Positions 1 to 64,000 of a DNA stretch of 64,000 bases are shown here, one piece after another. Where the stretch lies: the NCBI GenBank assembly GCA_963662655.2, contig CAXXTU010000002.1, positions 2,400,001-2,464,000 on the forward strand, written 5' to 3'. Under the pieces are notes generated by a model that saw only the letters and a list, made by a program, of their open reading frames with translations, did no database searches and was not told the DNA's origin. The position numbers and the translations under genes are program-made. The stretch's first letter is position 1; each line of letters starts with the position of its first letter. The DNA comes from Candidatus Cloacimonadales bacterium. GTDB lineage: Bacteria > Cloacimonadota > Cloacimonadia > Cloacimonadales > JAIOQZ01.

Positions 1-1088
1 AACTCGTTCTTGATCACGAGTGAAAGGCCGATCGCCACACCCGCCTGGGCAAGAATTCCGAGTCCGGTATACTTCTTGATCTTGCTCTCGACCTTACCTA
101 TGACTCCGCCCATGTAGGCACCACCGATCAAACCGGCGCTTCTTGCCAGCAGATAAACGATTCCCAGAATTCCGAGAGCTGGGAGCTGGCTTACCTGGAG
201 ATTCGCACCGCCAAGCGTGAAGAAAAGCAGGAAAAGCAGCGGCATGATCAGCGGCAAACGATCGAAGATTTTGCTGACCAGCGCACGAGGCTGCGTATTG
301 ACGATAACTGAACCGACAACCATGTTGGTAAGAATCACGGAGAGATGCAGCCATTCGCACAGCCCTGCCGACATGAACACGAAACCGAACAGGAGAAGCA
401 GAACATCCCCGGCGTTCTTCATGCGTCGGGCAAGGATCGAGAAGAGCCAGCCCAGCGCTCCGCCGACGACGAAGCTGAGGATAACTTCTTTCAGCGGCTC
501 CACCAGGAGGAGAACCATGTCCAGATCGCCGCCACCCGCTTCTTTCATCAGCAGCGTACGGCATATCGAAGCCGTGAAACCGAAGATGATGATTCCTACA
601 CCGTCGTCGAGTCCCACAACCGCGTAAAGCGCTTTTGTCAGGCTTCCGCGAGCTTTGTACTCTTCAATAACCGCCACCGTTCCGGCAGGCGCGCTCGCAG
701 GGGCGATTGAAGCGAAGATCAGCGAGAGAACCAGATCGCCCGTTAGCAGATAGAGTGCGCCGAATACGATCACGAAGGCGCCCACGCACTCGAGAAGGAT
801 GATCCAGATGATCCCCGCACCCAATTTCTTCAGGCTGGAGAAGTTGAGCTCGAGTCCGATGCTGATCGCCACGAAGCTCAACGCAATGTTGGTGATGAAC
901 TCCAGCTTGTCCTGAAGCGCGAACGGCAACAGGTTGAAAAGGGATGGTCCCAACAATACGCCGAGGATCATGTAGCCGATCAGAGCCGGCATCTTGAACC
1001 ATTTCATGTTCCTGCCGATATAGAAACCGACAACGATCACGAATCCAAGCGTCAATAAGACGGGTATATGAAATGTTTCCGGTAACAT
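1..1088 (-). CDS. cation:proton antiporter (Na+/H+ exchanger family), 3' end runs off window
   Basis: Not in the ORF track; manual translation from ATG at 1088 gives MLPETFHIPVLLTLGFVIVVGFYIGRNMKWFKMPALIGYMILGVLLGPS...ASAPAGTVAVIEEYKARGSLTKALYAVVGLDD...QAGVAIGLSL, a multi-TM protein with CPA2-type motifs. Confidence 0.88.
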   Translation of the reverse strand, partial: MLPETFHIPVLLTLGFVIVVGFYIGRNMKWFKMPALIGYMILGVLLGPSLFNLLPFALQDKLEFITNIALSFVAISIGLELNFSSLKKLGAGIIWIILLECVGAFVIVFGALYLLTGDLVLSLIFASIAPASAPAGTVAVIEEYKARGSLTKALYAVVGLDDGVGIIIFGFTASICRTLLMKEAGGGDLDMVLLLVEPLKEVILSFVVGGALGWLFSILARRMKNAGDVLLLLFGFVFMSAGLCEWLHLSVILTNMVVGSVIVNTQPRALVSKIFDRLPLIMPLLFLLFFTLGGANLQVSQLPALGILGIVYLLARSAGLIGGAYMGGVIGKVESKIKKYTGLGILAQAGVAIGLSLVIKNE

Positions 1089-1096
1089 CGCTTCAC

Positions 1097-1909
1097 CTAC
1101 AGGTTCAGCCAACCATTGCAGTACACGAGATTCTGAACGGTTAGCATGATTCCGCTATCCTGCGGCTGCGATTCGATGATCATGTTGATCTTGCGAATCA
1201 GGTCGTTGGACAGCGCTTTTTCGATTGTGGCTACGATTATACGGTGGAAGCCCCGCCGCTCTTCCGTCCAGAAGCTTGCAAACAACGGAAGCGCATGCAG
1301 ATACGCCTGAGCGTCGCTTGCCTCGAAGATCGACATACAGCAGTTGGGGGTTTCTGCCAGGAGTTCAAGCAGATCGACGAACGCGTCTTCGTTCTGAACA
1401 TGCAATTGAATAAGGTTGTATTCCTGGGATTTCTCGCTTCCTTTCGGCTTGGGGATGTGCTTCAGAAACAGCTTTATCAGCTCCGCGCCCGATGTTGATT
1501 TCACAAGCTCGTTGACCGCTTTCTTCTTGCGGAAAACGCTGGAAAGCGCGCTGAGAATCCGGATGTGTTCGTTACGTTTACTCGCAGGCGCGATAATATA
1601 AGCGATCAGGTTGACTTTCTCGTCGTCAATCGCTTTGAAATCGACACCACCTGCCACCGTGACGAAACCGATCACAAATTGATCGATGTCTTCGAACATG
1701 CAATGCGGAATTGCGATTCCATTGCCGAAGCCGGTAGAGCCCTGGTCTTCGCGAGCAGACAGTCTGGTAAATACTTCTTCCGCCGAGTGCCCGGCAAGAA
1801 TGGGGTTCTTGATCGCAAGACTGGCGATTTCTTTGAGAGCTTCCGTTTTTGTGGATGGTTTTACGTTGATTCCGATGCAATCGGGTAAGATTTTGTTGAA
1901 TTGCTCCAT
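1097..1909 (-). CDS. PTS IIA (fructose/nitrogen-type) domain protein with C-terminal extension
   Basis: REDQGSTGFGNGIAIPHC phospho-His motif, DFKAIDDEKVNL, HIRILSAL; adjacent to the antiporter. Confidence 0.88.
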   Translation of the reverse strand: MEQFNKILPDCIGINVKPSTKTEALKEIASLAIKNPILAGHSAEEVFTRLSAREDQGSTGFGNGIAIPHCMFEDIDQFVIGFVTVAGGVDFKAIDDEKVNLIAYIIAPASKRNEHIRILSALSSVFRKKKAVNELVKSTSGAELIKLFLKHIPKPKGSEKSQEYNLIQLHVQNEDAFVDLLELLAETPNCCMSIFEASDAQAYLHALPLFASFWTEERRGFHRIIVATIEKALSNDLIRKINMIIESQPQDSGIMLTVQNLVYCNGWLNL

Positions 1910-2017
1910 ATTTCACCTCGTTCTTTTAAGGTATCAATACGAGAAAATTCACTCGTGTTTTTTTGTCAATTTAAGCTTTCTGCGCATTGTTCCAAAAATA
2001 ATACAGGGCCTTTAGGT

Positions 2018-2308
2018 ATCCGCTAACCCCACTTCTCACATACTCGTAGGTATTCCAAACGGCGAGGCGATTCTACGAGTGATCTGCGCGCTGCCGCGGC
2101 GGGACGGCGCGTGCGCTCCGCGCACTGACAGGTTTTGAAATGTGTCATGGGGACATTTCAAAATCCTGCCGGAAGCCTCTTCCCAAGCCACGAACCATGC
2201 AATCGCAGCCGGATGGAATTCGGCGAGATGTATGCGTTTGTGGCAAGAGGCTTCCAGCGCCGTCCCGCCGCTGAGTCGGTGCACAAACTGAGAGGGTGTA
2301 GGATTTTT
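2018..2308 (+). ncRNA. candidate multibranched structured RNA or REP-like palindromic element
   Basis: Nested stems: 15-bp perfect 2096-2110/2257-2271; 2171-2181/2245-2255; 2129-2143/2153-2168; ACTCGTAGG/TCTACGAGT. G-U pairs work on the + strand; ends in a T run. Confidence 0.5.
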
Positions 2309-2329
2309 GCTATAAGAGAAAAGTGGTGA

Positions 2330-3301
2330 TTATATACCTAATTTGTTGCGGACAACCTGGCAGGTTTCAGCAAATCGCTTCGCTTCCTCCTGTCCGCGTG
2401 GAAACTTTGGGTAAATCCCTTCTGTTTTCAGAAAGCGCATGAACTCGCGAAGAACCTTACCTTCGTTCTCCGAGTAGTTTTGCTCCGGAGCGAGCTTCGC
2501 GTGAACGCCATCCGCGCCTGTCTCTGTCCAGTAGCGCCTCTTCATGTAGAGAGGCCTAAGCTTCAATGCGTAGAGAAGAAGGTTCGCGCCGGCAGTTGCC
2601 GACATTCCGTCGTACTTCTTCTTCTTGAACTCCATGTACTGCGAATACTCGATCGGATCGCTAACGCCTTCGTGCAGCAACCAGCCTGTCTCCGGGAAAA
2701 AGTGGTTGAAGTAGCCTCCAAACGTCAGACGGACGCCGTAGTCAGTGTCCTCCCAGGAGTATTGCCCGTAGTCGGTGCACCAGTACCCGAATTTCCGGAA
2801 AATCTCACCGCGTATCATCACGGCTCCACCGTATATCTCGGACTGGTTAGCCGGCGTGCTGACCTTCGTTCCGGAATCGAGAACGGTATCGAAAGTCTGC
2901 CTGTTCTCATGCTGGAAAAAATCGTAGGAAAGCGCTCCGAAATTGCTCCCCTGTGCGGCACCTACAATGCTCACCATGCGATCGAGCCAATCGGTATGAT
3001 GGACGACGATATCGTTGTCCATACGCAGGTAATAAGGAGTATCTTCCATATCCCATCCTGCGTTCGCAGCCGCTGCCAGACCGTAGTTCCTGTCCAGCAG
3101 AAGAAGGTTATCGATGCTTCCTTGCTCACGCTGCTCCAGCAACCATCGGCGCGTACCGTCCTCGCTGTTGTTATCGATGATCGTGAGGATGCAGGGGTAA
3201 TTCGTTTTGCTCCGAATGCTCTTCAGCGTCTCTTTCGTTCGTGCAAGCCGGTTGAAGGTGACAATAACGATATGAACCGCGTCGAGAGTCGCCCGACTCA
3301 T
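2330..3301 (-). CDS. glycosyltransferase family 2
   Basis: IVIVTFNR, IIDNNSEDGT, NYGLAAAANAG, MDND (DxD) and EDTDYGVR motifs. Confidence 0.9.
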   Translation of the reverse strand: MSRATLDAVHIVIVTFNRLARTKETLKSIRSKTNYPCILTIIDNNSEDGTRRWLLEQREQGSIDNLLLLDRNYGLAAAANAGWDMEDTPYYLRMDNDIVVHHTDWLDRMVSIVGAAQGSNFGALSYDFFQHENRQTFDTVLDSGTKVSTPANQSEIYGGAVMIRGEIFRKFGYWCTDYGQYSWEDTDYGVRLTFGGYFNHFFPETGWLLHEGVSDPIEYSQYMEFKKKKYDGMSATAGANLLLYALKLRPLYMKRRYWTETGADGVHAKLAPEQNYSENEGKVLREFMRFLKTEGIYPKFPRGQEEAKRFAETCQVVRNKLGI

Positions 3302-4191
3302 GCCGTTTCCAGCTCCCGGATCTTCATGAGATATTTGCGAGCCGCCTGCAAGAAAGGCTCTTGCAGCTCCGGGGCGTCAAACTGATTGGCCACGCGCATG
3401 AAAGCGCTCACATAGTGGTTGTACAAGTTAAGCTCGGAATCGGAGTAATCGGGGCTGTGTACACTGGGCGAATGATTCTCGATCACGTACTCCATCAGGT
3501 GCAGCGTAGTTCTCAAGCGGGGAATCATGTTCTTGCAGATTTGCGCCTCATGGCTGCGCTTGAAGTAGTCCTGCAACTGATCCACCATCCGGAAGCGCAC
3601 GTTCAGCGCGTTCCGAACCACCCACGCGGTGTCGCCGAAATTCTCGAGCTCTCCATCGAAGTAACCGTGTGCCTCGAAAACTGCCTTCCGCACCAGGGCT
3701 CCTGTGTGTGGAATTCCGCCAATGGTGGTCTCCAGGAAAAGCTTTAGCAGGTTCTTCCGCTCGCTCAGACTGTAGTCGAGATAACGCCAGATCCGATTGG
3801 TTGGGGTCCCGTCTTCCTCAACGACAAGGAGTTTCTCCGGGTAGTAATAATCAAAATTGGGATTCGTCTCGATCGCTTCCATGCCACGTTCGAGGAATTT
3901 CGGTGATATGTAGTCATCGGAATCGATGTACATGATAAATTCGCCGCGGGATTCTTCCAACCCCCTGTTCTTCGTGTCCCAGCAACGCGTATGAGGTTTG
4001 GCAATCAATCGGATTCTTTCATCGTCAAACGAAGAAACGATCTCCGTGGTTCGATCCGTGGAGCCGTCATCGACCACCACGAGCTCCCAATCGGTGAAAC
4101 GCTGATTGACCACCGATTCAACTGCCCGTGCGATGTACTGCTCACGGTTGTAAACGGCAATAATCACACTTACTTTGGGCCTGTGTTTCAT
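3298..4191 (-). CDS. glycosyltransferase family 2
   Basis: PKVSVIIAVYNRE, VVDDGSTD, IDSDD; start placed at 4191 (ATGA overlap with the upstream stop, AGGAG RBS). Confidence 0.9.
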   Translation of the reverse strand: MKHRPKVSVIIAVYNREQYIARAVESVVNQRFTDWELVVVDDGSTDRTTEIVSSFDDERIRLIAKPHTRCWDTKNRGLEESRGEFIMYIDSDDYISPKFLERGMEAIETNPNFDYYYPEKLLVVEEDGTPTNRIWRYLDYSLSERKNLLKLFLETTIGGIPHTGALVRKAVFEAHGYFDGELENFGDTAWVVRNALNVRFRMVDQLQDYFKRSHEAQICKNMIPRLRTTLHLMEYVIENHSPSVHSPDYSDSELNLYNHYVSAFMRVANQFDAPELQEPFLQAARKYLMKIRELETA

Positions 4192-4703
4192 CTCTCCTGA
4201 TTGCTTACCATTTGCCAGTATTCTTTCCATAGGTTCAAAAGCTCCTCTCGATTTGTTCCCAGCTTGCCGGCCACACCAAAGAGCGATACGGCTCCTTGCT
4301 GCACCAGACACCCGTCGCTTCTCGTAAGGCGCATGTTATCCCCGCTATCGAACCAGAAGGGATAAAGCCTGCAATAATAAGGTCGTGCGCTCTCACTCAG
4401 AAGGCAACCGCTTTCCGTGAGAAAAACGCATGCGCCATTGTTGATCAGAAGACGAGTGCGTGTGCCGTTTCTCAAAATCTCTGCCTGGGGAGGAAACCAG
4501 GTGAAGAGATATTGAACGAAATCGTGCCTCGGGACATCTTCGACCGTAAATTGGCCTGCATCCATGCCGGTGTCAAGAGAGATTCTCTCGACCTCCCCAG
4601 GAAGCAGTCCGAACATAAAGGTCTCATAGCCGGGCTCGATCCGGCAGCAGCCACCGCCATTCCCATGGCAGACAGCACATATCGAGGGGTTTGTTTCTTT
4701 CAT
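4188..4703 (-). CDS. YkgJ-family CxxCxxCC Fe-S/Zn protein (FliB flagellin N-methylase-like family)
   Basis: CAVCHGNGGGCC...CVFLTESGCLLSESARPYYCRLYPF. Confidence 0.82.
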   Translation of the reverse strand: MKETNPSICAVCHGNGGGCCRIEPGYETFMFGLLPGEVERISLDTGMDAGQFTVEDVPRHDFVQYLFTWFPPQAEILRNGTRTRLLINNGACVFLTESGCLLSESARPYYCRLYPFWFDSGDNMRLTRSDGCLVQQGAVSLFGVAGKLGTNREELLNLWKEYWQMVSNQER

Positions 4704-4713
4704 ATGGTTTGAG

Positions 4714-4744
4714 GAAAAAGGCTGTAGGACGCTACAGCCTTTTC
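4714..4744. terminator. intrinsic terminator-like hairpin (bidirectional)
   Basis: AAAAAGGCTGTAG-gacg-CTACAGCCTTTT. Confidence 0.6.
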
Positions 4745-4848
4745 AATCTCTGTTCGCTCGTTGTCAGAATCTTGTGTGATGAGAATCCAGCTCATGCATC
4801 CGCCTGCTCGCGCATCTTCTTCCCTGAATCCGGCGGAGATGAGATTTA

Positions 4849-4877
4849 TAAAATGGGCGGAGCGTCCCCCGCCCATC
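4849..4877 (-). terminator. intrinsic terminator downstream of the flagellin array and relic
   Basis: ATGGGCGG...CCGCCCAT stem followed by TTTT on the minus strand. Confidence 0.65.
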
Positions 4878-4885
4878 TGGTTCGG

Positions 4886-5030
4886 TTAGCCTAGCACTCC
4901 CAATGCCGTTGCGAGTCGAACCCGCGTCGACATTGCCACAGCAGATTTGCCAAAATTAATCTACGTGTGTAGATATCGTTCGCTCTTGAGGTACTGTCTT
5001 TGTCACTGTTGACTGTTGATTACGAGAGAC
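4886..5030 (-). pseudogene. internally deleted flagellin relic
   Basis: 5015-5030 matches 15/16 nt of the flagellin start (S-L-V-I-N; ATG lost). The 3' part reads ILA(fs)SAVAM...ALGVLG*, like the flagellin C-terminus ILTQSAVSM...MALSLIG*. Confidence 0.65.
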
Positions 5031-5282
5031 TGTTTTTCAAGTCAGTTGCCGGTAACTTAGTTACCAGAGTTTTTGCGAAAAAACTCCAGCTGTGGTTTGT
5101 GCAATAACCGACAACCAGAAACAGTTAACCGTGTTTTGACACACCTCTCAAACGTTTGGGAGTAAACTCCCCTTTTGAGTGCTTACGCAGCTCTTTGCGA
5201 GTGACATGCGGATAATGCGGTCTATGCGGCAACGCAATGAGTTTTTCTCGGCAAATACCCATCGCAGTTGCGATATTCTTTA

Positions 5283-6242
5283 TTATCCGATAAGGCTGAG
5301 AGCCATTTGCGGCAATGAATTAGCCTGTGCCAACATACTTACCGCAGACTGGGTCAGGATCTGATTTCTTACGAATTCCGTCATCTCAGTCGCCACGTCG
5401 ACGTCAGAGATACGGGATTCAGCAGCCTGGACATTTTCTGCCTGGATCGACAGGTTGGAAATGGTGTTCTCCAAACGGTTCTGAACTGCACCGAGTGCAG
5501 CACGAGCGTTTTCTTTACGCAACATCGCGGTGTTGATGGTCTCCAGCGCCATCTGTGCAGCGTGCTGTGTACTCACAGCAACGTCAGCCGCACCGATTCC
5601 AAGTGCACTGGTTCTCATATCACCGATTCTGATGAAGTAGTAGTCTTCCGCACGTGAGTTTTCAGGACCAAAGTGGATCTTCGCGCCACCGGTAATATTA
5701 CCGTTGGCATCAAAAGTACCATTAACTTCCTGCCAGCCGCTACTGTTGGTATACATACTTTCAGTTGCGGTCCAGGTATTGTTGGACGTCCAGGATCCAC
5801 CTGATCCGGCGATTGAGACGTTACCATTCAACAGCTTGACGCCGTTGAAATCGGTTGCGTTGGCGATACGGTCGATTTCCGCAGCCATGGCAGCAAACTC
5901 GGAATGGATGATCAAACGTTGTTCGTTTGTATACGTACCGGTTGCAGCCTGTTCCGCCAGTTCCTTCATACGGATCAGTTTTTCGTCGATAACAGCCATC
6001 GCGCCTTCGGCGGTCTGGATCATCGAGATACCATCTTGCGCATTACGCACACCCTGATTAAGGGATGCGATTTCCGCGCGCATTCCTTCACGAATCGCAA
6101 GTCCTGCTGCGTCGTCCGCAGCTGAATTGATACGCAATCCGGTGGAAAGCCTTTCCACGGAAGTTGCAAGATTACCATAAGCCGATGTAAGGTTCCTGGC
6201 AGTACTCATCGCCATCATGTTGTGGTTGATTACGAGTGACAT
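5283..6242 (-). CDS. fliC: flagellin (319 aa)
   Basis: MSLVINHN...ERLSTGLRINSAADDAAGLAI...QNRLE...AAESRISDVDVATEM...QANSLPQMALSLIG; AAGGAGG RBS. Confidence 0.97.
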   Translation of the reverse strand: MSLVINHNMMAMSTARNLTSAYGNLATSVERLSTGLRINSAADDAAGLAIREGMRAEIASLNQGVRNAQDGISMIQTAEGAMAVIDEKLIRMKELAEQAATGTYTNEQRLIIHSEFAAMAAEIDRIANATDFNGVKLLNGNVSIAGSGGSWTSNNTWTATESMYTNSSGWQEVNGTFDANGNITGGAKIHFGPENSRAEDYYFIRIGDMRTSALGIGAADVAVSTQHAAQMALETINTAMLRKENARAALGAVQNRLENTISNLSIQAENVQAAESRISDVDVATEMTEFVRNQILTQSAVSMLAQANSLPQMALSLIG

Positions 6243-6380
6243 CTTTTCCTCCTTGATTGGTTGTAGGGCATCCATGCTGCTCATAAGACATTTGTCTTAT
6301 ATAGCAGTGGTTTGGCAATCTGCTATATTACCTAGGGTTAACCAAACCAATCAAAAGAAAGGAGACTATAACATCGCTCG
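6243..6380 (-). promoter_or_regulatory. structured flagellin leader with CsrA-type GGA hairpin and anti-SD segment
   Basis: GCATGGATGC hairpin (6268-6277); TTGATTGGTT complementary to AACCAATCAA next to the SD; two further hairpins. Confidence 0.6.
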
Positions 6381-7340
6381 TTATCCAATCAGACTGAGAG
6401 CCATTTGCGGCAAAGAGTTAGCTTGAGCCAACATACTGACCGCAGACTGTGTCAGTATCTGATTCCTGACGAATTGCGTCATTTCAGTTGCCACGTCGAC
6501 ATCCGAAATGCGTGATTCGGCAGCTTGAACGTTCTCTGCCTGGATAGAAAGGTTCGAGATCGTGTTTTCCAAGCGGTTCTGTACTGCACCAAGCGCCGCA
6601 CGAGCGTTTTCCTTACGCAACATTGCGGTATTGATCGTTTCCAGAGCCATCTGTGCAGCGTGCTGGGTACTCACGGCCACATCTGCCGCGCCAACGCCGA
6701 GGGCGCTGGTGCGCATGTCGCCGATGCGAATGAAGTAGTAGTCTTCGGAGCGGTTGTTACCCGCGCCAAAGTGGATCTTCGCGCCACCGGTAATGTTACC
6801 GTTTGCGTCGAAGGTACCATTTACTTCTTCCCATCCACTGCTATTGGCCAACATTCCTTCGCTTGCTGTCCAGGTGTTGTTTGCGTTCCATGAACCACTA
6901 GATCCTGCGATTGAAACGTTACCGTTAAGAAGTTTAACTCCGTTGAAATCGGTAGCATTGGCAATACGGTCAATTTCCGCAGCCATTGCCGCAAACTCGG
7001 AATGGATAATCAAACGTTGTTCGTTTGTGTATGTTCCGGTTGCTGCCTGTTCTGCTAATTCCTTCATGCGGATCAGCTTCTCGTCGATAACCGCCATCGC
7101 TCCTTCTGCGGTCTGGATCATCGAAATACCATCCTGAGCGTTTCTGATTCCTTGATTCAACGTTGCAATTTCTGCACGCATACCTTCACGGATCGCAAGA
7201 CCCGCGGCATCGTCTGCAGCAGAGTTGATACGAAGACCAGTGGAAAGACGCTCAACAGATGTACTCAGATTTCCATATGCTGAAGTCAGATTTCTGGCCG
7301 TGTTCATCGCCATCATGTTATGGTTGATTACGAGTGACAT
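6381..7340 (-). CDS. fliC: flagellin (319 aa)
   Basis: Same conserved N- and C-terminal flagellin motifs; near-identical paralog of 5283-6242. Confidence 0.97.
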   Translation of the reverse strand: MSLVINHNMMAMNTARNLTSAYGNLSTSVERLSTGLRINSAADDAAGLAIREGMRAEIATLNQGIRNAQDGISMIQTAEGAMAVIDEKLIRMKELAEQAATGTYTNEQRLIIHSEFAAMAAEIDRIANATDFNGVKLLNGNVSIAGSSGSWNANNTWTASEGMLANSSGWEEVNGTFDANGNITGGAKIHFGAGNNRSEDYYFIRIGDMRTSALGVGAADVAVSTQHAAQMALETINTAMLRKENARAALGAVQNRLENTISNLSIQAENVQAAESRISDVDVATEMTQFVRNQILTQSAVSMLAQANSLPQMALSLIG

Positions 7341-7343
7341 CAT

Positions 7344-7476
7344 TCCTCCTTGATTGGTTCTAACGGGCATCCATGCGATATAAGACAACCGTCCTATATT
7401 GCGCTACGTTAGCTTATCTGCTTGTGTGTGTTTCGGCTAAACCAAACCAATCTATGAGGCAAAATCAGTCTCCTAA
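7344..7476 (-). promoter_or_regulatory. structured flagellin leader homologous to 6243-6380
   Basis: GATTGGTTTGGTT...TATAGGAC-ggtt-GTCTTATA...GCATGGATGC (7367-7376)...AACCAATCAAGGAGGA. Confidence 0.6.
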
Positions 7477-8436
7477 TTAACCAATCAGACTTAGCGCCAT
7501 CTGCGGCAGCGAGTTGGCCTGTGCCAACATGCTGACTGCAGACTGAGTCAGAATCTGATTTCGGACGAATTCCGTCATCTCGGTCGCTACGTCAACGTCC
7601 GATATACGGGATTCGGAGGCTTGCAAGTTTTCCGCCTGGGTTTGCAGGTTGGTAATGGTATTTTCCAGACGGTTCTGTATTGCACCCAGCGCAGCACGCG
7701 CGTTCTCCTTGCGGATAAGCGCAGTATTGAGCTGTTCCAGTGCAAGCTGAGCAGAATGCTGGGTACTCACAGCGGCGTCCGCTGAACCTACGCCAAGGGC
7801 GCTGGTGCGGATATCGCCGATGCGGATGAAGTAGTAGTCTTCGGCGCGGCTGTTGCCTGTACCGAAATGGATTTTGATACCACCGACAACGTCGCCGTTG
7901 GCGTTGGCCCGTCCATCTACTTCCTGCCATCCACTGCTGTTTGTATACATACCTTCATCTGAAACCCAAGTGTTGCTTGTGCCCCACGCACCGTTCGTTC
8001 CACCAACGGATACGTTTCCATTTAGAAGTTTTACACCGTTGAAATCGGTTGCATTGGCGATACGGTCGATTTCCGCCGCCATTGCTGCAAACTCGGAATG
8101 GATAATCAAACGTTGTTCGTTTGTATATGTACCGGTTGCAGCCTGTTCTGCAAGTTCCTTCATACGGATCAACTTTTCGTCGATAACGGCCATGGCTCCT
8201 TCGGCTGTTTGAATCAGAGAAATGCCATCCTGGGCATTACGAACACCCTGATTCAAAGCAGCTATGTCGGATCTCATACTTTCACGGATGGCAAGACCGG
8301 CCGCGTCATCCGCGGCGGAATTGATCCGAAGGCCGGTCGAAAGTCGTTCGACCGAAGTAGCGAGATCCCCATATGCAGCCGTAAGGTTACGTGCCGTGTT
8401 CATCGACATGAGGTTATGGTTAATTACGAGTGACAT
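7477..8436 (-). CDS. fliC: flagellin (319 aa)
   Basis: Flagellin N- and C-terminal motifs; AAGGAGG RBS. Confidence 0.97.
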   Translation of the reverse strand: MSLVINHNLMSMNTARNLTAAYGDLATSVERLSTGLRINSAADDAAGLAIRESMRSDIAALNQGVRNAQDGISLIQTAEGAMAVIDEKLIRMKELAEQAATGTYTNEQRLIIHSEFAAMAAEIDRIANATDFNGVKLLNGNVSVGGTNGAWGTSNTWVSDEGMYTNSSGWQEVDGRANANGDVVGGIKIHFGTGNSRAEDYYFIRIGDIRTSALGVGSADAAVSTQHSAQLALEQLNTALIRKENARAALGAIQNRLENTITNLQTQAENLQASESRISDVDVATEMTEFVRNQILTQSAVSMLAQANSLPQMALSLIG

Positions 8437-8620
8437 TATTTCCTCCTTGAAGATGCATTTTTCATCCTTGTGGCTACGATTAACCTTGGCCTGCTGTTGG
8501 AGCTGCTGTTGTGCCAGCTAACAAGTTTCTCATCACATTATGTTCTTGTGAAAGATCCTGGAATTCTCGAGCGAATTCGTTAAACGCTTTTGTTAAAGGT
8601 CGTGGGAGTTGCTTGCGACG

Positions 8621-8646
8621 TTATCGATCAATCTCTATTTTACTTA
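8621..8646 (-). promoter_or_regulatory. possible sigma28 (FliA) promoter
   Basis: TAAG-N14-ATCGATAA versus consensus TAAA-N15-GCCGATAA, upstream of the flagellin at 8436. Confidence 0.4.
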
Positions 8647-8668
8647 CTAATAAAACGGACCGATCAGG

Positions 8669-9631
8669 TTAACCCATCAGCTGCAGTGCCATCTGCGGAA
8701 GCGAGTTGGCCTGTGCGAGCATTGCGGTTGCAGCCTGTGTCAGTACCTGGTTTTTGACGAATTCGGACATTTCTGCCGCGATATCTACATCGGAGATATC
8801 GGATTCAGCAGCTTGCAGGTTTTCCGCCTGAGACGTCAGAGCGGTGATGGTGTTTTCAAGTCTCTGCATCATCGATCCAAGATGCGCGCGATGGTGCTCT
8901 TTCATGAGGATCGCCGAGTCAATCTGTTCCAGCGCTTGCTGTGCGAGGTGCTGGGTGGAGATTGATATCTTGGAGGCTGCTGAAGCAGTGGGGTCACCGA
9001 TTTCCTGGAACAGGCCGTTGGTCGACATGTCACCGATGTTGATGAAGTAGTAGTCTTCCAGACGGTTGTTGGTGAGTCCGAAGTGGATCTTGACACCGAC
9101 ATTGTTGGCATACTCGCCTTCAGCATCGTAGTTGTTGGCTGTCAAACTCGACGCACCTGATTGCAACCACCCACCCACGGTAATGTTGTTGTGGGCGTTG
9201 GTTGACAGATCACCGTTGAGGAGCTTGCGACCAGCGAATTCGGTTGCCGTAGCGATACGATCGATTTCCGCCGCCATTGCTGCAAATTCGGAATGCATAA
9301 TCTGACGCTGCTCGTGGGTGTAGGTACCCGTTGCAGCCTGTTCTGCGAGCTCTTTCATGCGGATGAGCTTCTCGTCGATAACCGCCATTGCTCCTTCGGC
9401 GGTTTCGAGCATGTTGATTGCCATTCCTGCATTCTCAATACCCTGATGCATCACACTGATATCTGCCCGCATTTTTTCACGTACCGCAAGGCCCGCAGCG
9501 TCGTCCTTAGCGGAATTGATTCTCAAACCAGTGGAAAGACGTTCGATGGAGGTTCCCATCTTGCTGTAATTGCTGTTCAGTGCGTTTGCAGAACGTACTG
9601 CAAACATATTGGTGTTAATTGAAAGTCCCAT
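8669..9631 (-). CDS. fliC: flagellin, divergent paralog
   Basis: MGLSINTN...RLSTGLRINSAKDDAAGLAV...QANSLPQMALQLMG; GGCAAGGATGCC hairpin (9656-9667) upstream. Confidence 0.96.
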   Translation of the reverse strand: MGLSINTNMFAVRSANALNSNYSKMGTSIERLSTGLRINSAKDDAAGLAVREKMRADISVMHQGIENAGMAINMLETAEGAMAVIDEKLIRMKELAEQAATGTYTHEQRQIMHSEFAAMAAEIDRIATATEFAGRKLLNGDLSTNAHNNITVGGWLQSGASSLTANNYDAEGEYANNVGVKIHFGLTNNRLEDYYFINIGDMSTNGLFQEIGDPTASAASKISISTQHLAQQALEQIDSAILMKEHHRAHLGSMMQRLENTITALTSQAENLQAAESDISDVDIAAEMSEFVKNQVLTQAATAMLAQANSLPQMALQLMG

Positions 9632-9757
9632 TTTCATCCTCCTTGATGTTCATTAGGCATCCTTGCCTTGGGTCTTTTTTTTTAAGGTAAAATTGATTGC
9701 TGCGTTAGGGGTAGGGTGATAAATTTGCGGTTGATACGAGAGGCGACTTCTCAGCCG

Positions 9758-10591
9758 TTACTTCGTCGTATCAATGTAATGTGAATCGGGCTTGATTGAT
9801 GCATATTTGGAAATGGCACGCATACCCGCGTTCCTTTTACCGAGCTCTACTCTTGCTTCTTCTTTCCGATTTTGCAGCTCCACGCTATTTTCGTTTTCCT
9901 TGTCAATGATCCGCCTGATTTTCAGGTTAATATCGGAAAGAATCGCGATTGCTTTAATCTTTTTTTGTGACTCGGAAGGAAGGCTGCGTAGGGTGTCGTA
10001 GTCTATCGCCGCGTGTATCTTGCTTATGTGGCTCAGAAGCTTCTTTTTTTGCGCCATCAAATTATTGAGACGATCGAGGTCCTCGATGTGGATCGCCTCG
10101 GATTCCCGCTCGGTTCTCTCGTAATATTTGCCATAGGCTATTTCGAGATTTCGCAGATGCCCGATGCTGAATTCGATGATGTCCTCGTCTTTTACGGTTT
10201 CCACCGGATGCCGGGTGTAATCGAGATTGGAAATCTGCTGCTCGATCTCGGCGATCCTGTTTTTCACCGTGTCAAGGTCCGGCCCGTGCACTTCGCTTTC
10301 GTTCTCGCTATCGGGTTCCGTTCCGGTGATGATCGATTCCGCGTAGAAAGATTGCTCGATGTTCTGCTTCTCGATGAGCAACCGCCCAAGCTCGATGGTG
10401 TAGAAGATGAGGTCGGGGTTACCTGCTTTCTCCTGATGGAGGATTTCCTGATGTTCCTCTTCCCGCGACTTCTGTTGTTGCTCGCCGGAGTGCTGTTCCT
10501 TCTGCTGTTGCTGAGAACCTGTCCGCTCGGCAATACGTATACCGTGGACTTCTCGAACTCCCGGAACACCGTTTTCATCGGAATACATCAT
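9758..10591 (-). CDS. hypothetical flagellar-associated helical protein (C-terminal half FlgN/FliT chaperone-like)
   Basis: Coiled-coil content; C-terminus 'AISKYASIKPDSHYIDTTK' resembles FlgN/FliT-type tails; directly upstream of the flagellins. Confidence 0.5.
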   Translation of the reverse strand: MMYSDENGVPGVREVHGIRIAERTGSQQQQKEQHSGEQQQKSREEEHQEILHQEKAGNPDLIFYTIELGRLLIEKQNIEQSFYAESIITGTEPDSENESEVHGPDLDTVKNRIAEIEQQISNLDYTRHPVETVKDEDIIEFSIGHLRNLEIAYGKYYERTERESEAIHIEDLDRLNNLMAQKKKLLSHISKIHAAIDYDTLRSLPSESQKKIKAIAILSDINLKIRRIIDKENENSVELQNRKEEARVELGKRNAGMRAISKYASIKPDSHYIDTTK

Positions 10592-10607
10592 TCTATCTCC
10601 CACAAAA

Positions 10608-10634
10608 TTATCGTTCGCGATAATAATATCTTAA
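10608..10634 (-). promoter_or_regulatory. possible sigma28 promoter
   Basis: TTAA-N15-AACGATAA; a second candidate AAAA-N15-CCCGATAA lies at 10799-10825. Confidence 0.35.
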
Positions 10635-10926
10635 GAAATACCTACTGATTTTCATGGTTAATTGTGTATTTATTCTTTGTTTTCTGGCAAGATAAAAATC
10701 AGACACCCAGACACTTTCATAAAACTTTGTATATCAAGTAATTAACATCACCTGAACAATAATTACATTTTTTACCATACCTTGCCTAATTAACTACATT
10801 ATCGGGAATTAGCCGAATATTTTTTCTCGAAATCATTTATTTGCTTGACAGATATCTTTTCATATCTGATTAGATATCCTGAGGGATGGTAAAGAGTCTG
10901 CGATCCCTGCGAACATGCGAGGCGCT

Positions 10927-11700
10927 ATGAAAAACTGTCTATTACTGATTATGTGCTGCTTCATTTTACTCTCGGCTTGCGCGGTTAACCAGGAAGTTCA
11001 AGTACTGCGCGAAAACGATGAGAAGCAGACGAACAAGATCGAAAAAAACGAGAAGGATATTGCATCGCTCTTCGTCCGGATGGACGAGGCGGACACCGGT
11101 TCACCTGCCAACCCGGAACTGAAACAGTATTATCAGGACAATCAGCAGCTCCTCCAGCAGATCAGACAGCTTAACATCAAGGTTGAGAACCTCCAAAACG
11201 ATGTCCGTCGCCTTACCGAGCAAGCGGTTCGGATGCAACGTATCGAAAGCGAAATCGAATCCATGAAGAATGCTCCGGCTCAAGCCCCGGTAACGGCAAC
11301 AACTCCCGCTCCGGTAGCGGCTACATCGAGCATGGAAGAATATCATTACCAGAAAGCGAGAGAAGCCTACGTCGCAAACGACGTCAACAAGGCGGCCGAA
11401 CAATTCAGAGAGTTTATCCGCAAGTATCCCGACCATCAACTCGCGGCAAATTCGCAGTACTGGCTGGGAGAATGCTACTACGCCATGGACAACTACACAG
11501 CGGCTCGCAACGAATTCCTGAAAGTCGTCGATTTCTATCCGAAATCCCCGAAGGTTCCGGACTCGCTTGTCAAGATCGCCCTCACCTACAAGCAGCAGGG
11601 ACAAATCGAGCAGGCGAAGACCGAGCTCAAGCGCTTGCAGAAGCTTTTCCCGAAATACGAGCGAATGGACCTGGTTCGTTCCCTGCTGAAGGAGATGTAA
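10927..11700 (+). CDS. cpoB: CpoB/YbgF-like TPR lipoprotein
   Basis: Lipobox LSAC, coiled coil, then YPDHQLAANSQYWLGECYY and YPKSPKVPDSLVKIA. Confidence 0.85.
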   Translation: MKNCLLLIMCCFILLSACAVNQEVQVLRENDEKQTNKIEKNEKDIASLFVRMDEADTGSPANPELKQYYQDNQQLLQQIRQLNIKVENLQNDVRRLTEQAVRMQRIESEIESMKNAPAQAPVTATTPAPVAATSSMEEYHYQKAREAYVANDVNKAAEQFREFIRKYPDHQLAANSQYWLGECYYAMDNYTAARNEFLKVVDFYPKSPKVPDSLVKIALTYKQQGQIEQAKTELKRLQKLFPKYERMDLVRSLLKEM

Positions 11701-11702
11701 GC

Positions 11703-12914
11703 ATGAAATTCTCCTTTTCCGCCGAATTACAGAAAATTCCTGACTATATACAAGGCGTTGACCGGGTATCCGAGGTGCGCACCATTATCGCTTCCAACGA
11801 GAATTACCGCCAGGAAGCCAGGCGCAAGCTGGAGGAATTCCTTCTGAAGATGATCGAGGTCGAGGCGTCGGATATCGACCTCGGCGGCGAAGGCGCACAA
11901 AACAAAGTGTGGTACAGAATCTTCGGCGACAAACGCAGGCACCCCGATTACGATTACATCGCCAGAGACGATTCCACCGCGCTGATATGCAGCATCATGA
12001 CCGAGCGCCAGATGGACGGCATCATGATCAGCCACAACTCCGACTTCTCATACAGGATTTTCGTCGGAGACATGCAGTACCGTTATCGCGCGGACGCCTA
12101 CATCGATATGGGGCACCTGGCCATCAACTTCCGTCTGATCAATCCCACGCCGTTCGACATCTCGAACATCGGTTTCCCGGGCGTCATCGTGAACAAGTTC
12201 GATCTCCAATTCGAGAAGAAGGGCCTCATCCTCGTCACCGGAATCACCGGCTCGGGAAAGAGCACCACGCTGGACGCGATCATCAACATGAACAACATGA
12301 AGAATGAAGCGCATGTGGTGATCATCGGCTCGCCCATCGAGTATTTCCACAAATCGGCCAAGTGCATCGTGCGCCACCGCGAGGTGGGACGCGACACGAT
12401 ATCCTTCAAGGACGGAACCATCGAAGCCCTGCGCCAGGATCCCGACATCATCGTCATCGGCGAGATGCGCGATCCCGACACCATCATGACGGCGCTGGAG
12501 GTTACCGATAGCGGTCACAAGGTTTTCTCAACCCTTCATACCGGTTCCGCCGTGGAAAGCGTCCACCGTATCGTGGCGGAGTGTCCCACGGACGAACAGA
12601 ACCGCGTCCGTATGCGTCTTGGAGATGTGCTGAGCGTTGTCGTTTCGCAGAAACTCGTTCCCTCCGTCGATGGCAAACGCGTTCTCGCCAAGGAAATCCT
12701 GAATGTAACGCCATGGGTCTCCGCGGCGATCATGAACAACAACATATCGGAAATCTACCAGATGATCAACGAGGGAAAAGAATACGGAATGATCACGCTG
12801 GAGCAAGACCTGATGCGTCTGTATGTAACCAAGAAAATAACCAAGGAGACGGCAATCTCCCACGCAAACCAGAAAAAAAGAATTGTCGAATTGATGAACT
12901 ATTACAGGAAATAA
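11703..12914 (+). CDS. pilT: PilT/PilU-family type IV pilus retraction ATPase
   Basis: GLILVTGITGSGKSTT, ALRQDPDIIVIGEMRD, SGHKVFSTLHT, VVSQKLV. Confidence 0.88.
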   Translation: MKFSFSAELQKIPDYIQGVDRVSEVRTIIASNENYRQEARRKLEEFLLKMIEVEASDIDLGGEGAQNKVWYRIFGDKRRHPDYDYIARDDSTALICSIMTERQMDGIMISHNSDFSYRIFVGDMQYRYRADAYIDMGHLAINFRLINPTPFDISNIGFPGVIVNKFDLQFEKKGLILVTGITGSGKSTTLDAIINMNNMKNEAHVVIIGSPIEYFHKSAKCIVRHREVGRDTISFKDGTIEALRQDPDIIVIGEMRDPDTIMTALEVTDSGHKVFSTLHTGSAVESVHRIVAECPTDEQNRVRMRLGDVLSVVVSQKLVPSVDGKRVLAKEILNVTPWVSAAIMNNNISEIYQMINEGKEYGMITLEQDLMRLYVTKKITKETAISHANQKKRIVELMNYYRK

Positions 12915-12918
12915 CTGA

Positions 12919-15126
12919 ATGGCAACAACCAACAAGATTTTTGGCGTCTATCTCGATGGCGATGAGCTGAAGGTAGCGCTTCTCTCCTGCGAAAAGGAGA
13001 TCATAACGATCGAAACCCTTTTCAAGGAGAAGCTTGTTGCCCAGGATGATAAAAAATCCGATCGTGATTTCTACGGAGCGGACTTCGCGGAAACATTCAG
13101 CGACGGCACGCACGAGCCGCCGCCCGACAGCTTCGATTTTACTCCGATGGCGAAGGGCGAAGACCTCGAGTTCGAGGAAGTCGGGGAGTTCTTTGATGAA
13201 TCCGCCGACGAAAGCCATGTAGCTCTTTCGAGAGTCGCACACGCCGTTCAGTTCACCTCGGCCCCCCTCGCACTGAATCTCGATGTCTCCAACATCAGCT
13301 ACAAGAAGATCGTGATTTCGGCCAAGACCTCCGACAAGAAGATCCTCGACAAGATAAAACGCGCATTCTACACGCCGGACGCGGTCACTATGTCCGCTTA
13401 CTCATGGTTCCAGTCCGGAGAGGATGAAATCGTCGGTATCCGTCACGAAGGATCGATGGACCTTCTGGAAAACCTGGTAACGATCAACCAGAATGAATTC
13501 GAGAACCGCTTCCAGTTCAAAGGCATCCATCCCAACGAAGTCGCGTTGATCAACTCGGTGCGCTACAATTACGAGATATTCGGCCTGGACATGACCGCGA
13601 TTTTCTACATCGGCAACGACTTTTGTCGTATCACGCTGATGCAGGGGGAAGATTTCTACCTCGAGCTCCCGATTATCAATGAAGGCTACAAGAAAGAGAA
13701 CATCCTCAACACGATCTACTCCCGCTTCCTTCTGGAGAAGGCGCACCACGATATCCCGGCGCTGAACCGCATTTTCCTCGCCGGTAACAATATCACTCAG
13801 GAGAAGATCGACTTCATCAAGGAGAAGGAGCCGGATGCGATCGTCGAAACGCTGCTGCCGGTAAACATCCTTCCAAATCCCAACAGCCCGGACGAGTACT
13901 CCGACAAGGAGCTGACGGAATATATTATTCCCATCTCGCTCGCCGCGATGCATCTCCAGCCGAAATCGCCGAAGTTCCTGAAGTCCAATTTCCTACCCAG
14001 GCAGTTGAAACATCAAAACCTGTTCTCGCTGGGGCTCACCGGTATTTTCATGATCGCCGTGATCCTGGCGACTACATTCTTCTCGATCAGCAGCATCGTC
14101 GGCTGGAAAGACAAGAACAAGATGCTCATGGTGGAGAACTCCACCGTTAAATCGCGCATCGAGTCGAACAACATCCTCATCGACTCCCTGAACGTGATCA
14201 GAAAGCGCATTGAAAACTACGAAAACAACATTTCGTGGGTCAAAAAATATATTGGAGAAGATAATCAATGGCATTATATTCTTGAAGAGGTTTCCAGTAA
14301 TTTTCTCGACCATAGTTTAAGCTGGAGCACAAACATTCATAAAGAAGAAGACCGCTTCAAGCTTGAAGGTTCTACAACCAAAAGAACCAATATCGTGGGA
14401 TTCTCCCAGATGTTTCCTTTCGGCTCGATCGAGAAGGTCGAGGAACGCCAGGTGGAAAGCTACACGGTTTGGGATTACCAGATCCTGTTCAATATGCCGG
14501 ATCCTTTGACGACGAAGATTTCCGACTCACAAAAACCGGACAGCTATATAAAGAGGTATAAAGAGAAGGCCGAGGAAGTAGCCAAGCCAAAGAAGCAAGA
14601 GAAAAAAGCGGAGAAGCCCCGTGAAGAGGAAAAGAAGCAGGAAATGCCTCAACCTCAACCGAAGCCTGATCCTGAAGCCGAAAAACCCAAAGAAGTGAAA
14701 GCGACTCCCAAAGCCGCCCCCAAGCAGGAGGAGAAGAAAACGGCTCCGAAAGAAACGCCTGTTGGAAAAGCGCTATACGATGAAGCGGTGAAACTTCATT
14801 TCGGCGGCAAGCATGCCGAAGCCGCGGTGAAATTCAAGGAATACATTGACAAGTATCGCGACAACCTTACCGTCAATGCAACCTATTTCCTTGGAGAATG
14901 TAACTATAAACTCGGGAAGCGGGAAGACGCCGAACGATTGTTCGTTAGCGTGCTGGATACCGGCAAGGCGAAAGTACCCGAAACGCTTCTGATGCTGGGC
15001 ATCCTGAACCGGGAAGACGGCAAGCTCAACATCGCTCACGAATACTGGAACGATCTCGTGCAGAGATATCCCAATAGTACGTACGCGGACATTGCACGCA
15101 AGAAGATTGCGAAATATAAACGGTAA
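12919..15126 (+). CDS. PilM-like/PilN-like fusion with Pro/Lys-rich linker and C-terminal YbgF-like TPR
   Basis: N-terminal GVYLDGDELKVALL, RIFLAG, NFLP plus a TM segment (PilN-like start), EKPK/PQP linker, terminal TPR (ATYFLGEC, YPNS). Confidence 0.6.
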   Translation: MATTNKIFGVYLDGDELKVALLSCEKEIITIETLFKEKLVAQDDKKSDRDFYGADFAETFSDGTHEPPPDSFDFTPMAKGEDLEFEEVGEFFDESADESHVALSRVAHAVQFTSAPLALNLDVSNISYKKIVISAKTSDKKILDKIKRAFYTPDAVTMSAYSWFQSGEDEIVGIRHEGSMDLLENLVTINQNEFENRFQFKGIHPNEVALINSVRYNYEIFGLDMTAIFYIGNDFCRITLMQGEDFYLELPIINEGYKKENILNTIYSRFLLEKAHHDIPALNRIFLAGNNITQEKIDFIKEKEPDAIVETLLPVNILPNPNSPDEYSDKELTEYIIPISLAAMHLQPKSPKFLKSNFLPRQLKHQNLFSLGLTGIFMIAVILATTFFSISSIVGWKDKNKMLMVENSTVKSRIESNNILIDSLNVIRKRIENYENNISWVKKYIGEDNQWHYILEEVSSNFLDHSLSWSTNIHKEEDRFKLEGSTTKRTNIVGFSQMFPFGSIEKVEERQVESYTVWDYQILFNMPDPLTTKISDSQKPDSYIKRYKEKAEEVAKPKKQEKKAEKPREEEKKQEMPQPQPKPDPEAEKPKEVKATPKAAPKQEEKKTAPKETPVGKALYDEAVKLHFGGKHAEAAVKFKEYIDKYRDNLTVNATYFLGECNYKLGKREDAERLFVSVLDTGKAKVPETLLMLGILNREDGKLNIAHEYWNDLVQRYPNSTYADIARKKIAKYKR

Positions 15127-15138
15127 CCGGACGATATT

Positions 15139-16155
15139 ATGTTAATGAAACTTCTGATTTTTGCCGTAGTTGTAGTCGTTGTGTTTCTCTTTCTGATGAT
15201 GCGTTCATCGAAGAAGAAAGGCGACGGAGGAGGAGCATCCTCACAGCCGGACGAATACATCATCGCATCATATCGTAGCGGCACGAACTACAAATTCCGT
15301 AATTTCATCATTCTCATCGTTATTTTACTCGCCGTGCTGGGCTGGTGGTTCTTCACCAACAAGAATCTCAAGAAGAACAACAAGGCCCTCACCGAAGAGA
15401 AAACAAAGCTCGAATCCGAACTGCAAGAGACGCATGGCGAGATCATGAAGAAACCGGAACTGGAAGCGCAACTCGACCGCATCCGCGAAGAGGTTTCTCT
15501 CAATAACAAGGTGATGCTCAAGGAAGATACTTCCACCAAGACGCTGGAGTACCTCTTCTACCTTGCGGATAAATACGGCGACTACATGCACTTCGATTTC
15601 GGACTCTCGGAATCGGGTGCGGACAAAGACGATCCTACGATCCGCTATAACAAGTATGTCCTCACAGGAAAGGCTTTCACCAACCAGATTTTCAGTTTTA
15701 TCGATCAATTGGAGCGGCAACCCCCGTTCTATGCTGTCGATGGGATCGCGCTGGAAGCCCTGCCGCCGGATCAGAAGGGGAAAGTGGATTTCTCCGTGGA
15801 ACTCACAGCGTATTTCACAGATAATGGAACGCCTCTCAACCGTATCGAGCTCTTCACCGGCAAATCGCGCCAGCTCGCCTACAATCCATTCTATCCACGC
15901 ATTCACTCGCCTGTCATCTCCGATGACGAAGAATTCATGCAACTCTTTGATCTGGATAACGGTACCGTTGTCGCGCTCAGCCCCGAACGCGTGTTCCTGC
16001 GCAATAACTCCTCGGGAATTATCCAGATATTCAATATTGGCGACCGCGTTCGCTATGGCTATCTCGAGAGCATCGACTGGGCAAACCAGCAGGCCGTTTT
16101 CCGGCTGAACCGTTACGGCGTTGCCGAGAGCATACGATTAGGGCTTAATCCATAA
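15139..16155 (+). CDS. PilO/PilP-like pilus alignment protein
   Basis: TM plus coiled coil, ferredoxin-like FSFIDQLE, then YNPFYP and GDRVRYGYLESID (PilP-like); lies between the PilMN-like gene and the secretin. Confidence 0.55.
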   Translation: MLMKLLIFAVVVVVVFLFLMMRSSKKKGDGGGASSQPDEYIIASYRSGTNYKFRNFIILIVILLAVLGWWFFTNKNLKKNNKALTEEKTKLESELQETHGEIMKKPELEAQLDRIREEVSLNNKVMLKEDTSTKTLEYLFYLADKYGDYMHFDFGLSESGADKDDPTIRYNKYVLTGKAFTNQIFSFIDQLERQPPFYAVDGIALEALPPDQKGKVDFSVELTAYFTDNGTPLNRIELFTGKSRQLAYNPFYPRIHSPVISDDEEFMQLFDLDNGTVVALSPERVFLRNNSSGIIQIFNIGDRVRYGYLESIDWANQQAVFRLNRYGVAESIRLGLNP

Positions 16156-16178
16156 TGAAAAGGAATAAAGGATATATC

Positions 16179-17372
16179 ATGAAATCCATGATTCAAGCAT
16201 TGATTGTGTTGAGTCTGCTGATGGTCATCATACCGGTCACAGCGCAAACAACGGGACAAACCGACGGCAAGGACCTCGTCAGCATGAGTTCCGATACCTC
16301 TTTCCAGCAAGCGCTCGGTATCCTGCAGGTTTACCTGATGCGAGAAGAAGGACGCATCTTCGTCGATCTCTCCAACACCAAGGGCGAGATCGGCATGAAG
16401 ATCGACAAGCTTCACTGGAAAGCGGCCATGATCAGCATTTTCACCGCCAAGGGATTGCTCTGGGAAGAAACATACAACGCCGTTTTGATCAGGAAACCCG
16501 ATGATTCGAAAGCCGGAGCACGTAAATCCGGTTCCGGCGCTACCGTTTCCGCGGCGCCCGTTGATGTGTCCAGGGACGAAGTGCTCATCGAAGTCACCTT
16601 CTTCGAAGCGGATCGCAACGCGCTCAGCGAAGTCGGTATCGATTGGACATCCCTTTCCGACGGCAAGGTCAACTTCTCCGCCAATCTGAACTCCTCGGAT
16701 CAGGTTACGGAAGACATCCTTTCCATCGCCGTCAACGAAACATGGAAAATCGGCTCTGGAACCATCGATCTGGTAACCCTTTTCGAGGTATTCGAAGCCA
16801 ACGACGAAGGCAGCGTGATATCACGCCAGCAGATAACGGTTACTTCCGGTGAAGAAGGCCAGGTGCTCGACGGCATGGAATTCTCCATCAAGTCGATTGA
16901 CGAATCCGGTAATACGACGGACAACTTCTACAAAGCCGGTACAATTGTAACCGTAACGCCAAACGTGCGAACGGAAGTTTCCGGCAACAAATTCATCGAG
17001 CTCGAAGTCAGCACGGAACGTAGCTCTGCCGAACCAGGCGCAGTCAGCACCATCGTCACGAAATCGAGCGCTAACACGAAGAAGATCCTTTACAACGGTG
17101 AAGAGGCCGTTATCGGCGGACTCACCAGCAAGGAGACTGCCGAAGTCCGCAAGGGTATCCCTTTCCTGAAGGACCTGCCGTGGTGGGTTCTCGGTATTCG
17201 CTACCTCACTGGCTACAACAGCCACCAGACCAAGACGAAGGAACTCCTGATCATCCTCAAGGCCACGATTATCCCCAACCTACAGGAACGCCAGGAAGCC
17301 AAGCCGGAGCTGAACGAAGACATCAACCGCATCAGAAAGGAAATTCCCAAGCTGGAAAAACAGCTTGAATAG
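16179..17372 (+). CDS. secretin (PilQ/GspD family), short form
   Basis: Signal peptide, VLIEVTFFE, GIDW, GEEAVIGGL, KGIPFLKDLP, ELLIILKATII. Confidence 0.85.
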   Translation: MKSMIQALIVLSLLMVIIPVTAQTTGQTDGKDLVSMSSDTSFQQALGILQVYLMREEGRIFVDLSNTKGEIGMKIDKLHWKAAMISIFTAKGLLWEETYNAVLIRKPDDSKAGARKSGSGATVSAAPVDVSRDEVLIEVTFFEADRNALSEVGIDWTSLSDGKVNFSANLNSSDQVTEDILSIAVNETWKIGSGTIDLVTLFEVFEANDEGSVISRQQITVTSGEEGQVLDGMEFSIKSIDESGNTTDNFYKAGTIVTVTPNVRTEVSGNKFIELEVSTERSSAEPGAVSTIVTKSSANTKKILYNGEEAVIGGLTSKETAEVRKGIPFLKDLPWWVLGIRYLTGYNSHQTKTKELLIILKATIIPNLQERQEAKPELNEDINRIRKEIPKLEKQLE

Positions 17373-17389
17373 ATCGCTAAGATTATCAG

Positions 17390-17422
17390 AAAAGCCGGAT
17401 CGAGTGTCCGGCTTTTTTTTTT
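17390..17422 (+). terminator. intrinsic terminator
   Basis: AAAAGCCGGA...TCCGGCTTTTTTTTTT. Confidence 0.85.
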
Positions 17423-17499
17423 CTCTTGTCGACCAGTGCTTTAATGAATCTGCAATGTCCCCTTCGGACAGAATGTTATGAAAATGTAAGTGAATATCC

Positions 17500-17770
17500 G
17501 TTTATAATGCGGCTTTCCCCATCATTACTTTTCTTAGAATTTGCTTTGTGGACTTAGGAGTTATACACAAAAGTAATTTGTGAGAAGTTTCTCATAATCA
17601 ATTGCCCCAGTACAAGTTACGGATTCGGAAAATATTTCCGGCAAAGTTATCCACAGGTTATCCACACAGCGAATTCACGTATTTTCAGGCAGTTGGAAAA
17701 TTATCGGCCCTTCACACTATCCACACACTCTCGTGGATAAATCACGTGTTCTTCACATAAGTTTTTACAA
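17500..17770. other. DnaA-box cluster, probable replication origin (oriC)
   Basis: TTATACACA 17561-17569; TTATCCACA 17647-17655 and 17658-17666; CTATCCACA 17717-17725; CGTGGATAA 17732-17740; TTCTTCACA 17749-17757; AT-rich gap between convergent genes. Confidence 0.75.
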
Positions 17771-17803
17771 TCCGGGGAACGTCCTCGAAAGAAACGAAAT
17801 CCA

Positions 17804-18979
17804 CTAATCATCCGCGTGAAACTTCTCGAGGAACTGAAGCCAGCCACTTGAGCTAAAGTGAAGGTTCTCGTAGTCCGTCTTGAGATTATCGAGAATGACG
17901 GGATTGTCGGGGAACCATATCGTGCCGGTGGCCACGACGCTGTCCGGACAATTGTATTGATCGCTATGATAGAACAAATCGTCGATGTTCAGAAGGACCT
18001 CGTCGACATCCTGAATGAGGCCCGGAACGGTTGCCTGCTTTCTCAGTTCCGTGAAGAACTGCCTGATATCGATATCTTGCATCACCGAGCCGTACTCGTC
18101 GCAGCTCTCTCGTGCAAACATGAATGGCGCAGTGTTCGCGGAATCTATCCAGGTTTTGACAAACTGATTGATCCTGTATTTCAGTGTGTAGTAGTCTTCG
18201 TTGTAAGCTGCCGAGCACATGATTTTAAGATTGCTTCCTTCCTGGCTACCGCCCGGACGATACGAATCGACGTACTGGTCGACGATTGCCGAAGCGATGT
18301 CGCGGGAACTCGAATTGGAATTCCAGATTTCCAGGACTTCCTTGAATGGAAAGCCATCCCACGGGATTTCTTCTTCAGATCCGATGATGTAATCCGCTTT
18401 TCCGGCTGTCTCCCCGATCACCTCGACACCCTGCATCAGGCAGGCATCGAAAATGAGGATGTCCATCTTGTTCAACAGAGCTACCATCGCTCGTTCCAAG
18501 TCCCCGTTCCGGACGCCGATCTCGTTGTTGCTCTCATCATCGAAACAGATATCGCGCTGGGCCCCGTCACGGTACCAGGAATCTCCGTGCGACCAGATGA
18601 TCAGCGCGTAGTTCCTTGCAGGATAGCTTCGGATTGTAGAATTCACGAATCCACTCAGCTCGCCCCAATCTCCGCTATCGATCTCGCCGAGGGTGCTGAT
18701 CACATCCGATTTGATTTCCGGTGATTCATCATGTAGAATCCGGTATTTTTTTGCCCGTGAGTCTTCACTGTAAATACTCCAGTCCACGAGCGCGATGACT
18801 CGAACATCTTCCGTGAAAACGGCAGATTCCATCTCGTTGATATCGACAACTGCCTGCTCGGAGAGGTTGTTGTCCGCCGCCATGTATACCATGACAGTCC
18901 AATCGGAGACGCGCCTGTTGTCGTCATCGCATGCCGCGAGAAGAAGCAATACACACAGTAATATCAAAATCTGTTTCAC
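17804..18979 (-). CDS. clostripain-family (C11) cysteine peptidase lipoprotein
   Basis: Lipobox LAAC, WTVMVYMAADNNL, IIWSHGDSW (catalytic His), FDACLM (catalytic Cys); GTG start after GGAGG. Confidence 0.9.
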   Translation of the reverse strand: MKQILILLCVLLLLAACDDDNRRVSDWTVMVYMAADNNLSEQAVVDINEMESAVFTEDVRVIALVDWSIYSEDSRAKKYRILHDESPEIKSDVISTLGEIDSGDWGELSGFVNSTIRSYPARNYALIIWSHGDSWYRDGAQRDICFDDESNNEIGVRNGDLERAMVALLNKMDILIFDACLMQGVEVIGETAGKADYIIGSEEEIPWDGFPFKEVLEIWNSNSSSRDIASAIVDQYVDSYRPGGSQEGSNLKIMCSAAYNEDYYTLKYRINQFVKTWIDSANTAPFMFARESCDEYGSVMQDIDIRQFFTELRKQATVPGLIQDVDEVLLNIDDLFYHSDQYNCPDSVVATGTIWFPDNPVILDNLKTDYENLHFSSSGWLQFLEKFHADD

Positions 18980-19152
18980 AGTTCCTCCATGAATTTCACA
19001 TTCAAGAATCCGCAAGCATGTGTCAAGAATTCATGTTAACGAACCTGTCAAATGAGCCGTACTCGCAAGATTAATTTGTTTTTTCCTTGTCAGGAGAAGC
19101 ATTATCGATGGTAATGTCAATAATGATACGCACCAGGATGGAAACAGATTAT

Positions 19153-20697
19153 ATGAATAAAGAATTGCGTGACTCGGCGTTAGAGGCTGTGAGAGATCAT
19201 CTTCTGACAGCTCGGAACTATAAAGGCAACAAGCAGTTCGACGATGCAATCCATGCATTCTCGCAAGCCTGGGAAATTGCTAAGAATAATCGGCTGTTCG
19301 ATGAAATGCAAGAGATGATTCCCTCTTTCGCTTCGGCGTATTACGAATCGAATCGCTTCGAGGATGCAATCGAATTTCACTACGAAGTTCTCCAGTTTGC
19401 TATCGAACAAGAAGACGTAAGCCTGCAAGCAAGGATGTACACCGGACTCGGAGCCCTTCACTGGCAATTGCGAGAGTTCGAGAAATCGTACGAAGTCCTT
19501 CTCAAAGGGAAAGAGGCATGCGAGGCCACAAACGATGACGAGATGCTGCTCAACGTCCTTTCCAACCTCGCGCTGGTTCAGGCTTCTATCAACAACTACG
19601 AGCAGAGTCTCGCATACTACCGGCAAGCGTTTGCGCTGGCTGAAAAACTGGACGATCCCGATATCATCATGACCGCCTGCCTCAACTTGCAGGGCTTGTA
19701 CTACAACATGGGAGATTACAAGCGATCGAGAGACTTTGGCGAAAAGGGATTGAAAATTGCCCGAAAAGAGAAGAATGAGACTGCGATTTCCGGATTCGTC
19801 AACAACATGGGAAACATACACACGAAGCTCGGAGAGCACGAAGATGCACTTATGTGCTACCAGGAAGCTCTTGCACTCCTGGATGAGCGATATTCCAAGA
19901 AAAACTGGCTTGCGAACTCCTATCTGAACGTCGGACTTGCTCTGGTCAATCTCAAACGGCACGATGAGGGCGAGCCATACCTCCTCAAGGCGATCCAGAT
20001 CAGCAAGCTGGAACCAAAGCTTTGCCAGGAATCTCTGGCGCGTGCCGAAGGGAACCTGACAGATATCTTCATCCACCGCAATCAATACGATGAGGCGGAG
20101 AAAATTCTCGAGAAACTCATTCCGAATCTGGACAACCTCGATCTGGGTAAGAACCGCCTGCACTTCATGCGCTCGTACGCCGAAATACTTTTGAAACAGA
20201 AGAAGTACGACAAAGCCTTCGAGATATACAACCTCGCTCTGGATAAGACCATCGAGCAGTATGACGAGAAGCTGGCAGAGGAATTGGCCAAAACACAGAT
20301 TCTGTTCGATCACGACATCAAGGTTCGAGAGGCGAATCTGCTACGCCAGAAGAACATGGAGCTCGAGAAGAAAAACAACGAGCTGGAAGAAGCCCTCGAA
20401 TCACTGAATAAAGCGCACGAAACGATCCGTGAGCTCGAGCGCAGGAACACGATTTACGCCATGTCCGTCACAACCAACCACGAACTCAGCCAACCCCTCA
20501 TGATCATCCGGGGAAACCTGGATATGCTGATCAACAGCGACGCATTGGATCCAAAGAAGCAACACCATTACATCAAAAGGATTTCGGAAGGAATCGAGCG
20601 AATCGAAAAAATCCTCTTGAAATACAGAACCGCCGAGCGCAGCACGATGGATCACTACAGCGAGAACACACCCATGGTGAAGTTCGAGGAGCCGTAG
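19153..20697 (+). CDS. TPR-repeat protein with C-terminal HisKA dimerisation domain
   Basis: Multiple TPRs (NNMGNIHTKLGEHEDALMCYQEAL), coiled coil, TTNHELSQPLMIIRGNLDML H-box; start uncertain (19087-19153). Confidence 0.8.
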   Translation: MNKELRDSALEAVRDHLLTARNYKGNKQFDDAIHAFSQAWEIAKNNRLFDEMQEMIPSFASAYYESNRFEDAIEFHYEVLQFAIEQEDVSLQARMYTGLGALHWQLREFEKSYEVLLKGKEACEATNDDEMLLNVLSNLALVQASINNYEQSLAYYRQAFALAEKLDDPDIIMTACLNLQGLYYNMGDYKRSRDFGEKGLKIARKEKNETAISGFVNNMGNIHTKLGEHEDALMCYQEALALLDERYSKKNWLANSYLNVGLALVNLKRHDEGEPYLLKAIQISKLEPKLCQESLARAEGNLTDIFIHRNQYDEAEKILEKLIPNLDNLDLGKNRLHFMRSYAEILLKQKKYDKAFEIYNLALDKTIEQYDEKLAEELAKTQILFDHDIKVREANLLRQKNMELEKKNNELEEALESLNKAHETIRELERRNTIYAMSVTTNHELSQPLMIIRGNLDMLINSDALDPKKQHHYIKRISEGIERIEKILLKYRTAERSTMDHYSENTPMVKFEEP

Positions 20698-20766
20698 ATT
20701 TATTCTTGAGTCATAATCATTTTATTGACACAATAAAGAGATAAACGTTTTTTATCAAAGAAAGAG

Positions 20767-21696
20767 GTGCATGTGATTTCAATACGTGATCTGACGAAAC
20801 GTTTTGGCGATATCACCGCTCTCGACGAGGTGACCCTCGAGATCGGGACCGGTGAAACATTCGGATTGCTGGGACCCAATGGAGCTGGAAAAACGACGCT
20901 CATCAATATACTGTGCGCTTATCTGTCGCAGGATTCCGGCGAGATATCGATCAACGGCCTGGGCCTTCCCGGCAGCGAAAGCAAGATCAAGCAGCTCCTG
21001 GGAATCGTTCCGCAGGAAGTCTCCCTGTACGAAGACCTCTCCGCGTACGAAAACCTGATCTTCTGGGGGAAGTTATACGGGCTTTCCAGGAATCCGCTTA
21101 AGGATCGCGCGGAGCAACTCCTGAAGGCAATGGGGCTTTGGGATCGCCGCAAAGACGCCGTCAAACGCTACTCGGGCGGAATGAAGCGAAGGATCAACAT
21201 CGCTGCGGGAATCATCCACGACCCTCCGATCATATTCTTCGACGAACCAACGGTGGGGGTCGATCCGCAGTCTCGCAATTTCATCTTCGAGATCATCGAA
21301 GAGATGCACAGGCAAGGCAAGACCATTATATACACCTCACATTACATGGAAGAAGTCGAGCGTCTCTGCACGCGCGTGGGCATCATCGACCACGGGAATC
21401 TGATCGCGCTCGGAACGCGCCAGGAGCTTTATAAAGAGCTTGGCGAAGACGACCACATCAAGATAAGGCTCAGGAATCCGATTTCTGCCGGCGATCTTGA
21501 AAACTCGCTGGGAATCAGCGTTTCAACCACTGGCGAGACGAACCTCCTGCTGCATGGAAAGAACCTGATCGGAAAGCTTTCGCTGATATTGAACACGCTT
21601 GAGCAGATGAACGCCGAGCTGGATGAAGTCAACATTGTTCAGCCCAATCTGGAGCAGGTTTTCCTGACTCTTACGGGAAGGGAGTTACGCGAATGA
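20767..21696 (+). CDS. ABC-2 transporter ATP-binding protein
   Basis: GPNGAGKTT, YSGGMKRR, FFDEPTVGVD. Confidence 0.93.
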   Translation: MHVISIRDLTKRFGDITALDEVTLEIGTGETFGLLGPNGAGKTTLINILCAYLSQDSGEISINGLGLPGSESKIKQLLGIVPQEVSLYEDLSAYENLIFWGKLYGLSRNPLKDRAEQLLKAMGLWDRRKDAVKRYSGGMKRRINIAAGIIHDPPIIFFDEPTVGVDPQSRNFIFEIIEEMHRQGKTIIYTSHYMEEVERLCTRVGIIDHGNLIALGTRQELYKELGEDDHIKIRLRNPISAGDLENSLGISVSTTGETNLLLHGKNLIGKLSLILNTLEQMNAELDEVNIVQPNLEQVFLTLTGRELRE

Positions 21697-23021
21697 GACT
21701 GTGGGCGCTGATTCAAAAAGACATCCGCATTTTCCTGAAGCATCCCGGAGCGCTGCTCCTCACGTTCATCGTTCCGATGGTTATCACGCTTATTTTCGGC
21801 ATGGTGTTCGGAGGCTTCGGCAGCAGTTCTTCCGGCATTAAAGGCATTCTGGTCGTTGGCGTTGACGAAGACCAGAGCGAGTACTCGAAGAAGCTGATGA
21901 AGTCGATTGGTGACCTGGAGGAAATCAGGCTGCAAACCGAGTACACCAAGAATGACTCCACTTTCTTTTACACAACCGATCTGATGAACGAGCATATCAA
22001 GAAAGGGAAGCGGCATATAGGTATACGGATCGCAAAGGGATTCCAGGACAGCATTAAAACTGGACTCAGGCCGCACGTCGTCATTCACTACGATCCAAAG
22101 TTTCCCATCGAGCAGGGAATCGTCAACGGGCTGTTGCAGAGAACCGTTTTCATGCAAATGCCCGACCTGATGCAGGAGCAGCTCTTCAAGCAAGCCGACG
22201 AATATCTGGGAGTCGAGCGCGGACAGGGATTTCGCACTGATCTGCTGAGCACCTTGCAAGATTACTTCGGAACGGAAGTGAGATCGCTTGAAATTCCCAC
22301 GACCAGCTCGTTCACCGAATCCGATTCTGCCGAGGCGGAAGGGGAAAGGTTCGGAATGGGAGATATCGCCCCCATACGGATCCGATCGCACCAGCTTCTG
22401 GGCGTGGATGTGGAAAACCCGATGTTTGCTCAATCTGTAGCCGGAGTGGCGGTCATGTTCCTGCTGTTCTCCGTTAGCGGGGCTGCGTCCTCGCTTCTGG
22501 CGGAGAAAAGCGACGGAACGATCAAGCGTCTGATGATCTCTCCCGCTCAAAGCAGTGAGATTCTCTGGAGCAAGGCCATCTTCATCATGCTGATCGGTAT
22601 ATTCCAATTGGTCGTTATGTTCCTCTTCGGATGGATCGTGTTCAAGCTGGATATCTTCAAGGATGTACCGGCCCTGCTGGTCATGATTTTCTCTACCGCG
22701 ATCTCCTGCTCAACGCTTGGAATGCTGCTTGCCGCAGCGTGCAAGAGTCAGAAGCAGGTCGACGAGCTTTCAACGCTCCTGATTCTGGGAATGAGCGCTC
22801 TGGGCGGATCGATGTTCCCGAGCTTCATCATCCCTTCCTACCTGCAAGTCATTGGAAGATTCACACTCAACCACTGGGCGATGGCAGGTTTTACCAATAT
22901 CTTCTGGCGCGATATGACGCTGGTCGACATCCTCCCGCAAGCTGGCGTTTTAATAGGAGCGTCCGTTGTCTTCCTCGCGATCGCACACTGGCTCTTCAAG
23001 AAGAAGCTGTTCACAGACTGA
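21693..23021 (+). CDS. ABC-2 transporter permease
   Basis: N-terminal TM, large periplasmic loop, EKSDGTIKRLMISP, several C-terminal TMs. Confidence 0.9.
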   Translation: MRLWALIQKDIRIFLKHPGALLLTFIVPMVITLIFGMVFGGFGSSSSGIKGILVVGVDEDQSEYSKKLMKSIGDLEEIRLQTEYTKNDSTFFYTTDLMNEHIKKGKRHIGIRIAKGFQDSIKTGLRPHVVIHYDPKFPIEQGIVNGLLQRTVFMQMPDLMQEQLFKQADEYLGVERGQGFRTDLLSTLQDYFGTEVRSLEIPTTSSFTESDSAEAEGERFGMGDIAPIRIRSHQLLGVDVENPMFAQSVAGVAVMFLLFSVSGAASSLLAEKSDGTIKRLMISPAQSSEILWSKAIFIMLIGIFQLVVMFLFGWIVFKLDIFKDVPALLVMIFSTAISCSTLGMLLAAACKSQKQVDELSTLLILGMSALGGSMFPSFIIPSYLQVIGRFTLNHWAMAGFTNIFWRDMTLVDILPQAGVLIGASVVFLAIAHWLFKKKLFTD

Positions 23022-23031
23022 TAGCCTAAAT

Positions 23032-23165
23032 GCTGAGGCGTGAGTAGATTGGTTTGATCGCTACTCCCAGCATGGTGTTACACGTCATTTTTTCGCGTTC
23101 GATAGTCCAGATGACGTGTTATATCCATGTTGGGAGTAGCGATCGAGCGAAGGTACCACGCCGGT
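23032..23165 (+). ncRNA. rod-like structured repeat element, copy A
   Basis: Long imperfect hairpin homologous to 35118-35304 with compensatory changes. Confidence 0.6.
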
Positions 23166-23184
23166 CTGAAGCCGTTAGACAATA

Positions 23185-23213
23185 GAAAAACGGCAGCCCT
23201 GCGACTGCCGTTT
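23185..23213 (-). terminator. intrinsic terminator
   Basis: AAACGGCAG...CTGCCGTTT stem with a T run on the minus strand, after the stop at 23233. Confidence 0.7.
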
Positions 23214-23232
23214 ATAACACCTGCTTGAAGTA

Positions 23233-24483
23233 TCATTTCATCAGAACCATTTTCCGGACAATCTGTTCCCCCCCGGTATTCATAACTGCGAAATAGACAC
23301 CGCTCGAGACCTTTGCTTCCCAAGTTATAGTGTGAGCGCCCATTTCTTTATGACCGTTAAATAGAGTCTCTACTTTCTGTCCGCGAATGTTGTAGATATC
23401 CAGTGTTACATGGCTATCGGATGCAAGCGTGAATGCGATATTCGTGGTTGGATTGAAGGGATTGGGATAAACGGAAACACGCGTCTCTACAACGGGGACA
23501 TCCCCGTCGTCAACAGCCGCGCCATAACCGTAGGTCAGCTTGATCGCAGGTTCCCAGCTCCTGCCATCGACCCATTCGTCCGAATAGACTTCGACAATGT
23601 TGTTGTGTTCATCGTAGTTATAGGTCGATTGATATGCGTCGTACCACGCAGTTCCATCCCAGTTTTTCTCGAGAGTTCCGGTTGGCACGCCGCCATCCCA
23701 GGTGTAGTATGTCAGCTCCTCATTGTTCCACGCACCTTCATGATAAATCTGGTACAGGCATTCGGTCATGTATCCGCCGGAGTATGTATAATCTTCCTGC
23801 TGAAAGTCGATCCACTGAGTGGTTCCCCATTCCCACTCTTCTTCAAGCCAATACGTCGGATTGGAACCATCGTACTGGACGGTCTCACGTGTCGTATTCT
23901 CCCAAACATCATCGATTATGCTTTCATACACGATCTGCGTGAGGTTGTCGCCCGACCAGGAGATGGTAGCGCGCTCCTCTTCCATCCAATCGGTAATGAC
24001 ATTGACTTCCATCAGCATGGAGACGATGTGGCCGTCTTCCCAAGTATAGAACTCGCGTGTGTTATCCATGGTCTGCTCCATCATGGTGATGGTGCTGGAC
24101 ATTCCAACGAGCATTTGATCCTGATGCTCGTAAGTGTATTCCATCGTTATCGTTTGCTCTTGCACGGTCATGGTCATCGTATAAACAAGTGGAACACCGC
24201 GGGAGTATGTTACCGTTGCCGAAGACACCTGCTGATATTCGCTGTTAACCGGATTCCAGCGATACTCCACCGTGTTGGTGTACTGAAGCTCTTTGGCGAC
24301 GTTGTACATACCAATCGTGTAAGGAAGATATTGGAAAAAGAGCATGTTGAAATCAGTCCGCTCCAAAACGGTTTGCTGCAAATTGCGCGCTGCTTGCTCG
24401 GCACAATCGTTGGCCTCTTGAATTGAGATTGCGTGTAACGAAAGCAATGCAAAAAGAAAGATGAGAATCGTAATTTTTTTCAT
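23233..24483 (-). CDS. secreted beta-repeat protein with FlgD-Ig/T9SS-like C-terminal domain
   Basis: Signal peptide, ~26-aa W..x..YTY.G repeats, VYPNPFNPTTNIAF...YNIRGQKV...KMVLMK. Confidence 0.8.
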   Translation of the reverse strand: MKKITILIFLFALLSLHAISIQEANDCAEQAARNLQQTVLERTDFNMLFFQYLPYTIGMYNVAKELQYTNTVEYRWNPVNSEYQQVSSATVTYSRGVPLVYTMTMTVQEQTITMEYTYEHQDQMLVGMSSTITMMEQTMDNTREFYTWEDGHIVSMLMEVNVITDWMEEERATISWSGDNLTQIVYESIIDDVWENTTRETVQYDGSNPTYWLEEEWEWGTTQWIDFQQEDYTYSGGYMTECLYQIYHEGAWNNEELTYYTWDGGVPTGTLEKNWDGTAWYDAYQSTYNYDEHNNIVEVYSDEWVDGRSWEPAIKLTYGYGAAVDDGDVPVVETRVSVYPNPFNPTTNIAFTLASDSHVTLDIYNIRGQKVETLFNGHKEMGAHTITWEAKVSSGVYFAVMNTGGEQIVRKMVLMK

Positions 24484-24612
24484 GGTTTTCTCCTTGTTCT
24501 TATGTATGCTGATTAATTTTAACAGCTCATGAGCATGACAGTCAAGAAAAAAAATCTCAAACCCATTTAAATGAAATGATTTACAATTTTTGCGCCTTTT
24601 TGGGGGAAATCC

Positions 24613-25857
24613 CTATTTCATCAAAACCAGTTTTTTGGTCACCCGCTCGGTTCCCGAATTCAACACAACAAAGTAGACCCCGCTCGATGTCTTCGCATCC
24701 CAAGTCATGCTGTGGATTCCCGCTTTCATATACCCATCGTAGAGCTTCTCCACCTTCTGTCCGCGGATATTGTAAACATCCAGCGTGACACGGCTGTCTG
24801 ACGCGAGGGAAAAGCTGATGTTCGTGCTGGGATTGAATGGATTGGGATACACGGAAACATCTGTTTTCACCGCAGACACATCCTCGCCGTCAACTGCTTC
24901 GCCATAATGGTAGACATACTTCCCGGAATTCACCCATTCGCGACCTTCTATCCATACTTGCGAGATCACATAGCTCAGCTCATTATCCACGGCATAGTAC
25001 GTGACGTACATATCTTCGATCCAGACTGTTCCATCCCACTCATATTCCATGTGGTTGGAGGGCAAACCGTCAGCCCACTGGTATTCGACCCTGTAATCGT
25101 TCACCCACTGAGAATTGTCCCACATCTGACCAAGTTCCTCTGTCAGCGTATCGCCGGAATACGTGTACGCTTCCTGTTCGTCATTGCCCCAGCTCGCGCC
25201 ATCCCAATACTGCCTGGTGTAATGCATGGGGTCGGAACCAGAATATTCCCAGACCTCCAGACAGTCATTATCCCACTGCTCATCTGTATTCCAAGACTGC
25301 TCGAGCACCTGCGTCACATTGTCGCCAACCCAGGTCACATCCTGCTGGTAGTCATTCTCCCACTGGACAATGAGATTACCCTCCGCCAACAAATGAATCC
25401 AATGTTCGCCATCATAGGAGTACGTTTCCCGCAACATGTCCATCATCTGACCCGTCATATCGTGGCTTATCACCAGACCGGTCACTTTGTCACCCGTCGT
25501 CGTAAAGGTATACATCATGGTGAATTCCATACCCTGGATACTCATCGACTGGGTGAATACGGTTGGATAATCGCCATCGTAGTCGATGTTCAATTCACTG
25601 ATCAAGCTCCAGTCCGCGAGGTCCGTGTCCCATGCGTACTGCAACATCTGGGTGTAATGCATCTCACGGGCTTGATGGTAGAGCATCAATGTGTATGGAT
25701 AAACGTTGATAAACAAGTGGGTGTAATCGTTTCGAAACGACATTCCATCGACAAGCGCCTTCTGCGATTGTCGATAACATGCCTTCATCTCTTGCTGCGA
25801 TAACGCGCCCAGAAGCACTGTGCAAAGCAGTAAAACAAGCACAAATCCTCTCTTCAT
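24613..25857 (-). CDS. paralog of 23233-24483, secreted beta-repeat protein with C-terminal domain
   Basis: Same architecture and repeats; VYPNPFNPSTNISFSL...KKLVLMK. Confidence 0.8.
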   Translation of the reverse strand: MKRGFVLVLLLCTVLLGALSQQEMKACYRQSQKALVDGMSFRNDYTHLFINVYPYTLMLYHQAREMHYTQMLQYAWDTDLADWSLISELNIDYDGDYPTVFTQSMSIQGMEFTMMYTFTTTGDKVTGLVISHDMTGQMMDMLRETYSYDGEHWIHLLAEGNLIVQWENDYQQDVTWVGDNVTQVLEQSWNTDEQWDNDCLEVWEYSGSDPMHYTRQYWDGASWGNDEQEAYTYSGDTLTEELGQMWDNSQWVNDYRVEYQWADGLPSNHMEYEWDGTVWIEDMYVTYYAVDNELSYVISQVWIEGREWVNSGKYVYHYGEAVDGEDVSAVKTDVSVYPNPFNPSTNISFSLASDSRVTLDVYNIRGQKVEKLYDGYMKAGIHSMTWDAKTSSGVYFVVLNSGTERVTKKLVLMK

Positions 25858-26024
25858 ACGATCTCCTTATGTTTGTATGCAGCGATAATGTAATCAATTC
25901 CGCGCGAAAGCGTCTTTTTTTATTGCATCCCATTCAGTTTTTTGCTGAGCATACTGCTACTTTTGAGATTGTATTGTTCTTCCATAGGATTGTTGTTTGC
26001 GTTTGTAGTACATCACCGGAAACG

Positions 26025-26208
26025 GGAAACTATTTTTTGCACGTCAGTTCCCATTTTCGTGTTCTGATTCTTCTCATTAGTCAAAAATAATGACAGCCAC
26101 ATATCTTACTATCATACGATTAGTTATAAACTGTTTGATATGCCAATGTTCTCTTACGAAAACAGAAAAAACTTGCCAAAGGAAACTAACGATACTAAAA
26201 TAGTTTCC
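26025..26208. promoter_or_regulatory. two TetR-type operators and a sigma70 promoter
   Basis: GGAAACTA-N12-TAGTTTCC at 26181-26208 overlaps TTGCCA-N17-TAAAAT; second copy GGAAACTA-N12-CAGTTCCC at 26025-26052. Confidence 0.65.
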
Positions 26209-26256
26209 GTATTCTTGATAACGTGATTTGCTTCAACAAAAAAATGGATTAGGATT

Positions 26257-26892
26257 ATGGTGAAAGACAGAATTATCCAGAGAGCCAAAGAGCTATTTCT
26301 CAAGTTTAATTACTCCCGCGTAACCGTGGACGAAATCTCGAACGACTTGGGAATCAGTAAGAAGACCCTGTATAAATATTTTCCGAGCAAAGAGAAGCTG
26401 TTGTTTCAGGTTCTTAACATGATGTTCAAGACCATCGAGAAGGAGGTTATGGATATTGTCGATAACAAGGACAAGGAATACCTCGACCGACTGATCGACA
26501 TCATGGCTTTCATGGGCGAGAAGACGACCCTCTTTCAATCACCGCTGGTGAAAGAGATACAGAAAAGGTTCCCCGACCTGTGGGCCGAAATCAATCGATT
26601 CCGAAAAGACAAAATACGCATATATATGGGAAAAATCCTTCAGGAGGGTATATGGAAAGGTGTTTTTCGCGAGGACACCAACATTGACCTCCTCATTCAC
26701 ATCTACTACAATCTTGCTTTAACGTCGATCAACCCGGAATTCCTGGCGGAACACGCCGTAACGGCCAACCAGGTATTTGATGAGATCATAACCATCCTTT
26801 TCGAAGGTGTTCTCACGGATGAGGGGAGAGAGCACGTGAAGGAGATTCGAAAGGGAATAACAAGCAGATTCAATATTGATAAGGAGATATAA
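26257..26892 (+). CDS. TetR/AcrR family transcriptional regulator
   Basis: ELFLKFNYSRVTVDEISNDLGISKKTLYKYFPSKEKL helix-turn-helix. Confidence 0.93.
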   Translation: MVKDRIIQRAKELFLKFNYSRVTVDEISNDLGISKKTLYKYFPSKEKLLFQVLNMMFKTIEKEVMDIVDNKDKEYLDRLIDIMAFMGEKTTLFQSPLVKEIQKRFPDLWAEINRFRKDKIRIYMGKILQEGIWKGVFREDTNIDLLIHIYYNLALTSINPEFLAEHAVTANQVFDEIITILFEGVLTDEGREHVKEIRKGITSRFNIDKEI

Positions 26893-26894
26893 TC

Positions 26895-28352
26895 ATGAGA
26901 TTCAGCGTTTCGGCAATCATAATATTAGCAATGTTATTGACAGCATTCGGCTGTAGCGACAGCAGCAGCGGAAGCAGTGGAGGATCGAGCGGCAACACCG
27001 ACCTGGTTGGGATGTGGAACATCACGTCCTATTCCGATGAAGACGGAGTGGGAGACTACTCCGGATGGATCGAGTTCGTGGACGATGGAACCTTCGAAAC
27101 CGAGCTCCTGGACGCGGACAATTACTACACGTACGTGATCAGCGGAACATGGAGCGCTTCGAGCACAAACCTTACCACCGTCATCGAAGAAAGTAACGAT
27201 CTCTGGATGCCTGAAGGAACCTACACCTGGAACTACACCATCAATAACAACACGCTCGCAATGGATATAACCGTTGACGGCGATCATATCGAGATGACCT
27301 TCATCGAAGACACCTCCAACGAAACCGGCTCGCTGACCGGCATCGTTTCGGAAGCTGCGCGCGATGGAATCGAGGGTGTGCTTGTGAGTGTCGTGAATTC
27401 CGGCAAAACAGCCACCACCGCCTCCGACGGGAGCTACACCGTTTCGGGAATCCCCATCGGCGCATACGACGTCACGTTCTCGAAATCCGGATGGGTTACC
27501 GTGACGGAACCGGGGATCCAGATCGTGAAAGACCAGTCCACAAATCTTGATGTGCAAATGCAGCAAGGAAGCAGTGGCGTGGGTAGTATGGAAGGTTACG
27601 TGATGGACGCCTCAAATCTCGTTGCCCTTGCAGGGGCAACCATTGAGCTGGATGGAACGTCTCTTTCAACAACCTCCGATGCGAACGGTTACTACCTGCT
27701 GAGCAATATCCCAGCAGGCGATTATCTTGCAGTATGCAGCAAAACCGGCTATAATACATCAGATACATACGTTTCTATCACTGACGGCGAGGAAACTACA
27801 ACCGATTTTACCATGATTGAAGAAGGAAACGAACCGTATGCAATCCTTTCAGGCAATATAACTTGCGCTGGACACGGCACGCCGATCAACAATGTCGTGA
27901 TAACTGTCGGGGAAGTCGGCGGCGGTATTACCGATGAAAACGGCGATTACGAAGCGATGGTTCTTGGCGAGGGGACGTACGATGTAACATTCTACAAGCT
28001 CGGGTTCGAGCCCTACACCGAAACCGGCGTAACATTTACCATCGGTGAAACGGTTGATCTGGACGTCCAACTGACCATGTACGAAGAAACCACGACGAAC
28101 AATTTCCAGGTATTCGTATCCAAAGACGACCTCACCCCCATCCAGGGCGCGACCGTTACCCTCGAAGGCACATCGTACACCGGCACCACCAACCTTCTTG
28201 GGCTCTGCACGTTCAATGATGTCCCCGTGGGCCCCTATCAGATTTCCGTCACCAAAACTGGATATCAATCGATCACCGGACGCTACGTCTATGTATATTC
28301 CTATCAAAGCACACCTGCAGCCGTTAACATTACACTGGAACCAAGTAGATAG
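26895..28352 (+). CDS. lipoprotein with lipocalin-like domain and tandem carboxypeptidase-regulatory-like Ig domains
   Basis: Lipobox AFGC, LVGMW, four repeats of G.V...GATV...T..DG.Y....P.G.Y.V..SK.GY. Confidence 0.8.
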   Translation: MRFSVSAIIILAMLLTAFGCSDSSSGSSGGSSGNTDLVGMWNITSYSDEDGVGDYSGWIEFVDDGTFETELLDADNYYTYVISGTWSASSTNLTTVIEESNDLWMPEGTYTWNYTINNNTLAMDITVDGDHIEMTFIEDTSNETGSLTGIVSEAARDGIEGVLVSVVNSGKTATTASDGSYTVSGIPIGAYDVTFSKSGWVTVTEPGIQIVKDQSTNLDVQMQQGSSGVGSMEGYVMDASNLVALAGATIELDGTSLSTTSDANGYYLLSNIPAGDYLAVCSKTGYNTSDTYVSITDGEETTTDFTMIEEGNEPYAILSGNITCAGHGTPINNVVITVGEVGGGITDENGDYEAMVLGEGTYDVTFYKLGFEPYTETGVTFTIGETVDLDVQLTMYEETTTNNFQVFVSKDDLTPIQGATVTLEGTSYTGTTNLLGLCTFNDVPVGPYQISVTKTGYQSITGRYVYVYSYQSTPAAVNITLEPSR

Positions 28353-28413
28353 ATTTTCCGATTGAGCCGGTTGCGCTTGCTTCCGGCTCACTTCGAACTT
28401 TAGGAGAAGAACC

Positions 28414-30537
28414 ATGATATCCACGCATACGATCATGACCCTTTTGTGCCTATTTTTAGCCCTGAATGCGATTCAGGGAATTGAAATCGATGGCCGCCTC
28501 AGGATGGAAATCCAGACGAAAGAGCAATTCAATCACAATGAGATCAGCCAGTTACCATCATTTATAAGTTCATCCAGAGATTCTGAAACCCAGGTGATCT
28601 ATCTTCACTTCATCGAGAAACCCTCGTCACAGCTTCGCAGTCAAATCGAGAGCGCCGGCGTGGAAATCCTGCCCCATCCCTGGATACCCCCGACATTAAA
28701 CCATCCCACCGGATTCCTGACGGCACGCATGTCCGCCAGAACGGATGTGCTGAATCGAATCGCGGAAATCCCCCAGATCCGGCGCATCAATTCGGCGGAG
28801 CGCATCTACAAATTCCAGAACGATCGTGCAGCCATCCATACCGGTTCGGCCGAAGTGTGGGAATCTCCTTGGAATACCACGGGTGAAGGCGTCAAAATCG
28901 CTGTCATCGATTCAGGTTTCCAGCTCGACAACGCCGATTTCAACGATCCGCTGATCGCCATCGACTACAGCGACTACCCCGACACGAATTTCACCGTCGA
29001 TAACAGCACCACCGGAACCGGGCACGGAACGCACGTGGCCGGAACCATCGTAGGCCAGGGAACCAACAGCGGTGGCGTATGGAAGGGAATGGCTCCCGGA
29101 GCGGACTGGATCGCGCTGAAGATCGGCGCGGAAAACACGGGCGCGATCCACGAAGAAGCATTGATTTATGCCATCTATGCCGCCGGATTCTACCACGATG
29201 CGGATTTCATCAACATGAGCCTCAGTGGCTGGGGAGAATACAACGACGGCAGCAGCGAGATCGATCAAGTCGTCGATCTGGTATGGGAAGAGACCGATTG
29301 CATCTCCGTATGCGCCATCGGCAACGAAGGCTACAAGAGATACCATTATTCCGGCTATCTGGCCGCTGGGCTGGAATCGGATTTCATCGCCGTCGACTAC
29401 GCGGATTCCTCCGACATGCGGGACTTCATCTACAACTACAACCTCGTGTGGTACGATGGCGAGGATATCGAGGTTCAAAAGGAAATGACGTTCGAGTTCT
29501 TCAACCACAACTACGATCCGCTCAACTTCCAGCAGATATGGGAGATGACGCAATCGCCCCGAGGAACCCAGTCCCGATTCGCAACGGCAACGGTACTCAC
29601 CAACAACGAATTTTACATCAAGGTGCACAACAACTCCGATGTCGGGCTTACGTACCACCTCTATTGCCTGTCGTCAAACGGTGAATTCGCAGTGGACGAT
29701 CCGTATTACACAGTGGGAAGCCCGGCGACTGCGGATCATGCTGTCGCTGTGGGGTCCTGGGTAACGCGCCGGGAATACATGAACTGGGAAGGTCTGATCG
29801 TAGGCAGCACCATCAATGTCGAGAACGAACTCGCGCCATACTCGAATCGCGGCCCACGCGTCGACGGAGCGCTCAAGCCCGATTTCTGTGCTCCGGGGAG
29901 TCAGCTCATTTCCGTTCGCGACGACGATGCCTGGGGCGGTCCACCATTCGGCCTCTACACGATCTTCGTCATCAGCAACTCCTATGCTACAGACCCCGGC
30001 GGATACGGCCAGCCCTGCGACTACATGGCGCTGGAAGGAACTTCCATGGCTACGCCGGCAGCTTGCGGTGCGATAGCGCTTCTCAAATCCTATGCTCCGG
30101 AACTGGGCAAGGAGGAGCTTCTCGATATCTTGTATAATTCAGCTCGCGACGACGAATACACAAGCGCCGTGCCCAACGACGATTGGGGCTACGGAAAAAT
30201 CGATGTAGAAGCGGCGGTGGAATCGATCGCTTCCGCAGATGATTCCGCAGTCGCGCCTGCTAACATAAAACTGCTCCCGAACTACCCGAATCCCTTCAAC
30301 CCGACGACAACGATCGAGTTCAGCATCCCGCAAGACGGCCACGCAGTACTGAAGATATACAACATTCGCGGACAGCACGTGAAAACGCTTCAGAACGCCA
30401 TGCTCGAAGCCGGTGAATACAGCATGGTCTGGAATGGAACGAATGAGCGGAACGTCCCCGTTTCCAGCGGGATATACTTCAGTCGCCTCGAAGCAGGCGA
30501 CTCGGTTCGCGTGCAAAAAATGGTACTGATGAAATAA
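28414..30537 (+). CDS. S8 subtilisin-like serine peptidase with C-terminal secretion domain
   Basis: IAVIDSG, GHGTHVAG, GTSMATP catalytic triad; NYPNPFNPTTTIEF C-terminal domain. Confidence 0.92.
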   Translation: MISTHTIMTLLCLFLALNAIQGIEIDGRLRMEIQTKEQFNHNEISQLPSFISSSRDSETQVIYLHFIEKPSSQLRSQIESAGVEILPHPWIPPTLNHPTGFLTARMSARTDVLNRIAEIPQIRRINSAERIYKFQNDRAAIHTGSAEVWESPWNTTGEGVKIAVIDSGFQLDNADFNDPLIAIDYSDYPDTNFTVDNSTTGTGHGTHVAGTIVGQGTNSGGVWKGMAPGADWIALKIGAENTGAIHEEALIYAIYAAGFYHDADFINMSLSGWGEYNDGSSEIDQVVDLVWEETDCISVCAIGNEGYKRYHYSGYLAAGLESDFIAVDYADSSDMRDFIYNYNLVWYDGEDIEVQKEMTFEFFNHNYDPLNFQQIWEMTQSPRGTQSRFATATVLTNNEFYIKVHNNSDVGLTYHLYCLSSNGEFAVDDPYYTVGSPATADHAVAVGSWVTRREYMNWEGLIVGSTINVENELAPYSNRGPRVDGALKPDFCAPGSQLISVRDDDAWGGPPFGLYTIFVISNSYATDPGGYGQPCDYMALEGTSMATPAACGAIALLKSYAPELGKEELLDILYNSARDDEYTSAVPNDDWGYGKIDVEAAVESIASADDSAVAPANIKLLPNYPNPFNPTTTIEFSIPQDGHAVLKIYNIRGQHVKTLQNAMLEAGEYSMVWNGTNERNVPVSSGIYFSRLEAGDSVRVQKMVLMK

Positions 30538-30548
30538 GTGGAGGACAA

Positions 30549-32954
30549 ATGAAACACACGATCAAATCAATGACAGTCTGCCTGCTGTTCGTTTTGTGCG
30601 CATTTCCACTTCTCGCACAAACCAACTATCTAATCGACAACACGGGTTCAGGAGATTTTCTCTCCTTCACTGAAGCCATCAACTTTCTGAACGGTCTCGA
30701 TTTCATTCCTGCGGGTGGTCTTCGATTCCAGGTCACTTCAGGTCAGGATTTTTACGAGAATCCGCCCATGATATTCAATATCGAAGGCACCTACGATAGC
30801 CCCGTGATCTTCTCCGCGACATCTGTCGGCGGTGGGAACCACCCAACGATATACATCAATGAAACCTTTGGTGTCGCATTACAGATCGCCAACAGCAGCT
30901 ACATCGAGATCAACGGGATTAAAATCGCCGATCCGATTCCGACTGACGAATTCAATTATCAAACCGGCATCTACATCCAGGACGAATCCGGAGAGGTGAG
31001 CACCAGCAACATTACCGTACGGAATTGCTTTATTTCAAATGCCGCCTTTGCCGGTATCTTCAACCGGGTACGAACCAGCGGAATCCTGATTCAGGACAAC
31101 TACGTCGAAATGACGGCCGACTACTATTATGCCCATGCAGGGTTGCAGGTGTGCGGTATCCGGCAAAGCGCATCGACAGCCTACAACGCAGTCATCGAGA
31201 GGAACACCATCTATCTGCCGCAGCCGAGTACGATATCGAATGCGCCTTCGGCCATCTACGTAGCATGCGGCTCCGTCGCCAACAACATGATCTACGCGTG
31301 GAACGAGAACGACATGAAGCGCGGAATCGAGGTCGGCGTGAATAACTCGACGTCCAGCGTCTATGTATACCACAACACGATCGTGTTGGCCGGTGGAAAC
31401 GCGACGGCCGGAAGCTACTGCCTCTACGCCTATATGGCGGCAGGATCGCATCTCACCGCTCGCAATAATATCTTCATCAACGATTGTCTGGATATGTCAG
31501 GAGCGTACAATCAGGCTGTCCGGATCAACGACCTGGACGCAACCTATGACCTGGATGAAAACATTTACTACTGCCGGAACGCATTGAGCGGCTTCTACGG
31601 CCAGTGGGGTCCCGACGAATACAACGATAAAATATACTCCTTCGCCACATGGCAATCCACAACCGGACAGGACGCGAATTCCTATTGTATGGATATTCCA
31701 CTCGTCGATGAAGAAGCCGGGGATCTTCACCTGACCCACGCCGCAGCTCTCATTCCCGAATTGCAAAGCGATTACTATAATTGCTCCGGCGACATGGATA
31801 TCAACATTCGCTTTGTCTATTACAAGGGCTGCGATGAATACTTTGACGTGCCATACGGTGGCGACCTTTACATCACTGAGGTATCGGACAATCGGTCGGG
31901 TGCGAACAGCGGTTCATCCTATCTCGAGTTGGCCAACATCCGGCCATTCTCTCTCGATCTGGGCAATCTCCAGATTCTTCGAGGCGTGGACAACGGCGGC
32001 GTCTTCGAGTATGACGGATACACGTTTTCCTTTCCTGCCAATTTCTCCATTCCGCCCAACAGCTTCTGCATCGTCTCCGGCGGTTCGGATCAGAGCACCT
32101 TCGAAAGCGATTGGGGAGCGACCGTCGAATGGTTCGTTCAGGGCAGCTCCGATCTGCAACTGACCTCCGGTAAACGCTACCGGATTCAGACACCTGCCAG
32201 CCGTGCAACGCTCGATACCTCACCGGTTGTAAACGAAGGCCATCGAATCGTGCAGCAAGATGCCGACTACTGGCTTCCGCAGGACTCCGCCGACAACGCA
32301 ACGCCGGGCTACATCGACAACGACCAGACATTGCCGGTGACACTATCGTCGTTCACCGCAAGCCTGACACAGAGTGGGCTGGTCTCCATCGCCTGGACCA
32401 CGGAATCGGAAGTGGATCACCTCGGATACAACCTGTACCGGAATTCGGAAAACAATCTGGACGTAGCCTACCGGTTGAACGTCGAGATCATCACGGAAGG
32501 TCAATCGGACGGAGCGGCTACAAATTACAGCTATTTCGATGACGACATGGATGGCGAAACCGAGTTCTGGTATTGGCTGGAAAGCGTTTCACTGGACGGA
32601 AATATCGAGATGTTCGGCCCCATTTTCCTCCAGATAATCCAGCAGGAAGAACCGGAGGGCGAAGACGCAAGCACGCCCGTTACCAGCATTGTGGTTATCT
32701 ACCCGAATCCTTTCAATCCATCAACAACCGTCAGTTATTTCCTCGCGGATGAGACGAATGTCGAATTTGCGATCTACAACGTGCTCGGACAGCGTATATT
32801 CCGGGTCGATCAGGGAATACAGACCAAAGGATTGCATCGGGTAACCTGGGATGGCGTTGACGCCAGAGGCAGGGCGGTCGCAAGCGGAACGTATTTCGTT
32901 CGAATCAATACCGGAAGTTCCGTGGAAATACGGAAATGCCTTTTAATTAAATAA
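30549..32954 (+). CDS. secreted parallel beta-helix / lamin-tail-like domain protein with C-terminal domain
   Basis: N-x-I beta-helix repeats (HNTI, RNNIF), LYITEVSD, TLPVTLSSF...WTTESE..HLGYNLYR, IYPNPFNP. Confidence 0.75.
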   Translation: MKHTIKSMTVCLLFVLCAFPLLAQTNYLIDNTGSGDFLSFTEAINFLNGLDFIPAGGLRFQVTSGQDFYENPPMIFNIEGTYDSPVIFSATSVGGGNHPTIYINETFGVALQIANSSYIEINGIKIADPIPTDEFNYQTGIYIQDESGEVSTSNITVRNCFISNAAFAGIFNRVRTSGILIQDNYVEMTADYYYAHAGLQVCGIRQSASTAYNAVIERNTIYLPQPSTISNAPSAIYVACGSVANNMIYAWNENDMKRGIEVGVNNSTSSVYVYHNTIVLAGGNATAGSYCLYAYMAAGSHLTARNNIFINDCLDMSGAYNQAVRINDLDATYDLDENIYYCRNALSGFYGQWGPDEYNDKIYSFATWQSTTGQDANSYCMDIPLVDEEAGDLHLTHAAALIPELQSDYYNCSGDMDINIRFVYYKGCDEYFDVPYGGDLYITEVSDNRSGANSGSSYLELANIRPFSLDLGNLQILRGVDNGGVFEYDGYTFSFPANFSIPPNSFCIVSGGSDQSTFESDWGATVEWFVQGSSDLQLTSGKRYRIQTPASRATLDTSPVVNEGHRIVQQDADYWLPQDSADNATPGYIDNDQTLPVTLSSFTASLTQSGLVSIAWTTESEVDHLGYNLYRNSENNLDVAYRLNVEIITEGQSDGAATNYSYFDDDMDGETEFWYWLESVSLDGNIEMFGPIFLQIIQQEEPEGEDASTPVTSIVVIYPNPFNPSTTVSYFLADETNVEFAIYNVLGQRIFRVDQGIQTKGLHRVTWDGVDARGRAVASGTYFVRINTGSSVEIRKCLLIK

Positions 32955-32967
32955 AGGATGGTGAAAC

Positions 32968-35033
32968 ATGCTATGGGACAGAAAAAAAATCAGTATTCTT
33001 CTCCTGATGTGCCTTACGATTGCCTTCATGCACGCCCGAAACTACACAGGAAGGCTTTACGTCGAAGTGAAGATGAAGGAGCTCTATCGCAACGGAAGCT
33101 TGGAGAGAAAACACGAAATAAACCGAAATGCTCCCTCAATGGAGTCACAACTTGTGTATCTCTACTTCGAGAAGAAACCGAATGACACTTTTTTATCCGG
33201 CTTGAAGAAAGCGGATGTCGAGGTTTTCGAGAACTCCTGGCGTCCTCCGAACGCGAGACATCCCTGGGGATATTACACAGCCAGAATCCCTGCGGCGCTC
33301 TCGATGCTGAAACAACTGGATGCATTCCCGCAAATCAGGGAAATCCGTACCGCCGAGGGGCAAAACCAGCTCTATAACGACAGAGGTCGGCTTGAGACAG
33401 GCGCCGAGATTCTTCAGGGAGATTCCTGGGGACTGGACGGCGAAAGTGTGCGCATCGGTATCATCGATTCCGGATTCGAAGTCGCGAGTCTCGATCTCAA
33501 TCAGCCGGAAGCGGGGATTGATTACAGCGCATATCCCGATAGCGATTACACGATATCCAACGCAAACACGGGAACCGGGCACGGAACGCACGTCGCCGGT
33601 TCGATCCTCGGCCTGGGCGTGAACTCGAACAGCGTATGGCGGGGAATGGCTCCCGGGGCGGAATGGTGCGCTTACAAAGTCATGACGGACTACACGCATC
33701 TGATCACGGACGCGGCGCTCAATCAGTCATACTGGACGGCATGGTACCGGCACAACTGTGACATGCTCAACGTAAGCATCGGAGGATGGGACAATTATCA
33801 CGACGGCTCAGGAGCTCTGGAGCAGGTTATCGATCAGATTTCCGAGGACGGGTGTGTTGTTTTCCAGTCGGCTGGAAACGAAGGCAACGACGACCGTCAC
33901 GCGATGGGCACGCTCGCGGGAGGCAGTTCGGAGTTTGTCGCGATAAACATACCGGATACCACGTCCAATCGTGGAACCTATCTGATCAACCTTGTTTGGT
34001 ATGATAGTCCCGACACCACGATTCAGCGCCCTATGACGCTGAGTTTTTACAATGAGGAGATGGAACCCATCAACCAGATATGGCAGGACATCGACGACAT
34101 GACGCAATCTCCCCGTGGAACGCAATCCCGTTGGGGATCCGTTATTCGTAACGGAGACAATCCATTTTTCGTGAAGGTAGAGAACCAATCGGGCGTCACC
34201 ATGGATTACCACCTCTTCAGCATGAGCAGCGGAGCGAAATTCGTGGAACCGGACACCTCCTGCACCATCTCGTCGCCGGCTGTTGCAGACCTCGTTGTAT
34301 CGGTTGGCTCATGGACCACGCGCAATCGTTGGCATACATGGAATCACCTCGTTGCCTGGACGGACGAAGTCATTGGTGAATGCTCGCCATTCTCATCTCG
34401 TGGGCCTCGCGTTGACGGAACCCAAAAGCCTGAACTGAGCGCTCCGGGAAGCTACATTATCTCCATCCGGGACGACGATGCATGGGGTTGGCCTTTCGGG
34501 CTCTGGACAACTGCCGTGATCAGTAACGCATACGCGGAAGGAGACTCGACGGGAGGTCTACCGGCAGATTACATCATCCTGCACGGCACCTCCATGTCAT
34601 CACCCATCACATGTGGGGCAGCTGCGCTCATCAAGCAATACGAACCCGAAATATCCCGCGACGAGCTGGTCGTGCTTCTCCAAAACCACGCACGGCTGGA
34701 TGAATTCACCGGAGATTTACCCAACGAGAAATCGGTTTCGGGAAAGTCGATGTGGAAGCTGCTCTATTAGCGCTCGTCGGAGACCAAACGCCGGCTCAAG
34801 TCCAAAACATTACCCTCGAAATCTCCGATGGGAATATCGTCTTGAACTGGGACGCCGTTCAACAATCGATCAACGGTGCCCCCATTTCAACCGATGGCTA
34901 CAGGATTTTCGCGTCCACGATCCCTTACGCCCCCACTTGGAACGAACTCGGAGAAACATCGCAAACGACCTTCTCCGTTCCTGTTAACTCTGGCTACAGG
35001 TTCTTTATAATCACCTGCTTAAATAACCCATAA
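32968..35033 (+). pseudogene. S8 serine peptidase, frameshifted near 34732 (pseudogene or sequence error)
   Basis: IGIIDSG, GHGTHVAG, GTSMSSP. After PNEK the conserved GFGKVDVEAAL continues in another frame into the 34752-35033 ORF. Confidence 0.8.
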
Positions 35034-35072
35034 ATGCCTCGGTTTTTAACCATTACTCATGGTTCAACCTCA

Positions 35073-35107
35073 GAAAAAGGTCGCGAATTTCTTTCGCGAC
35101 CTTTTTC
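35073..35107 (+). terminator. intrinsic terminator (bidirectional)
   Basis: GAAAAAGGTCGCGAA-tttct-TTCGCGACCTTTTTC. Confidence 0.85.
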
Positions 35108-35117
35108 ACACTCGCTC

Positions 35118-35304
35118 GCAGAGGTGTGAGCAGATTCGTTCCATCCGCCTCCCAACGGGGTGTTTCACAGCTATTTTCGGCTTTGACGCAGTTAAAACGA
35201 AAACCTGAACGTTGTGATTTCGTTCCTCGAAATCATGTTAGTGGGAAAATAGGCTGTGGTATATCCCCGTTGGGAGGCGGATCGGGCGAAGATGCCACAC
35301 CGGT
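35118..35304 (+). ncRNA. rod-like structured repeat element, copy B
   Basis: 18-bp perfect stem ATCCGCCTCCCAACGGGG/CCCCGTTGGGAGGCGGAT with extensions; homologous to 23032-23165. Confidence 0.6.
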
Positions 35305-35423
35305 ATGCCATCGACTGAAAACCTGAATCTTCTCGAGGAAGCTACCTACCCAAAATGATTTCCTTGCCGCGTGCGATCAAAGTTTTATTGTTGGTACAGA
35401 ATTTTCTACAGGGGATTTGCAGC

Positions 35424-38312
35424 ATGGAAATGCAGGAATTGAAAAAATGGTATGGCAAGGTAAAATTCGGAGAGGATAACTTCTATCGTCTCATGCAAAA
35501 CCGCGTGCGGGAAATCCTGCTCGTCGCGACATTCTACGACGCCTTTATCTTCGAGCAGGACGGCAGACTATCGGAGCAGATATACAACGAATATCGCCAA
35601 CTCCAGCTCAGCACCGCCCCACGCATCACAAGCGTTCCCACTGGTAAACAAGCGCTCGAAATGCTGAATATACGCCAGTTTGACCTTGTGATCATCATGA
35701 TGAGAACCGGAGACGTAGGCCCCTTCGAGCTCTCCCGGGAAGCAAAGATGCTCTATCCCGAACTCCCCGTCCTCCTGCTGCTTAACGTCCAGTCAGATAT
35801 CGAAATTATCCAGCGTTACCCCGAACGCTTGCAATACATCGACGATGTTTTCCTGTGGAATGGTGATACATCCATCTTCCTCGCCATGATCAAATCAGTG
35901 GAAGACAAGCTCAACATCGAGCACGACACCAAGCAGGGATTGATCCGCGTTATCCTTCTGGTGGAAGACTCTATCCTCTACTATTCCAGATTCCTGCCAC
36001 TCCTCTACAAGCTGATCCTCCGCCAGACCGGCAGGCTTATTGAAGACGAACTGAGCGACATCGATAAACGCCTTCGTATGCGTGCCCGACCAAAGGTAAT
36101 CCTGTCGCACACCTACGAAGACGCCGAGAAGATGGTGGAGAAATACCACGACAACCTGGTCGCAGTTATCTCGGATGTCCGTTACCCACGCAATGGCATA
36201 TTGGACGGCAACTCGGGCTTCGATCTGATCCGCCTGGTGAAAAACGACCCCTTCGATATTCCGGTTATCATGCAGTCCTCAGAACCGGAAAATGAAGTTA
36301 TCGCCAAACAACTCGGGGCCGATTTCCTCTCCAAAAACTCCCCGACATTGCTCGACGATTTGCAGCACATCACCATCCGCGACCTCGGATACGGCGATTT
36401 CATCTTCCGCAACCAGCATGGTCACGAGATCGGCCGCGCATCCAATATCGTCGAATTCGAAAAACGCTTGCAGGAAGTACCCGACGAGACGCTTGTATAT
36501 CATGGTATGAGAAACCATTTCAGCGCCTGGCTCATCGCCCACGGGGACATCGACCTCGCAAGGCAGATACAGCCGATAAAAGTCGGCGATTTCTCTGACA
36601 GACAGCGCATGAGAGATTATCTGCGGGATATCTTCCACGTCGCGCGGACATACCGCGACCGGGGTAAAATCGTTCCCTTCGCACCCTACAAGATTGATGA
36701 CAAAGACCAGATCCTCCGTCTCGCCGATGGATCGCTGGGAGGAAAAGGACGTGGACTCGCCTTCATGAACGCGATCCTTGCGGTTACCGACATCTCGTCC
36801 AAGTATGAGAACCTCGATATCCGCCTACCCCTGACAATGATTATCGGCACCTCCGAGTTCGACCGGCTTGTCGAACAGGCTGAAATCGAAGATTCCATGC
36901 ACGAGGAAGAAATCCGGTGCTCCATCATCAATAGCGAGCTCTCCCCGGAGCTTATGGATAACCTTCGCTCGATCGTCGAAAACATAGACGAACCGCTGGC
37001 CGTACGATCCTCCGGCTTGCTCGAGGATTCCCAGGCAATACCCGTGGCGGGAATCTATAAAACCTGCATGATCCCTAATTCACATCCCGACAGGGATATC
37101 CGTCTCAAGCAACTTGTCTCCGCGATCAAGCAGGTCTTTTCATCCGTTTTCACTGCAACGACGCATAAATATTTACACAGCCTGCATTACCGCTTCGAAG
37201 AAGAGAAAATGGCAATCATCATCCAGAAGGTTGCGGGGCAAAACCACGGCAGCTACTTCTATCCAGCCCTGACAGGCTTTATACAATCGTGGAACAGGAC
37301 GCTCTGCACGACCCAAAGGAACGCCGACGGAATCGTTGCTTGCGTTGCGGGACTGAGCAGCGATGACGATCGAACCGCTCCCCATTTCTTCTTCGTTCCG
37401 GAGAAAACCGACAGGCAAATCGACTGTCGCGAATTCCCCTGCAACCGTTTCCAGGCAATCGACCGTTCTCCCAATAACCTCTCGGCGGAATCCTCCGAAA
37501 TCAGGATGATGGAACTCGACTGCGATCTGTACGCCTACAAACAACGCCTTAACTGCATCGAGAAAGACGGAAAGCCGTATTTGAACGCCCAATCCTTCAT
37601 CGAGCAGAACAACATCGCCAACGCGCTTTCGGACATCCTTAAGCTCGGGAAAAAGGCCCTCGGAATGCACACGGAAATCGAGTTCGCGGTTGACATCCCC
37701 AACGATCCGAATCGGAAAAACGTCCTATACATCTTGCAGATTCGCCCGATGCCGATTTTCAATGAAGAATCACCCATCGATGTGGAGACTCTACAGGAAA
37801 GCGACATCATTATCTCAACGCCCAACAGCGTTGGGAACGGCATTTACACACCCGTGCGGGATATCGTGTATTTACCGGAAGATCAGATCGACAATGTAAG
37901 GGAGGAGGATCTCAAGGAGCTGAATCAAGCGCTTGACGAAGACTATATCCTGATCATTCCATCCAGCTGGAGCAGCCGTTTTGATAGGAAACTTCCGCTC
38001 CTTCAATGGGTTGACATCGATCGAGTCCGCCTGATTGTCGAGATCGCCCCGCGCCCCATCGAAGCGCCGAGAAACAGGCACTTCATCCACAACCTTATCG
38101 CCATGAACGCAGGTTTCGCGACCGTCTCCTCCGATCAATCGAACACCGTGTTCAAGGAAAATCTCATTCGGGTATCGCCCATGGTTCGCAGATTCGGCGC
38201 GTTCGAGTTGCATCGTTTCATCGATCCCCTGGCAATTATCCTCGACGGCAGACACGGCTCCCTCACCGTGTGCAAGTTCCATCCGGAGAGCGTTGGAGCG
38301 TCGAAAAGTTGA
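35424..38312 (+). CDS. receiver-domain / PEP-pyruvate-binding (PPDK N-terminal, ATP-grasp) protein
   Basis: ILLVEDS, VISDVRYP receiver-like domains; GSLGGKGRGLAF, PLAVRSSGLLEDS, EEKMAIIIQ, EIEFAV, ILQIRPM. Confidence 0.85.
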   Translation: MEMQELKKWYGKVKFGEDNFYRLMQNRVREILLVATFYDAFIFEQDGRLSEQIYNEYRQLQLSTAPRITSVPTGKQALEMLNIRQFDLVIIMMRTGDVGPFELSREAKMLYPELPVLLLLNVQSDIEIIQRYPERLQYIDDVFLWNGDTSIFLAMIKSVEDKLNIEHDTKQGLIRVILLVEDSILYYSRFLPLLYKLILRQTGRLIEDELSDIDKRLRMRARPKVILSHTYEDAEKMVEKYHDNLVAVISDVRYPRNGILDGNSGFDLIRLVKNDPFDIPVIMQSSEPENEVIAKQLGADFLSKNSPTLLDDLQHITIRDLGYGDFIFRNQHGHEIGRASNIVEFEKRLQEVPDETLVYHGMRNHFSAWLIAHGDIDLARQIQPIKVGDFSDRQRMRDYLRDIFHVARTYRDRGKIVPFAPYKIDDKDQILRLADGSLGGKGRGLAFMNAILAVTDISSKYENLDIRLPLTMIIGTSEFDRLVEQAEIEDSMHEEEIRCSIINSELSPELMDNLRSIVENIDEPLAVRSSGLLEDSQAIPVAGIYKTCMIPNSHPDRDIRLKQLVSAIKQVFSSVFTATTHKYLHSLHYRFEEEKMAIIIQKVAGQNHGSYFYPALTGFIQSWNRTLCTTQRNADGIVACVAGLSSDDDRTAPHFFFVPEKTDRQIDCREFPCNRFQAIDRSPNNLSAESSEIRMMELDCDLYAYKQRLNCIEKDGKPYLNAQSFIEQNNIANALSDILKLGKKALGMHTEIEFAVDIPNDPNRKNVLYILQIRPMPIFNEESPIDVETLQESDIIISTPNSVGNGIYTPVRDIVYLPEDQIDNVREEDLKELNQALDEDYILIIPSSWSSRFDRKLPLLQWVDIDRVRLIVEIAPRPIEAPRNRHFIHNLIAMNAGFATVSSDQSNTVFKENLIRVSPMVRRFGAFELHRFIDPLAIILDGRHGSLTVCKFHPESVGASKS

Positions 38313-38464
38313 TCGCCCAGGCAGGTCGCCGGAAATGATCTTGACATCCATATCCCTGATCAGCAAATGAAAAGCAACGATAAATCAGAGCGATGCAGGG
38401 AGTTTCATGCAGGCAAATACGAGCGCTAAAGACACAGCCATTACCTTTTCCACGGGATTGATTC

Positions 38465-39940
38465 ATGAGTGATCGCATCTCCAGAACCAGGGTTCTGGCA
38501 GTGGGTAATTTCTCGCGTCTATTCATCAAGACCGCTATCGCGTTGATACTGGTTCGCATCCTGACCAAAGAGGCTTACGGGAGCTATCGTCACCTGTTCC
38601 TGATCTATCAAACAATATCCTCCATCCTGTTCCTCGGACTGCCCCAAAGCCTGCTCTACTTCATTCCGCGGCTGATCCACAAAGACGACACCGATCTCCG
38701 GAAGGTTCTCACACAGACGTTGACCATCCTGCTGGGGCTTGGCGTCCTGTTCGCGCTCGGAACAATAATCCTGAGGAATCAGATTGCCTCGTTCCTGAAC
38801 AACCCCCAGCTGCCACCGCTGCTGGTGTTGTTTTTTATATATCCCGTGTTCATGTTCATATCTCAGTTCTATCAATCAGCGCTATTGGGATTCGAACGTT
38901 CCGGTAAAGCGGCATTCTTCGGCGTGCTCAGCGTCGCTCTCGATGCGGTTTTCATCCTGGGAACAGCGTTCTACACCCGGGATTTGATGTGGATCGTTGG
39001 CGGAATCGTCATCTCCGCCGTCATCCAGTGGATTTACGCACAGGTCGGTCTGCGTAAAATCTTCAAGCCCGATTTCCATTTCGACGGCACGCTCTTGAAA
39101 GAGCAGCTCGACTACGCTATCCCGGTCGGATTCGCCAATATCATCGGGCTCCTCTCCACGCAAATCGACAAGGTGGTGATCTCCAATTATTTCACGCCTG
39201 ATATCTTCGCTGTTTTCTCGGTGGGCGCCACGGAAATCCCCTTGATATCCGTGCTGATTGTAACGGTTAACAACATTCTGCTCCCTGCGCTTACGCGTAT
39301 GGACCCGGAAAAGGATCGAGACAAGATTGAGGAAATATACAGCGGCGCTGCCCGTAAAAACGCCCTGATCATCTTCCCCATCGTAATATTCTTTTTCATC
39401 TTCGCCAGGGATTTCCTGGTGATGCTCTACTCGGAGAAGTATGCATCAGCTCTGCCGTTTTTCAGGATTTATCTGCTTATTTTATTCCTGCGTGTCACAA
39501 CCCTCAGCGTGCTCCTGAAATCGTACGGCCTGACACGAGTTCTCCTGTGGTTCAGTATATTGACCCTTGCCCTGAACATCCTACTGAACATCGTTTTCAT
39601 CAATCTATTCGGGATCACCGGGCCGGCCTGGGCTACCGTGCTGATCGTATACATGATTTTCTCGTTCTACCTTTGGGTCATTTATCGTAAGCTCGGATTC
39701 AACCTCCCGCGTTTATTTTCTCTTAGAAACTTGTTTCGCACACTGATTCTCTCCGTTTGCATCGGCATCCCTTTCTGGTTCCTCATTCCGTGGGAACTCA
39801 ATCCCTGGATAAAATTCCCCGGGCTCTTCATCGTGTATGCTGGGCTGTTTTATCTATTCGGCAGAATATTCGGCATTGTTCGCGACTACGACCGGGACAT
39901 CATTCTGGATGCCATCCGTAAGTTCGGAGTGCGAAAATGA
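38465..39940 (+). CDS. oligosaccharide flippase (Wzx/MOP family)
   Basis: About 12-14 TMs, LVRILTKEAYG, LSTQIDKVVIS, GITGPAWATV. Confidence 0.88.
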   Translation: MSDRISRTRVLAVGNFSRLFIKTAIALILVRILTKEAYGSYRHLFLIYQTISSILFLGLPQSLLYFIPRLIHKDDTDLRKVLTQTLTILLGLGVLFALGTIILRNQIASFLNNPQLPPLLVLFFIYPVFMFISQFYQSALLGFERSGKAAFFGVLSVALDAVFILGTAFYTRDLMWIVGGIVISAVIQWIYAQVGLRKIFKPDFHFDGTLLKEQLDYAIPVGFANIIGLLSTQIDKVVISNYFTPDIFAVFSVGATEIPLISVLIVTVNNILLPALTRMDPEKDRDKIEEIYSGAARKNALIIFPIVIFFFIFARDFLVMLYSEKYASALPFFRIYLLILFLRVTTLSVLLKSYGLTRVLLWFSILTLALNILLNIVFINLFGITGPAWATVLIVYMIFSFYLWVIYRKLGFNLPRLFSLRNLFRTLILSVCIGIPFWFLIPWELNPWIKFPGLFIVYAGLFYLFGRIFGIVRDYDRDIILDAIRKFGVRK

Positions 39941-41211
39941 GAAACGTCCTGGTGATCGCATACTACTTCCCTCCCATCGGAGGAGGAGGCGTCCAGCGCA
40001 CGTCCAAACATGTTAAATATCTGAGAGACAACGGATACAATCCCATCGTCCTGACCGTGAACCCTCGCTGTGTACGTAAAATCAAAGACCCGAAGCTGCT
40101 CGACGATATCCCGGAAGGAACAACCGTTTATCGTACGGCCACCCTGGATGCAGACTGGCTTTTCAAGCTGTTGTACGGTCTCAGGCTGAAAAAACTGGTT
40201 CGGTGGATGGTACAGAACGTCTTCGTGCCGGATATCCAGATTCTCTGGATTCCCTTCGCGCTTCGCAAGCTGAAAACGATCTTCAAGCGGCACAACATCG
40301 ACCTCATCTACGTGACGGGAACACCCTTTTCATCATTCTTCATCGGCATAAAGGCCAAGAAGAGATATCATCTTCCGCTGTTTGTCGATTTCCGCGATGA
40401 ATGGACATACCACGGTGAATACCTCGATCATCTACCCGCGCCATCCGTTCAGAGAAGAGAGATGCGCATGGAGGAGGAGGTTTTGCGGAACGCCGACATG
40501 ATGGCGGTTGTCGTTCAAGAAGTGAAAAACAACTTTGTCGAGCGCTACCCGTTTCTCCAGGATATACCTATCGGGTTGATACCCAACGGATACGACGAAG
40601 AAGACTTTGCGAACCAGAAGCCGGGTAACGCAAAGAAAGAATACTTCCACCTTGTCTTTTCTGGCACTTTGTACGGAAAACGCAGGAATGCGGGAATCCT
40701 CCTGCAGGCCATCCGAGAATTGATCGCAGAAGGTGAGATCGCAAAAGAAAGGATTCGCATGGATATCTATGGCAAGAATACCGCAGCCAATTTTTTGAAA
40801 CGCGGCGATGAAGCGTTTGCGAAAGTGCATGGATACCTATCACACCGAGAAGTGATACAACGCACCCTCGAAGCGGACATTCTCGTTTTACTGGTGAATC
40901 CCGGGCCTAATTGTTTGCCTGACTACCCGGGCAAAATCTCCGAGTACCTCCGCACCGGAAGACCGATCCTTGCCATCGTTCCCGCCGGAGGCTCGGCAGC
41001 CGATGTGATCGAAAAAACGAGAACCGGTTTCGTGGCGAATTCCGCGAATCTCGAAGAAGTTAAAAAGACTCTGCTGGACTGCTATCGCAAGTGGGAGAGC
41101 GGAACGCTGGAGATCGATCCGGATTGGGACAAGATCAAGCGCTACGAGAGGCGGGAAATGACGCGCAGGCTGGCGGGGATGTTCAACAGGTTTTTCGCAG
41201 AGGGTCGGTAA
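39937..41211 (+). CDS. glycosyltransferase family 4
   Basis: VLVIAYYFPPIGGGGVQR, DFRDEW, IPNGYD, PGKISEYL. Confidence 0.9.
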   Translation: MRNVLVIAYYFPPIGGGGVQRTSKHVKYLRDNGYNPIVLTVNPRCVRKIKDPKLLDDIPEGTTVYRTATLDADWLFKLLYGLRLKKLVRWMVQNVFVPDIQILWIPFALRKLKTIFKRHNIDLIYVTGTPFSSFFIGIKAKKRYHLPLFVDFRDEWTYHGEYLDHLPAPSVQRREMRMEEEVLRNADMMAVVVQEVKNNFVERYPFLQDIPIGLIPNGYDEEDFANQKPGNAKKEYFHLVFSGTLYGKRRNAGILLQAIRELIAEGEIAKERIRMDIYGKNTAANFLKRGDEAFAKVHGYLSHREVIQRTLEADILVLLVNPGPNCLPDYPGKISEYLRTGRPILAIVPAGGSAADVIEKTRTGFVANSANLEEVKKTLLDCYRKWESGTLEIDPDWDKIKRYERREMTRRLAGMFNRFFAEGR

Positions 41212-41377
41212 ATTCTATCGAAGAAGCTCTACGGAATGATAGAGAAGCACTTCTTCTTACCCTCCGGAGAATGAATCTACATTAATACACTCGAAAAACT
41301 TGCGCACAAGTACCCCCTGAAATACTGTGGTTTCGCTATGGGGGAAGGGATGAAACAGGAATATGGTGCGTTCAACA

Positions 41378-42340
41378 ATGAAAATCGCAGACATCGATCG
41401 AATTCCGGAGATTACCGGGTCCTATATTATCAAATCAGGTGACCAGGCACTTTACATCGATTTTTCAGCTAACATTCGCAAGAGTATCGCCTACCTTTTA
41501 AACCACGATCAGACTGGTCTGGAGGAGCTTAGAAACAGCCAGAACACGCTGGAATGGCAAGCGGCAAAGTCGCTGTTTGAAGCGATGTTGCAAGCCAAAA
41601 CGGCGATTCTCGACGAACATCCGACACTCAACCAGCAAGTCAGGCTGTACGCCGATTACGTCTATCTCGGCATCGATCTGAGAAAAGCGCCGGTTTTCAA
41701 ACTGGAGGCATTCACGACCGGCAATCTGTTCTACCTTGGTCCTTTCCGTAATCGCTTTGAGCTTATGGACACGCTCTACACGATGAGCGAGCTGGAAAAA
41801 ACACCGGTCTGCGATGAAGCGGATCAACCCTGCTCCAGGCTCAAGAGGAAGAAATGTATCGCGTGGTGTTTGCATGACGAAAACCTCACGGAGATGCTCT
41901 TGCAGCGATTTCTCACCCCGAACGATGACTGGCTGAAAGAGCTGCGCCAGAAGGCGGAGCGGTTGATGGACGATCTTGACTTCTCCGAAGCGGACGTCCT
42001 GAACAAACAGACCCGTCTGCTCGAGACCTACTACGACAACCTTTCCTTCCTGCTCTGCACAAAGCAAATCGAAGGAGAATTCACCCAGGGCAGCAGCGCT
42101 TGCACGGTTCAACACGGCTTGCTGCAACGGGCAAAGGTCGATGGAATCGAACAAATCTTTCGGGCAAGCCAGCCTATTCAATACAGGGATAACGAGTTGC
42201 TGGCTGTCGACAAAACGGAATACGACGAACGACGTTCAATTTATTTGAGGTTTTTGCAAAAAGAACCTGACAGGATTGCGCAGTGGATTGAACGTGGTAT
42301 CCAAACAATGAAATCTATGATTCAGGAGGATAAATCGTGA
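41378..42340 (+). CDS. degenerate UvrC/Cho-like protein (GIY-YIG-like, Cys cluster, UVR domain)
   Basis: IPEITGSYII...LYID...ANIRK, HPTLN, YLGPF, four Cys, DLDFSEAD. Confidence 0.65.
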   Translation: MKIADIDRIPEITGSYIIKSGDQALYIDFSANIRKSIAYLLNHDQTGLEELRNSQNTLEWQAAKSLFEAMLQAKTAILDEHPTLNQQVRLYADYVYLGIDLRKAPVFKLEAFTTGNLFYLGPFRNRFELMDTLYTMSELEKTPVCDEADQPCSRLKRKKCIAWCLHDENLTEMLLQRFLTPNDDWLKELRQKAERLMDDLDFSEADVLNKQTRLLETYYDNLSFLLCTKQIEGEFTQGSSACTVQHGLLQRAKVDGIEQIFRASQPIQYRDNELLAVDKTEYDERRSIYLRFLQKEPDRIAQWIERGIQTMKSMIQEDKS

Positions 42341-43227
42341 CGAAAATTAGTGATTTATCAATTGTCAAAGCGCATCGAAAAGGCAAAGTACGCGATATTT
42401 ACGACCTGGGAAGCGAACTCTTGATTGTAACCTCGGATCGTCTTTCCGCTTTCGATGTCGTGCTCCCGCAGCCCATTCCGGACAAGGGCAAAATCCTTAC
42501 ACAGATATCCATCTTCTTTTTTGAAAAGACCAAAGATATTGTCGATAATCATCTGATCGCGCACCGCGTGGAGGATTATCCCGTCGAGCTGCACCCGTTC
42601 CGCGAGGAGCTCGAATTCCGCAGCATGCTGGTGAAGAAAACTCGAGTGGTGCCTTACGAATGTATCGTCCGCGGTTATCTCTCCGGTTCAGCCTGGAAGG
42701 AATATCAGAATTCCGGCTCCGTAGGCGGAAGAAAGCTTCCCGAAGGCATGCAGAACAGCCAGGCGTTCCCGAGCCCGATCTTCACGCCATCCACGAAGGC
42801 GGAAGAAGGACACGACGAGAACATCTCCTTCGAGACCATGAAATCCCGTATGGACGATTGGCTTGCCGATCGCCTGCAGCGCGTTAGCCTGGACCTCTTC
42901 AAATTCGCCCATGAGTTCCTGAAAGAGAAAGGAATCCTCTTTGCCGATACCAAATTCGAGTTCGGAACCCAGGCAGGCAAGGTGATCCTGATCGATGAGG
43001 TGTTCACTCCCGATTCATCCCGATTCTGGAACCTGGACGAGTACGAGGTTGGCAGAAACCAGTCGAGCTACGACAAGCAATTCGTGCGTGACTACCTGGA
43101 GACGAGCGGTTGGGACAAGAATCCACCGGCTCCGAATCTTCCGACGGAAATCATTCAACGTACAGCCGATAAATACACCGAAGCCTTCAGAAGAATAACC
43201 GGAGCGAAAGTACTCCCATGGCAGTAA
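42337..43227 (+). CDS. purC: phosphoribosylaminoimidazole-succinocarboxamide (SAICAR) synthase
   Basis: GKVRDIY, SDRLSAFD, ECIVRGYLSGS, ADTKFEFG, DEVFTPDSSRFW, SYDKQFVRD. Confidence 0.97.
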   Translation: MTKISDLSIVKAHRKGKVRDIYDLGSELLIVTSDRLSAFDVVLPQPIPDKGKILTQISIFFFEKTKDIVDNHLIAHRVEDYPVELHPFREELEFRSMLVKKTRVVPYECIVRGYLSGSAWKEYQNSGSVGGRKLPEGMQNSQAFPSPIFTPSTKAEEGHDENISFETMKSRMDDWLADRLQRVSLDLFKFAHEFLKEKGILFADTKFEFGTQAGKVILIDEVFTPDSSRFWNLDEYEVGRNQSSYDKQFVRDYLETSGWDKNPPAPNLPTEIIQRTADKYTEAFRRITGAKVLPWQ

Positions 43228-43598
43228 CCATACTGATTGTCGACGACGAGGCGAACGTAACCGATTTTCTCGAGATGGAGCTCAAGGACCTCGGATACGA
43301 AGTTATCAAGGAAAACTCGGGGTACGAAGCGCTGAGCCACGTCATGCAGGGGGAAGTCAATCTGGTCCTCTCCGATATCGCCATGCCCGATATGGACGGC
43401 TACCAGCTCTTCGAACGAATCCGCGAATACGACGAGAAGCTTCCTGTCGTGCTCATGACGGGATTCGGCTACGACCCCAATCACGTGGTCGTGAAATGCC
43501 GCCGGGAAGGCGTGCAGGATATCGTTTTCAAACCGTTCGATATCGATCAATTGAATCATGTACTCCAAAGGAATCTCGAATCTGCCAAAGAGGATTAG
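43218..43598 (+). CDS. single-domain response regulator
   Basis: ILIVDDE, LSDIAMPDMDG, MTG, KPF. Confidence 0.92.
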   Translation: MAVTILIVDDEANVTDFLEMELKDLGYEVIKENSGYEALSHVMQGEVNLVLSDIAMPDMDGYQLFERIREYDEKLPVVLMTGFGYDPNHVVVKCRREGVQDIVFKPFDIDQLNHVLQRNLESAKED

Positions 43599-44496
43599 TC
43601 TCCTAACCGTCTTCCTGCTGCTGATAAGCGCTTCACTTCTGGCGCAGACCGAAATACGCCAGCTCGATCGCATTACGCTCATCGCGGCCCAACAGGACAT
43701 GCAGGCGGGAGAGTACCTCGCAAAAAAGGTTTCGGCGCACATCGATCGCTTTCAGATCAAGATGGGGCTGTTCCCCCGATTCTCCTATCGCATCCACATC
43801 GCACGAGACGATAGCCAGTACCGCGAGTTCACGGGGAGTGCGGGTGGAATCATCGAGTTCAGCAACGCATTTTATTCACATAAGGATCAAACGGCTTACG
43901 TACGCAACCCAGCCGATCTGCACGACCTCGATCACGTCGTAACCGTGTTGTTCCACGAATACATCCACGCGTTCGTGTTCCGCTACTGGAAGGACGCCCC
44001 GCTATGGTTCCACGAAGGAATGGCCGTTTATTATACGGAAGGTCTCCCCTATTCGCGCTTTCTTTCTTTCATACAATTGTACATCTTCGGAGAAGTCCCC
44101 AGGCTGAACGACATGAGCGATCACTATCCCAAAAATCCGGTGGAGTGGGAAGCCTTCTACATGAAATCGGCCTACGCGATCGATTTCATGCTCAAGAAAT
44201 ATCCCCGGCAGTATTTCACACTCTGGGATTACGCACTTCCGCACCGCGATTTCAATCGGGCGATGCGAGCAGCGTTCATGGCCTCGCCGGAGAACATCGG
44301 CGCGCAGTTCGACGAATACCTGCGCAAGAAAATGCGGATGGAGATGCTTATCGGATTCTCCATGCTGATATGGATGTTCATGCCGTTCCTTGTTTTCATC
44401 GCCTGGATCAGAAAGAAATTCATCAATCGCAGAATCAGGAGAAACTGGGAACTCCTTGAAAATACGGACGAAACAATCGAGACGCCGGAGCGTTGA
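43558..44496 (+). CDS. peptidase MA-like metalloprotein
   Basis: HEYIH zinc motif, PLWFHEGMA, C-terminal TM; start uncertain. Confidence 0.78.
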   Translation: MYSKGISNLPKRISLLTVFLLLISASLLAQTEIRQLDRITLIAAQQDMQAGEYLAKKVSAHIDRFQIKMGLFPRFSYRIHIARDDSQYREFTGSAGGIIEFSNAFYSHKDQTAYVRNPADLHDLDHVVTVLFHEYIHAFVFRYWKDAPLWFHEGMAVYYTEGLPYSRFLSFIQLYIFGEVPRLNDMSDHYPKNPVEWEAFYMKSAYAIDFMLKKYPRQYFTLWDYALPHRDFNRAMRAAFMASPENIGAQFDEYLRKKMRMEMLIGFSMLIWMFMPFLVFIAWIRKKFINRRIRRNWELLENTDETIETPER

Positions 44497-44564
44497 GAAA
44501 TTGCTTGCCTTATCAAAGGGATTTTTAAAAATGCAGTCAATAGATAATATTGATGGAGGATGAT

Positions 44565-46205
44565 ATGTACAAACGTATTGCTGTCGTACTCATGCTTGTC
44601 GTTCTGGCGGCTTCAATGTACGCACAAAACATCAAAGTAGGCGTGCTGGGATTTGAAAACACGGATTCCAAAAGCAAGAGCATGGTCAAATACCTTATAG
44701 GTGGCGATCTGGAAGATATCTTCGAATCGGAAGCCGACCTCGAATTGCTCGATCTCAAAGACACCGAAAAACTTGTTAAGAAAGAAGGTTATACGGACCT
44801 TGCGGTACTCGGAACCACGGAAGTTGCTGGACTGGGTGAAAAACTCGGGGCCGATCTGCTCTTCTGGGGAACGGTATCCAACCTCTCCCGCACCGATTAC
44901 CGCGTGCAGATCAAACTGATGTCCATGAAGACACAGGACATGGAATTCCTGACAATCGAAGTCACCACCAACAAGAAAGACCGTCAGGCTCTTCTGAAAG
45001 AAAAGCTTTTCCCGCTCATTCGCAACATGGCCGGCGAAGAACTCAACAAGCTGTGGGATATCCCTTATCAGCAATTCCTTTCCAAGAATTTCGAAGCTGC
45101 GGAAGAAGGATTCCTGAGGTATATCGAAGTCGATCCGGATCGTGCGGACGCTTACTACTACCTTACCATGATGAACTACGAGCGTAAGAATATGGAGCAG
45201 GCCGAGCAGTACGCGCTCACCGGCAAAGAGAAATTCCCCGAAGACATCCGTTTCTACGATTTCCTCGACGCCATCTACAAACAGGCCGGAAGATTCGACG
45301 ACTCGATCACAATCCTCAATCAGCTTGTGGAAATGAAAAACGAAGACAGCATTTGGTTGCGCATCGGTAACCGTTACGCTGACATGGAATACTTCGATGA
45401 AGCGATCGAAGCGCTCAATACGGCGATCGAAATGAATCCGGAGAACAACAAGGCGCACTACCGCCTCGCCATGATCCTCTTCGACGAAGAGAACTACGAA
45501 GGCGCGCTTCCGCACATGCAAATCCTCGTAGACGCTTTCCCCGAGGACGAAGAAGTCACCCGTAAACTGGCGATCTGTTACAACAAGACTGGACGCCTGG
45601 ACGACGCGATTTCTCAGTATCAGCAGGTTATTCAGGACGAACCGGAGAACATCAAGGCATACCTGAACCTTGCCGGCGCTTACCGCGAAGCTGCTGTCAA
45701 CGCGCAGGACAAAGGTGAAAACGCGAAATCGAAGGAATACAACACCCAGGCGCTGAACACGCTGAACACGCTGCAACAGAAAGATCCCGAGAACTATGTC
45801 GTATACCTCCGCAAGGCCGATGTGAATATCGCTCTCGACGATTTTGCCAGCGCTGAAAAAAGCGCGAACAAAGCGCTCGAACTCAACCCGAATCAGTACG
45901 AAGCCTATATGATTCTTTTCCAGGTCGTTCAGAAAAAGGCGTACGCCAAGTACAACGTGCTGGTGGAAAAAGAGAATTTCATAAGCGAGCAGGAACGCCA
46001 GGGCAAGCTCTTCGGTGACGCCATGGACGAGAAAATCGCCGAGAAGAACGTCGTGAAGAAAGCCACGAACGACCTCTTCCGCCAAGCAATGTCGTATCTC
46101 GACGACGCGCAGAAAAACACAGACAAGGCTTCCGTTCTCAACGACATCAAGACGAAGAAGAGCAATCTTATACCGCTCATCGACGGAACCACACAGAAGA
46201 ACTAA
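44565..46205 (+). CDS. secreted TPR-repeat protein with N-terminal CsgG/TolB-N-like domain
   Basis: Signal peptide, VGVLGFEN...LGEKLGADLLFWGTV, many TPRs. Confidence 0.8.
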   Translation: MYKRIAVVLMLVVLAASMYAQNIKVGVLGFENTDSKSKSMVKYLIGGDLEDIFESEADLELLDLKDTEKLVKKEGYTDLAVLGTTEVAGLGEKLGADLLFWGTVSNLSRTDYRVQIKLMSMKTQDMEFLTIEVTTNKKDRQALLKEKLFPLIRNMAGEELNKLWDIPYQQFLSKNFEAAEEGFLRYIEVDPDRADAYYYLTMMNYERKNMEQAEQYALTGKEKFPEDIRFYDFLDAIYKQAGRFDDSITILNQLVEMKNEDSIWLRIGNRYADMEYFDEAIEALNTAIEMNPENNKAHYRLAMILFDEENYEGALPHMQILVDAFPEDEEVTRKLAICYNKTGRLDDAISQYQQVIQDEPENIKAYLNLAGAYREAAVNAQDKGENAKSKEYNTQALNTLNTLQQKDPENYVVYLRKADVNIALDDFASAEKSANKALELNPNQYEAYMILFQVVQKKAYAKYNVLVEKENFISEQERQGKLFGDAMDEKIAEKNVVKKATNDLFRQAMSYLDDAQKNTDKASVLNDIKTKKSNLIPLIDGTTQKN

Positions 46206-46221
46206 GCATCTTACCAGAATA

Positions 46222-46257
46222 AACGACGGCTCCCCGATACGAGGAGCCGTTTTTTTT
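46222..46257 (+). terminator. intrinsic terminator
   Basis: ACGGCTCC...GGAGCCGTTTTTTTT. Confidence 0.8.
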
Positions 46258-46361
46258 CAGAGATATTTTACGTGTGGAGAATACTAACGATCCGCAAACA
46301 CGATTTCGCAAAGCGAAATCACAACGCTCATGAATTCGTTTTCACTTCGTGAAAGCCGAAT

Positions 46362-48521
46362 TTACTTTAGCATCACCATTTTTTTGACCGAGACGTAACG
46401 TCCGCCCTTTATACGATAGAGATAAACACCTGAAGCAACATGATTCCCGTTGAAATCTTCACCACTCCAGGTAACGGCATGATTCCCGCCCGGCATCTTC
46501 TCGTCGATCAGCGTACGTACGAGCTGCCCCTTGAGGTTGAATACTTCAAGTGTGACATCGCATGCAACCGGCAGCGAGAAGCTGATCCGCGTTGTAGGGT
46601 TGAAGGGATTGGGATACGCCTCGAGAGAGAATTCCGAGCATGGGACATCGTCTTCTCCCGCGTCCATTCCGATCTCGACGGTCTCAGCGTTTGACGGGTT
46701 CGATTCTCCATTATCGTACACGGCAATAACTGCGTATGTATATTCACCGGCCTCCAGGTTTTCGTCCATATATTCCGGGTCCACCAGCCACAAGGGGTTA
46801 ATGACGGTCCCATTCCGAAGCAGATTGTAACCCAGGAACATCCGATTCCTCGATTGCCCTGATTTCAGCACATGCTGCCGTCCCGTTGCCAGGTCCGATA
46901 TATTCACGCTGGTCAGCCACTCGCTATCAATTTGCTCCCAGGTACCCGATCCGCCCCACCAGCTATGACTGTTGTCGACGCACTCCCCCGAAGTGCTGGA
47001 CGGACAGAACGTCACCTCATCAACTGTGCGGATGGTAATATAGAAATCATCGTTAACCGTAAGAGGAGTTTCCATGATGTGTATCGTACTCACCGGAGAA
47101 CGCAGCGCCGTTTGCGGTGACGACTCATACAATACGGTCTCGAAATCCGCATCGTATATCTTCACGATGAACTGGTCATTATTGCCCCATGGGTTTGACA
47201 CGTGATCGTAGAACATGTGTTGCATTTGCAAAATGGTTGCGGGATAGGAGAAGTCAAAGGTATCATCGCTGAAGAGAATCGCACGTTCGGGACCGGCAAA
47301 CTGAATCAGGGACACTTCATCGGCGTAAGAATACCATACACCTTCATCGTTCACCGGCGGCGTCCATGTCAGATGGACGTTATTGCCATCCACCACCTCC
47401 GCGACGAGATTCGTTGCGGGAGCGAGCTCGTTCGGTTCCACCGGATACAAATCGAAAATGGCGACTTGCTCATAGGTGTAGTCATGGCTTCCAGGTGCGA
47501 GATTCGAGAAGTAGTAATAACCGTTACACGCTCCTCCCCAGCCCCAATTCACATGGAAATGATCAGTATCCTCATAACCGTCGATGACGAAAGCGTGACC
47601 GCCTCCATCTTCTTCGGTTCCGAGATAATACACTGGCCGACCCTGATCCAGTTCACCGCGCACCATTTCATCCCAAACGTCATCCTCGAAGCTGTGACGT
47701 GGCATCAATTGCGCCTGGGGATTGTATGAGAAATGTGTTGCAAAAGCATAGTACACACTCTCGGAATTCGAGCCTGAAGCGCTGGTGCCGTAATCCATAT
47801 CCATGGCCACACCGGCGTGGAAACATATCTCGGCGACTTCTTCGTTGTACTCCGTCAGGGAATCGGGCATTTCCGACCACACATAGGTAGCCTCGGAGAA
47901 ATCGGCTGAGATCGTACCGTAGTTACCGTGCTCGTAACTGTGAGAGCCCACGCCATTTACCGGATGTTCCCAGTATCGCATCAATTGCGCTGCCGCTGTA
48001 GCGCAGCATCCCACGAGAACATGACCGCCCGTTCCGGCCTCATCTTCGGGACAATGCGCATTGTAAGGCCAGTGTTGACGCCAGATGGATGTAATCATGG
48101 GCTCGACGTTACGATCGATTCGGCCACCTGGTTCGATACCTGCGAGCAGGTCGTCCCATATGGGTCGCATGGTCGCATTGGATGTTTTCTGCGTAGCGAT
48201 CATCCTCATTTGCCGCTGAATCGAAGCAAGCCAATCCTCCACCGCCGGATTTTCGGACGGACGGAAATCTCCGGTCTCGCTCCACGCGATCACCGGATAC
48301 GCAGCGTTGTCACCGGATACAAGTACGAATCCTCCTCCGGAAAATTGGCACAGCCACACGCCTTGCTCAAGATGTTGAGTTGTTGTAAGCTGTCGGCCCA
48401 TATCGTTTGTCTTGAGTTGAAACCAGTTTGTGGCTGCCTGAGCCACGACGGCCTCGTCGACGGGGAGAGAAAGAAGAATGATTGTTAACGCCAGAAACAA
48501 GATGGTGAAAATGACTCGCAT
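46362..48521 (-). CDS. C10 (streptopain/SpeB-like) cysteine peptidase with Fn3 and C-terminal domains
   Basis: GGFVLVSGD propeptide, VGCCATAAAQLMRYW, GHAFVIDGY, FHVNWGWGG; AYPNPFNP. Confidence 0.92.
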   Translation of the reverse strand: MRVIFTILFLALTIILLSLPVDEAVVAQAATNWFQLKTNDMGRQLTTTQHLEQGVWLCQFSGGGFVLVSGDNAAYPVIAWSETGDFRPSENPAVEDWLASIQRQMRMIATQKTSNATMRPIWDDLLAGIEPGGRIDRNVEPMITSIWRQHWPYNAHCPEDEAGTGGHVLVGCCATAAAQLMRYWEHPVNGVGSHSYEHGNYGTISADFSEATYVWSEMPDSLTEYNEEVAEICFHAGVAMDMDYGTSASGSNSESVYYAFATHFSYNPQAQLMPRHSFEDDVWDEMVRGELDQGRPVYYLGTEEDGGGHAFVIDGYEDTDHFHVNWGWGGACNGYYYFSNLAPGSHDYTYEQVAIFDLYPVEPNELAPATNLVAEVVDGNNVHLTWTPPVNDEGVWYSYADEVSLIQFAGPERAILFSDDTFDFSYPATILQMQHMFYDHVSNPWGNNDQFIVKIYDADFETVLYESSPQTALRSPVSTIHIMETPLTVNDDFYITIRTVDEVTFCPSSTSGECVDNSHSWWGGSGTWEQIDSEWLTSVNISDLATGRQHVLKSGQSRNRMFLGYNLLRNGTVINPLWLVDPEYMDENLEAGEYTYAVIAVYDNGESNPSNAETVEIGMDAGEDDVPCSEFSLEAYPNPFNPTTRISFSLPVACDVTLEVFNLKGQLVRTLIDEKMPGGNHAVTWSGEDFNGNHVASGVYLYRIKGGRYVSVKKMVMLK

Positions 48522-48634
48522 ACTACCTCCTAAAAGTCATCGCGGAACAAGAAGGTTATATGTGACATATCGGTTACACGTGTAACCTATTTGAGAAATG
48601 ATGTCAATGTTTATCTTTTCTCAAAGGGTAGTTT

Positions 48635-49967
48635 TGTCCCGTCCTAAAATAGTTGACCAGCTTTTTCGTGTTTGATTTCATTTCGATTGCTTCCTACGCT
48701 GCGTTCAATATCTCGTTCGGTGTGCGGTAGCCCTGCGTGATGATGAGCCGTTCTTCGTTGTAGATCCGAACTGCTTCCTCTACGTACTTCAGCGCGTCGT
48801 CGAAGTCCCTGAATCTCCGTTCCAGCCCCAACTCGTGCTTCAGAATCCCGTTGATGCGCTCCGCCTTGGCGTTGTCGTAGCACTTGCCCGGACCGGTCAT
48901 GCTGGTGCGATAGCAGTAGCGTCGCAGCGCGTTCTGGAAGCAGGCGCTGGTGAATTGCGTACCATGATCGGAGTGGTGGATGCAGCCTTTGATATCCACG
49001 GCTCCGGCATTGCGCAACGACCTCATCGCCCGTTTCAGAGAGAGCGCGGGACCATGCGTGCGCAGGTCGGGCTGCAGCGAATATCCCAGGATCGCGTCCG
49101 AGTACTGATCCGAGGTCAGCGAAAGGTAGGCGAATCCGCGTTGCAAGCGGATGTAGGTGATGTCGCTCGCGATGATCTGGCCGACGCGGCGAGCGATGAT
49201 GTCCTTCACCAGGTTCGGGTGTCGACTGCGGCTGCCCAGGCTCGTGCGGAGGTATGAGCGGTACGCCGTCGACAGCAGCCCGTAGTCGCGCAGGATGCCG
49301 AACAGCCGGTCGCGACCAACCTCGAGCCCGCGCGCCTTCAGCATGTATTGCAGCTTCCGCGCCCCGACGCGTGGCTGTTTCACGCGAATCTCGCGCACGG
49401 CGGATACGATCTCCTCCACCTCCGCCTGGAGCCGATGGAGCCGCTTCCTGTGCTGGTAGTAGCTCTGCTTGCTGCGACCGAACAAGCCGCAAATCACCTG
49501 CATGTTCGCGGCTACTTCTCTTTCTTTCGCGACAGCTCGACATTCGGTGACAACAGCGAACCAGTCTTTTTTTTTGCGCTGTTGCCGTACTTGCGCTCGG
49601 TCACGTTCACGATCGCCTGCAACGCGCAGTTCTCCAGCACTTTCTCGCTCAACGCAGCCTGCAAATCCTGCACCTTCTTCTCCAGCTCCGCGATTGTCTT
49701 GTCCTTGTAATCTTCTTTCGCCATGCGACCTCGCTTTTGAGCTCCCTTGCGTCGCGCCGGCTTCACGGCGTCCTCTTTGATCCAGCGATACAGCGTGCGA
49801 ACGGATATGTCGTACTGCTCCGCGAGCTCCGCCACGCAGTAGTCGCTCGTCAGCACGTGATGCAGAACACGCGCCTTCACCTCGCAACGCTTCGCCCGTC
49901 GTTTCACATTTTCTCCCATACCTGAGCCTCCTTCGACCCAACGGTCAACCTATTTCAGGACGGGACA
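48635..49967 (-). mobile_element. IS3-family insertion sequence, copy 1 (1333 bp)
   Basis: Terminal IRs TGTCCCGTCCT(A/G)AAATAG(G)TTGACC; orfA HTH plus orfB DDE (SDITY, HHSDHGTQF, DNAKAERINGILKHE). Confidence 0.95.
48694..49919 (-). CDS. IS3 transposase OrfAB via programmed -1 frameshift
   Basis: orfA 49512-49919 overlaps orfB; A9G slippery run at 49566-49575. Confidence 0.88.
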
Positions 49968-50542
49968 CCACACTCGAGGTCAGCCTGTGTCATTTTGTTG
50001 CCATTCTGGTCGTAAATAACGACCCCGGACTGGCTGGCGAAGTTGCTGGATTCGACATTGTATCTGAAATCTGCAGCATATATACAAGGGTCATCAAAAT
50101 AGTACTGTTCATCTATAAAATCGTATGGATCTTCTTTTGGCTCTTCAAACATGAGCCAGTAGCCATTGGTATTGACAGGCACGATTTCTGATATGTACGG
50201 GTTGATCGGGCAGCGATTCAACAGATTGTTATTGGCATCGTACCATTCCCAGTATTGCAGATATTCCGATTTCCGCAGGGTAACGCCAAGGTCTGAGGTT
50301 GGTGTCAGTGTAAATTCTCGTTCTTTTTTCATTTTCTCGATCGTCACCTCACCAAGTGCATGCTTCGTTGCCGGTGCACGGTGTACCACCACAGGCTCAT
50401 CGCCGAGGTCTATCTCTTCAATAAGTTCAAAACGTTGTTCTCCATATACGGTGAATTGGGTTATTCCTTCTCCATGTAGTGTGGGATATGCGAAGATAGC
50501 CGAAACGAATAGTAACAGAGCGATGGTGGTGGTTGTGCGCAT
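49955..50542 (-). pseudogene. secreted hypothetical protein truncated by IS3 copy 1
   Basis: Signal peptide MRTTTTIALLLFVSAIFA; the last codons and stop lie inside the IS end. Confidence 0.65.
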
Positions 50543-50781
50543 GATGATCTCCTTACGATCAGATGGGACGGCAATCTGGTTAAAATGTCAATAACTATTT
50601 GTTTGTTAATTTAATGTTGGCTTCGTGTCTGAATCAATGATTTCGAGAACGATGGCGATGAAGTAGAGCGAGCCCACGCCCACGCGATTAGTGAATTAAA
50701 TAAGTGGACAATTTCAAGCGTTATGGTTACTTTTGAGTGCCATAGCATTTTTATGGCAAAAAATACTTGAAAGGATTGATT

Positions 50782-52317
50782 ATGCTGAATGTCTCAATTG
50801 CACCAGACGGTACAAAATATCCACTTCCCAAAGAGGAAGAAAATGTAAAAGAGCGTCAGGAAATCCTGCGCATTACCGAAGAACAACGTAAAAAGGGAAG
50901 AAAAATCGTCACCGTACAGGGCATGGGCTTCGTGGGCTGTGTGATGGCGAGTGTTATTGCCGACGCAACAAACGATAACGGTGAAACGATCTACTTCGTG
51001 CATGGGCATCAGCGTCCATCGCGTCGTTCGTTTTGGAAAGTCCCGGTTATCAACACGGGCGAAGCGCCTGTCAGTTCTTCCGATCCGGAGATTCCCGAAA
51101 TATTCAAGCGCTGCGTCGTGGAGAAGGACAGCCTCCGCGCGACCTGGGAGAACACGGCATACGAAGTGGCCGATGTTGTCGTTGTCGATATCCAGTTGGA
51201 CGCGACCAAACCCGCGTTCGGCGAAGCGGAGAAGGGCTATTGCGATGTCTCTCACTTCCGTGAAGGTATGCGTACGCTCGGACAGCACATCAAGCCGGAT
51301 TGCCTGGTGCTTGTCGAAACAACCGTTCCTCCGGGAACATCGGAACGAATCGTGAAGCCGATTCTGGAAGAAGAATTCACCAAGCGAGGCATCGATATCG
51401 AGAAGAACCCCCCGCTGGTGGCGCATTCCTACGAGCGCGTTATGCCCGGTGCAAGATACGTTGAATCGATTCGCGACTACTGGCGCGTTTTCTCCGGCGT
51501 TAACCAGAAGAGTAAAGACCTGGCTCGCGAGTTCCTTACCGATGTTCTCAACACCAAAGAATTTCCGCTCACAGAGCTCGATAATACAAACGCCTCCGAG
51601 ATGGCGAAGGTCATGGAAAACTCCTACCGCGCCGCGAACATCGCGTTGACCCTGGAGTGGGCTCGTTTCGCGGAGAAAATCGGCGTGGACATCTTCAAGG
51701 TTCGAGACGCCATCCGCAAGAGAGAGACGCACAACAACCTCCTGCGCCCAAGTCTTGGCGTCGGTGGATATTGCCTTACGAAGGACCCCGTTCTTGCCAA
51801 CTGGGCGATGCGCGATGTCTTCGAGATCGACGACACGCTCGCGGTTGCGATCAATGCGGTGAATATCAACGATACCATGCCGCGCCACACCATCGCGATC
51901 ATCAAGGAAGAGTATCCCGAGCTGAAGGACGTGAAGATCGCCGTTCTGGGCGTTTCCTATCTGGAGGACGTGGGCGATACGCGCCACTCGCCGTCCGAGA
52001 CGCTCGTGAAAGAGCTCAAGGGCGAATGGGCGATCGTGAACGTTCATGACGTCTATGTGGAGACCTGGCCAGAGATGGATATGGAATGCATCGAGAAAGA
52101 CATGGCAGTCACCCTCAAAGACGCGGATGTTGTCGTGATGGCCGTGGGACACTCCGACTACAAGAATCTGAAGCCGGAAGAACTCCTCGCCATGTGCGGA
52201 ACCAAGCCGCTCGTCATCGATTGCTCCAACTTCCTTGCAGATGACAAGATCAAAGCCTATAAAGACCTGGGGTGCAAAGTGAAGGGTGTCGGCAAGGGCC
52301 ACATCAAGCATCTTTGA
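50782..52317 (+). CDS. nucleotide-sugar dehydrogenase (UDP-glucose/GDP-mannose/UDP-HexNAc family)
   Basis: GMGFVG, ETTVPPGT, ERVMPG, KVMENSYRA, GVGGYCLTKDP, DTRHSPS. Confidence 0.92.
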   Translation: MLNVSIAPDGTKYPLPKEEENVKERQEILRITEEQRKKGRKIVTVQGMGFVGCVMASVIADATNDNGETIYFVHGHQRPSRRSFWKVPVINTGEAPVSSSDPEIPEIFKRCVVEKDSLRATWENTAYEVADVVVVDIQLDATKPAFGEAEKGYCDVSHFREGMRTLGQHIKPDCLVLVETTVPPGTSERIVKPILEEEFTKRGIDIEKNPPLVAHSYERVMPGARYVESIRDYWRVFSGVNQKSKDLAREFLTDVLNTKEFPLTELDNTNASEMAKVMENSYRAANIALTLEWARFAEKIGVDIFKVRDAIRKRETHNNLLRPSLGVGGYCLTKDPVLANWAMRDVFEIDDTLAVAINAVNINDTMPRHTIAIIKEEYPELKDVKIAVLGVSYLEDVGDTRHSPSETLVKELKGEWAIVNVHDVYVETWPEMDMECIEKDMAVTLKDADVVVMAVGHSDYKNLKPEELLAMCGTKPLVIDCSNFLADDKIKAYKDLGCKVKGVGKGHIKHL

Positions 52318-52342
52318 TCAGTAACAACCTAAAGAATATATT

Positions 52343-52373
52343 GCCGCCGGCGGAAACTGCCGGCGGTTTTTTA
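52343..52373 (+). terminator. intrinsic terminator
   Basis: CCGCCGGC-ggaaact-GCCGGCGG-TTTTT. Confidence 0.85.
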
Positions 52374-52453
52374 TTAACAGCCCTAAAATCTAATTGACAA
52401 ATACGGGATATATTTAATTCTGTTAAAAATCCTTACCCAAGAGGTTCAATCGT

Positions 52454-53163
52454 ATGCAGCAGATTTCCGTTTCTATTGTTAATAAAGAAGAAATTGAGAA
52501 CAGAGATTATCTTCTTCAAGCCCACAATTCTTTTCGTGAGGAAATTCTTCAGCGTGAAACAAATTGCATGACAGAGCTTGGGATACTCGTTACGATCTTC
52601 ACAGGTTATGCTGTTTCACTACACAAGTACACAAATGGTAGCCTGCCTGATCCGCTATTTCTTTTAATTTCTATATGTTCCATTTTAGGTGCATTAATGG
52701 GGGTAACGATATGTGTGCTTCATGGCTATCACTTTCGTTTTGCCCTGTTTCAACTCCATAAAATAGAGAATAAATTGTGTTTAGAAAAAGTTCAATTGAA
52801 CAGATGGCTTAAATATAATGATTACAAAGATGCATATATAAAAAGACGAAGGGGAAACCACTAAACAAACGAGAAGAAAAAGCATATAGTATTGAACCTC
52901 CAAATATTATAAACCTATTCAAGCATGTATTTATGATTATTATTGTGATGATTTCTGCTCTTACAATCATTTTCATTTATTTTAAAATATCTTCATTGGT
53001 TTTTTCTATTTCCAGGGCTCTTGAAATCATGTGTTACTTGAGTACACTATTAGCTGTTACACCGACGGTAATTACGATAAATCATTCACTCCCAAATTTT
53101 ATTGCAACGCACTGGAAAAGGGAGTTTGAAGACCTCCTTTACAAGGAGTTTTCCGAATTATAA
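52454..53163 (+). pseudogene. AT-rich four-TM membrane protein gene split by a frameshift
   Basis: The 52933-53163 frame is open back to the TATATATAAAAA run at about 52835-52845, overlapping the end of 52454-52864. Confidence 0.55.
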
Positions 53164-53298
53164 TCAAAGCAATATTTCCCAAAACCCAGCATGAAGACCA
53201 GGTCGCCGTAAATGGTGTGCTCGAGGACCGTGTGCAAAAACGCCGCCTACTTCGCATAGTTATTAAAGCATGTATCCGCTGAGAATAATAAGAAAGGC

Positions 53299-53832
53299 TT
53301 ATCTTCTTTGCTGCGGAACAAGCATCAACCTGGAAGTATCATAACCCAAAACACTAGCTCGATCCACAAGCATCTGGTAGATGGAGTCGTCCATTGTTGG
53401 GGTACGCGATAAAACCCAAAGATAATCGTCAGTACTGCTACCTACCAACGCATATTGATAGTTCTGGGCGTCCAATTCTAAAATCAAGTAATCGCTCCAG
53501 AACCACAAAAAGAATGTTACCTGCAATCTTCCGGGCTTGGATTCATCAGGAACTCTCGCTACACCGTTGGCTACCTTCCTTTTTCCATCCAGCGTTTTTT
53601 TAAAACCAGCATTCAGCACATCAATTCGGCCGTCAGAACGTAGTGAGTATTCGGCCGTTACTCCAACAAGCTCCCGCTCGAAGCGGTTGTCGATACGTGC
53701 AATTTCATACCATTTACCGATATAGCGATCGATATCAACTTCTTGGACAGTAGGGCGTTTGATTAAACTATCGGTTGTTGCACATCCAAGAAATAACAAC
53801 GAGATACCCAAAATGCTAAGTGCTATCCTCAT
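53299..53832 (-). CDS. blc: bacterial lipocalin (Blc family) lipoprotein
   Basis: Lipobox FLGC, DRYIGKWYEIAR, YLWVLSRTP. Confidence 0.9.
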   Translation of the reverse strand: MRIALSILGISLLFLGCATTDSLIKRPTVQEVDIDRYIGKWYEIARIDNRFERELVGVTAEYSLRSDGRIDVLNAGFKKTLDGKRKVANGVARVPDESKPGRLQVTFFLWFWSDYLILELDAQNYQYALVGSSTDDYLWVLSRTPTMDDSIYQMLVDRASVLGYDTSRLMLVPQQRR

Positions 53833-53964
53833 ATTCTCCTCCAGTATTCTATACGATAACGGAAGTAGCACAAAAGCCCACTTGAAACTTCATGGCATCG
53901 GTTTCAATTGCATTTCCGAATAAGTGATCGACTTTCTTTGTTCTTCTTACCTCATGAGAAACGC

Positions 53965-54560
53965 TACCTACTTGGATAGTTGAAAACACGAAACTGCATC
54001 GCCATCTAGACGATGATCTGGAAACGCGCCAGTTCCTCATCCTCGAAGACGATTGCTTCGTAGTCGGGATTGAATGGCTTGAGGACGACCTGCCCTTGAT
54101 AGGATCGTACTGCACCTTCTTGAGGGTGATACCGTCCGAGGTGCGAACCGCGCAGACGCAACGGTCGAGGTTATCCCAGTCTGAACGTTGGTGAATGACC
54201 ACGATGTCGCCGTGATTGATGCGCGGCTTCATGCTGTCGCCATTCACGCGCAGCGCGCAGTAGGAGTCGTGGCGGTCATGCAAAAAGGCTTTAGGGATTT
54301 GGATGTAGTCCCAGTCGAGCGCGGCGTGGTTCTCCATCGGTTCGCCTGCTGCGATTTCACCCATGAGCCGCAGAGTGATTTTGTGCGTCTCGAAGGGCGA
54401 GAGCTGAGCCTTCACGCCGTTCCCGCCTATCTCCTCGAGCTTCTCCTTACGGCCATTCGTCACCAGACTGCAATCTTCGGCGTGAAGAAACATGTCACCC
54501 TTGCCGGTGATGAGCCAGTTGAGGTTGACGTTGTACTCTTCGCTTATTCGAGCCAGCGCG
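53965..54560 (-). pseudogene. phage repressor (XRE-S24/LexA-like) remnant
   Basis: NVNLNWLITGKGDMF, GEIAAGEP, LRVNGDSMKP, ITLKK. HTH start missing; frameshift near 54095 (VVLKPFNPDY in another frame) and an internal stop. Confidence 0.8.
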
Positions 54561-54959
54561 GTCGACGCCGGCTTGCTCGGCGTCGCAAACGGTATCGCAA
54601 AGCTCGACAAGTCCGGCAAGCTGACAACAGCACAGATTCCGCAGCTCGAACCGGGCAACATCACGGGCGTCCTCGAGGCGAGCCAGATCCCCGACCTCGA
54701 CGCCGGCAAGATCGCTACCGGCGCCCTCGCCACCGACCGTATCCCGACACTGGCTCAAAGCAAGATCACAGGCCTCACCACGGCCCTCGCGGCCAAGGTC
54801 GAGACCCGCACCAAGATCAACGGTCACGCCCTTGAAGGCGATATCAAGCTCGAGACCACCGACATCATCGCGGAGGTCACAGAGCTACCCGAAGAGGGTG
54901 TCATCGGCGAAGTCGTCGCATACGGTGGAAAGCTGTACGTCTGGAGCGGTGACAAGTAG
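54557..54959 (+). pseudogene. C-terminal fragment of a phage tail-fibre-like protein
   Basis: ANGIAKLDKSGKLTTAQIP, LDAGKIATGALATDRIP repeats, KINGHALEGDI; no start or RBS. Confidence 0.65.
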
Positions 54960-54976
54960 AATCGAAGAAGTTAATC

Positions 54977-55007
54977 CAGCCTGCTCGACCCGGGGCAGGC
55001 TTTTTCT
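54977..55007 (+). terminator. intrinsic terminator
   Basis: AGCCTGCTC...GGGCAGGCTTTTT. Confidence 0.75.
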
Positions 55008-55035
55008 CTGCTCAAAAACCCCCATATAGTGCCAT

Positions 55036-55201
55036 TGGTTTGGCAGAATTTGCCAAACCCGTTATAAAATCTCACCCCCCTTGGCAGAAGTTACTATCGC
55101 TCGGGAAGACGGGACAAGAGACGACGACTTAATCAGATAGACGAGATTTAGCGATAGTAACTTTTTGGCAAGGATGGTTACTATCGACCCTTTTGGTATC
55201 A
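55036..55201. repeat. candidate transposable-phage (Mu-like) end with repeated binding sites
   Basis: GTTACTATCG occurs three times (two direct, one inverted), each near TTG(G/C)CA; segment ends in ...GGTATCA. Confidence 0.5.
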
Positions 55202-55202
55202 C

Positions 55203-56535
55203 TGTCCCGTCCTAAAATAGTTGACCAGCTTTTTCGTGTTTGATTTCATTTCGATTGCTTCCTACGCTGCGTTCAATATCTCGTTCGGTGTGCGGTAGCC
55301 CTGCGTGATGATGAGCCGTTCTTCGTTGTAGATCCGAACTGCTTCCTCTACGTACTTCAGCGCGTCGTCGAAGTCCCTGAATCTCCGTTCCAGCCCCAAC
55401 TCGTGCTTCAGAATCCCGTTGATGCGCTCCGCCTTGGCGTTGTCGTAGCACTTGCCCGGACCGGTCATGCTGGTGCGATAGCAGTAGCGTCGCAGCGCGT
55501 TCTGGAAGCAGGCGCTGGTGAATTGCGTACCATGATCGGAGTGGTGGATGCAGCCTTTGATATCCACGGCTCCGGCATTGCGCAACGACCTCATCGCCCG
55601 TTTCAGAGAGAGCGCGGGACCATGCGTGCGCAGGTCGGGCTGCAGCGAATATCCCAGGATCGCGTCCGAGTACTGATCCGAGGTCAGCGAAAGGTAGGCG
55701 AATCCGCGTTGCAACCGGATGTAGGTGATGTCGCTCGCGATGATCTGGCCGACGCGGCGAGCGATGATGTCCTTCACCAGGTTCGGGTGTCGACTGCGGC
55801 TGCCCAGGCTCGTGCGGAGGTATGAGCGGTACGCCGTCGACAGCAGCCCGTAGTCGCGCAGGATGCCGAACAGCCGGTCGCGACCAACCTCGAGCCCGCG
55901 CGCCTTCAGCATGTATTGCAGCTTCCGCGCCCCGACGCGTGGCTGTTTCACGCGAATCTCGCGCACGGCGGATACGATCTCCTCCACCTCCGCCTGGAGC
56001 CGATGGAGCCGCTTCCTGTGCTGGTAGTAGCTCTGCTTGCTGCGACCGAACAAGCCGCAAATCACCTGCATGTTCGCGGCTACTTCTCTTTCTTTCGCGA
56101 CAGCTCGACATTCGGTGACAACAGCGAACCAGTCTTTTTTTTTGCGCTGTTGCCGTACTTGCGCTCGGTCACGTTCACGATCGCCTGCAACGCGCAGTTC
56201 TCCAGCACTTTCTCGCTCAACGCAGCCTGCAAATCCTGCACCTTCTTCTCCAGCTCCGCGATTGTCTTGTCCTTGTAATCTTCTTTCGCCATGCGACCTC
56301 GCTTTTGAGCTCCCTTGCGTCGCGCCGGCTTCACGGCGTCCTCTTTGATCCAGCGATACAGCGTGCGAACGGATATGTCGTACTGCTCCGCGAGCTCCGC
56401 CACGCAGTAGTCGCTCGTCAGCACGTGATGCAGAACACGCGCCTTCACCTCGCAACGCTTCGCCCGTCGTTTCACATTTTCTCCCATACCTGAGCCTCCT
56501 TCGACCCAACGGTCAACCTATTTCAGGACGGGACA
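55203..56535 (-). mobile_element. IS3-family insertion sequence, copy 2 (1333 bp)
   Basis: Same IRs and ORFs as copy 1; one substitution seen (GCAAGCGG vs GCAACCGG), synonymous in orfB. Confidence 0.95.
55262..56487 (-). CDS. IS3 transposase OrfAB via programmed -1 frameshift
   Basis: Same translation as copy 1. Confidence 0.88.
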
Positions 56536-56577
56536 CAACCACACAGGGAAATTTGAAGCTCTCCCCTAAAAAAAATC

Positions 56578-56633
56578 TTGCCATTTTTGACCAATTGGTT
56601 AAATTTGACCGTGTAGTTAAACATCGCGGTTAA
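56578..56633 (+). promoter_or_regulatory. promoter with tandem TetR operators
   Basis: TTTGACCAATTGGTTAAA (56586-56603) and TTTGACCGTGTAGTTAAA (56604-56621) overlap TTGCCA...TAAATT. Confidence 0.65.
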
Positions 56634-56661
56634 TCGAATCGCATTTCATTAGGAGTTGAAG

Positions 56662-57285
56662 ATGAAGAAAGACATCGAATCGGTCATTTTGAAATCGGCC
56701 TCAACCGTTTTTCTGAAAGAAGGTTACGATGGTGCGCGTATGAGCGTCATCGCAGAGAAAGCGGGTATTAACAAAGCTCTTCTGCATTACTACTTCCGCA
56801 GCAAGGATCGCCTGTATCAAACCGTCTTCGAGCCGGTGATGCACGATTTCCTTTCGGGTATATTCCGCGAGATATCTGTCGTAACCGATTTTCGCAGCTA
56901 CCTGGAGAATTTCATTGAAGTTTACCTGACGGCCATCTCCAAGCGCCCGTACGTTGTCCGTTTCATGATATGGGAACTCGGTCACGGAGCCGGTAATGTG
57001 AACGACATAATCACCAAGGCGCTTCACAAGTGGCAGTTGAAGGAAATCCCCATCATTCTGGCAACCCGCCAGGCAATCGAGAATGGAGAGATCAGGCCCG
57101 TTGATCCGGTTCAGCTCTTCATCAGCGTGATCGCGCTGTGCATCTTCCCTTTCGCTGCCCGTCCGATCCTGGAACACAAGGTCGAAGGATTAAAAGTGCT
57201 TTCAAAGGAATTCATCGACGAGCGCAAGAAGGCGGTCTTCGATCTTGTCTGGAACGGCTTAGCAAAGACGAGGGAGGACGAATGA
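56662..57285 (+). CDS. TetR/AcrR family regulator
   Basis: GYDGARMSVIAEKAGINKALLHYYFRSKDRL. Confidence 0.93.
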   Translation: MKKDIESVILKSASTVFLKEGYDGARMSVIAEKAGINKALLHYYFRSKDRLYQTVFEPVMHDFLSGIFREISVVTDFRSYLENFIEVYLTAISKRPYVVRFMIWELGHGAGNVNDIITKALHKWQLKEIPIILATRQAIENGEIRPVDPVQLFISVIALCIFPFAARPILEHKVEGLKVLSKEFIDERKKAVFDLVWNGLAKTREDE

Positions 57286-58589
57286 GGAAATACATTACAA
57301 CAATCGTGTTGCTCGCGGTTACACTGCTCGCGGCCGGTACGATCGATCTCGAACAGGCCTGGGAAATCGGCCTGCAGAATAATCCGATGCTCCAGCAGCG
57401 CGAGATCGTGAGTAAAATCGCCGAGGCCGAGCAGCAGATCAAGTTCGGGGCGTTCTTGCCCAAGCTTACGGTGAACGGTTTGTACTACTACGTAAGCGAG
57501 CAGGCCGAAATCTCGTTCGCCAACCTTCCTTTCGGTGTCACGATGGACCCCGTCAAGGTCGGCAGGAAGGACAACTGGGATTTCTCCGCCAAGCTGACAC
57601 AGCCTGTTTTCACCGGCTTCCGCATCTGGAAAGACCTTGAACGCGCCGAAGCCGACCACCGCATCGCCGCGCAGGCAAGAACGGCTGCCGAAAACGCGAT
57701 CCGCCTGCAAATCGCGGCCTTCTTTTACCAGTGCGAGGCCATCCGGCATCAGATATCCATCATCGACGACGGCATTCGGCGCGCGAATCTCCAGAAAAAC
57801 AGGGTACTCGATTTGCTGGAAGCTGGGCAGGTCACGACGCTGGACACGCTCGCGATGTCCAATCGCGTGCTGGAACTCGTAACTATGCGTAAGTCCGCCG
57901 AGCACGAGTACCGCATTGCCAAGGCCCGTCTGGCAGAGGTAATGGCGATGAACGAGCCGTTCACGCTCGATTTTGACGATAAAGCCCCAATCAGCGAGAC
58001 GGCTGCGCTGGAGACCTACCAGGTTCAAGCGCTCGAAAGACGGGTGGAACTGAGCATGAACCGCGACCAGATCCTGAAACAAAAACTCACGACGCGTATC
58101 GCCGAATCGGTTTTCTATCCACAGATATACGCTCAAGCCGAGTACCACTACGGGATTCCGGGCGTGCAGATGATCGACGCAGAGTGGGACGACTACTATC
58201 GCCTCGGCGTGCAAATGCAGTGGCAGGTGTGGGACTGGATGGAATCGGCCAAAAAGCGCAAGCAGTCGATTCACCTCACCGAGAAGCTCGAGTTGGAAGA
58301 AGATACCATCGCCAACCAGATTATGCGGGAAGTGACACAGACCTGGGAGCAATTGAAATCGCTGGAAGAGCAAATGGGGCTCCAGCAGCAACTCGCCGCC
58401 CAGATGGAGCTGGAAGTCCGGCACGCAGAGAACCTCTTTCAAGAAGGTAACGCCACCATGATCGATGTCCGTGACGCGGAGGAGCGTTTGACGGAAGCAC
58501 AGCTCAGATTGGACGCGCTCATGTCGCAACTGAAAATCTACCAGGTCCAGATGGACTACTATACAGGAATCATTGGAGGAATCAAATGA
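57282..58589 (+). CDS. TolC-family outer membrane efflux protein
   Basis: Signal peptide, GLQNNP, FLPKL, LTQPVFTG, FYPQI, FQEGNATMIDV. Confidence 0.9.
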   Translation: MRKYITTIVLLAVTLLAAGTIDLEQAWEIGLQNNPMLQQREIVSKIAEAEQQIKFGAFLPKLTVNGLYYYVSEQAEISFANLPFGVTMDPVKVGRKDNWDFSAKLTQPVFTGFRIWKDLERAEADHRIAAQARTAAENAIRLQIAAFFYQCEAIRHQISIIDDGIRRANLQKNRVLDLLEAGQVTTLDTLAMSNRVLELVTMRKSAEHEYRIAKARLAEVMAMNEPFTLDFDDKAPISETAALETYQVQALERRVELSMNRDQILKQKLTTRIAESVFYPQIYAQAEYHYGIPGVQMIDAEWDDYYRLGVQMQWQVWDWMESAKKRKQSIHLTEKLELEEDTIANQIMREVTQTWEQLKSLEEQMGLQQQLAAQMELEVRHAENLFQEGNATMIDVRDAEERLTEAQLRLDALMSQLKIYQVQMDYYTGIIGGIK

Positions 58590-59470
58590 AGACCATAAAA
58601 TTCGTTGTCGCGGCGTTCGTGCTGCTCTCTCTCCTTGCCTGCTCCGACCGTAACGAATTTCACCGTTACGTGGGGATCGCCGAAGGAACCGTCCACAATG
58701 TCTCCTCGCTCTATGGCGGAAAGATCGTGAAGATCGCCGTTGAGGAAGGCGATGAAGTCAAGGTCGGTCAGGCGGTTACGATCATCGACACCCTGGACAT
58801 GCATTTCAAACGCAACGAGCTGGATGCCGGTTATCGGCAACTTGCCATCCAGAAGGAAATCTACCTGAACATGAGGGCGCAGGCCGAGAAGGATATGGAA
58901 TACGTCGATACTATCACGGAGCGCACAAAAAGCCTTTTGGACAAGCAGAGCGTTACGCAGCAGAAGTACGATGATGTCGTGAACATGCGCAACAAGGCCC
59001 AAACGCAGCTCGAGAACGCCACCCAGCAATTGCGCCTGATATCCGCGAAACGAATGGAGCTCGACGCGGCAAAGAGCACGCTGGAAAAGAGAATCTCCGA
59101 CAGCTTCCTGATGGCTCCCGCGAACGGCATCGTCACCTCCGTCCTCTTCGAGGAAGAAGAAACCCTTCCTCCGGTTGCCCCCGTTGTCGAGATCACGGAA
59201 CTGGACGAAATTGAAACCACCATCTACATCCCAGCGGAGGAGCTCCCGCAGACGCATGTGGGGCAAAACTTGAGGGTTTATGCCGACGGAATCGGCGATC
59301 CCATGACGGGAACGGTCAAACGCATCGGGCAGAAAGCCGAGTTTACGCCGAGTCAGGTTCTTACGAAAGAAACCCGCAGCGCGCTCGTTTACGCGGTCGA
59401 TATCCGCATCGAGAACCCCGACCACCGCATCAAGCACGGAATGCCTCTGGAAATCGAGCGGATGGATTGA
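58586..59470 (+). CDS. HlyD-family membrane fusion lipoprotein
   Basis: GKIVKIAVEEGDEVKVGQ, APANGIV, KAEFTP...ETRSALVYAV. Confidence 0.92.
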   Translation: MKTIKFVVAAFVLLSLLACSDRNEFHRYVGIAEGTVHNVSSLYGGKIVKIAVEEGDEVKVGQAVTIIDTLDMHFKRNELDAGYRQLAIQKEIYLNMRAQAEKDMEYVDTITERTKSLLDKQSVTQQKYDDVVNMRNKAQTQLENATQQLRLISAKRMELDAAKSTLEKRISDSFLMAPANGIVTSVLFEEEETLPPVAPVVEITELDEIETTIYIPAEELPQTHVGQNLRVYADGIGDPMTGTVKRIGQKAEFTPSQVLTKETRSALVYAVDIRIENPDHRIKHGMPLEIERMD

Positions 59471-60378
59471 TGGAACCGATCGTTGTTCGTAATGCCGGGA
59501 AACGCTATGGCGATACGACGGCTTACCACGATATCAATCTCCGGATTCGAAGCGGCGAGATGTTCGGAATCGTGGGGCCGGACGGCGCGGGAAAGACCAG
59601 CCTGATTCGCTCCATCTGCACGGTGATCCCCATCGACGAAGGCGAGATAACGGTTGAAGGTTTCAATACGCGAACCCAGTATCGCGAGATACGCTCGAGA
59701 ATCGGGTATATGCCCCAAAAATTCTCGCTGTATCAGGATCTCACCGTGCTGCAGAACCTTCAGTTTTACGCCGACCTCTTCGGCATCTCGAGGAATCAGC
59801 GCGAGAAGAGGATCGCGGAGCTTTTCGGGTTCTCGCGACTCGATCCGTTCAAGAATCATCTGGCGGGTAATCTCTCCGGCGGAATGAAGCAGAAGCTGGC
59901 GCTATCATGCAACCTCCTGCATCGTCCGGGCGTCCTGGTGCTGGACGAACCCACGTTCGGCGTCGATCCCGTTTCGCGAGAGGAGCTCTGGAAGATTCTC
60001 GCAGAGATCAAGAAGGAAGGTACCACGATATTTGTCTCGACCGCGTACATGGATGAAGCGGAATTCTTCGATCGCCTCGCCTTCATGCACAAGGGAAGCG
60101 TCGTCGCAAGCGGGACGCCCGAAGAGATCAAAGAGTCCTTCCACTATCCTCTGTACCAGATTCGAGGCGAGAATCTCCGGCAAATGAAGAAGGAGTTCGA
60201 TGGCGATCCTTCGGTAATCGCGATCCAGCTCTTCGGCGACGCGTTGCACGTGGCCTTCGAAAGCGAACCGGACGAGAAACTCTGCGACCAACTGAAAAAG
60301 CACGGAACCTGTGAAATATCCAGAATCAAGCCATCCATCGAAGACGTGTTTCTCCATGTTACAGGATTTCCCGAATGA
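59470..60378 (+). CDS. ABC transporter ATP-binding protein (YbhF-like)
   Basis: GPDGAGKTS, LSGGMKQKL, LDEPTFGVDP. Confidence 0.93.
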   Translation: MEPIVVRNAGKRYGDTTAYHDINLRIRSGEMFGIVGPDGAGKTSLIRSICTVIPIDEGEITVEGFNTRTQYREIRSRIGYMPQKFSLYQDLTVLQNLQFYADLFGISRNQREKRIAELFGFSRLDPFKNHLAGNLSGGMKQKLALSCNLLHRPGVLVLDEPTFGVDPVSREELWKILAEIKKEGTTIFVSTAYMDEAEFFDRLAFMHKGSVVASGTPEEIKESFHYPLYQIRGENLRQMKKEFDGDPSVIAIQLFGDALHVAFESEPDEKLCDQLKKHGTCEISRIKPSIEDVFLHVTGFPE

Positions 60379-60496
60379 AGAGCCATCAAATAAAAAATAG
60401 TCTACCGGGAAATCCTTCCCAGAGAACCATTTCTGTATTATATATCTCGGTGATTCATGAATCATCAAAGCGGAAATGGTATTACAGGAGACGACC

Positions 60497-61231
60497 ATGA
60501 ATGATGTTTCCGTAAGAGCCCACAGCATCACCAGGCGCTTCGGCAGTTTCACCGCAGTCGATCAGGTATCGCTTGAAGTCGGCAAGGGTGAGGTCTTCGG
60601 ATTTCTTGGAGCCAACGGAGCCGGCAAGACCACCATGATCAGGATGCTGTGCGGACTTCTTGCTCCCAGCGAAGGCGAAGCCACCGTCGCAGGATACGAT
60701 ATCCGGACGCAAAGCGAGATGGTGAAGCGCAACATCGGCTACATGAGCCAGAAATTCTCACTCTACAGCGACCTCACGGTGCGTGAAAACATGCGCTTCT
60801 ACGGGGGAATCTACAACGTCAAGCCCTCGCTACTCATCGAGCGAATGGAGCTGTGGATGGATCGACTGGGGCTCGCCCCATACCGTAGGAAGGTCACGAA
60901 GGCCATTCCCGTGGGAATCAAGCAGCGCCTGGCCCTGGGATGCTCTTTGCTGCACGATCCGCCCATCATATTCCTCGACGAACCCACTTCCGGCGTCGAC
61001 CCGCGCGCGAGGAGGGAGTTCTGGGATGTCATCTACGATCTCGTGGCGGAGAAGAAAACCGTGTTCGTCACCACCCATTACATGGACGAGGCGGAGTATT
61101 GCAACCGCATCTCCGTGATGCAGCAGGGAAAAATCATCGCGATGGACAGTCCGCAACGCCTGAAAGACCAATACCGGATGGAGCACATCCAGGACATTTT
61201 CATCCACTTACTCAAGAGTCGGGAGAAGTAA
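60497..61231 (+). CDS. ABC transporter ATP-binding protein
   Basis: GANGAGKTT, IKQRLALG, LDEPTSGVDP, THYMDEAE. Confidence 0.93.
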   Translation: MNDVSVRAHSITRRFGSFTAVDQVSLEVGKGEVFGFLGANGAGKTTMIRMLCGLLAPSEGEATVAGYDIRTQSEMVKRNIGYMSQKFSLYSDLTVRENMRFYGGIYNVKPSLLIERMELWMDRLGLAPYRRKVTKAIPVGIKQRLALGCSLLHDPPIIFLDEPTSGVDPRARREFWDVIYDLVAEKKTVFVTTHYMDEAEYCNRISVMQQGKIIAMDSPQRLKDQYRMEHIQDIFIHLLKSREK

Positions 61232-61232
61232 C

Positions 61233-62354
61233 ATGAGAGGCAGCATTTCACGCATACTGGCACTTTCGAAAAAAGAGTGGCTGCACATTCTGCATGATCC
61301 CCGCAGCCTCGCCATCATCATCCTCATGCCGATCCTTCAACTCACCATGTTCGGTTACGCGCTGGATATGGAAATCAAGAGCATTCGAATGAGCGTGTTC
61401 GATTTCAGCAACAGCGAAGAATCGTGGGACCTCCTGAAAGGCTTCCAGGGAAGCGACCTCTTCAAGATTCACCACGAGAAAGGCTCCCCCGACGAGGCCG
61501 TCGATCTCTTCAAGGCAAGGAGCGCGGATGTCGTCATGGTCATCGAAAAGGACTTCGGGAAGAAGGTCGGGCGCAACCAAAGGGCAACCATCCAGCTCAT
61601 TATCGACGCGTCCGATCCAAACGCAGCGAAGCTCATGCGCGATTATTGCCGCAGGGTGATCCAGGATTTCAATGGGAAGCGCGGTATCGAGCAGCCGGTC
61701 GAGTTCAGCCTCCAGCCCCGGTTCAATCCCTCGATGGAGAGCTCGTACTTCTACGTCCCCGGGCTGATCGCGATGATCCTGATCATGATTTCAGCCCTCC
61801 TGACGAGCATAACCGTCACCCGGGAGATCGAGACGGGAACGATGGAGCAATTACTCATCTCGCCAGTCCGTCCCATCGAGATCATCCTTGGGAAGCTTAC
61901 GCCCTACATCGTACTGGCAATCGTTATCGGAACCATGATTCTCGGCATCGGCATCATCCTGTTCAACGTGGCGTTCATCGGGAGTCCGCTTCTGCTGCTT
62001 GCTCTCTCGCTCCTCTACATTCTCGTGGCGCTGAGCCTCGGGCTTCTGATATCCACCATCGCGCCCTCCCAGCAAACGGCCATGATGGGCTCGATTCTTA
62101 GCACTTTGATGCCCACCATCCTGCTTTCCGGCTTTATCTTCCCCATCGCTTCGATGCCGCTGTTGTTGCAGTATGTATCCCGGATCATCCCGGCGCGCTA
62201 CTTCCTGATTATCATTCGCGGCATCATGCTCAAGGGCAACACGATTGAGTATCTGTTAGAGCCGGTTCTCGTGCTTGCCGGGTTCTCCGTTCTACTGCTC
62301 GCGGCAGCTTGGAGGAATTTCAGGAAAATCGCCGAAAACAAATCGAGGAATTGA
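61233..62354 (+). CDS. ABC-2 permease (YbhS-like)
   Basis: KEWLHILHDPRSL, VPGLIAMIL, REIETGTMEQL, LLSGFIFPI. Confidence 0.92.
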   Translation: MRGSISRILALSKKEWLHILHDPRSLAIIILMPILQLTMFGYALDMEIKSIRMSVFDFSNSEESWDLLKGFQGSDLFKIHHEKGSPDEAVDLFKARSADVVMVIEKDFGKKVGRNQRATIQLIIDASDPNAAKLMRDYCRRVIQDFNGKRGIEQPVEFSLQPRFNPSMESSYFYVPGLIAMILIMISALLTSITVTREIETGTMEQLLISPVRPIEIILGKLTPYIVLAIVIGTMILGIGIILFNVAFIGSPLLLLALSLLYILVALSLGLLISTIAPSQQTAMMGSILSTLMPTILLSGFIFPIASMPLLLQYVSRIIPARYFLIIIRGIMLKGNTIEYLLEPVLVLAGFSVLLLAAAWRNFRKIAENKSRN

Positions 62355-62356
62355 TT

Positions 62357-63490
62357 ATGCAACCGATCTTGCAGCTTATTAGAAAAGAGTTCAAACAGGT
62401 TTTCAGAACGCGGGAAATGATCGCGATCCTGTTTTTCATTCCGATCATTCAGACGCTCGTTCTCGGTTTCGCGATCACGAACGAAGTCAAGGATGTGAAA
62501 CTTCTGATCGCGGATATGGATCAATCGCCCACCAGCCGCGCCATCATCAAGGAAATGCTTCACACGGACAGTTTCAAGCCGATCGGCGAGGCGAAAAGTT
62601 ACGAGGAGATCGACCGGGCCATCGAGAGTTGGAAGGCGCAGCTCGGGATTCTCATTCCGCCTGACTTCGAAGCCGATCTCATGGCCGGAAAGAAGCCGCG
62701 CGTCGCTGTCGTTGTCGATGGAATCGACGGAAACACCGCTGGCGTGGCCGGTGGATACCTGCGCGATATTCTCTCGGACTGGGGCGTGGATTACGCAACC
62801 CGGATGGTCATGCGGCAGGGAATCGAAGGAATGAAAAGAGCCAAATCGCCGGTTGGATTCGAGACGGGCATGTGGTTCAACGAAAACCTGGAGGCATCTC
62901 AGTTCATGGTTCCGGGCATCGTTGTCATCATGATATCACTGGTCTCGATGATGATGAGCGCGATGGGGCTAGTCCGAGAAAAGGAGATCGGTACGCTCGA
63001 GCAGCTCATGGTAACGCCCATCAAGAAGTGGCAACTACTGATCGGGAAGCTTCTGCCGTTCCTGCTGCTGACCTTCGTCGAGCTCTTTCTATCGCTTTTC
63101 ATCGCGCAGATGATCTTCGACATACACGTTCAGGGGAGCTATTTTCTTCTGGCCGGACTCGCGCTGCTCTACCTTTTCACCACGCTTGGACTGGGCGTTC
63201 TGATATCCTCCATGACATCCTCGCAGCAGCAGGCGATGTTCTTCTCCTGGTTTTTCCTGGTGTTCATGATCCTCTTGAGCGGGTTGTTCATTCCCATCAA
63301 GAACATGCCGTGGGCGATCAAGCAGATTACCTGGCTCAATCCGATGAAATACTTCATCGTGATCATGCGGGAAATCACCGCGAAAGGTTCTTCGCTGCCC
63401 TTCCTCTTGAGCGAGGTAGTTCCCATGACGCTTTACGGAATCATCATTTTCTCCCTGAGCATCGTCAGCTTCAGGAAGCGGGTGGGGTAA
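62357..63490 (+). CDS. ABC-2 permease (YbhR-like)
   Basis: KEFKQVFR, VPGIV, REKEIGTLEQLMVTP, LSGLFIPIKNMP. Confidence 0.92.
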   Translation: MQPILQLIRKEFKQVFRTREMIAILFFIPIIQTLVLGFAITNEVKDVKLLIADMDQSPTSRAIIKEMLHTDSFKPIGEAKSYEEIDRAIESWKAQLGILIPPDFEADLMAGKKPRVAVVVDGIDGNTAGVAGGYLRDILSDWGVDYATRMVMRQGIEGMKRAKSPVGFETGMWFNENLEASQFMVPGIVVIMISLVSMMMSAMGLVREKEIGTLEQLMVTPIKKWQLLIGKLLPFLLLTFVELFLSLFIAQMIFDIHVQGSYFLLAGLALLYLFTTLGLGVLISSMTSSQQQAMFFSWFFLVFMILLSGLFIPIKNMPWAIKQITWLNPMKYFIVIMREITAKGSSLPFLLSEVVPMTLYGIIIFSLSIVSFRKRVG

Positions 63491-63552
63491 GAGTCGCACG
63501 TTCGACTTGACATGAATACGATATCTCGAAGAGAATTGATGCGGAGGTTGAA

Positions 63553-64000
63553 ATGCCCAACGAAACCGAAAATCTGAAAGAACGCTATCGCTCGAAAGAG
63601 ATGTGGAACAACTACGATAAAAGCGGACAAATCCAGCAGAAGGTTAAGCTGATTCTGGACTACATCCCGGAAGAGGTGGTAAGCATCCTCGATATCGGTT
63701 GCGGTAACGGAATCATCACGAACGAACTGGGCGGCAAGTTCCAGGTCTGCGGCGTCGATATCTCCGAAGAGGCTCTCAAGCAGGTGAAGGGCGAGACGAT
63801 CGTTGCGTCGGCCGATTCGATACCCGTTGAAAACAACACGTGGGACATGGTTTTTTCCAGCGAGATGCTCGAGCATCTTCCCGACGATGTTCTCGATAAG
63901 ACAATGGACGAAATCAAGCGAATCGCGCGCAAGTATGTTTTTATAACCGTCCCGAACAAGGAATACCTCCCTTCGAGATGGATACGGTGTCCCAAGTGCG
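63553..64000 (+). CDS. class I SAM-dependent methyltransferase (partial, runs off window)
   Basis: Manual translation MPNETENLKERY...ILDIGCGNGII...GVDISEEAL...SEMLEHLP; GGAGG RBS. Confidence 0.88.
   Translation, partial: MPNETENLKERYRSKEMWNNYDKSGQIQQKVKLILDYIPEEVVSILDIGCGNGIITNELGGKFQVCGVDISEEALKQVKGETIVASADSIPVENNTWDMVFSSEMLEHLPDDVLDKTMDEIKRIARKYVFITVPNKEYLPSRWIRCPKC

Follow-up and report, generated by a model that had tools for sequence, protein, structure and literature searches.

Short palindromic repeats that are dispersed through bacterial genomes have been described in several systems. Those of the REP, BIME and REPIN type are short, intergenic, multicopy and lineage-restricted hairpins, enriched after and between convergent genes, which form mosaics with other repeats and are presumed to serve as single-stranded DNA (ssDNA) substrates (PMC3116915, PMC6006769, PMC3733652). 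REPs of the CGTC type are described as being without a known enzyme, and palindromic repeats lacking an enzyme are known more generally (PMC3733652). The attC sites of integrons, such as VCR, are described as single-strand hairpins recognised by their structure; they have extrahelical bases, are unpaired in the middle, vary at the apex and conserve little of the stem, and their folded strand lies mostly on the template of the leading strand; within sedentary integrons, the attC bottom strands were found on the leading template, where excision is lower, in 25 of 30 cases (PMC5371416). The ends of IS200/IS605 elements and the MITEs derived from them form imperfect hairpins on one strand, lack a target duplication and have an orientation tied to replication (PMC6006769, PMC3971601), IS608 using the lagging-strand template (PMC6006769). 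Finally, helix 45 of 23S rRNA is a known site of intervening sequences (IVS; PMC4990558).

The repeat described here was noticed in a window of 64,000 nucleotides, i.e., the whole stretch of DNA that was analysed, from a Cloacimonadales genome (G000). It probably works like the REPIN and attC hairpins and belongs to neither. As for REPs, its copies are extragenic, multicopy and enriched in convergent gaps, but the REP/REPIN tag is lacking, GTAG occurring in 4 and 1 and CGTC in 0 and 4 of 124 copies on the two strands. Moreover, its arms are not two small palindromes but form a single long rod whose stems vary freely and which contains three non-canonical modules, no RAYT gene flanked by the repeat was found, G000 is without Y1 transposase, and the element has a strong replichore polarity. 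It shares with attC a folded strand that lies mostly on the leading-strand template, but not the RYYYAAC/GTTRRRY cores (GTTRRRY was observed at 2 and 0 of 124 ends), and neither direct-repeat arrays nor cassettes nor a recognised integron integrase accompany the copies, which are scattered over both replichores by housekeeping genes. Target-site duplications (TSDs) and conserved perfect terminal inverted repeats, the marks of DDE-type MITEs (ERIC, Correia, RUP), are absent. Compared with IS200/IS605, there is one rod of 100–180 nt instead of two end hairpins of 20–25 nt, no TnpA/TnpB parent was found, and the polarity, with the folded strand on the leading template, is opposite to that of IS608. 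Last, a probable relative of the element fills most of the interior of a 207–243-nt insertion at helix 45 of 23S rRNA in another family, f12, whereas the G000 copies are intergenic and the 23S rRNA of G000 itself has a plain short helix.

Anatomy of the element and its copies in the window

The preliminary description reported two homologous copies 12 kb apart. Both are present at the places given there, but they do not make up a two-copy family, as 124 clear copies were found genome-wide. Copy A (23035–23165, + strand) is a full rod-shaped element of the common short-apex form, with the arms as quoted in that description, and its closest paralogue is C2:2254946–2255078 (92% identity). Copy B (35121–35304, + strand) is the same element in its long form, as found with covariance models R1, built from 41 copies, and R2, built from 23 short forms. 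An ABC-2 permease gene (21693–23021, +) ends 13 nt before A, and a terminator-like hairpin (23188–23213, −), separate from the element, lies between A and the convergent gene; no sigma-70 promoter was called in A. A terminator-like inverted repeat with A/T tails (35074–35106), seen by eye and not called by the scan, is located just 5' of B, and a gene with PPDK_N and receiver domains (35355–38312, +) starts 50 nt after B. No clean skip of A or B was observed in the assembled contigs of one study, and the contig joints between A and B, which either carried the loops of other copies or had short sides, were read as paralogue cross-mapping. In the same region, one extra T at position 34731 was present in the contigs of all three sequencing runs, so the window probably has a one-base assembly error there, splitting a subtilase gene (32968–34770) from a short continuation (34752–35033). 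Four flagellin genes lie in tandem elsewhere in the window (5283–9637, −).

Read from the base, the element consists of a variable stem of 5–7 bp, a bulged A, three pairs, a tandem G.A, a 7-bp helix, a variable mid-stem, an upper motif and a variable apex. In copy A (all positions on the + strand), the 5' strand of the basal module, with the variable basal stem, the bulged A, the 3 bp, the tandem G.A and the 7-bp helix with its tandem T.G wobbles, occupies 23037–23056 and pairs with 23143–23162; the 3' strand together with the 3' end of the element (..CACGCC-GGT) spans 23143–23165. Strand X of the upper motif (TGG-TGTT-N-CAC, 23072–23083), 30 nt above the tandem G.A, faces strand Y (GTG-N'-TATAT-CCA, 23116–23128) with a T.T mismatch, a G.T pair and a bulged T. 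The apical-loop motif TTCGATAG is found at 23098–23105, and its YCGR palindrome is kept in the family variants.

These boxes are the fixed part of the fold. GA was present on the 5' side of the tandem G.A in 102 and on the 3' side in 103 of the 124 copies, and the tandem T.G wobbles (TT/GG) of the 7-bp helix in 97. TGTT-N-CAC stands opposite GTG-N'-TATAT in the upper motif, and among the 112 copies that could be parsed (12 could not), N and N' pair, as Watson–Crick or T.G, in 112 of 112, while the distance from the tandem G.A to the upper motif is 30 nt in 80 and 28–31 nt in all. Parsed short-apex copies carry TTCGA (26), CTCGA (11) or TCCGG (6) as apical motif. Beyond the tandem G.A, conservation falls off after about 12 nt in both directions.

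The apex varies in length, as had been noted, and B is indeed long; its long apex, however, is a separate two-hairpin repeat module (35174–35245, +) nested in the element. This module gave 27 hits inside elements and 25 outside, some of them in tandem arrays. Free modules (e.g., G000:C2 606542–606878, 772290–772608 and 2346930–2347084) are often located at most 10 nt from a stop codon, and the one in the window (46302–46358, −) directly adjoins, on the 3' side, the stop of a peptidase C10 gene with a T9SS/FlgD-type C-terminus.

RNA folding gave −79.4 kcal/mol for A on the + strand (z −11.0 against shuffles) and −60.1 on the − strand, and −102.4 (z −9.7) and −91.5 kcal/mol, respectively, for B. 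For A, the + strand, which is the better-folding (G.T) strand, is also the lagging-strand sequence at its locus. The preference for pairing on the + strand pointed out in the preliminary description was thus found in both copies, but such a G-U/G-T asymmetry cannot separate RNA from ssDNA.

The compensatory pairs quoted for A and B are real and extend to the family. In the alignment of 41 copies, 94% of the cells pair, 34 of the 40 pairs change on both sides, and 279 two-sided cells were counted versus 77 ± 8 after shuffling (0 of 500 shuffles) and 34–56 in slid controls. Between the members of the 22 closest copy pairs, 36 of 1128 paired positions changed on both sides, compared with 5.8 expected; pairing persisted at 29 of these 36, it was disrupted by 49 single changes, and the basal stem differs even between closest copies. 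In copies without the mid-loop, one arm is usually the exact complement of the other, and in two copies the basal 5' arm was overwritten by the complement of the other arm. Template switching between inverted repeats is described as giving such an arm-to-exact-complement pattern (PMC8604942), and part of the covariation looks like copying of one arm onto the other or swaps of modules between copies. The earlier proposal that the structure is under selection therefore holds in so far as a one-strand structure is maintained; because of this arm copying and module swapping, the covariation need not mean selection on each copy. Covariation searches, in addition, cannot distinguish ssDNA from RNA (PMC5737381).

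Distribution, turnover and orientation relative to replication

Iterated profile searches with the two arms identified 131 paired loci in G000, of which 124 scored at least 40 bits (120 on the chromosome contig and 4 on C1); the total is about 140 when unpaired, broken or diverged copies are counted. None of the 124 clear copies lies within a gene called by our own ORF caller. Of these, 54 are found in convergent and 10 in divergent gaps; between tandem genes, 39 are antisense and 21 sense. For 93 of 124 copies, the gene downstream is directed towards the element, and the flanking genes are ordinary housekeeping genes. Convergent gaps are enriched, 51 of 155 being occupied versus 56 of 636 tandem gaps, a result that also fits an effect on transcript ends. 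The identity of a copy to its nearest neighbour has a median of 0.80 and a maximum of 0.93; without any pair above 93%, very recent spread is not indicated.

The covariance-model scan of the genome and its relatives suggested in the preliminary description revealed the family in the three congeners of G000. R1 matched 32 sites in G001 (38 with six added by a second model), about 58 in G003 and about 33 in G002, after removal of opposite-strand echoes. It gave no match in 37 other genomes of the order and none in the 148 genomes outside the genus in a phylum sample, and the element was absent on search from four other genomes of the same family as G000 (G004–G007). An exact-pattern scan of genome contigs returned 11 stretches, all titled Cloacimonadales, and no match was obtained when metagenome, viral, plasmid and phage collections were scanned by pattern or by BLAST. 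Nothing reached the Rfam gathering score within the window, and 16 other copies searched together with B gave sub-threshold hairpin matches only (the best being mraW, 33.7 bits versus a cut-off of 50), in agreement with the earlier statement that no recognised family is matched. We found no description of the family in the literature; the supplementary motif lists of PMC5737381 and PMC3733652 may hold related non-Rfam families. The repeat family is thus real, genus-centred and apparently undescribed, and its replication polarity, presented below, is unusually clean.

The element turns over between congeners, and its copy number varies about four-fold within the genus. For six sites filled in G003, the corresponding gap of G002 or G001 was empty of the element or held other repeats, and 10 of 30 G002 loci were without a counterpart among the G003 loci examined. 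At 11 paired G003/G002 sites, 24 two-sided changes were counted in 501 pairs; at one G003/G002 site the upper stem had been exchanged for that of another subfamily, and at two the long form in one species corresponded to the short form in the other, with the same flanks. Copies may be nested in other hairpin repeats or adjoin them, and in the congeners the element often has a GTAG-type REP on one side and a different palindromic repeat on the other. In G000, one tail-to-tail doublet, made up of two different subfamilies, is present at both C2 2349460–2349743 and 2468377–2468655 with different outer flanks, indicating that a doublet can be moved or copied as a whole. Neither an excision joint nor a circle nor a clean empty site was found, the relatives being too diverged to define ends. 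A role as rearrangement hotspot was considered and rejected: synteny breaks were striking at single loci and at 22 of 26 G001 sites, but large gaps break anyway (37 of 68), and the excess vanished after gap-size matching (29/138 versus 6/49, p 0.2).

Orientation was analysed in G000 relative to dnaA (2,766,178), the skew minimum (2,767,671) and a dif-like site (796,604), the dif-like site and the DnaA boxes being searched for by motif. The G.T strand is the lagging-strand sequence, i.e., the leading-strand template, in 90 of the 120 chromosomal copies (p 4e-8), and in 91 of 120 if the terminus is placed by skew. In convergent and divergent gaps, where gene direction gives no asymmetry, 48 of 61 copies are on the lagging sequence (p 8e-6), and in tandem gaps the G.T strand is the sense strand in 21 of 56 (three of the 120 copies were not assigned to a gap class). 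The polarity is close to absolute in G001, whose replichores were drawn from dnaA at 1,657,407 and the skew of 60 sampled pieces: 31 of 32 sites are on the lagging sequence, or 37 of 38 with the six second-model sites. Local skew agreed with this polarity at 22 of 28 loci in G003 and 6 of 7 in G002. Wrong-way G000 copies were more often found in locally inverted codon skew than the others (12/30 versus 5/90 over 5 kb, 8/30 versus 2/90 over 15 kb); later inversions thus explain some, but not most, of them. Broken copies were in the minority orientation in 3 of 5 cases, a sample too small to be informative. Two other hairpin repeats of G000 showed no replichore bias (39/76 and 26/41). The orientation of the element therefore follows replication and not transcription.

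The first of these two other repeats is a dispersed family with 76 motif matches (e.g., C2 71304, 725691 and 1290669), which begins with a long perfect hairpin of fully variable sequence, followed by a C(GNA)G mini-hairpin and a fixed GC-rich 3' motif, in a genome without a Y1 gene. The second is a GTCATCC-type palindrome with 41 motif matches (e.g., C2 55009, 448161 and 885403), and a stop-broken GIY-YIG gene lies beside one of its copies, near C2 885,100–885,400.

Single-stranded DNA or structured RNA

The headline of the preliminary description, a candidate new class of non-coding RNA, is not supported, as the orientation tracks replication rather than transcription and the loop motifs are of the DNA type. 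A GNA x GNA internal loop is present in the mid-stem of 43 of 112 copies, with any base as N on the 5' side, and resembles the sheared-G.A zipper known in DNA (PMC11014236). The short forms are capped by C(GAA)G triloops. Among the congener short forms with a nine-nt apex, a hand count gave a GNA triloop in 37 of 39, 36 of them closed by C-G, in a set of related copies from which the regular expression took only matching ones. GNA mini-hairpins are described as very stable in DNA and far less so in RNA (76.5 versus 39.0 °C for the GAAA form), and as occurring at phage and plasmid priming sites (PMC13037366). In 36 of the 46 short or flipped copies matched by regular expression, the two arms have exchanged the strands of the upper motif, which would agree better with a distortion recognised by a protein than with a tertiary core of RNA. 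Scanning of the apices revealed no GNRA tetraloop. RNA, too, can contain tandem G.A and 3x3 purine loops. The G.T strand was the more stable one with RNA parameters in 122 of 124 copies (median advantage 14 kcal/mol) and with DNA parameters in 116 of 124 (median advantage 4 kcal/mol).

A structured RNA made from the G.T strand, either a multicopy sRNA or a portable mRNA 3'-end or protein-binding element, would agree with the strong covariation, with the greater stability of this strand as RNA, with the enrichment of copies in convergent gaps near gene ends, and with the position of A, 13 nt past the stop codon of a gene whose sense strand it shares. We nevertheless consider it unlikely. The orientation follows the replichore and not the neighbouring gene, being sense in only 21 of 56 tandem gaps, and a transcript would run head-on to replication in 75–97% of the copies. 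In addition, the flanks are without conserved promoter or terminator, the GAA triloops are of the DNA type, and the probable relative within 23S rRNA lies antisense to the rRNA.

The mostly shared orientation relative to replication, together with the apparently ssDNA-type folding, indicates that the family is probably mobile DNA rather than a new RNA. Our best reading, to which we give a probability of roughly 0.65, is a non-autonomous, fork-coupled mobile ssDNA repeat of about 100–180 nt with a putative enzyme acting in trans; a substrate of a single-strand mobility enzyme had been the third option of the preliminary description. The element would act as a folded single strand, and the putative enzyme, HUH- or tyrosine-recombinase-like, would recognise the distorted boxes and not the stem sequence, and would copy or excise the element at replication forks. 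The polarity may arise by insertion on the nascent lagging strand or the leading template or, alternatively, by elimination of those copies that have their folded strand on the exposed lagging template, in the manner of the attC sites of sedentary integrons; the same polarity data fit an insertion bias or a survivor bias. The stems would drift freely and be re-paired by arm-to-arm template switching and conversion between copies, and only copies with intact boxes would keep spreading. Several observations count against a mobile ssDNA repeat: no mobiliser emerged from any test, no copies are more than 93% identical, a quarter of the G000 copies are reversed, the advantage of the G.T strand is larger with RNA parameters, and the polarity is opposite to that of IS608-type insertion.

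Candidate enzymes, other explanations and a probable distant relative in 23S rRNA

The flanks and the neighbouring genes, which the preliminary description had singled out for TSDs and a linked RAYT or TnpA gene, yielded neither. No TSD was present in the flanks, whose direct and inverted matches equalled those of shuffled pairings, and no Y1 gene was linked to the element in G000 or at the Y1 loci of the family. G000 gave no PF01797 match, and a custom Y1 profile detected only a phosphoglycerate-kinase artefact. No copy lies within 1.5 kb of any of the 20 Y1 loci of the family (from 22 matches), most of which, where inspected, carry their own, different repeats. In G003 and G001 (L157, L158), a gene encoding a 137-aa Y1 transposase lies between two genes that we labelled, by inference, Xer-like and DinB-like; classical GTAG REPs come after it, and G002 and G000 lack the Y1 gene at this position.

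The search for a Y2 transposase gave no match in 8 genomes, the control genomes being equally without match. The sole reverse transcriptase gene of G000 (G000:C2 981049–982608, L110), Abi-like by our reading, is interrupted by a stop codon; no reverse transcriptase was matched in G001, and no copy was found beside the reverse transcriptase loci of G002 or G003. Copies were likewise absent from GIY-YIG and DUF559 loci, and from tyrosine-recombinase loci except for one gene in G000, called Xer-like from its length and sequence, which abuts a copy. This neighbourhood was taken as chance. The Xer orthologues of the congeners have no copy within 1.5 kb. Reading by eye of the flanking genes up to 330 aa in G000, and of the congener flanking ORFs without G000 homologue, revealed no linked candidate mobiliser. 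ISL3 was rejected as a source: 3 of 13 ISL3 copies are within 70 nt of an element, and the ends are unrelated. G000 contains 13 ISL3-like and 8 IS3-like copies (two in the window, at 48644–49941 and 55212–56509), as well as about four copies of a Mu-like prophage gene set (C1 ~11900–20600; C2 ~483000–509500, ~2730000–2758000 and ~3290000–3317000), the labels being partly derived from sequence.

A domesticated polar chromosome signal, i.e., a host-selected hairpin on the leading template for fork restart, priming or helicase loading, would account for the near-absolute polarity in G001 and for a box spacing fixed at 30 nt. It would also be in line with the conservation of pairing at orthologous sites in the presence of two-sided changes, and with the GNA mini-hairpins reported at phage and plasmid priming sites (PMC13037366). 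A host signal of this kind is difficult to reconcile with the four-fold variation in copy number within the genus, with sites that are often empty in congeners, and with the absence of the element from four other genomes of the family and, by R1, from 148 other genomes of the phylum, and we regard it as rather improbable. Furthermore, the DnaA-box-like TGTTNCACA varies (CGC/TGC variants), whereas oriC uses TTATCCACA; DnaA-box/ABC-primosome and dif-like readings were discarded, since the motif is not kept across variants.

Still less probable are attC-like sites that would shuffle neighbouring genes through a tyrosine recombinase. The architecture is parallel, with two boxes, an unpaired middle, a variable apex and a folded strand on the leading template (PMC5371416), the downstream gene mostly points into the element, and one copy abuts the Xer-like gene, but the GTTRRRY core and cassette arrays are missing, the flanking genes are ordinary, the Xer orthologues of the congeners have no copy nearby, and the excess of synteny breaks disappeared after gap-size matching. 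Leading-strand-primed retrohoming would put the folded strand on the leading template, so that the orientation observed would also result from retro-mobility, with a reverse transcriptase copying an RNA that is then inserted at forks with group II intron-like polarity. We hold this to be very improbable given that the sole reverse transcriptase of G000 is interrupted, that G001 has no reverse transcriptase match despite at least 38 copies, that no copy lies beside those of G002 or G003, and that the loops are of the DNA type.

The element has a probable distant relative in another family. R2 matched 6 of 39 genomes, among them G026 and G031 of family f12, with rough E-values of 9e-5 and 2e-6. 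The f12 hits share the bulged A, the three pairs, the tandem G.A and the 7-bp helix with T.G wobble, and the G031 hit also has the GNA x GNA loop and a GGA cap. They are located in 23S rRNA insertions of 243 nt in G031 (L379, 1465–1707) and 207 nt in G026 (L380, 1466–1672), 1174 nt into the gene, where G000 has an 18-nt helix; L400, L401 and L403 carry such insertions as well (genus g22). By its position, the insertion site is the helix-45 region. The motif strand is antisense to the rRNA, and the IVS is without ORF in the part that was read. BLAST with the f12 hairpin matched 10 of 12 f12 genomes, with up to 15 matches each, in 23S genes and in ordinary gaps. In G031, skew places all seven matches on the lagging sequence, although three of them are rRNA copies and two are incomplete; the skew of G026 is too irregular for a polarity call. 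The shared boxes suggest that the f12 element is, on balance, homologous to that of G000 and its congeners, a relationship we only infer because the f12 element has an extra 5' hairpin and is without the full upper motif.

It is conceivable, though we put this forward tentatively and with more doubt than belief, that these repeats form a Cloacimonadota superfamily of fork-coupled ssDNA elements that have a polarity opposite to that of IS608 and are recognised by their non-canonical DNA motifs (tandem G.A, GNA zipper, GAA cap), the reader being a putative enzyme outside the known Y1/Y2, integron-integrase and reverse transcriptase partners, and that one member entered helix 45 of 23S rRNA. The antisense relative found there bears on the origin of rRNA intervening sequences, and if such a superfamily exists, it would provide a traceable mobile-DNA source for part of one. 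Many palindromic repeats are without an enzyme, and there is no explanation of how they spread; in the present family, some 250 natural variants, together with the near-absolute polarity, delimit the nucleotides that the putative enzyme must read, so that it can be fished for. Strong covariation usually marks a new RNA, and this family clearly exemplifies how it points to DNA instead; the orientation relative to the replication fork offers a cheap test to separate the two.
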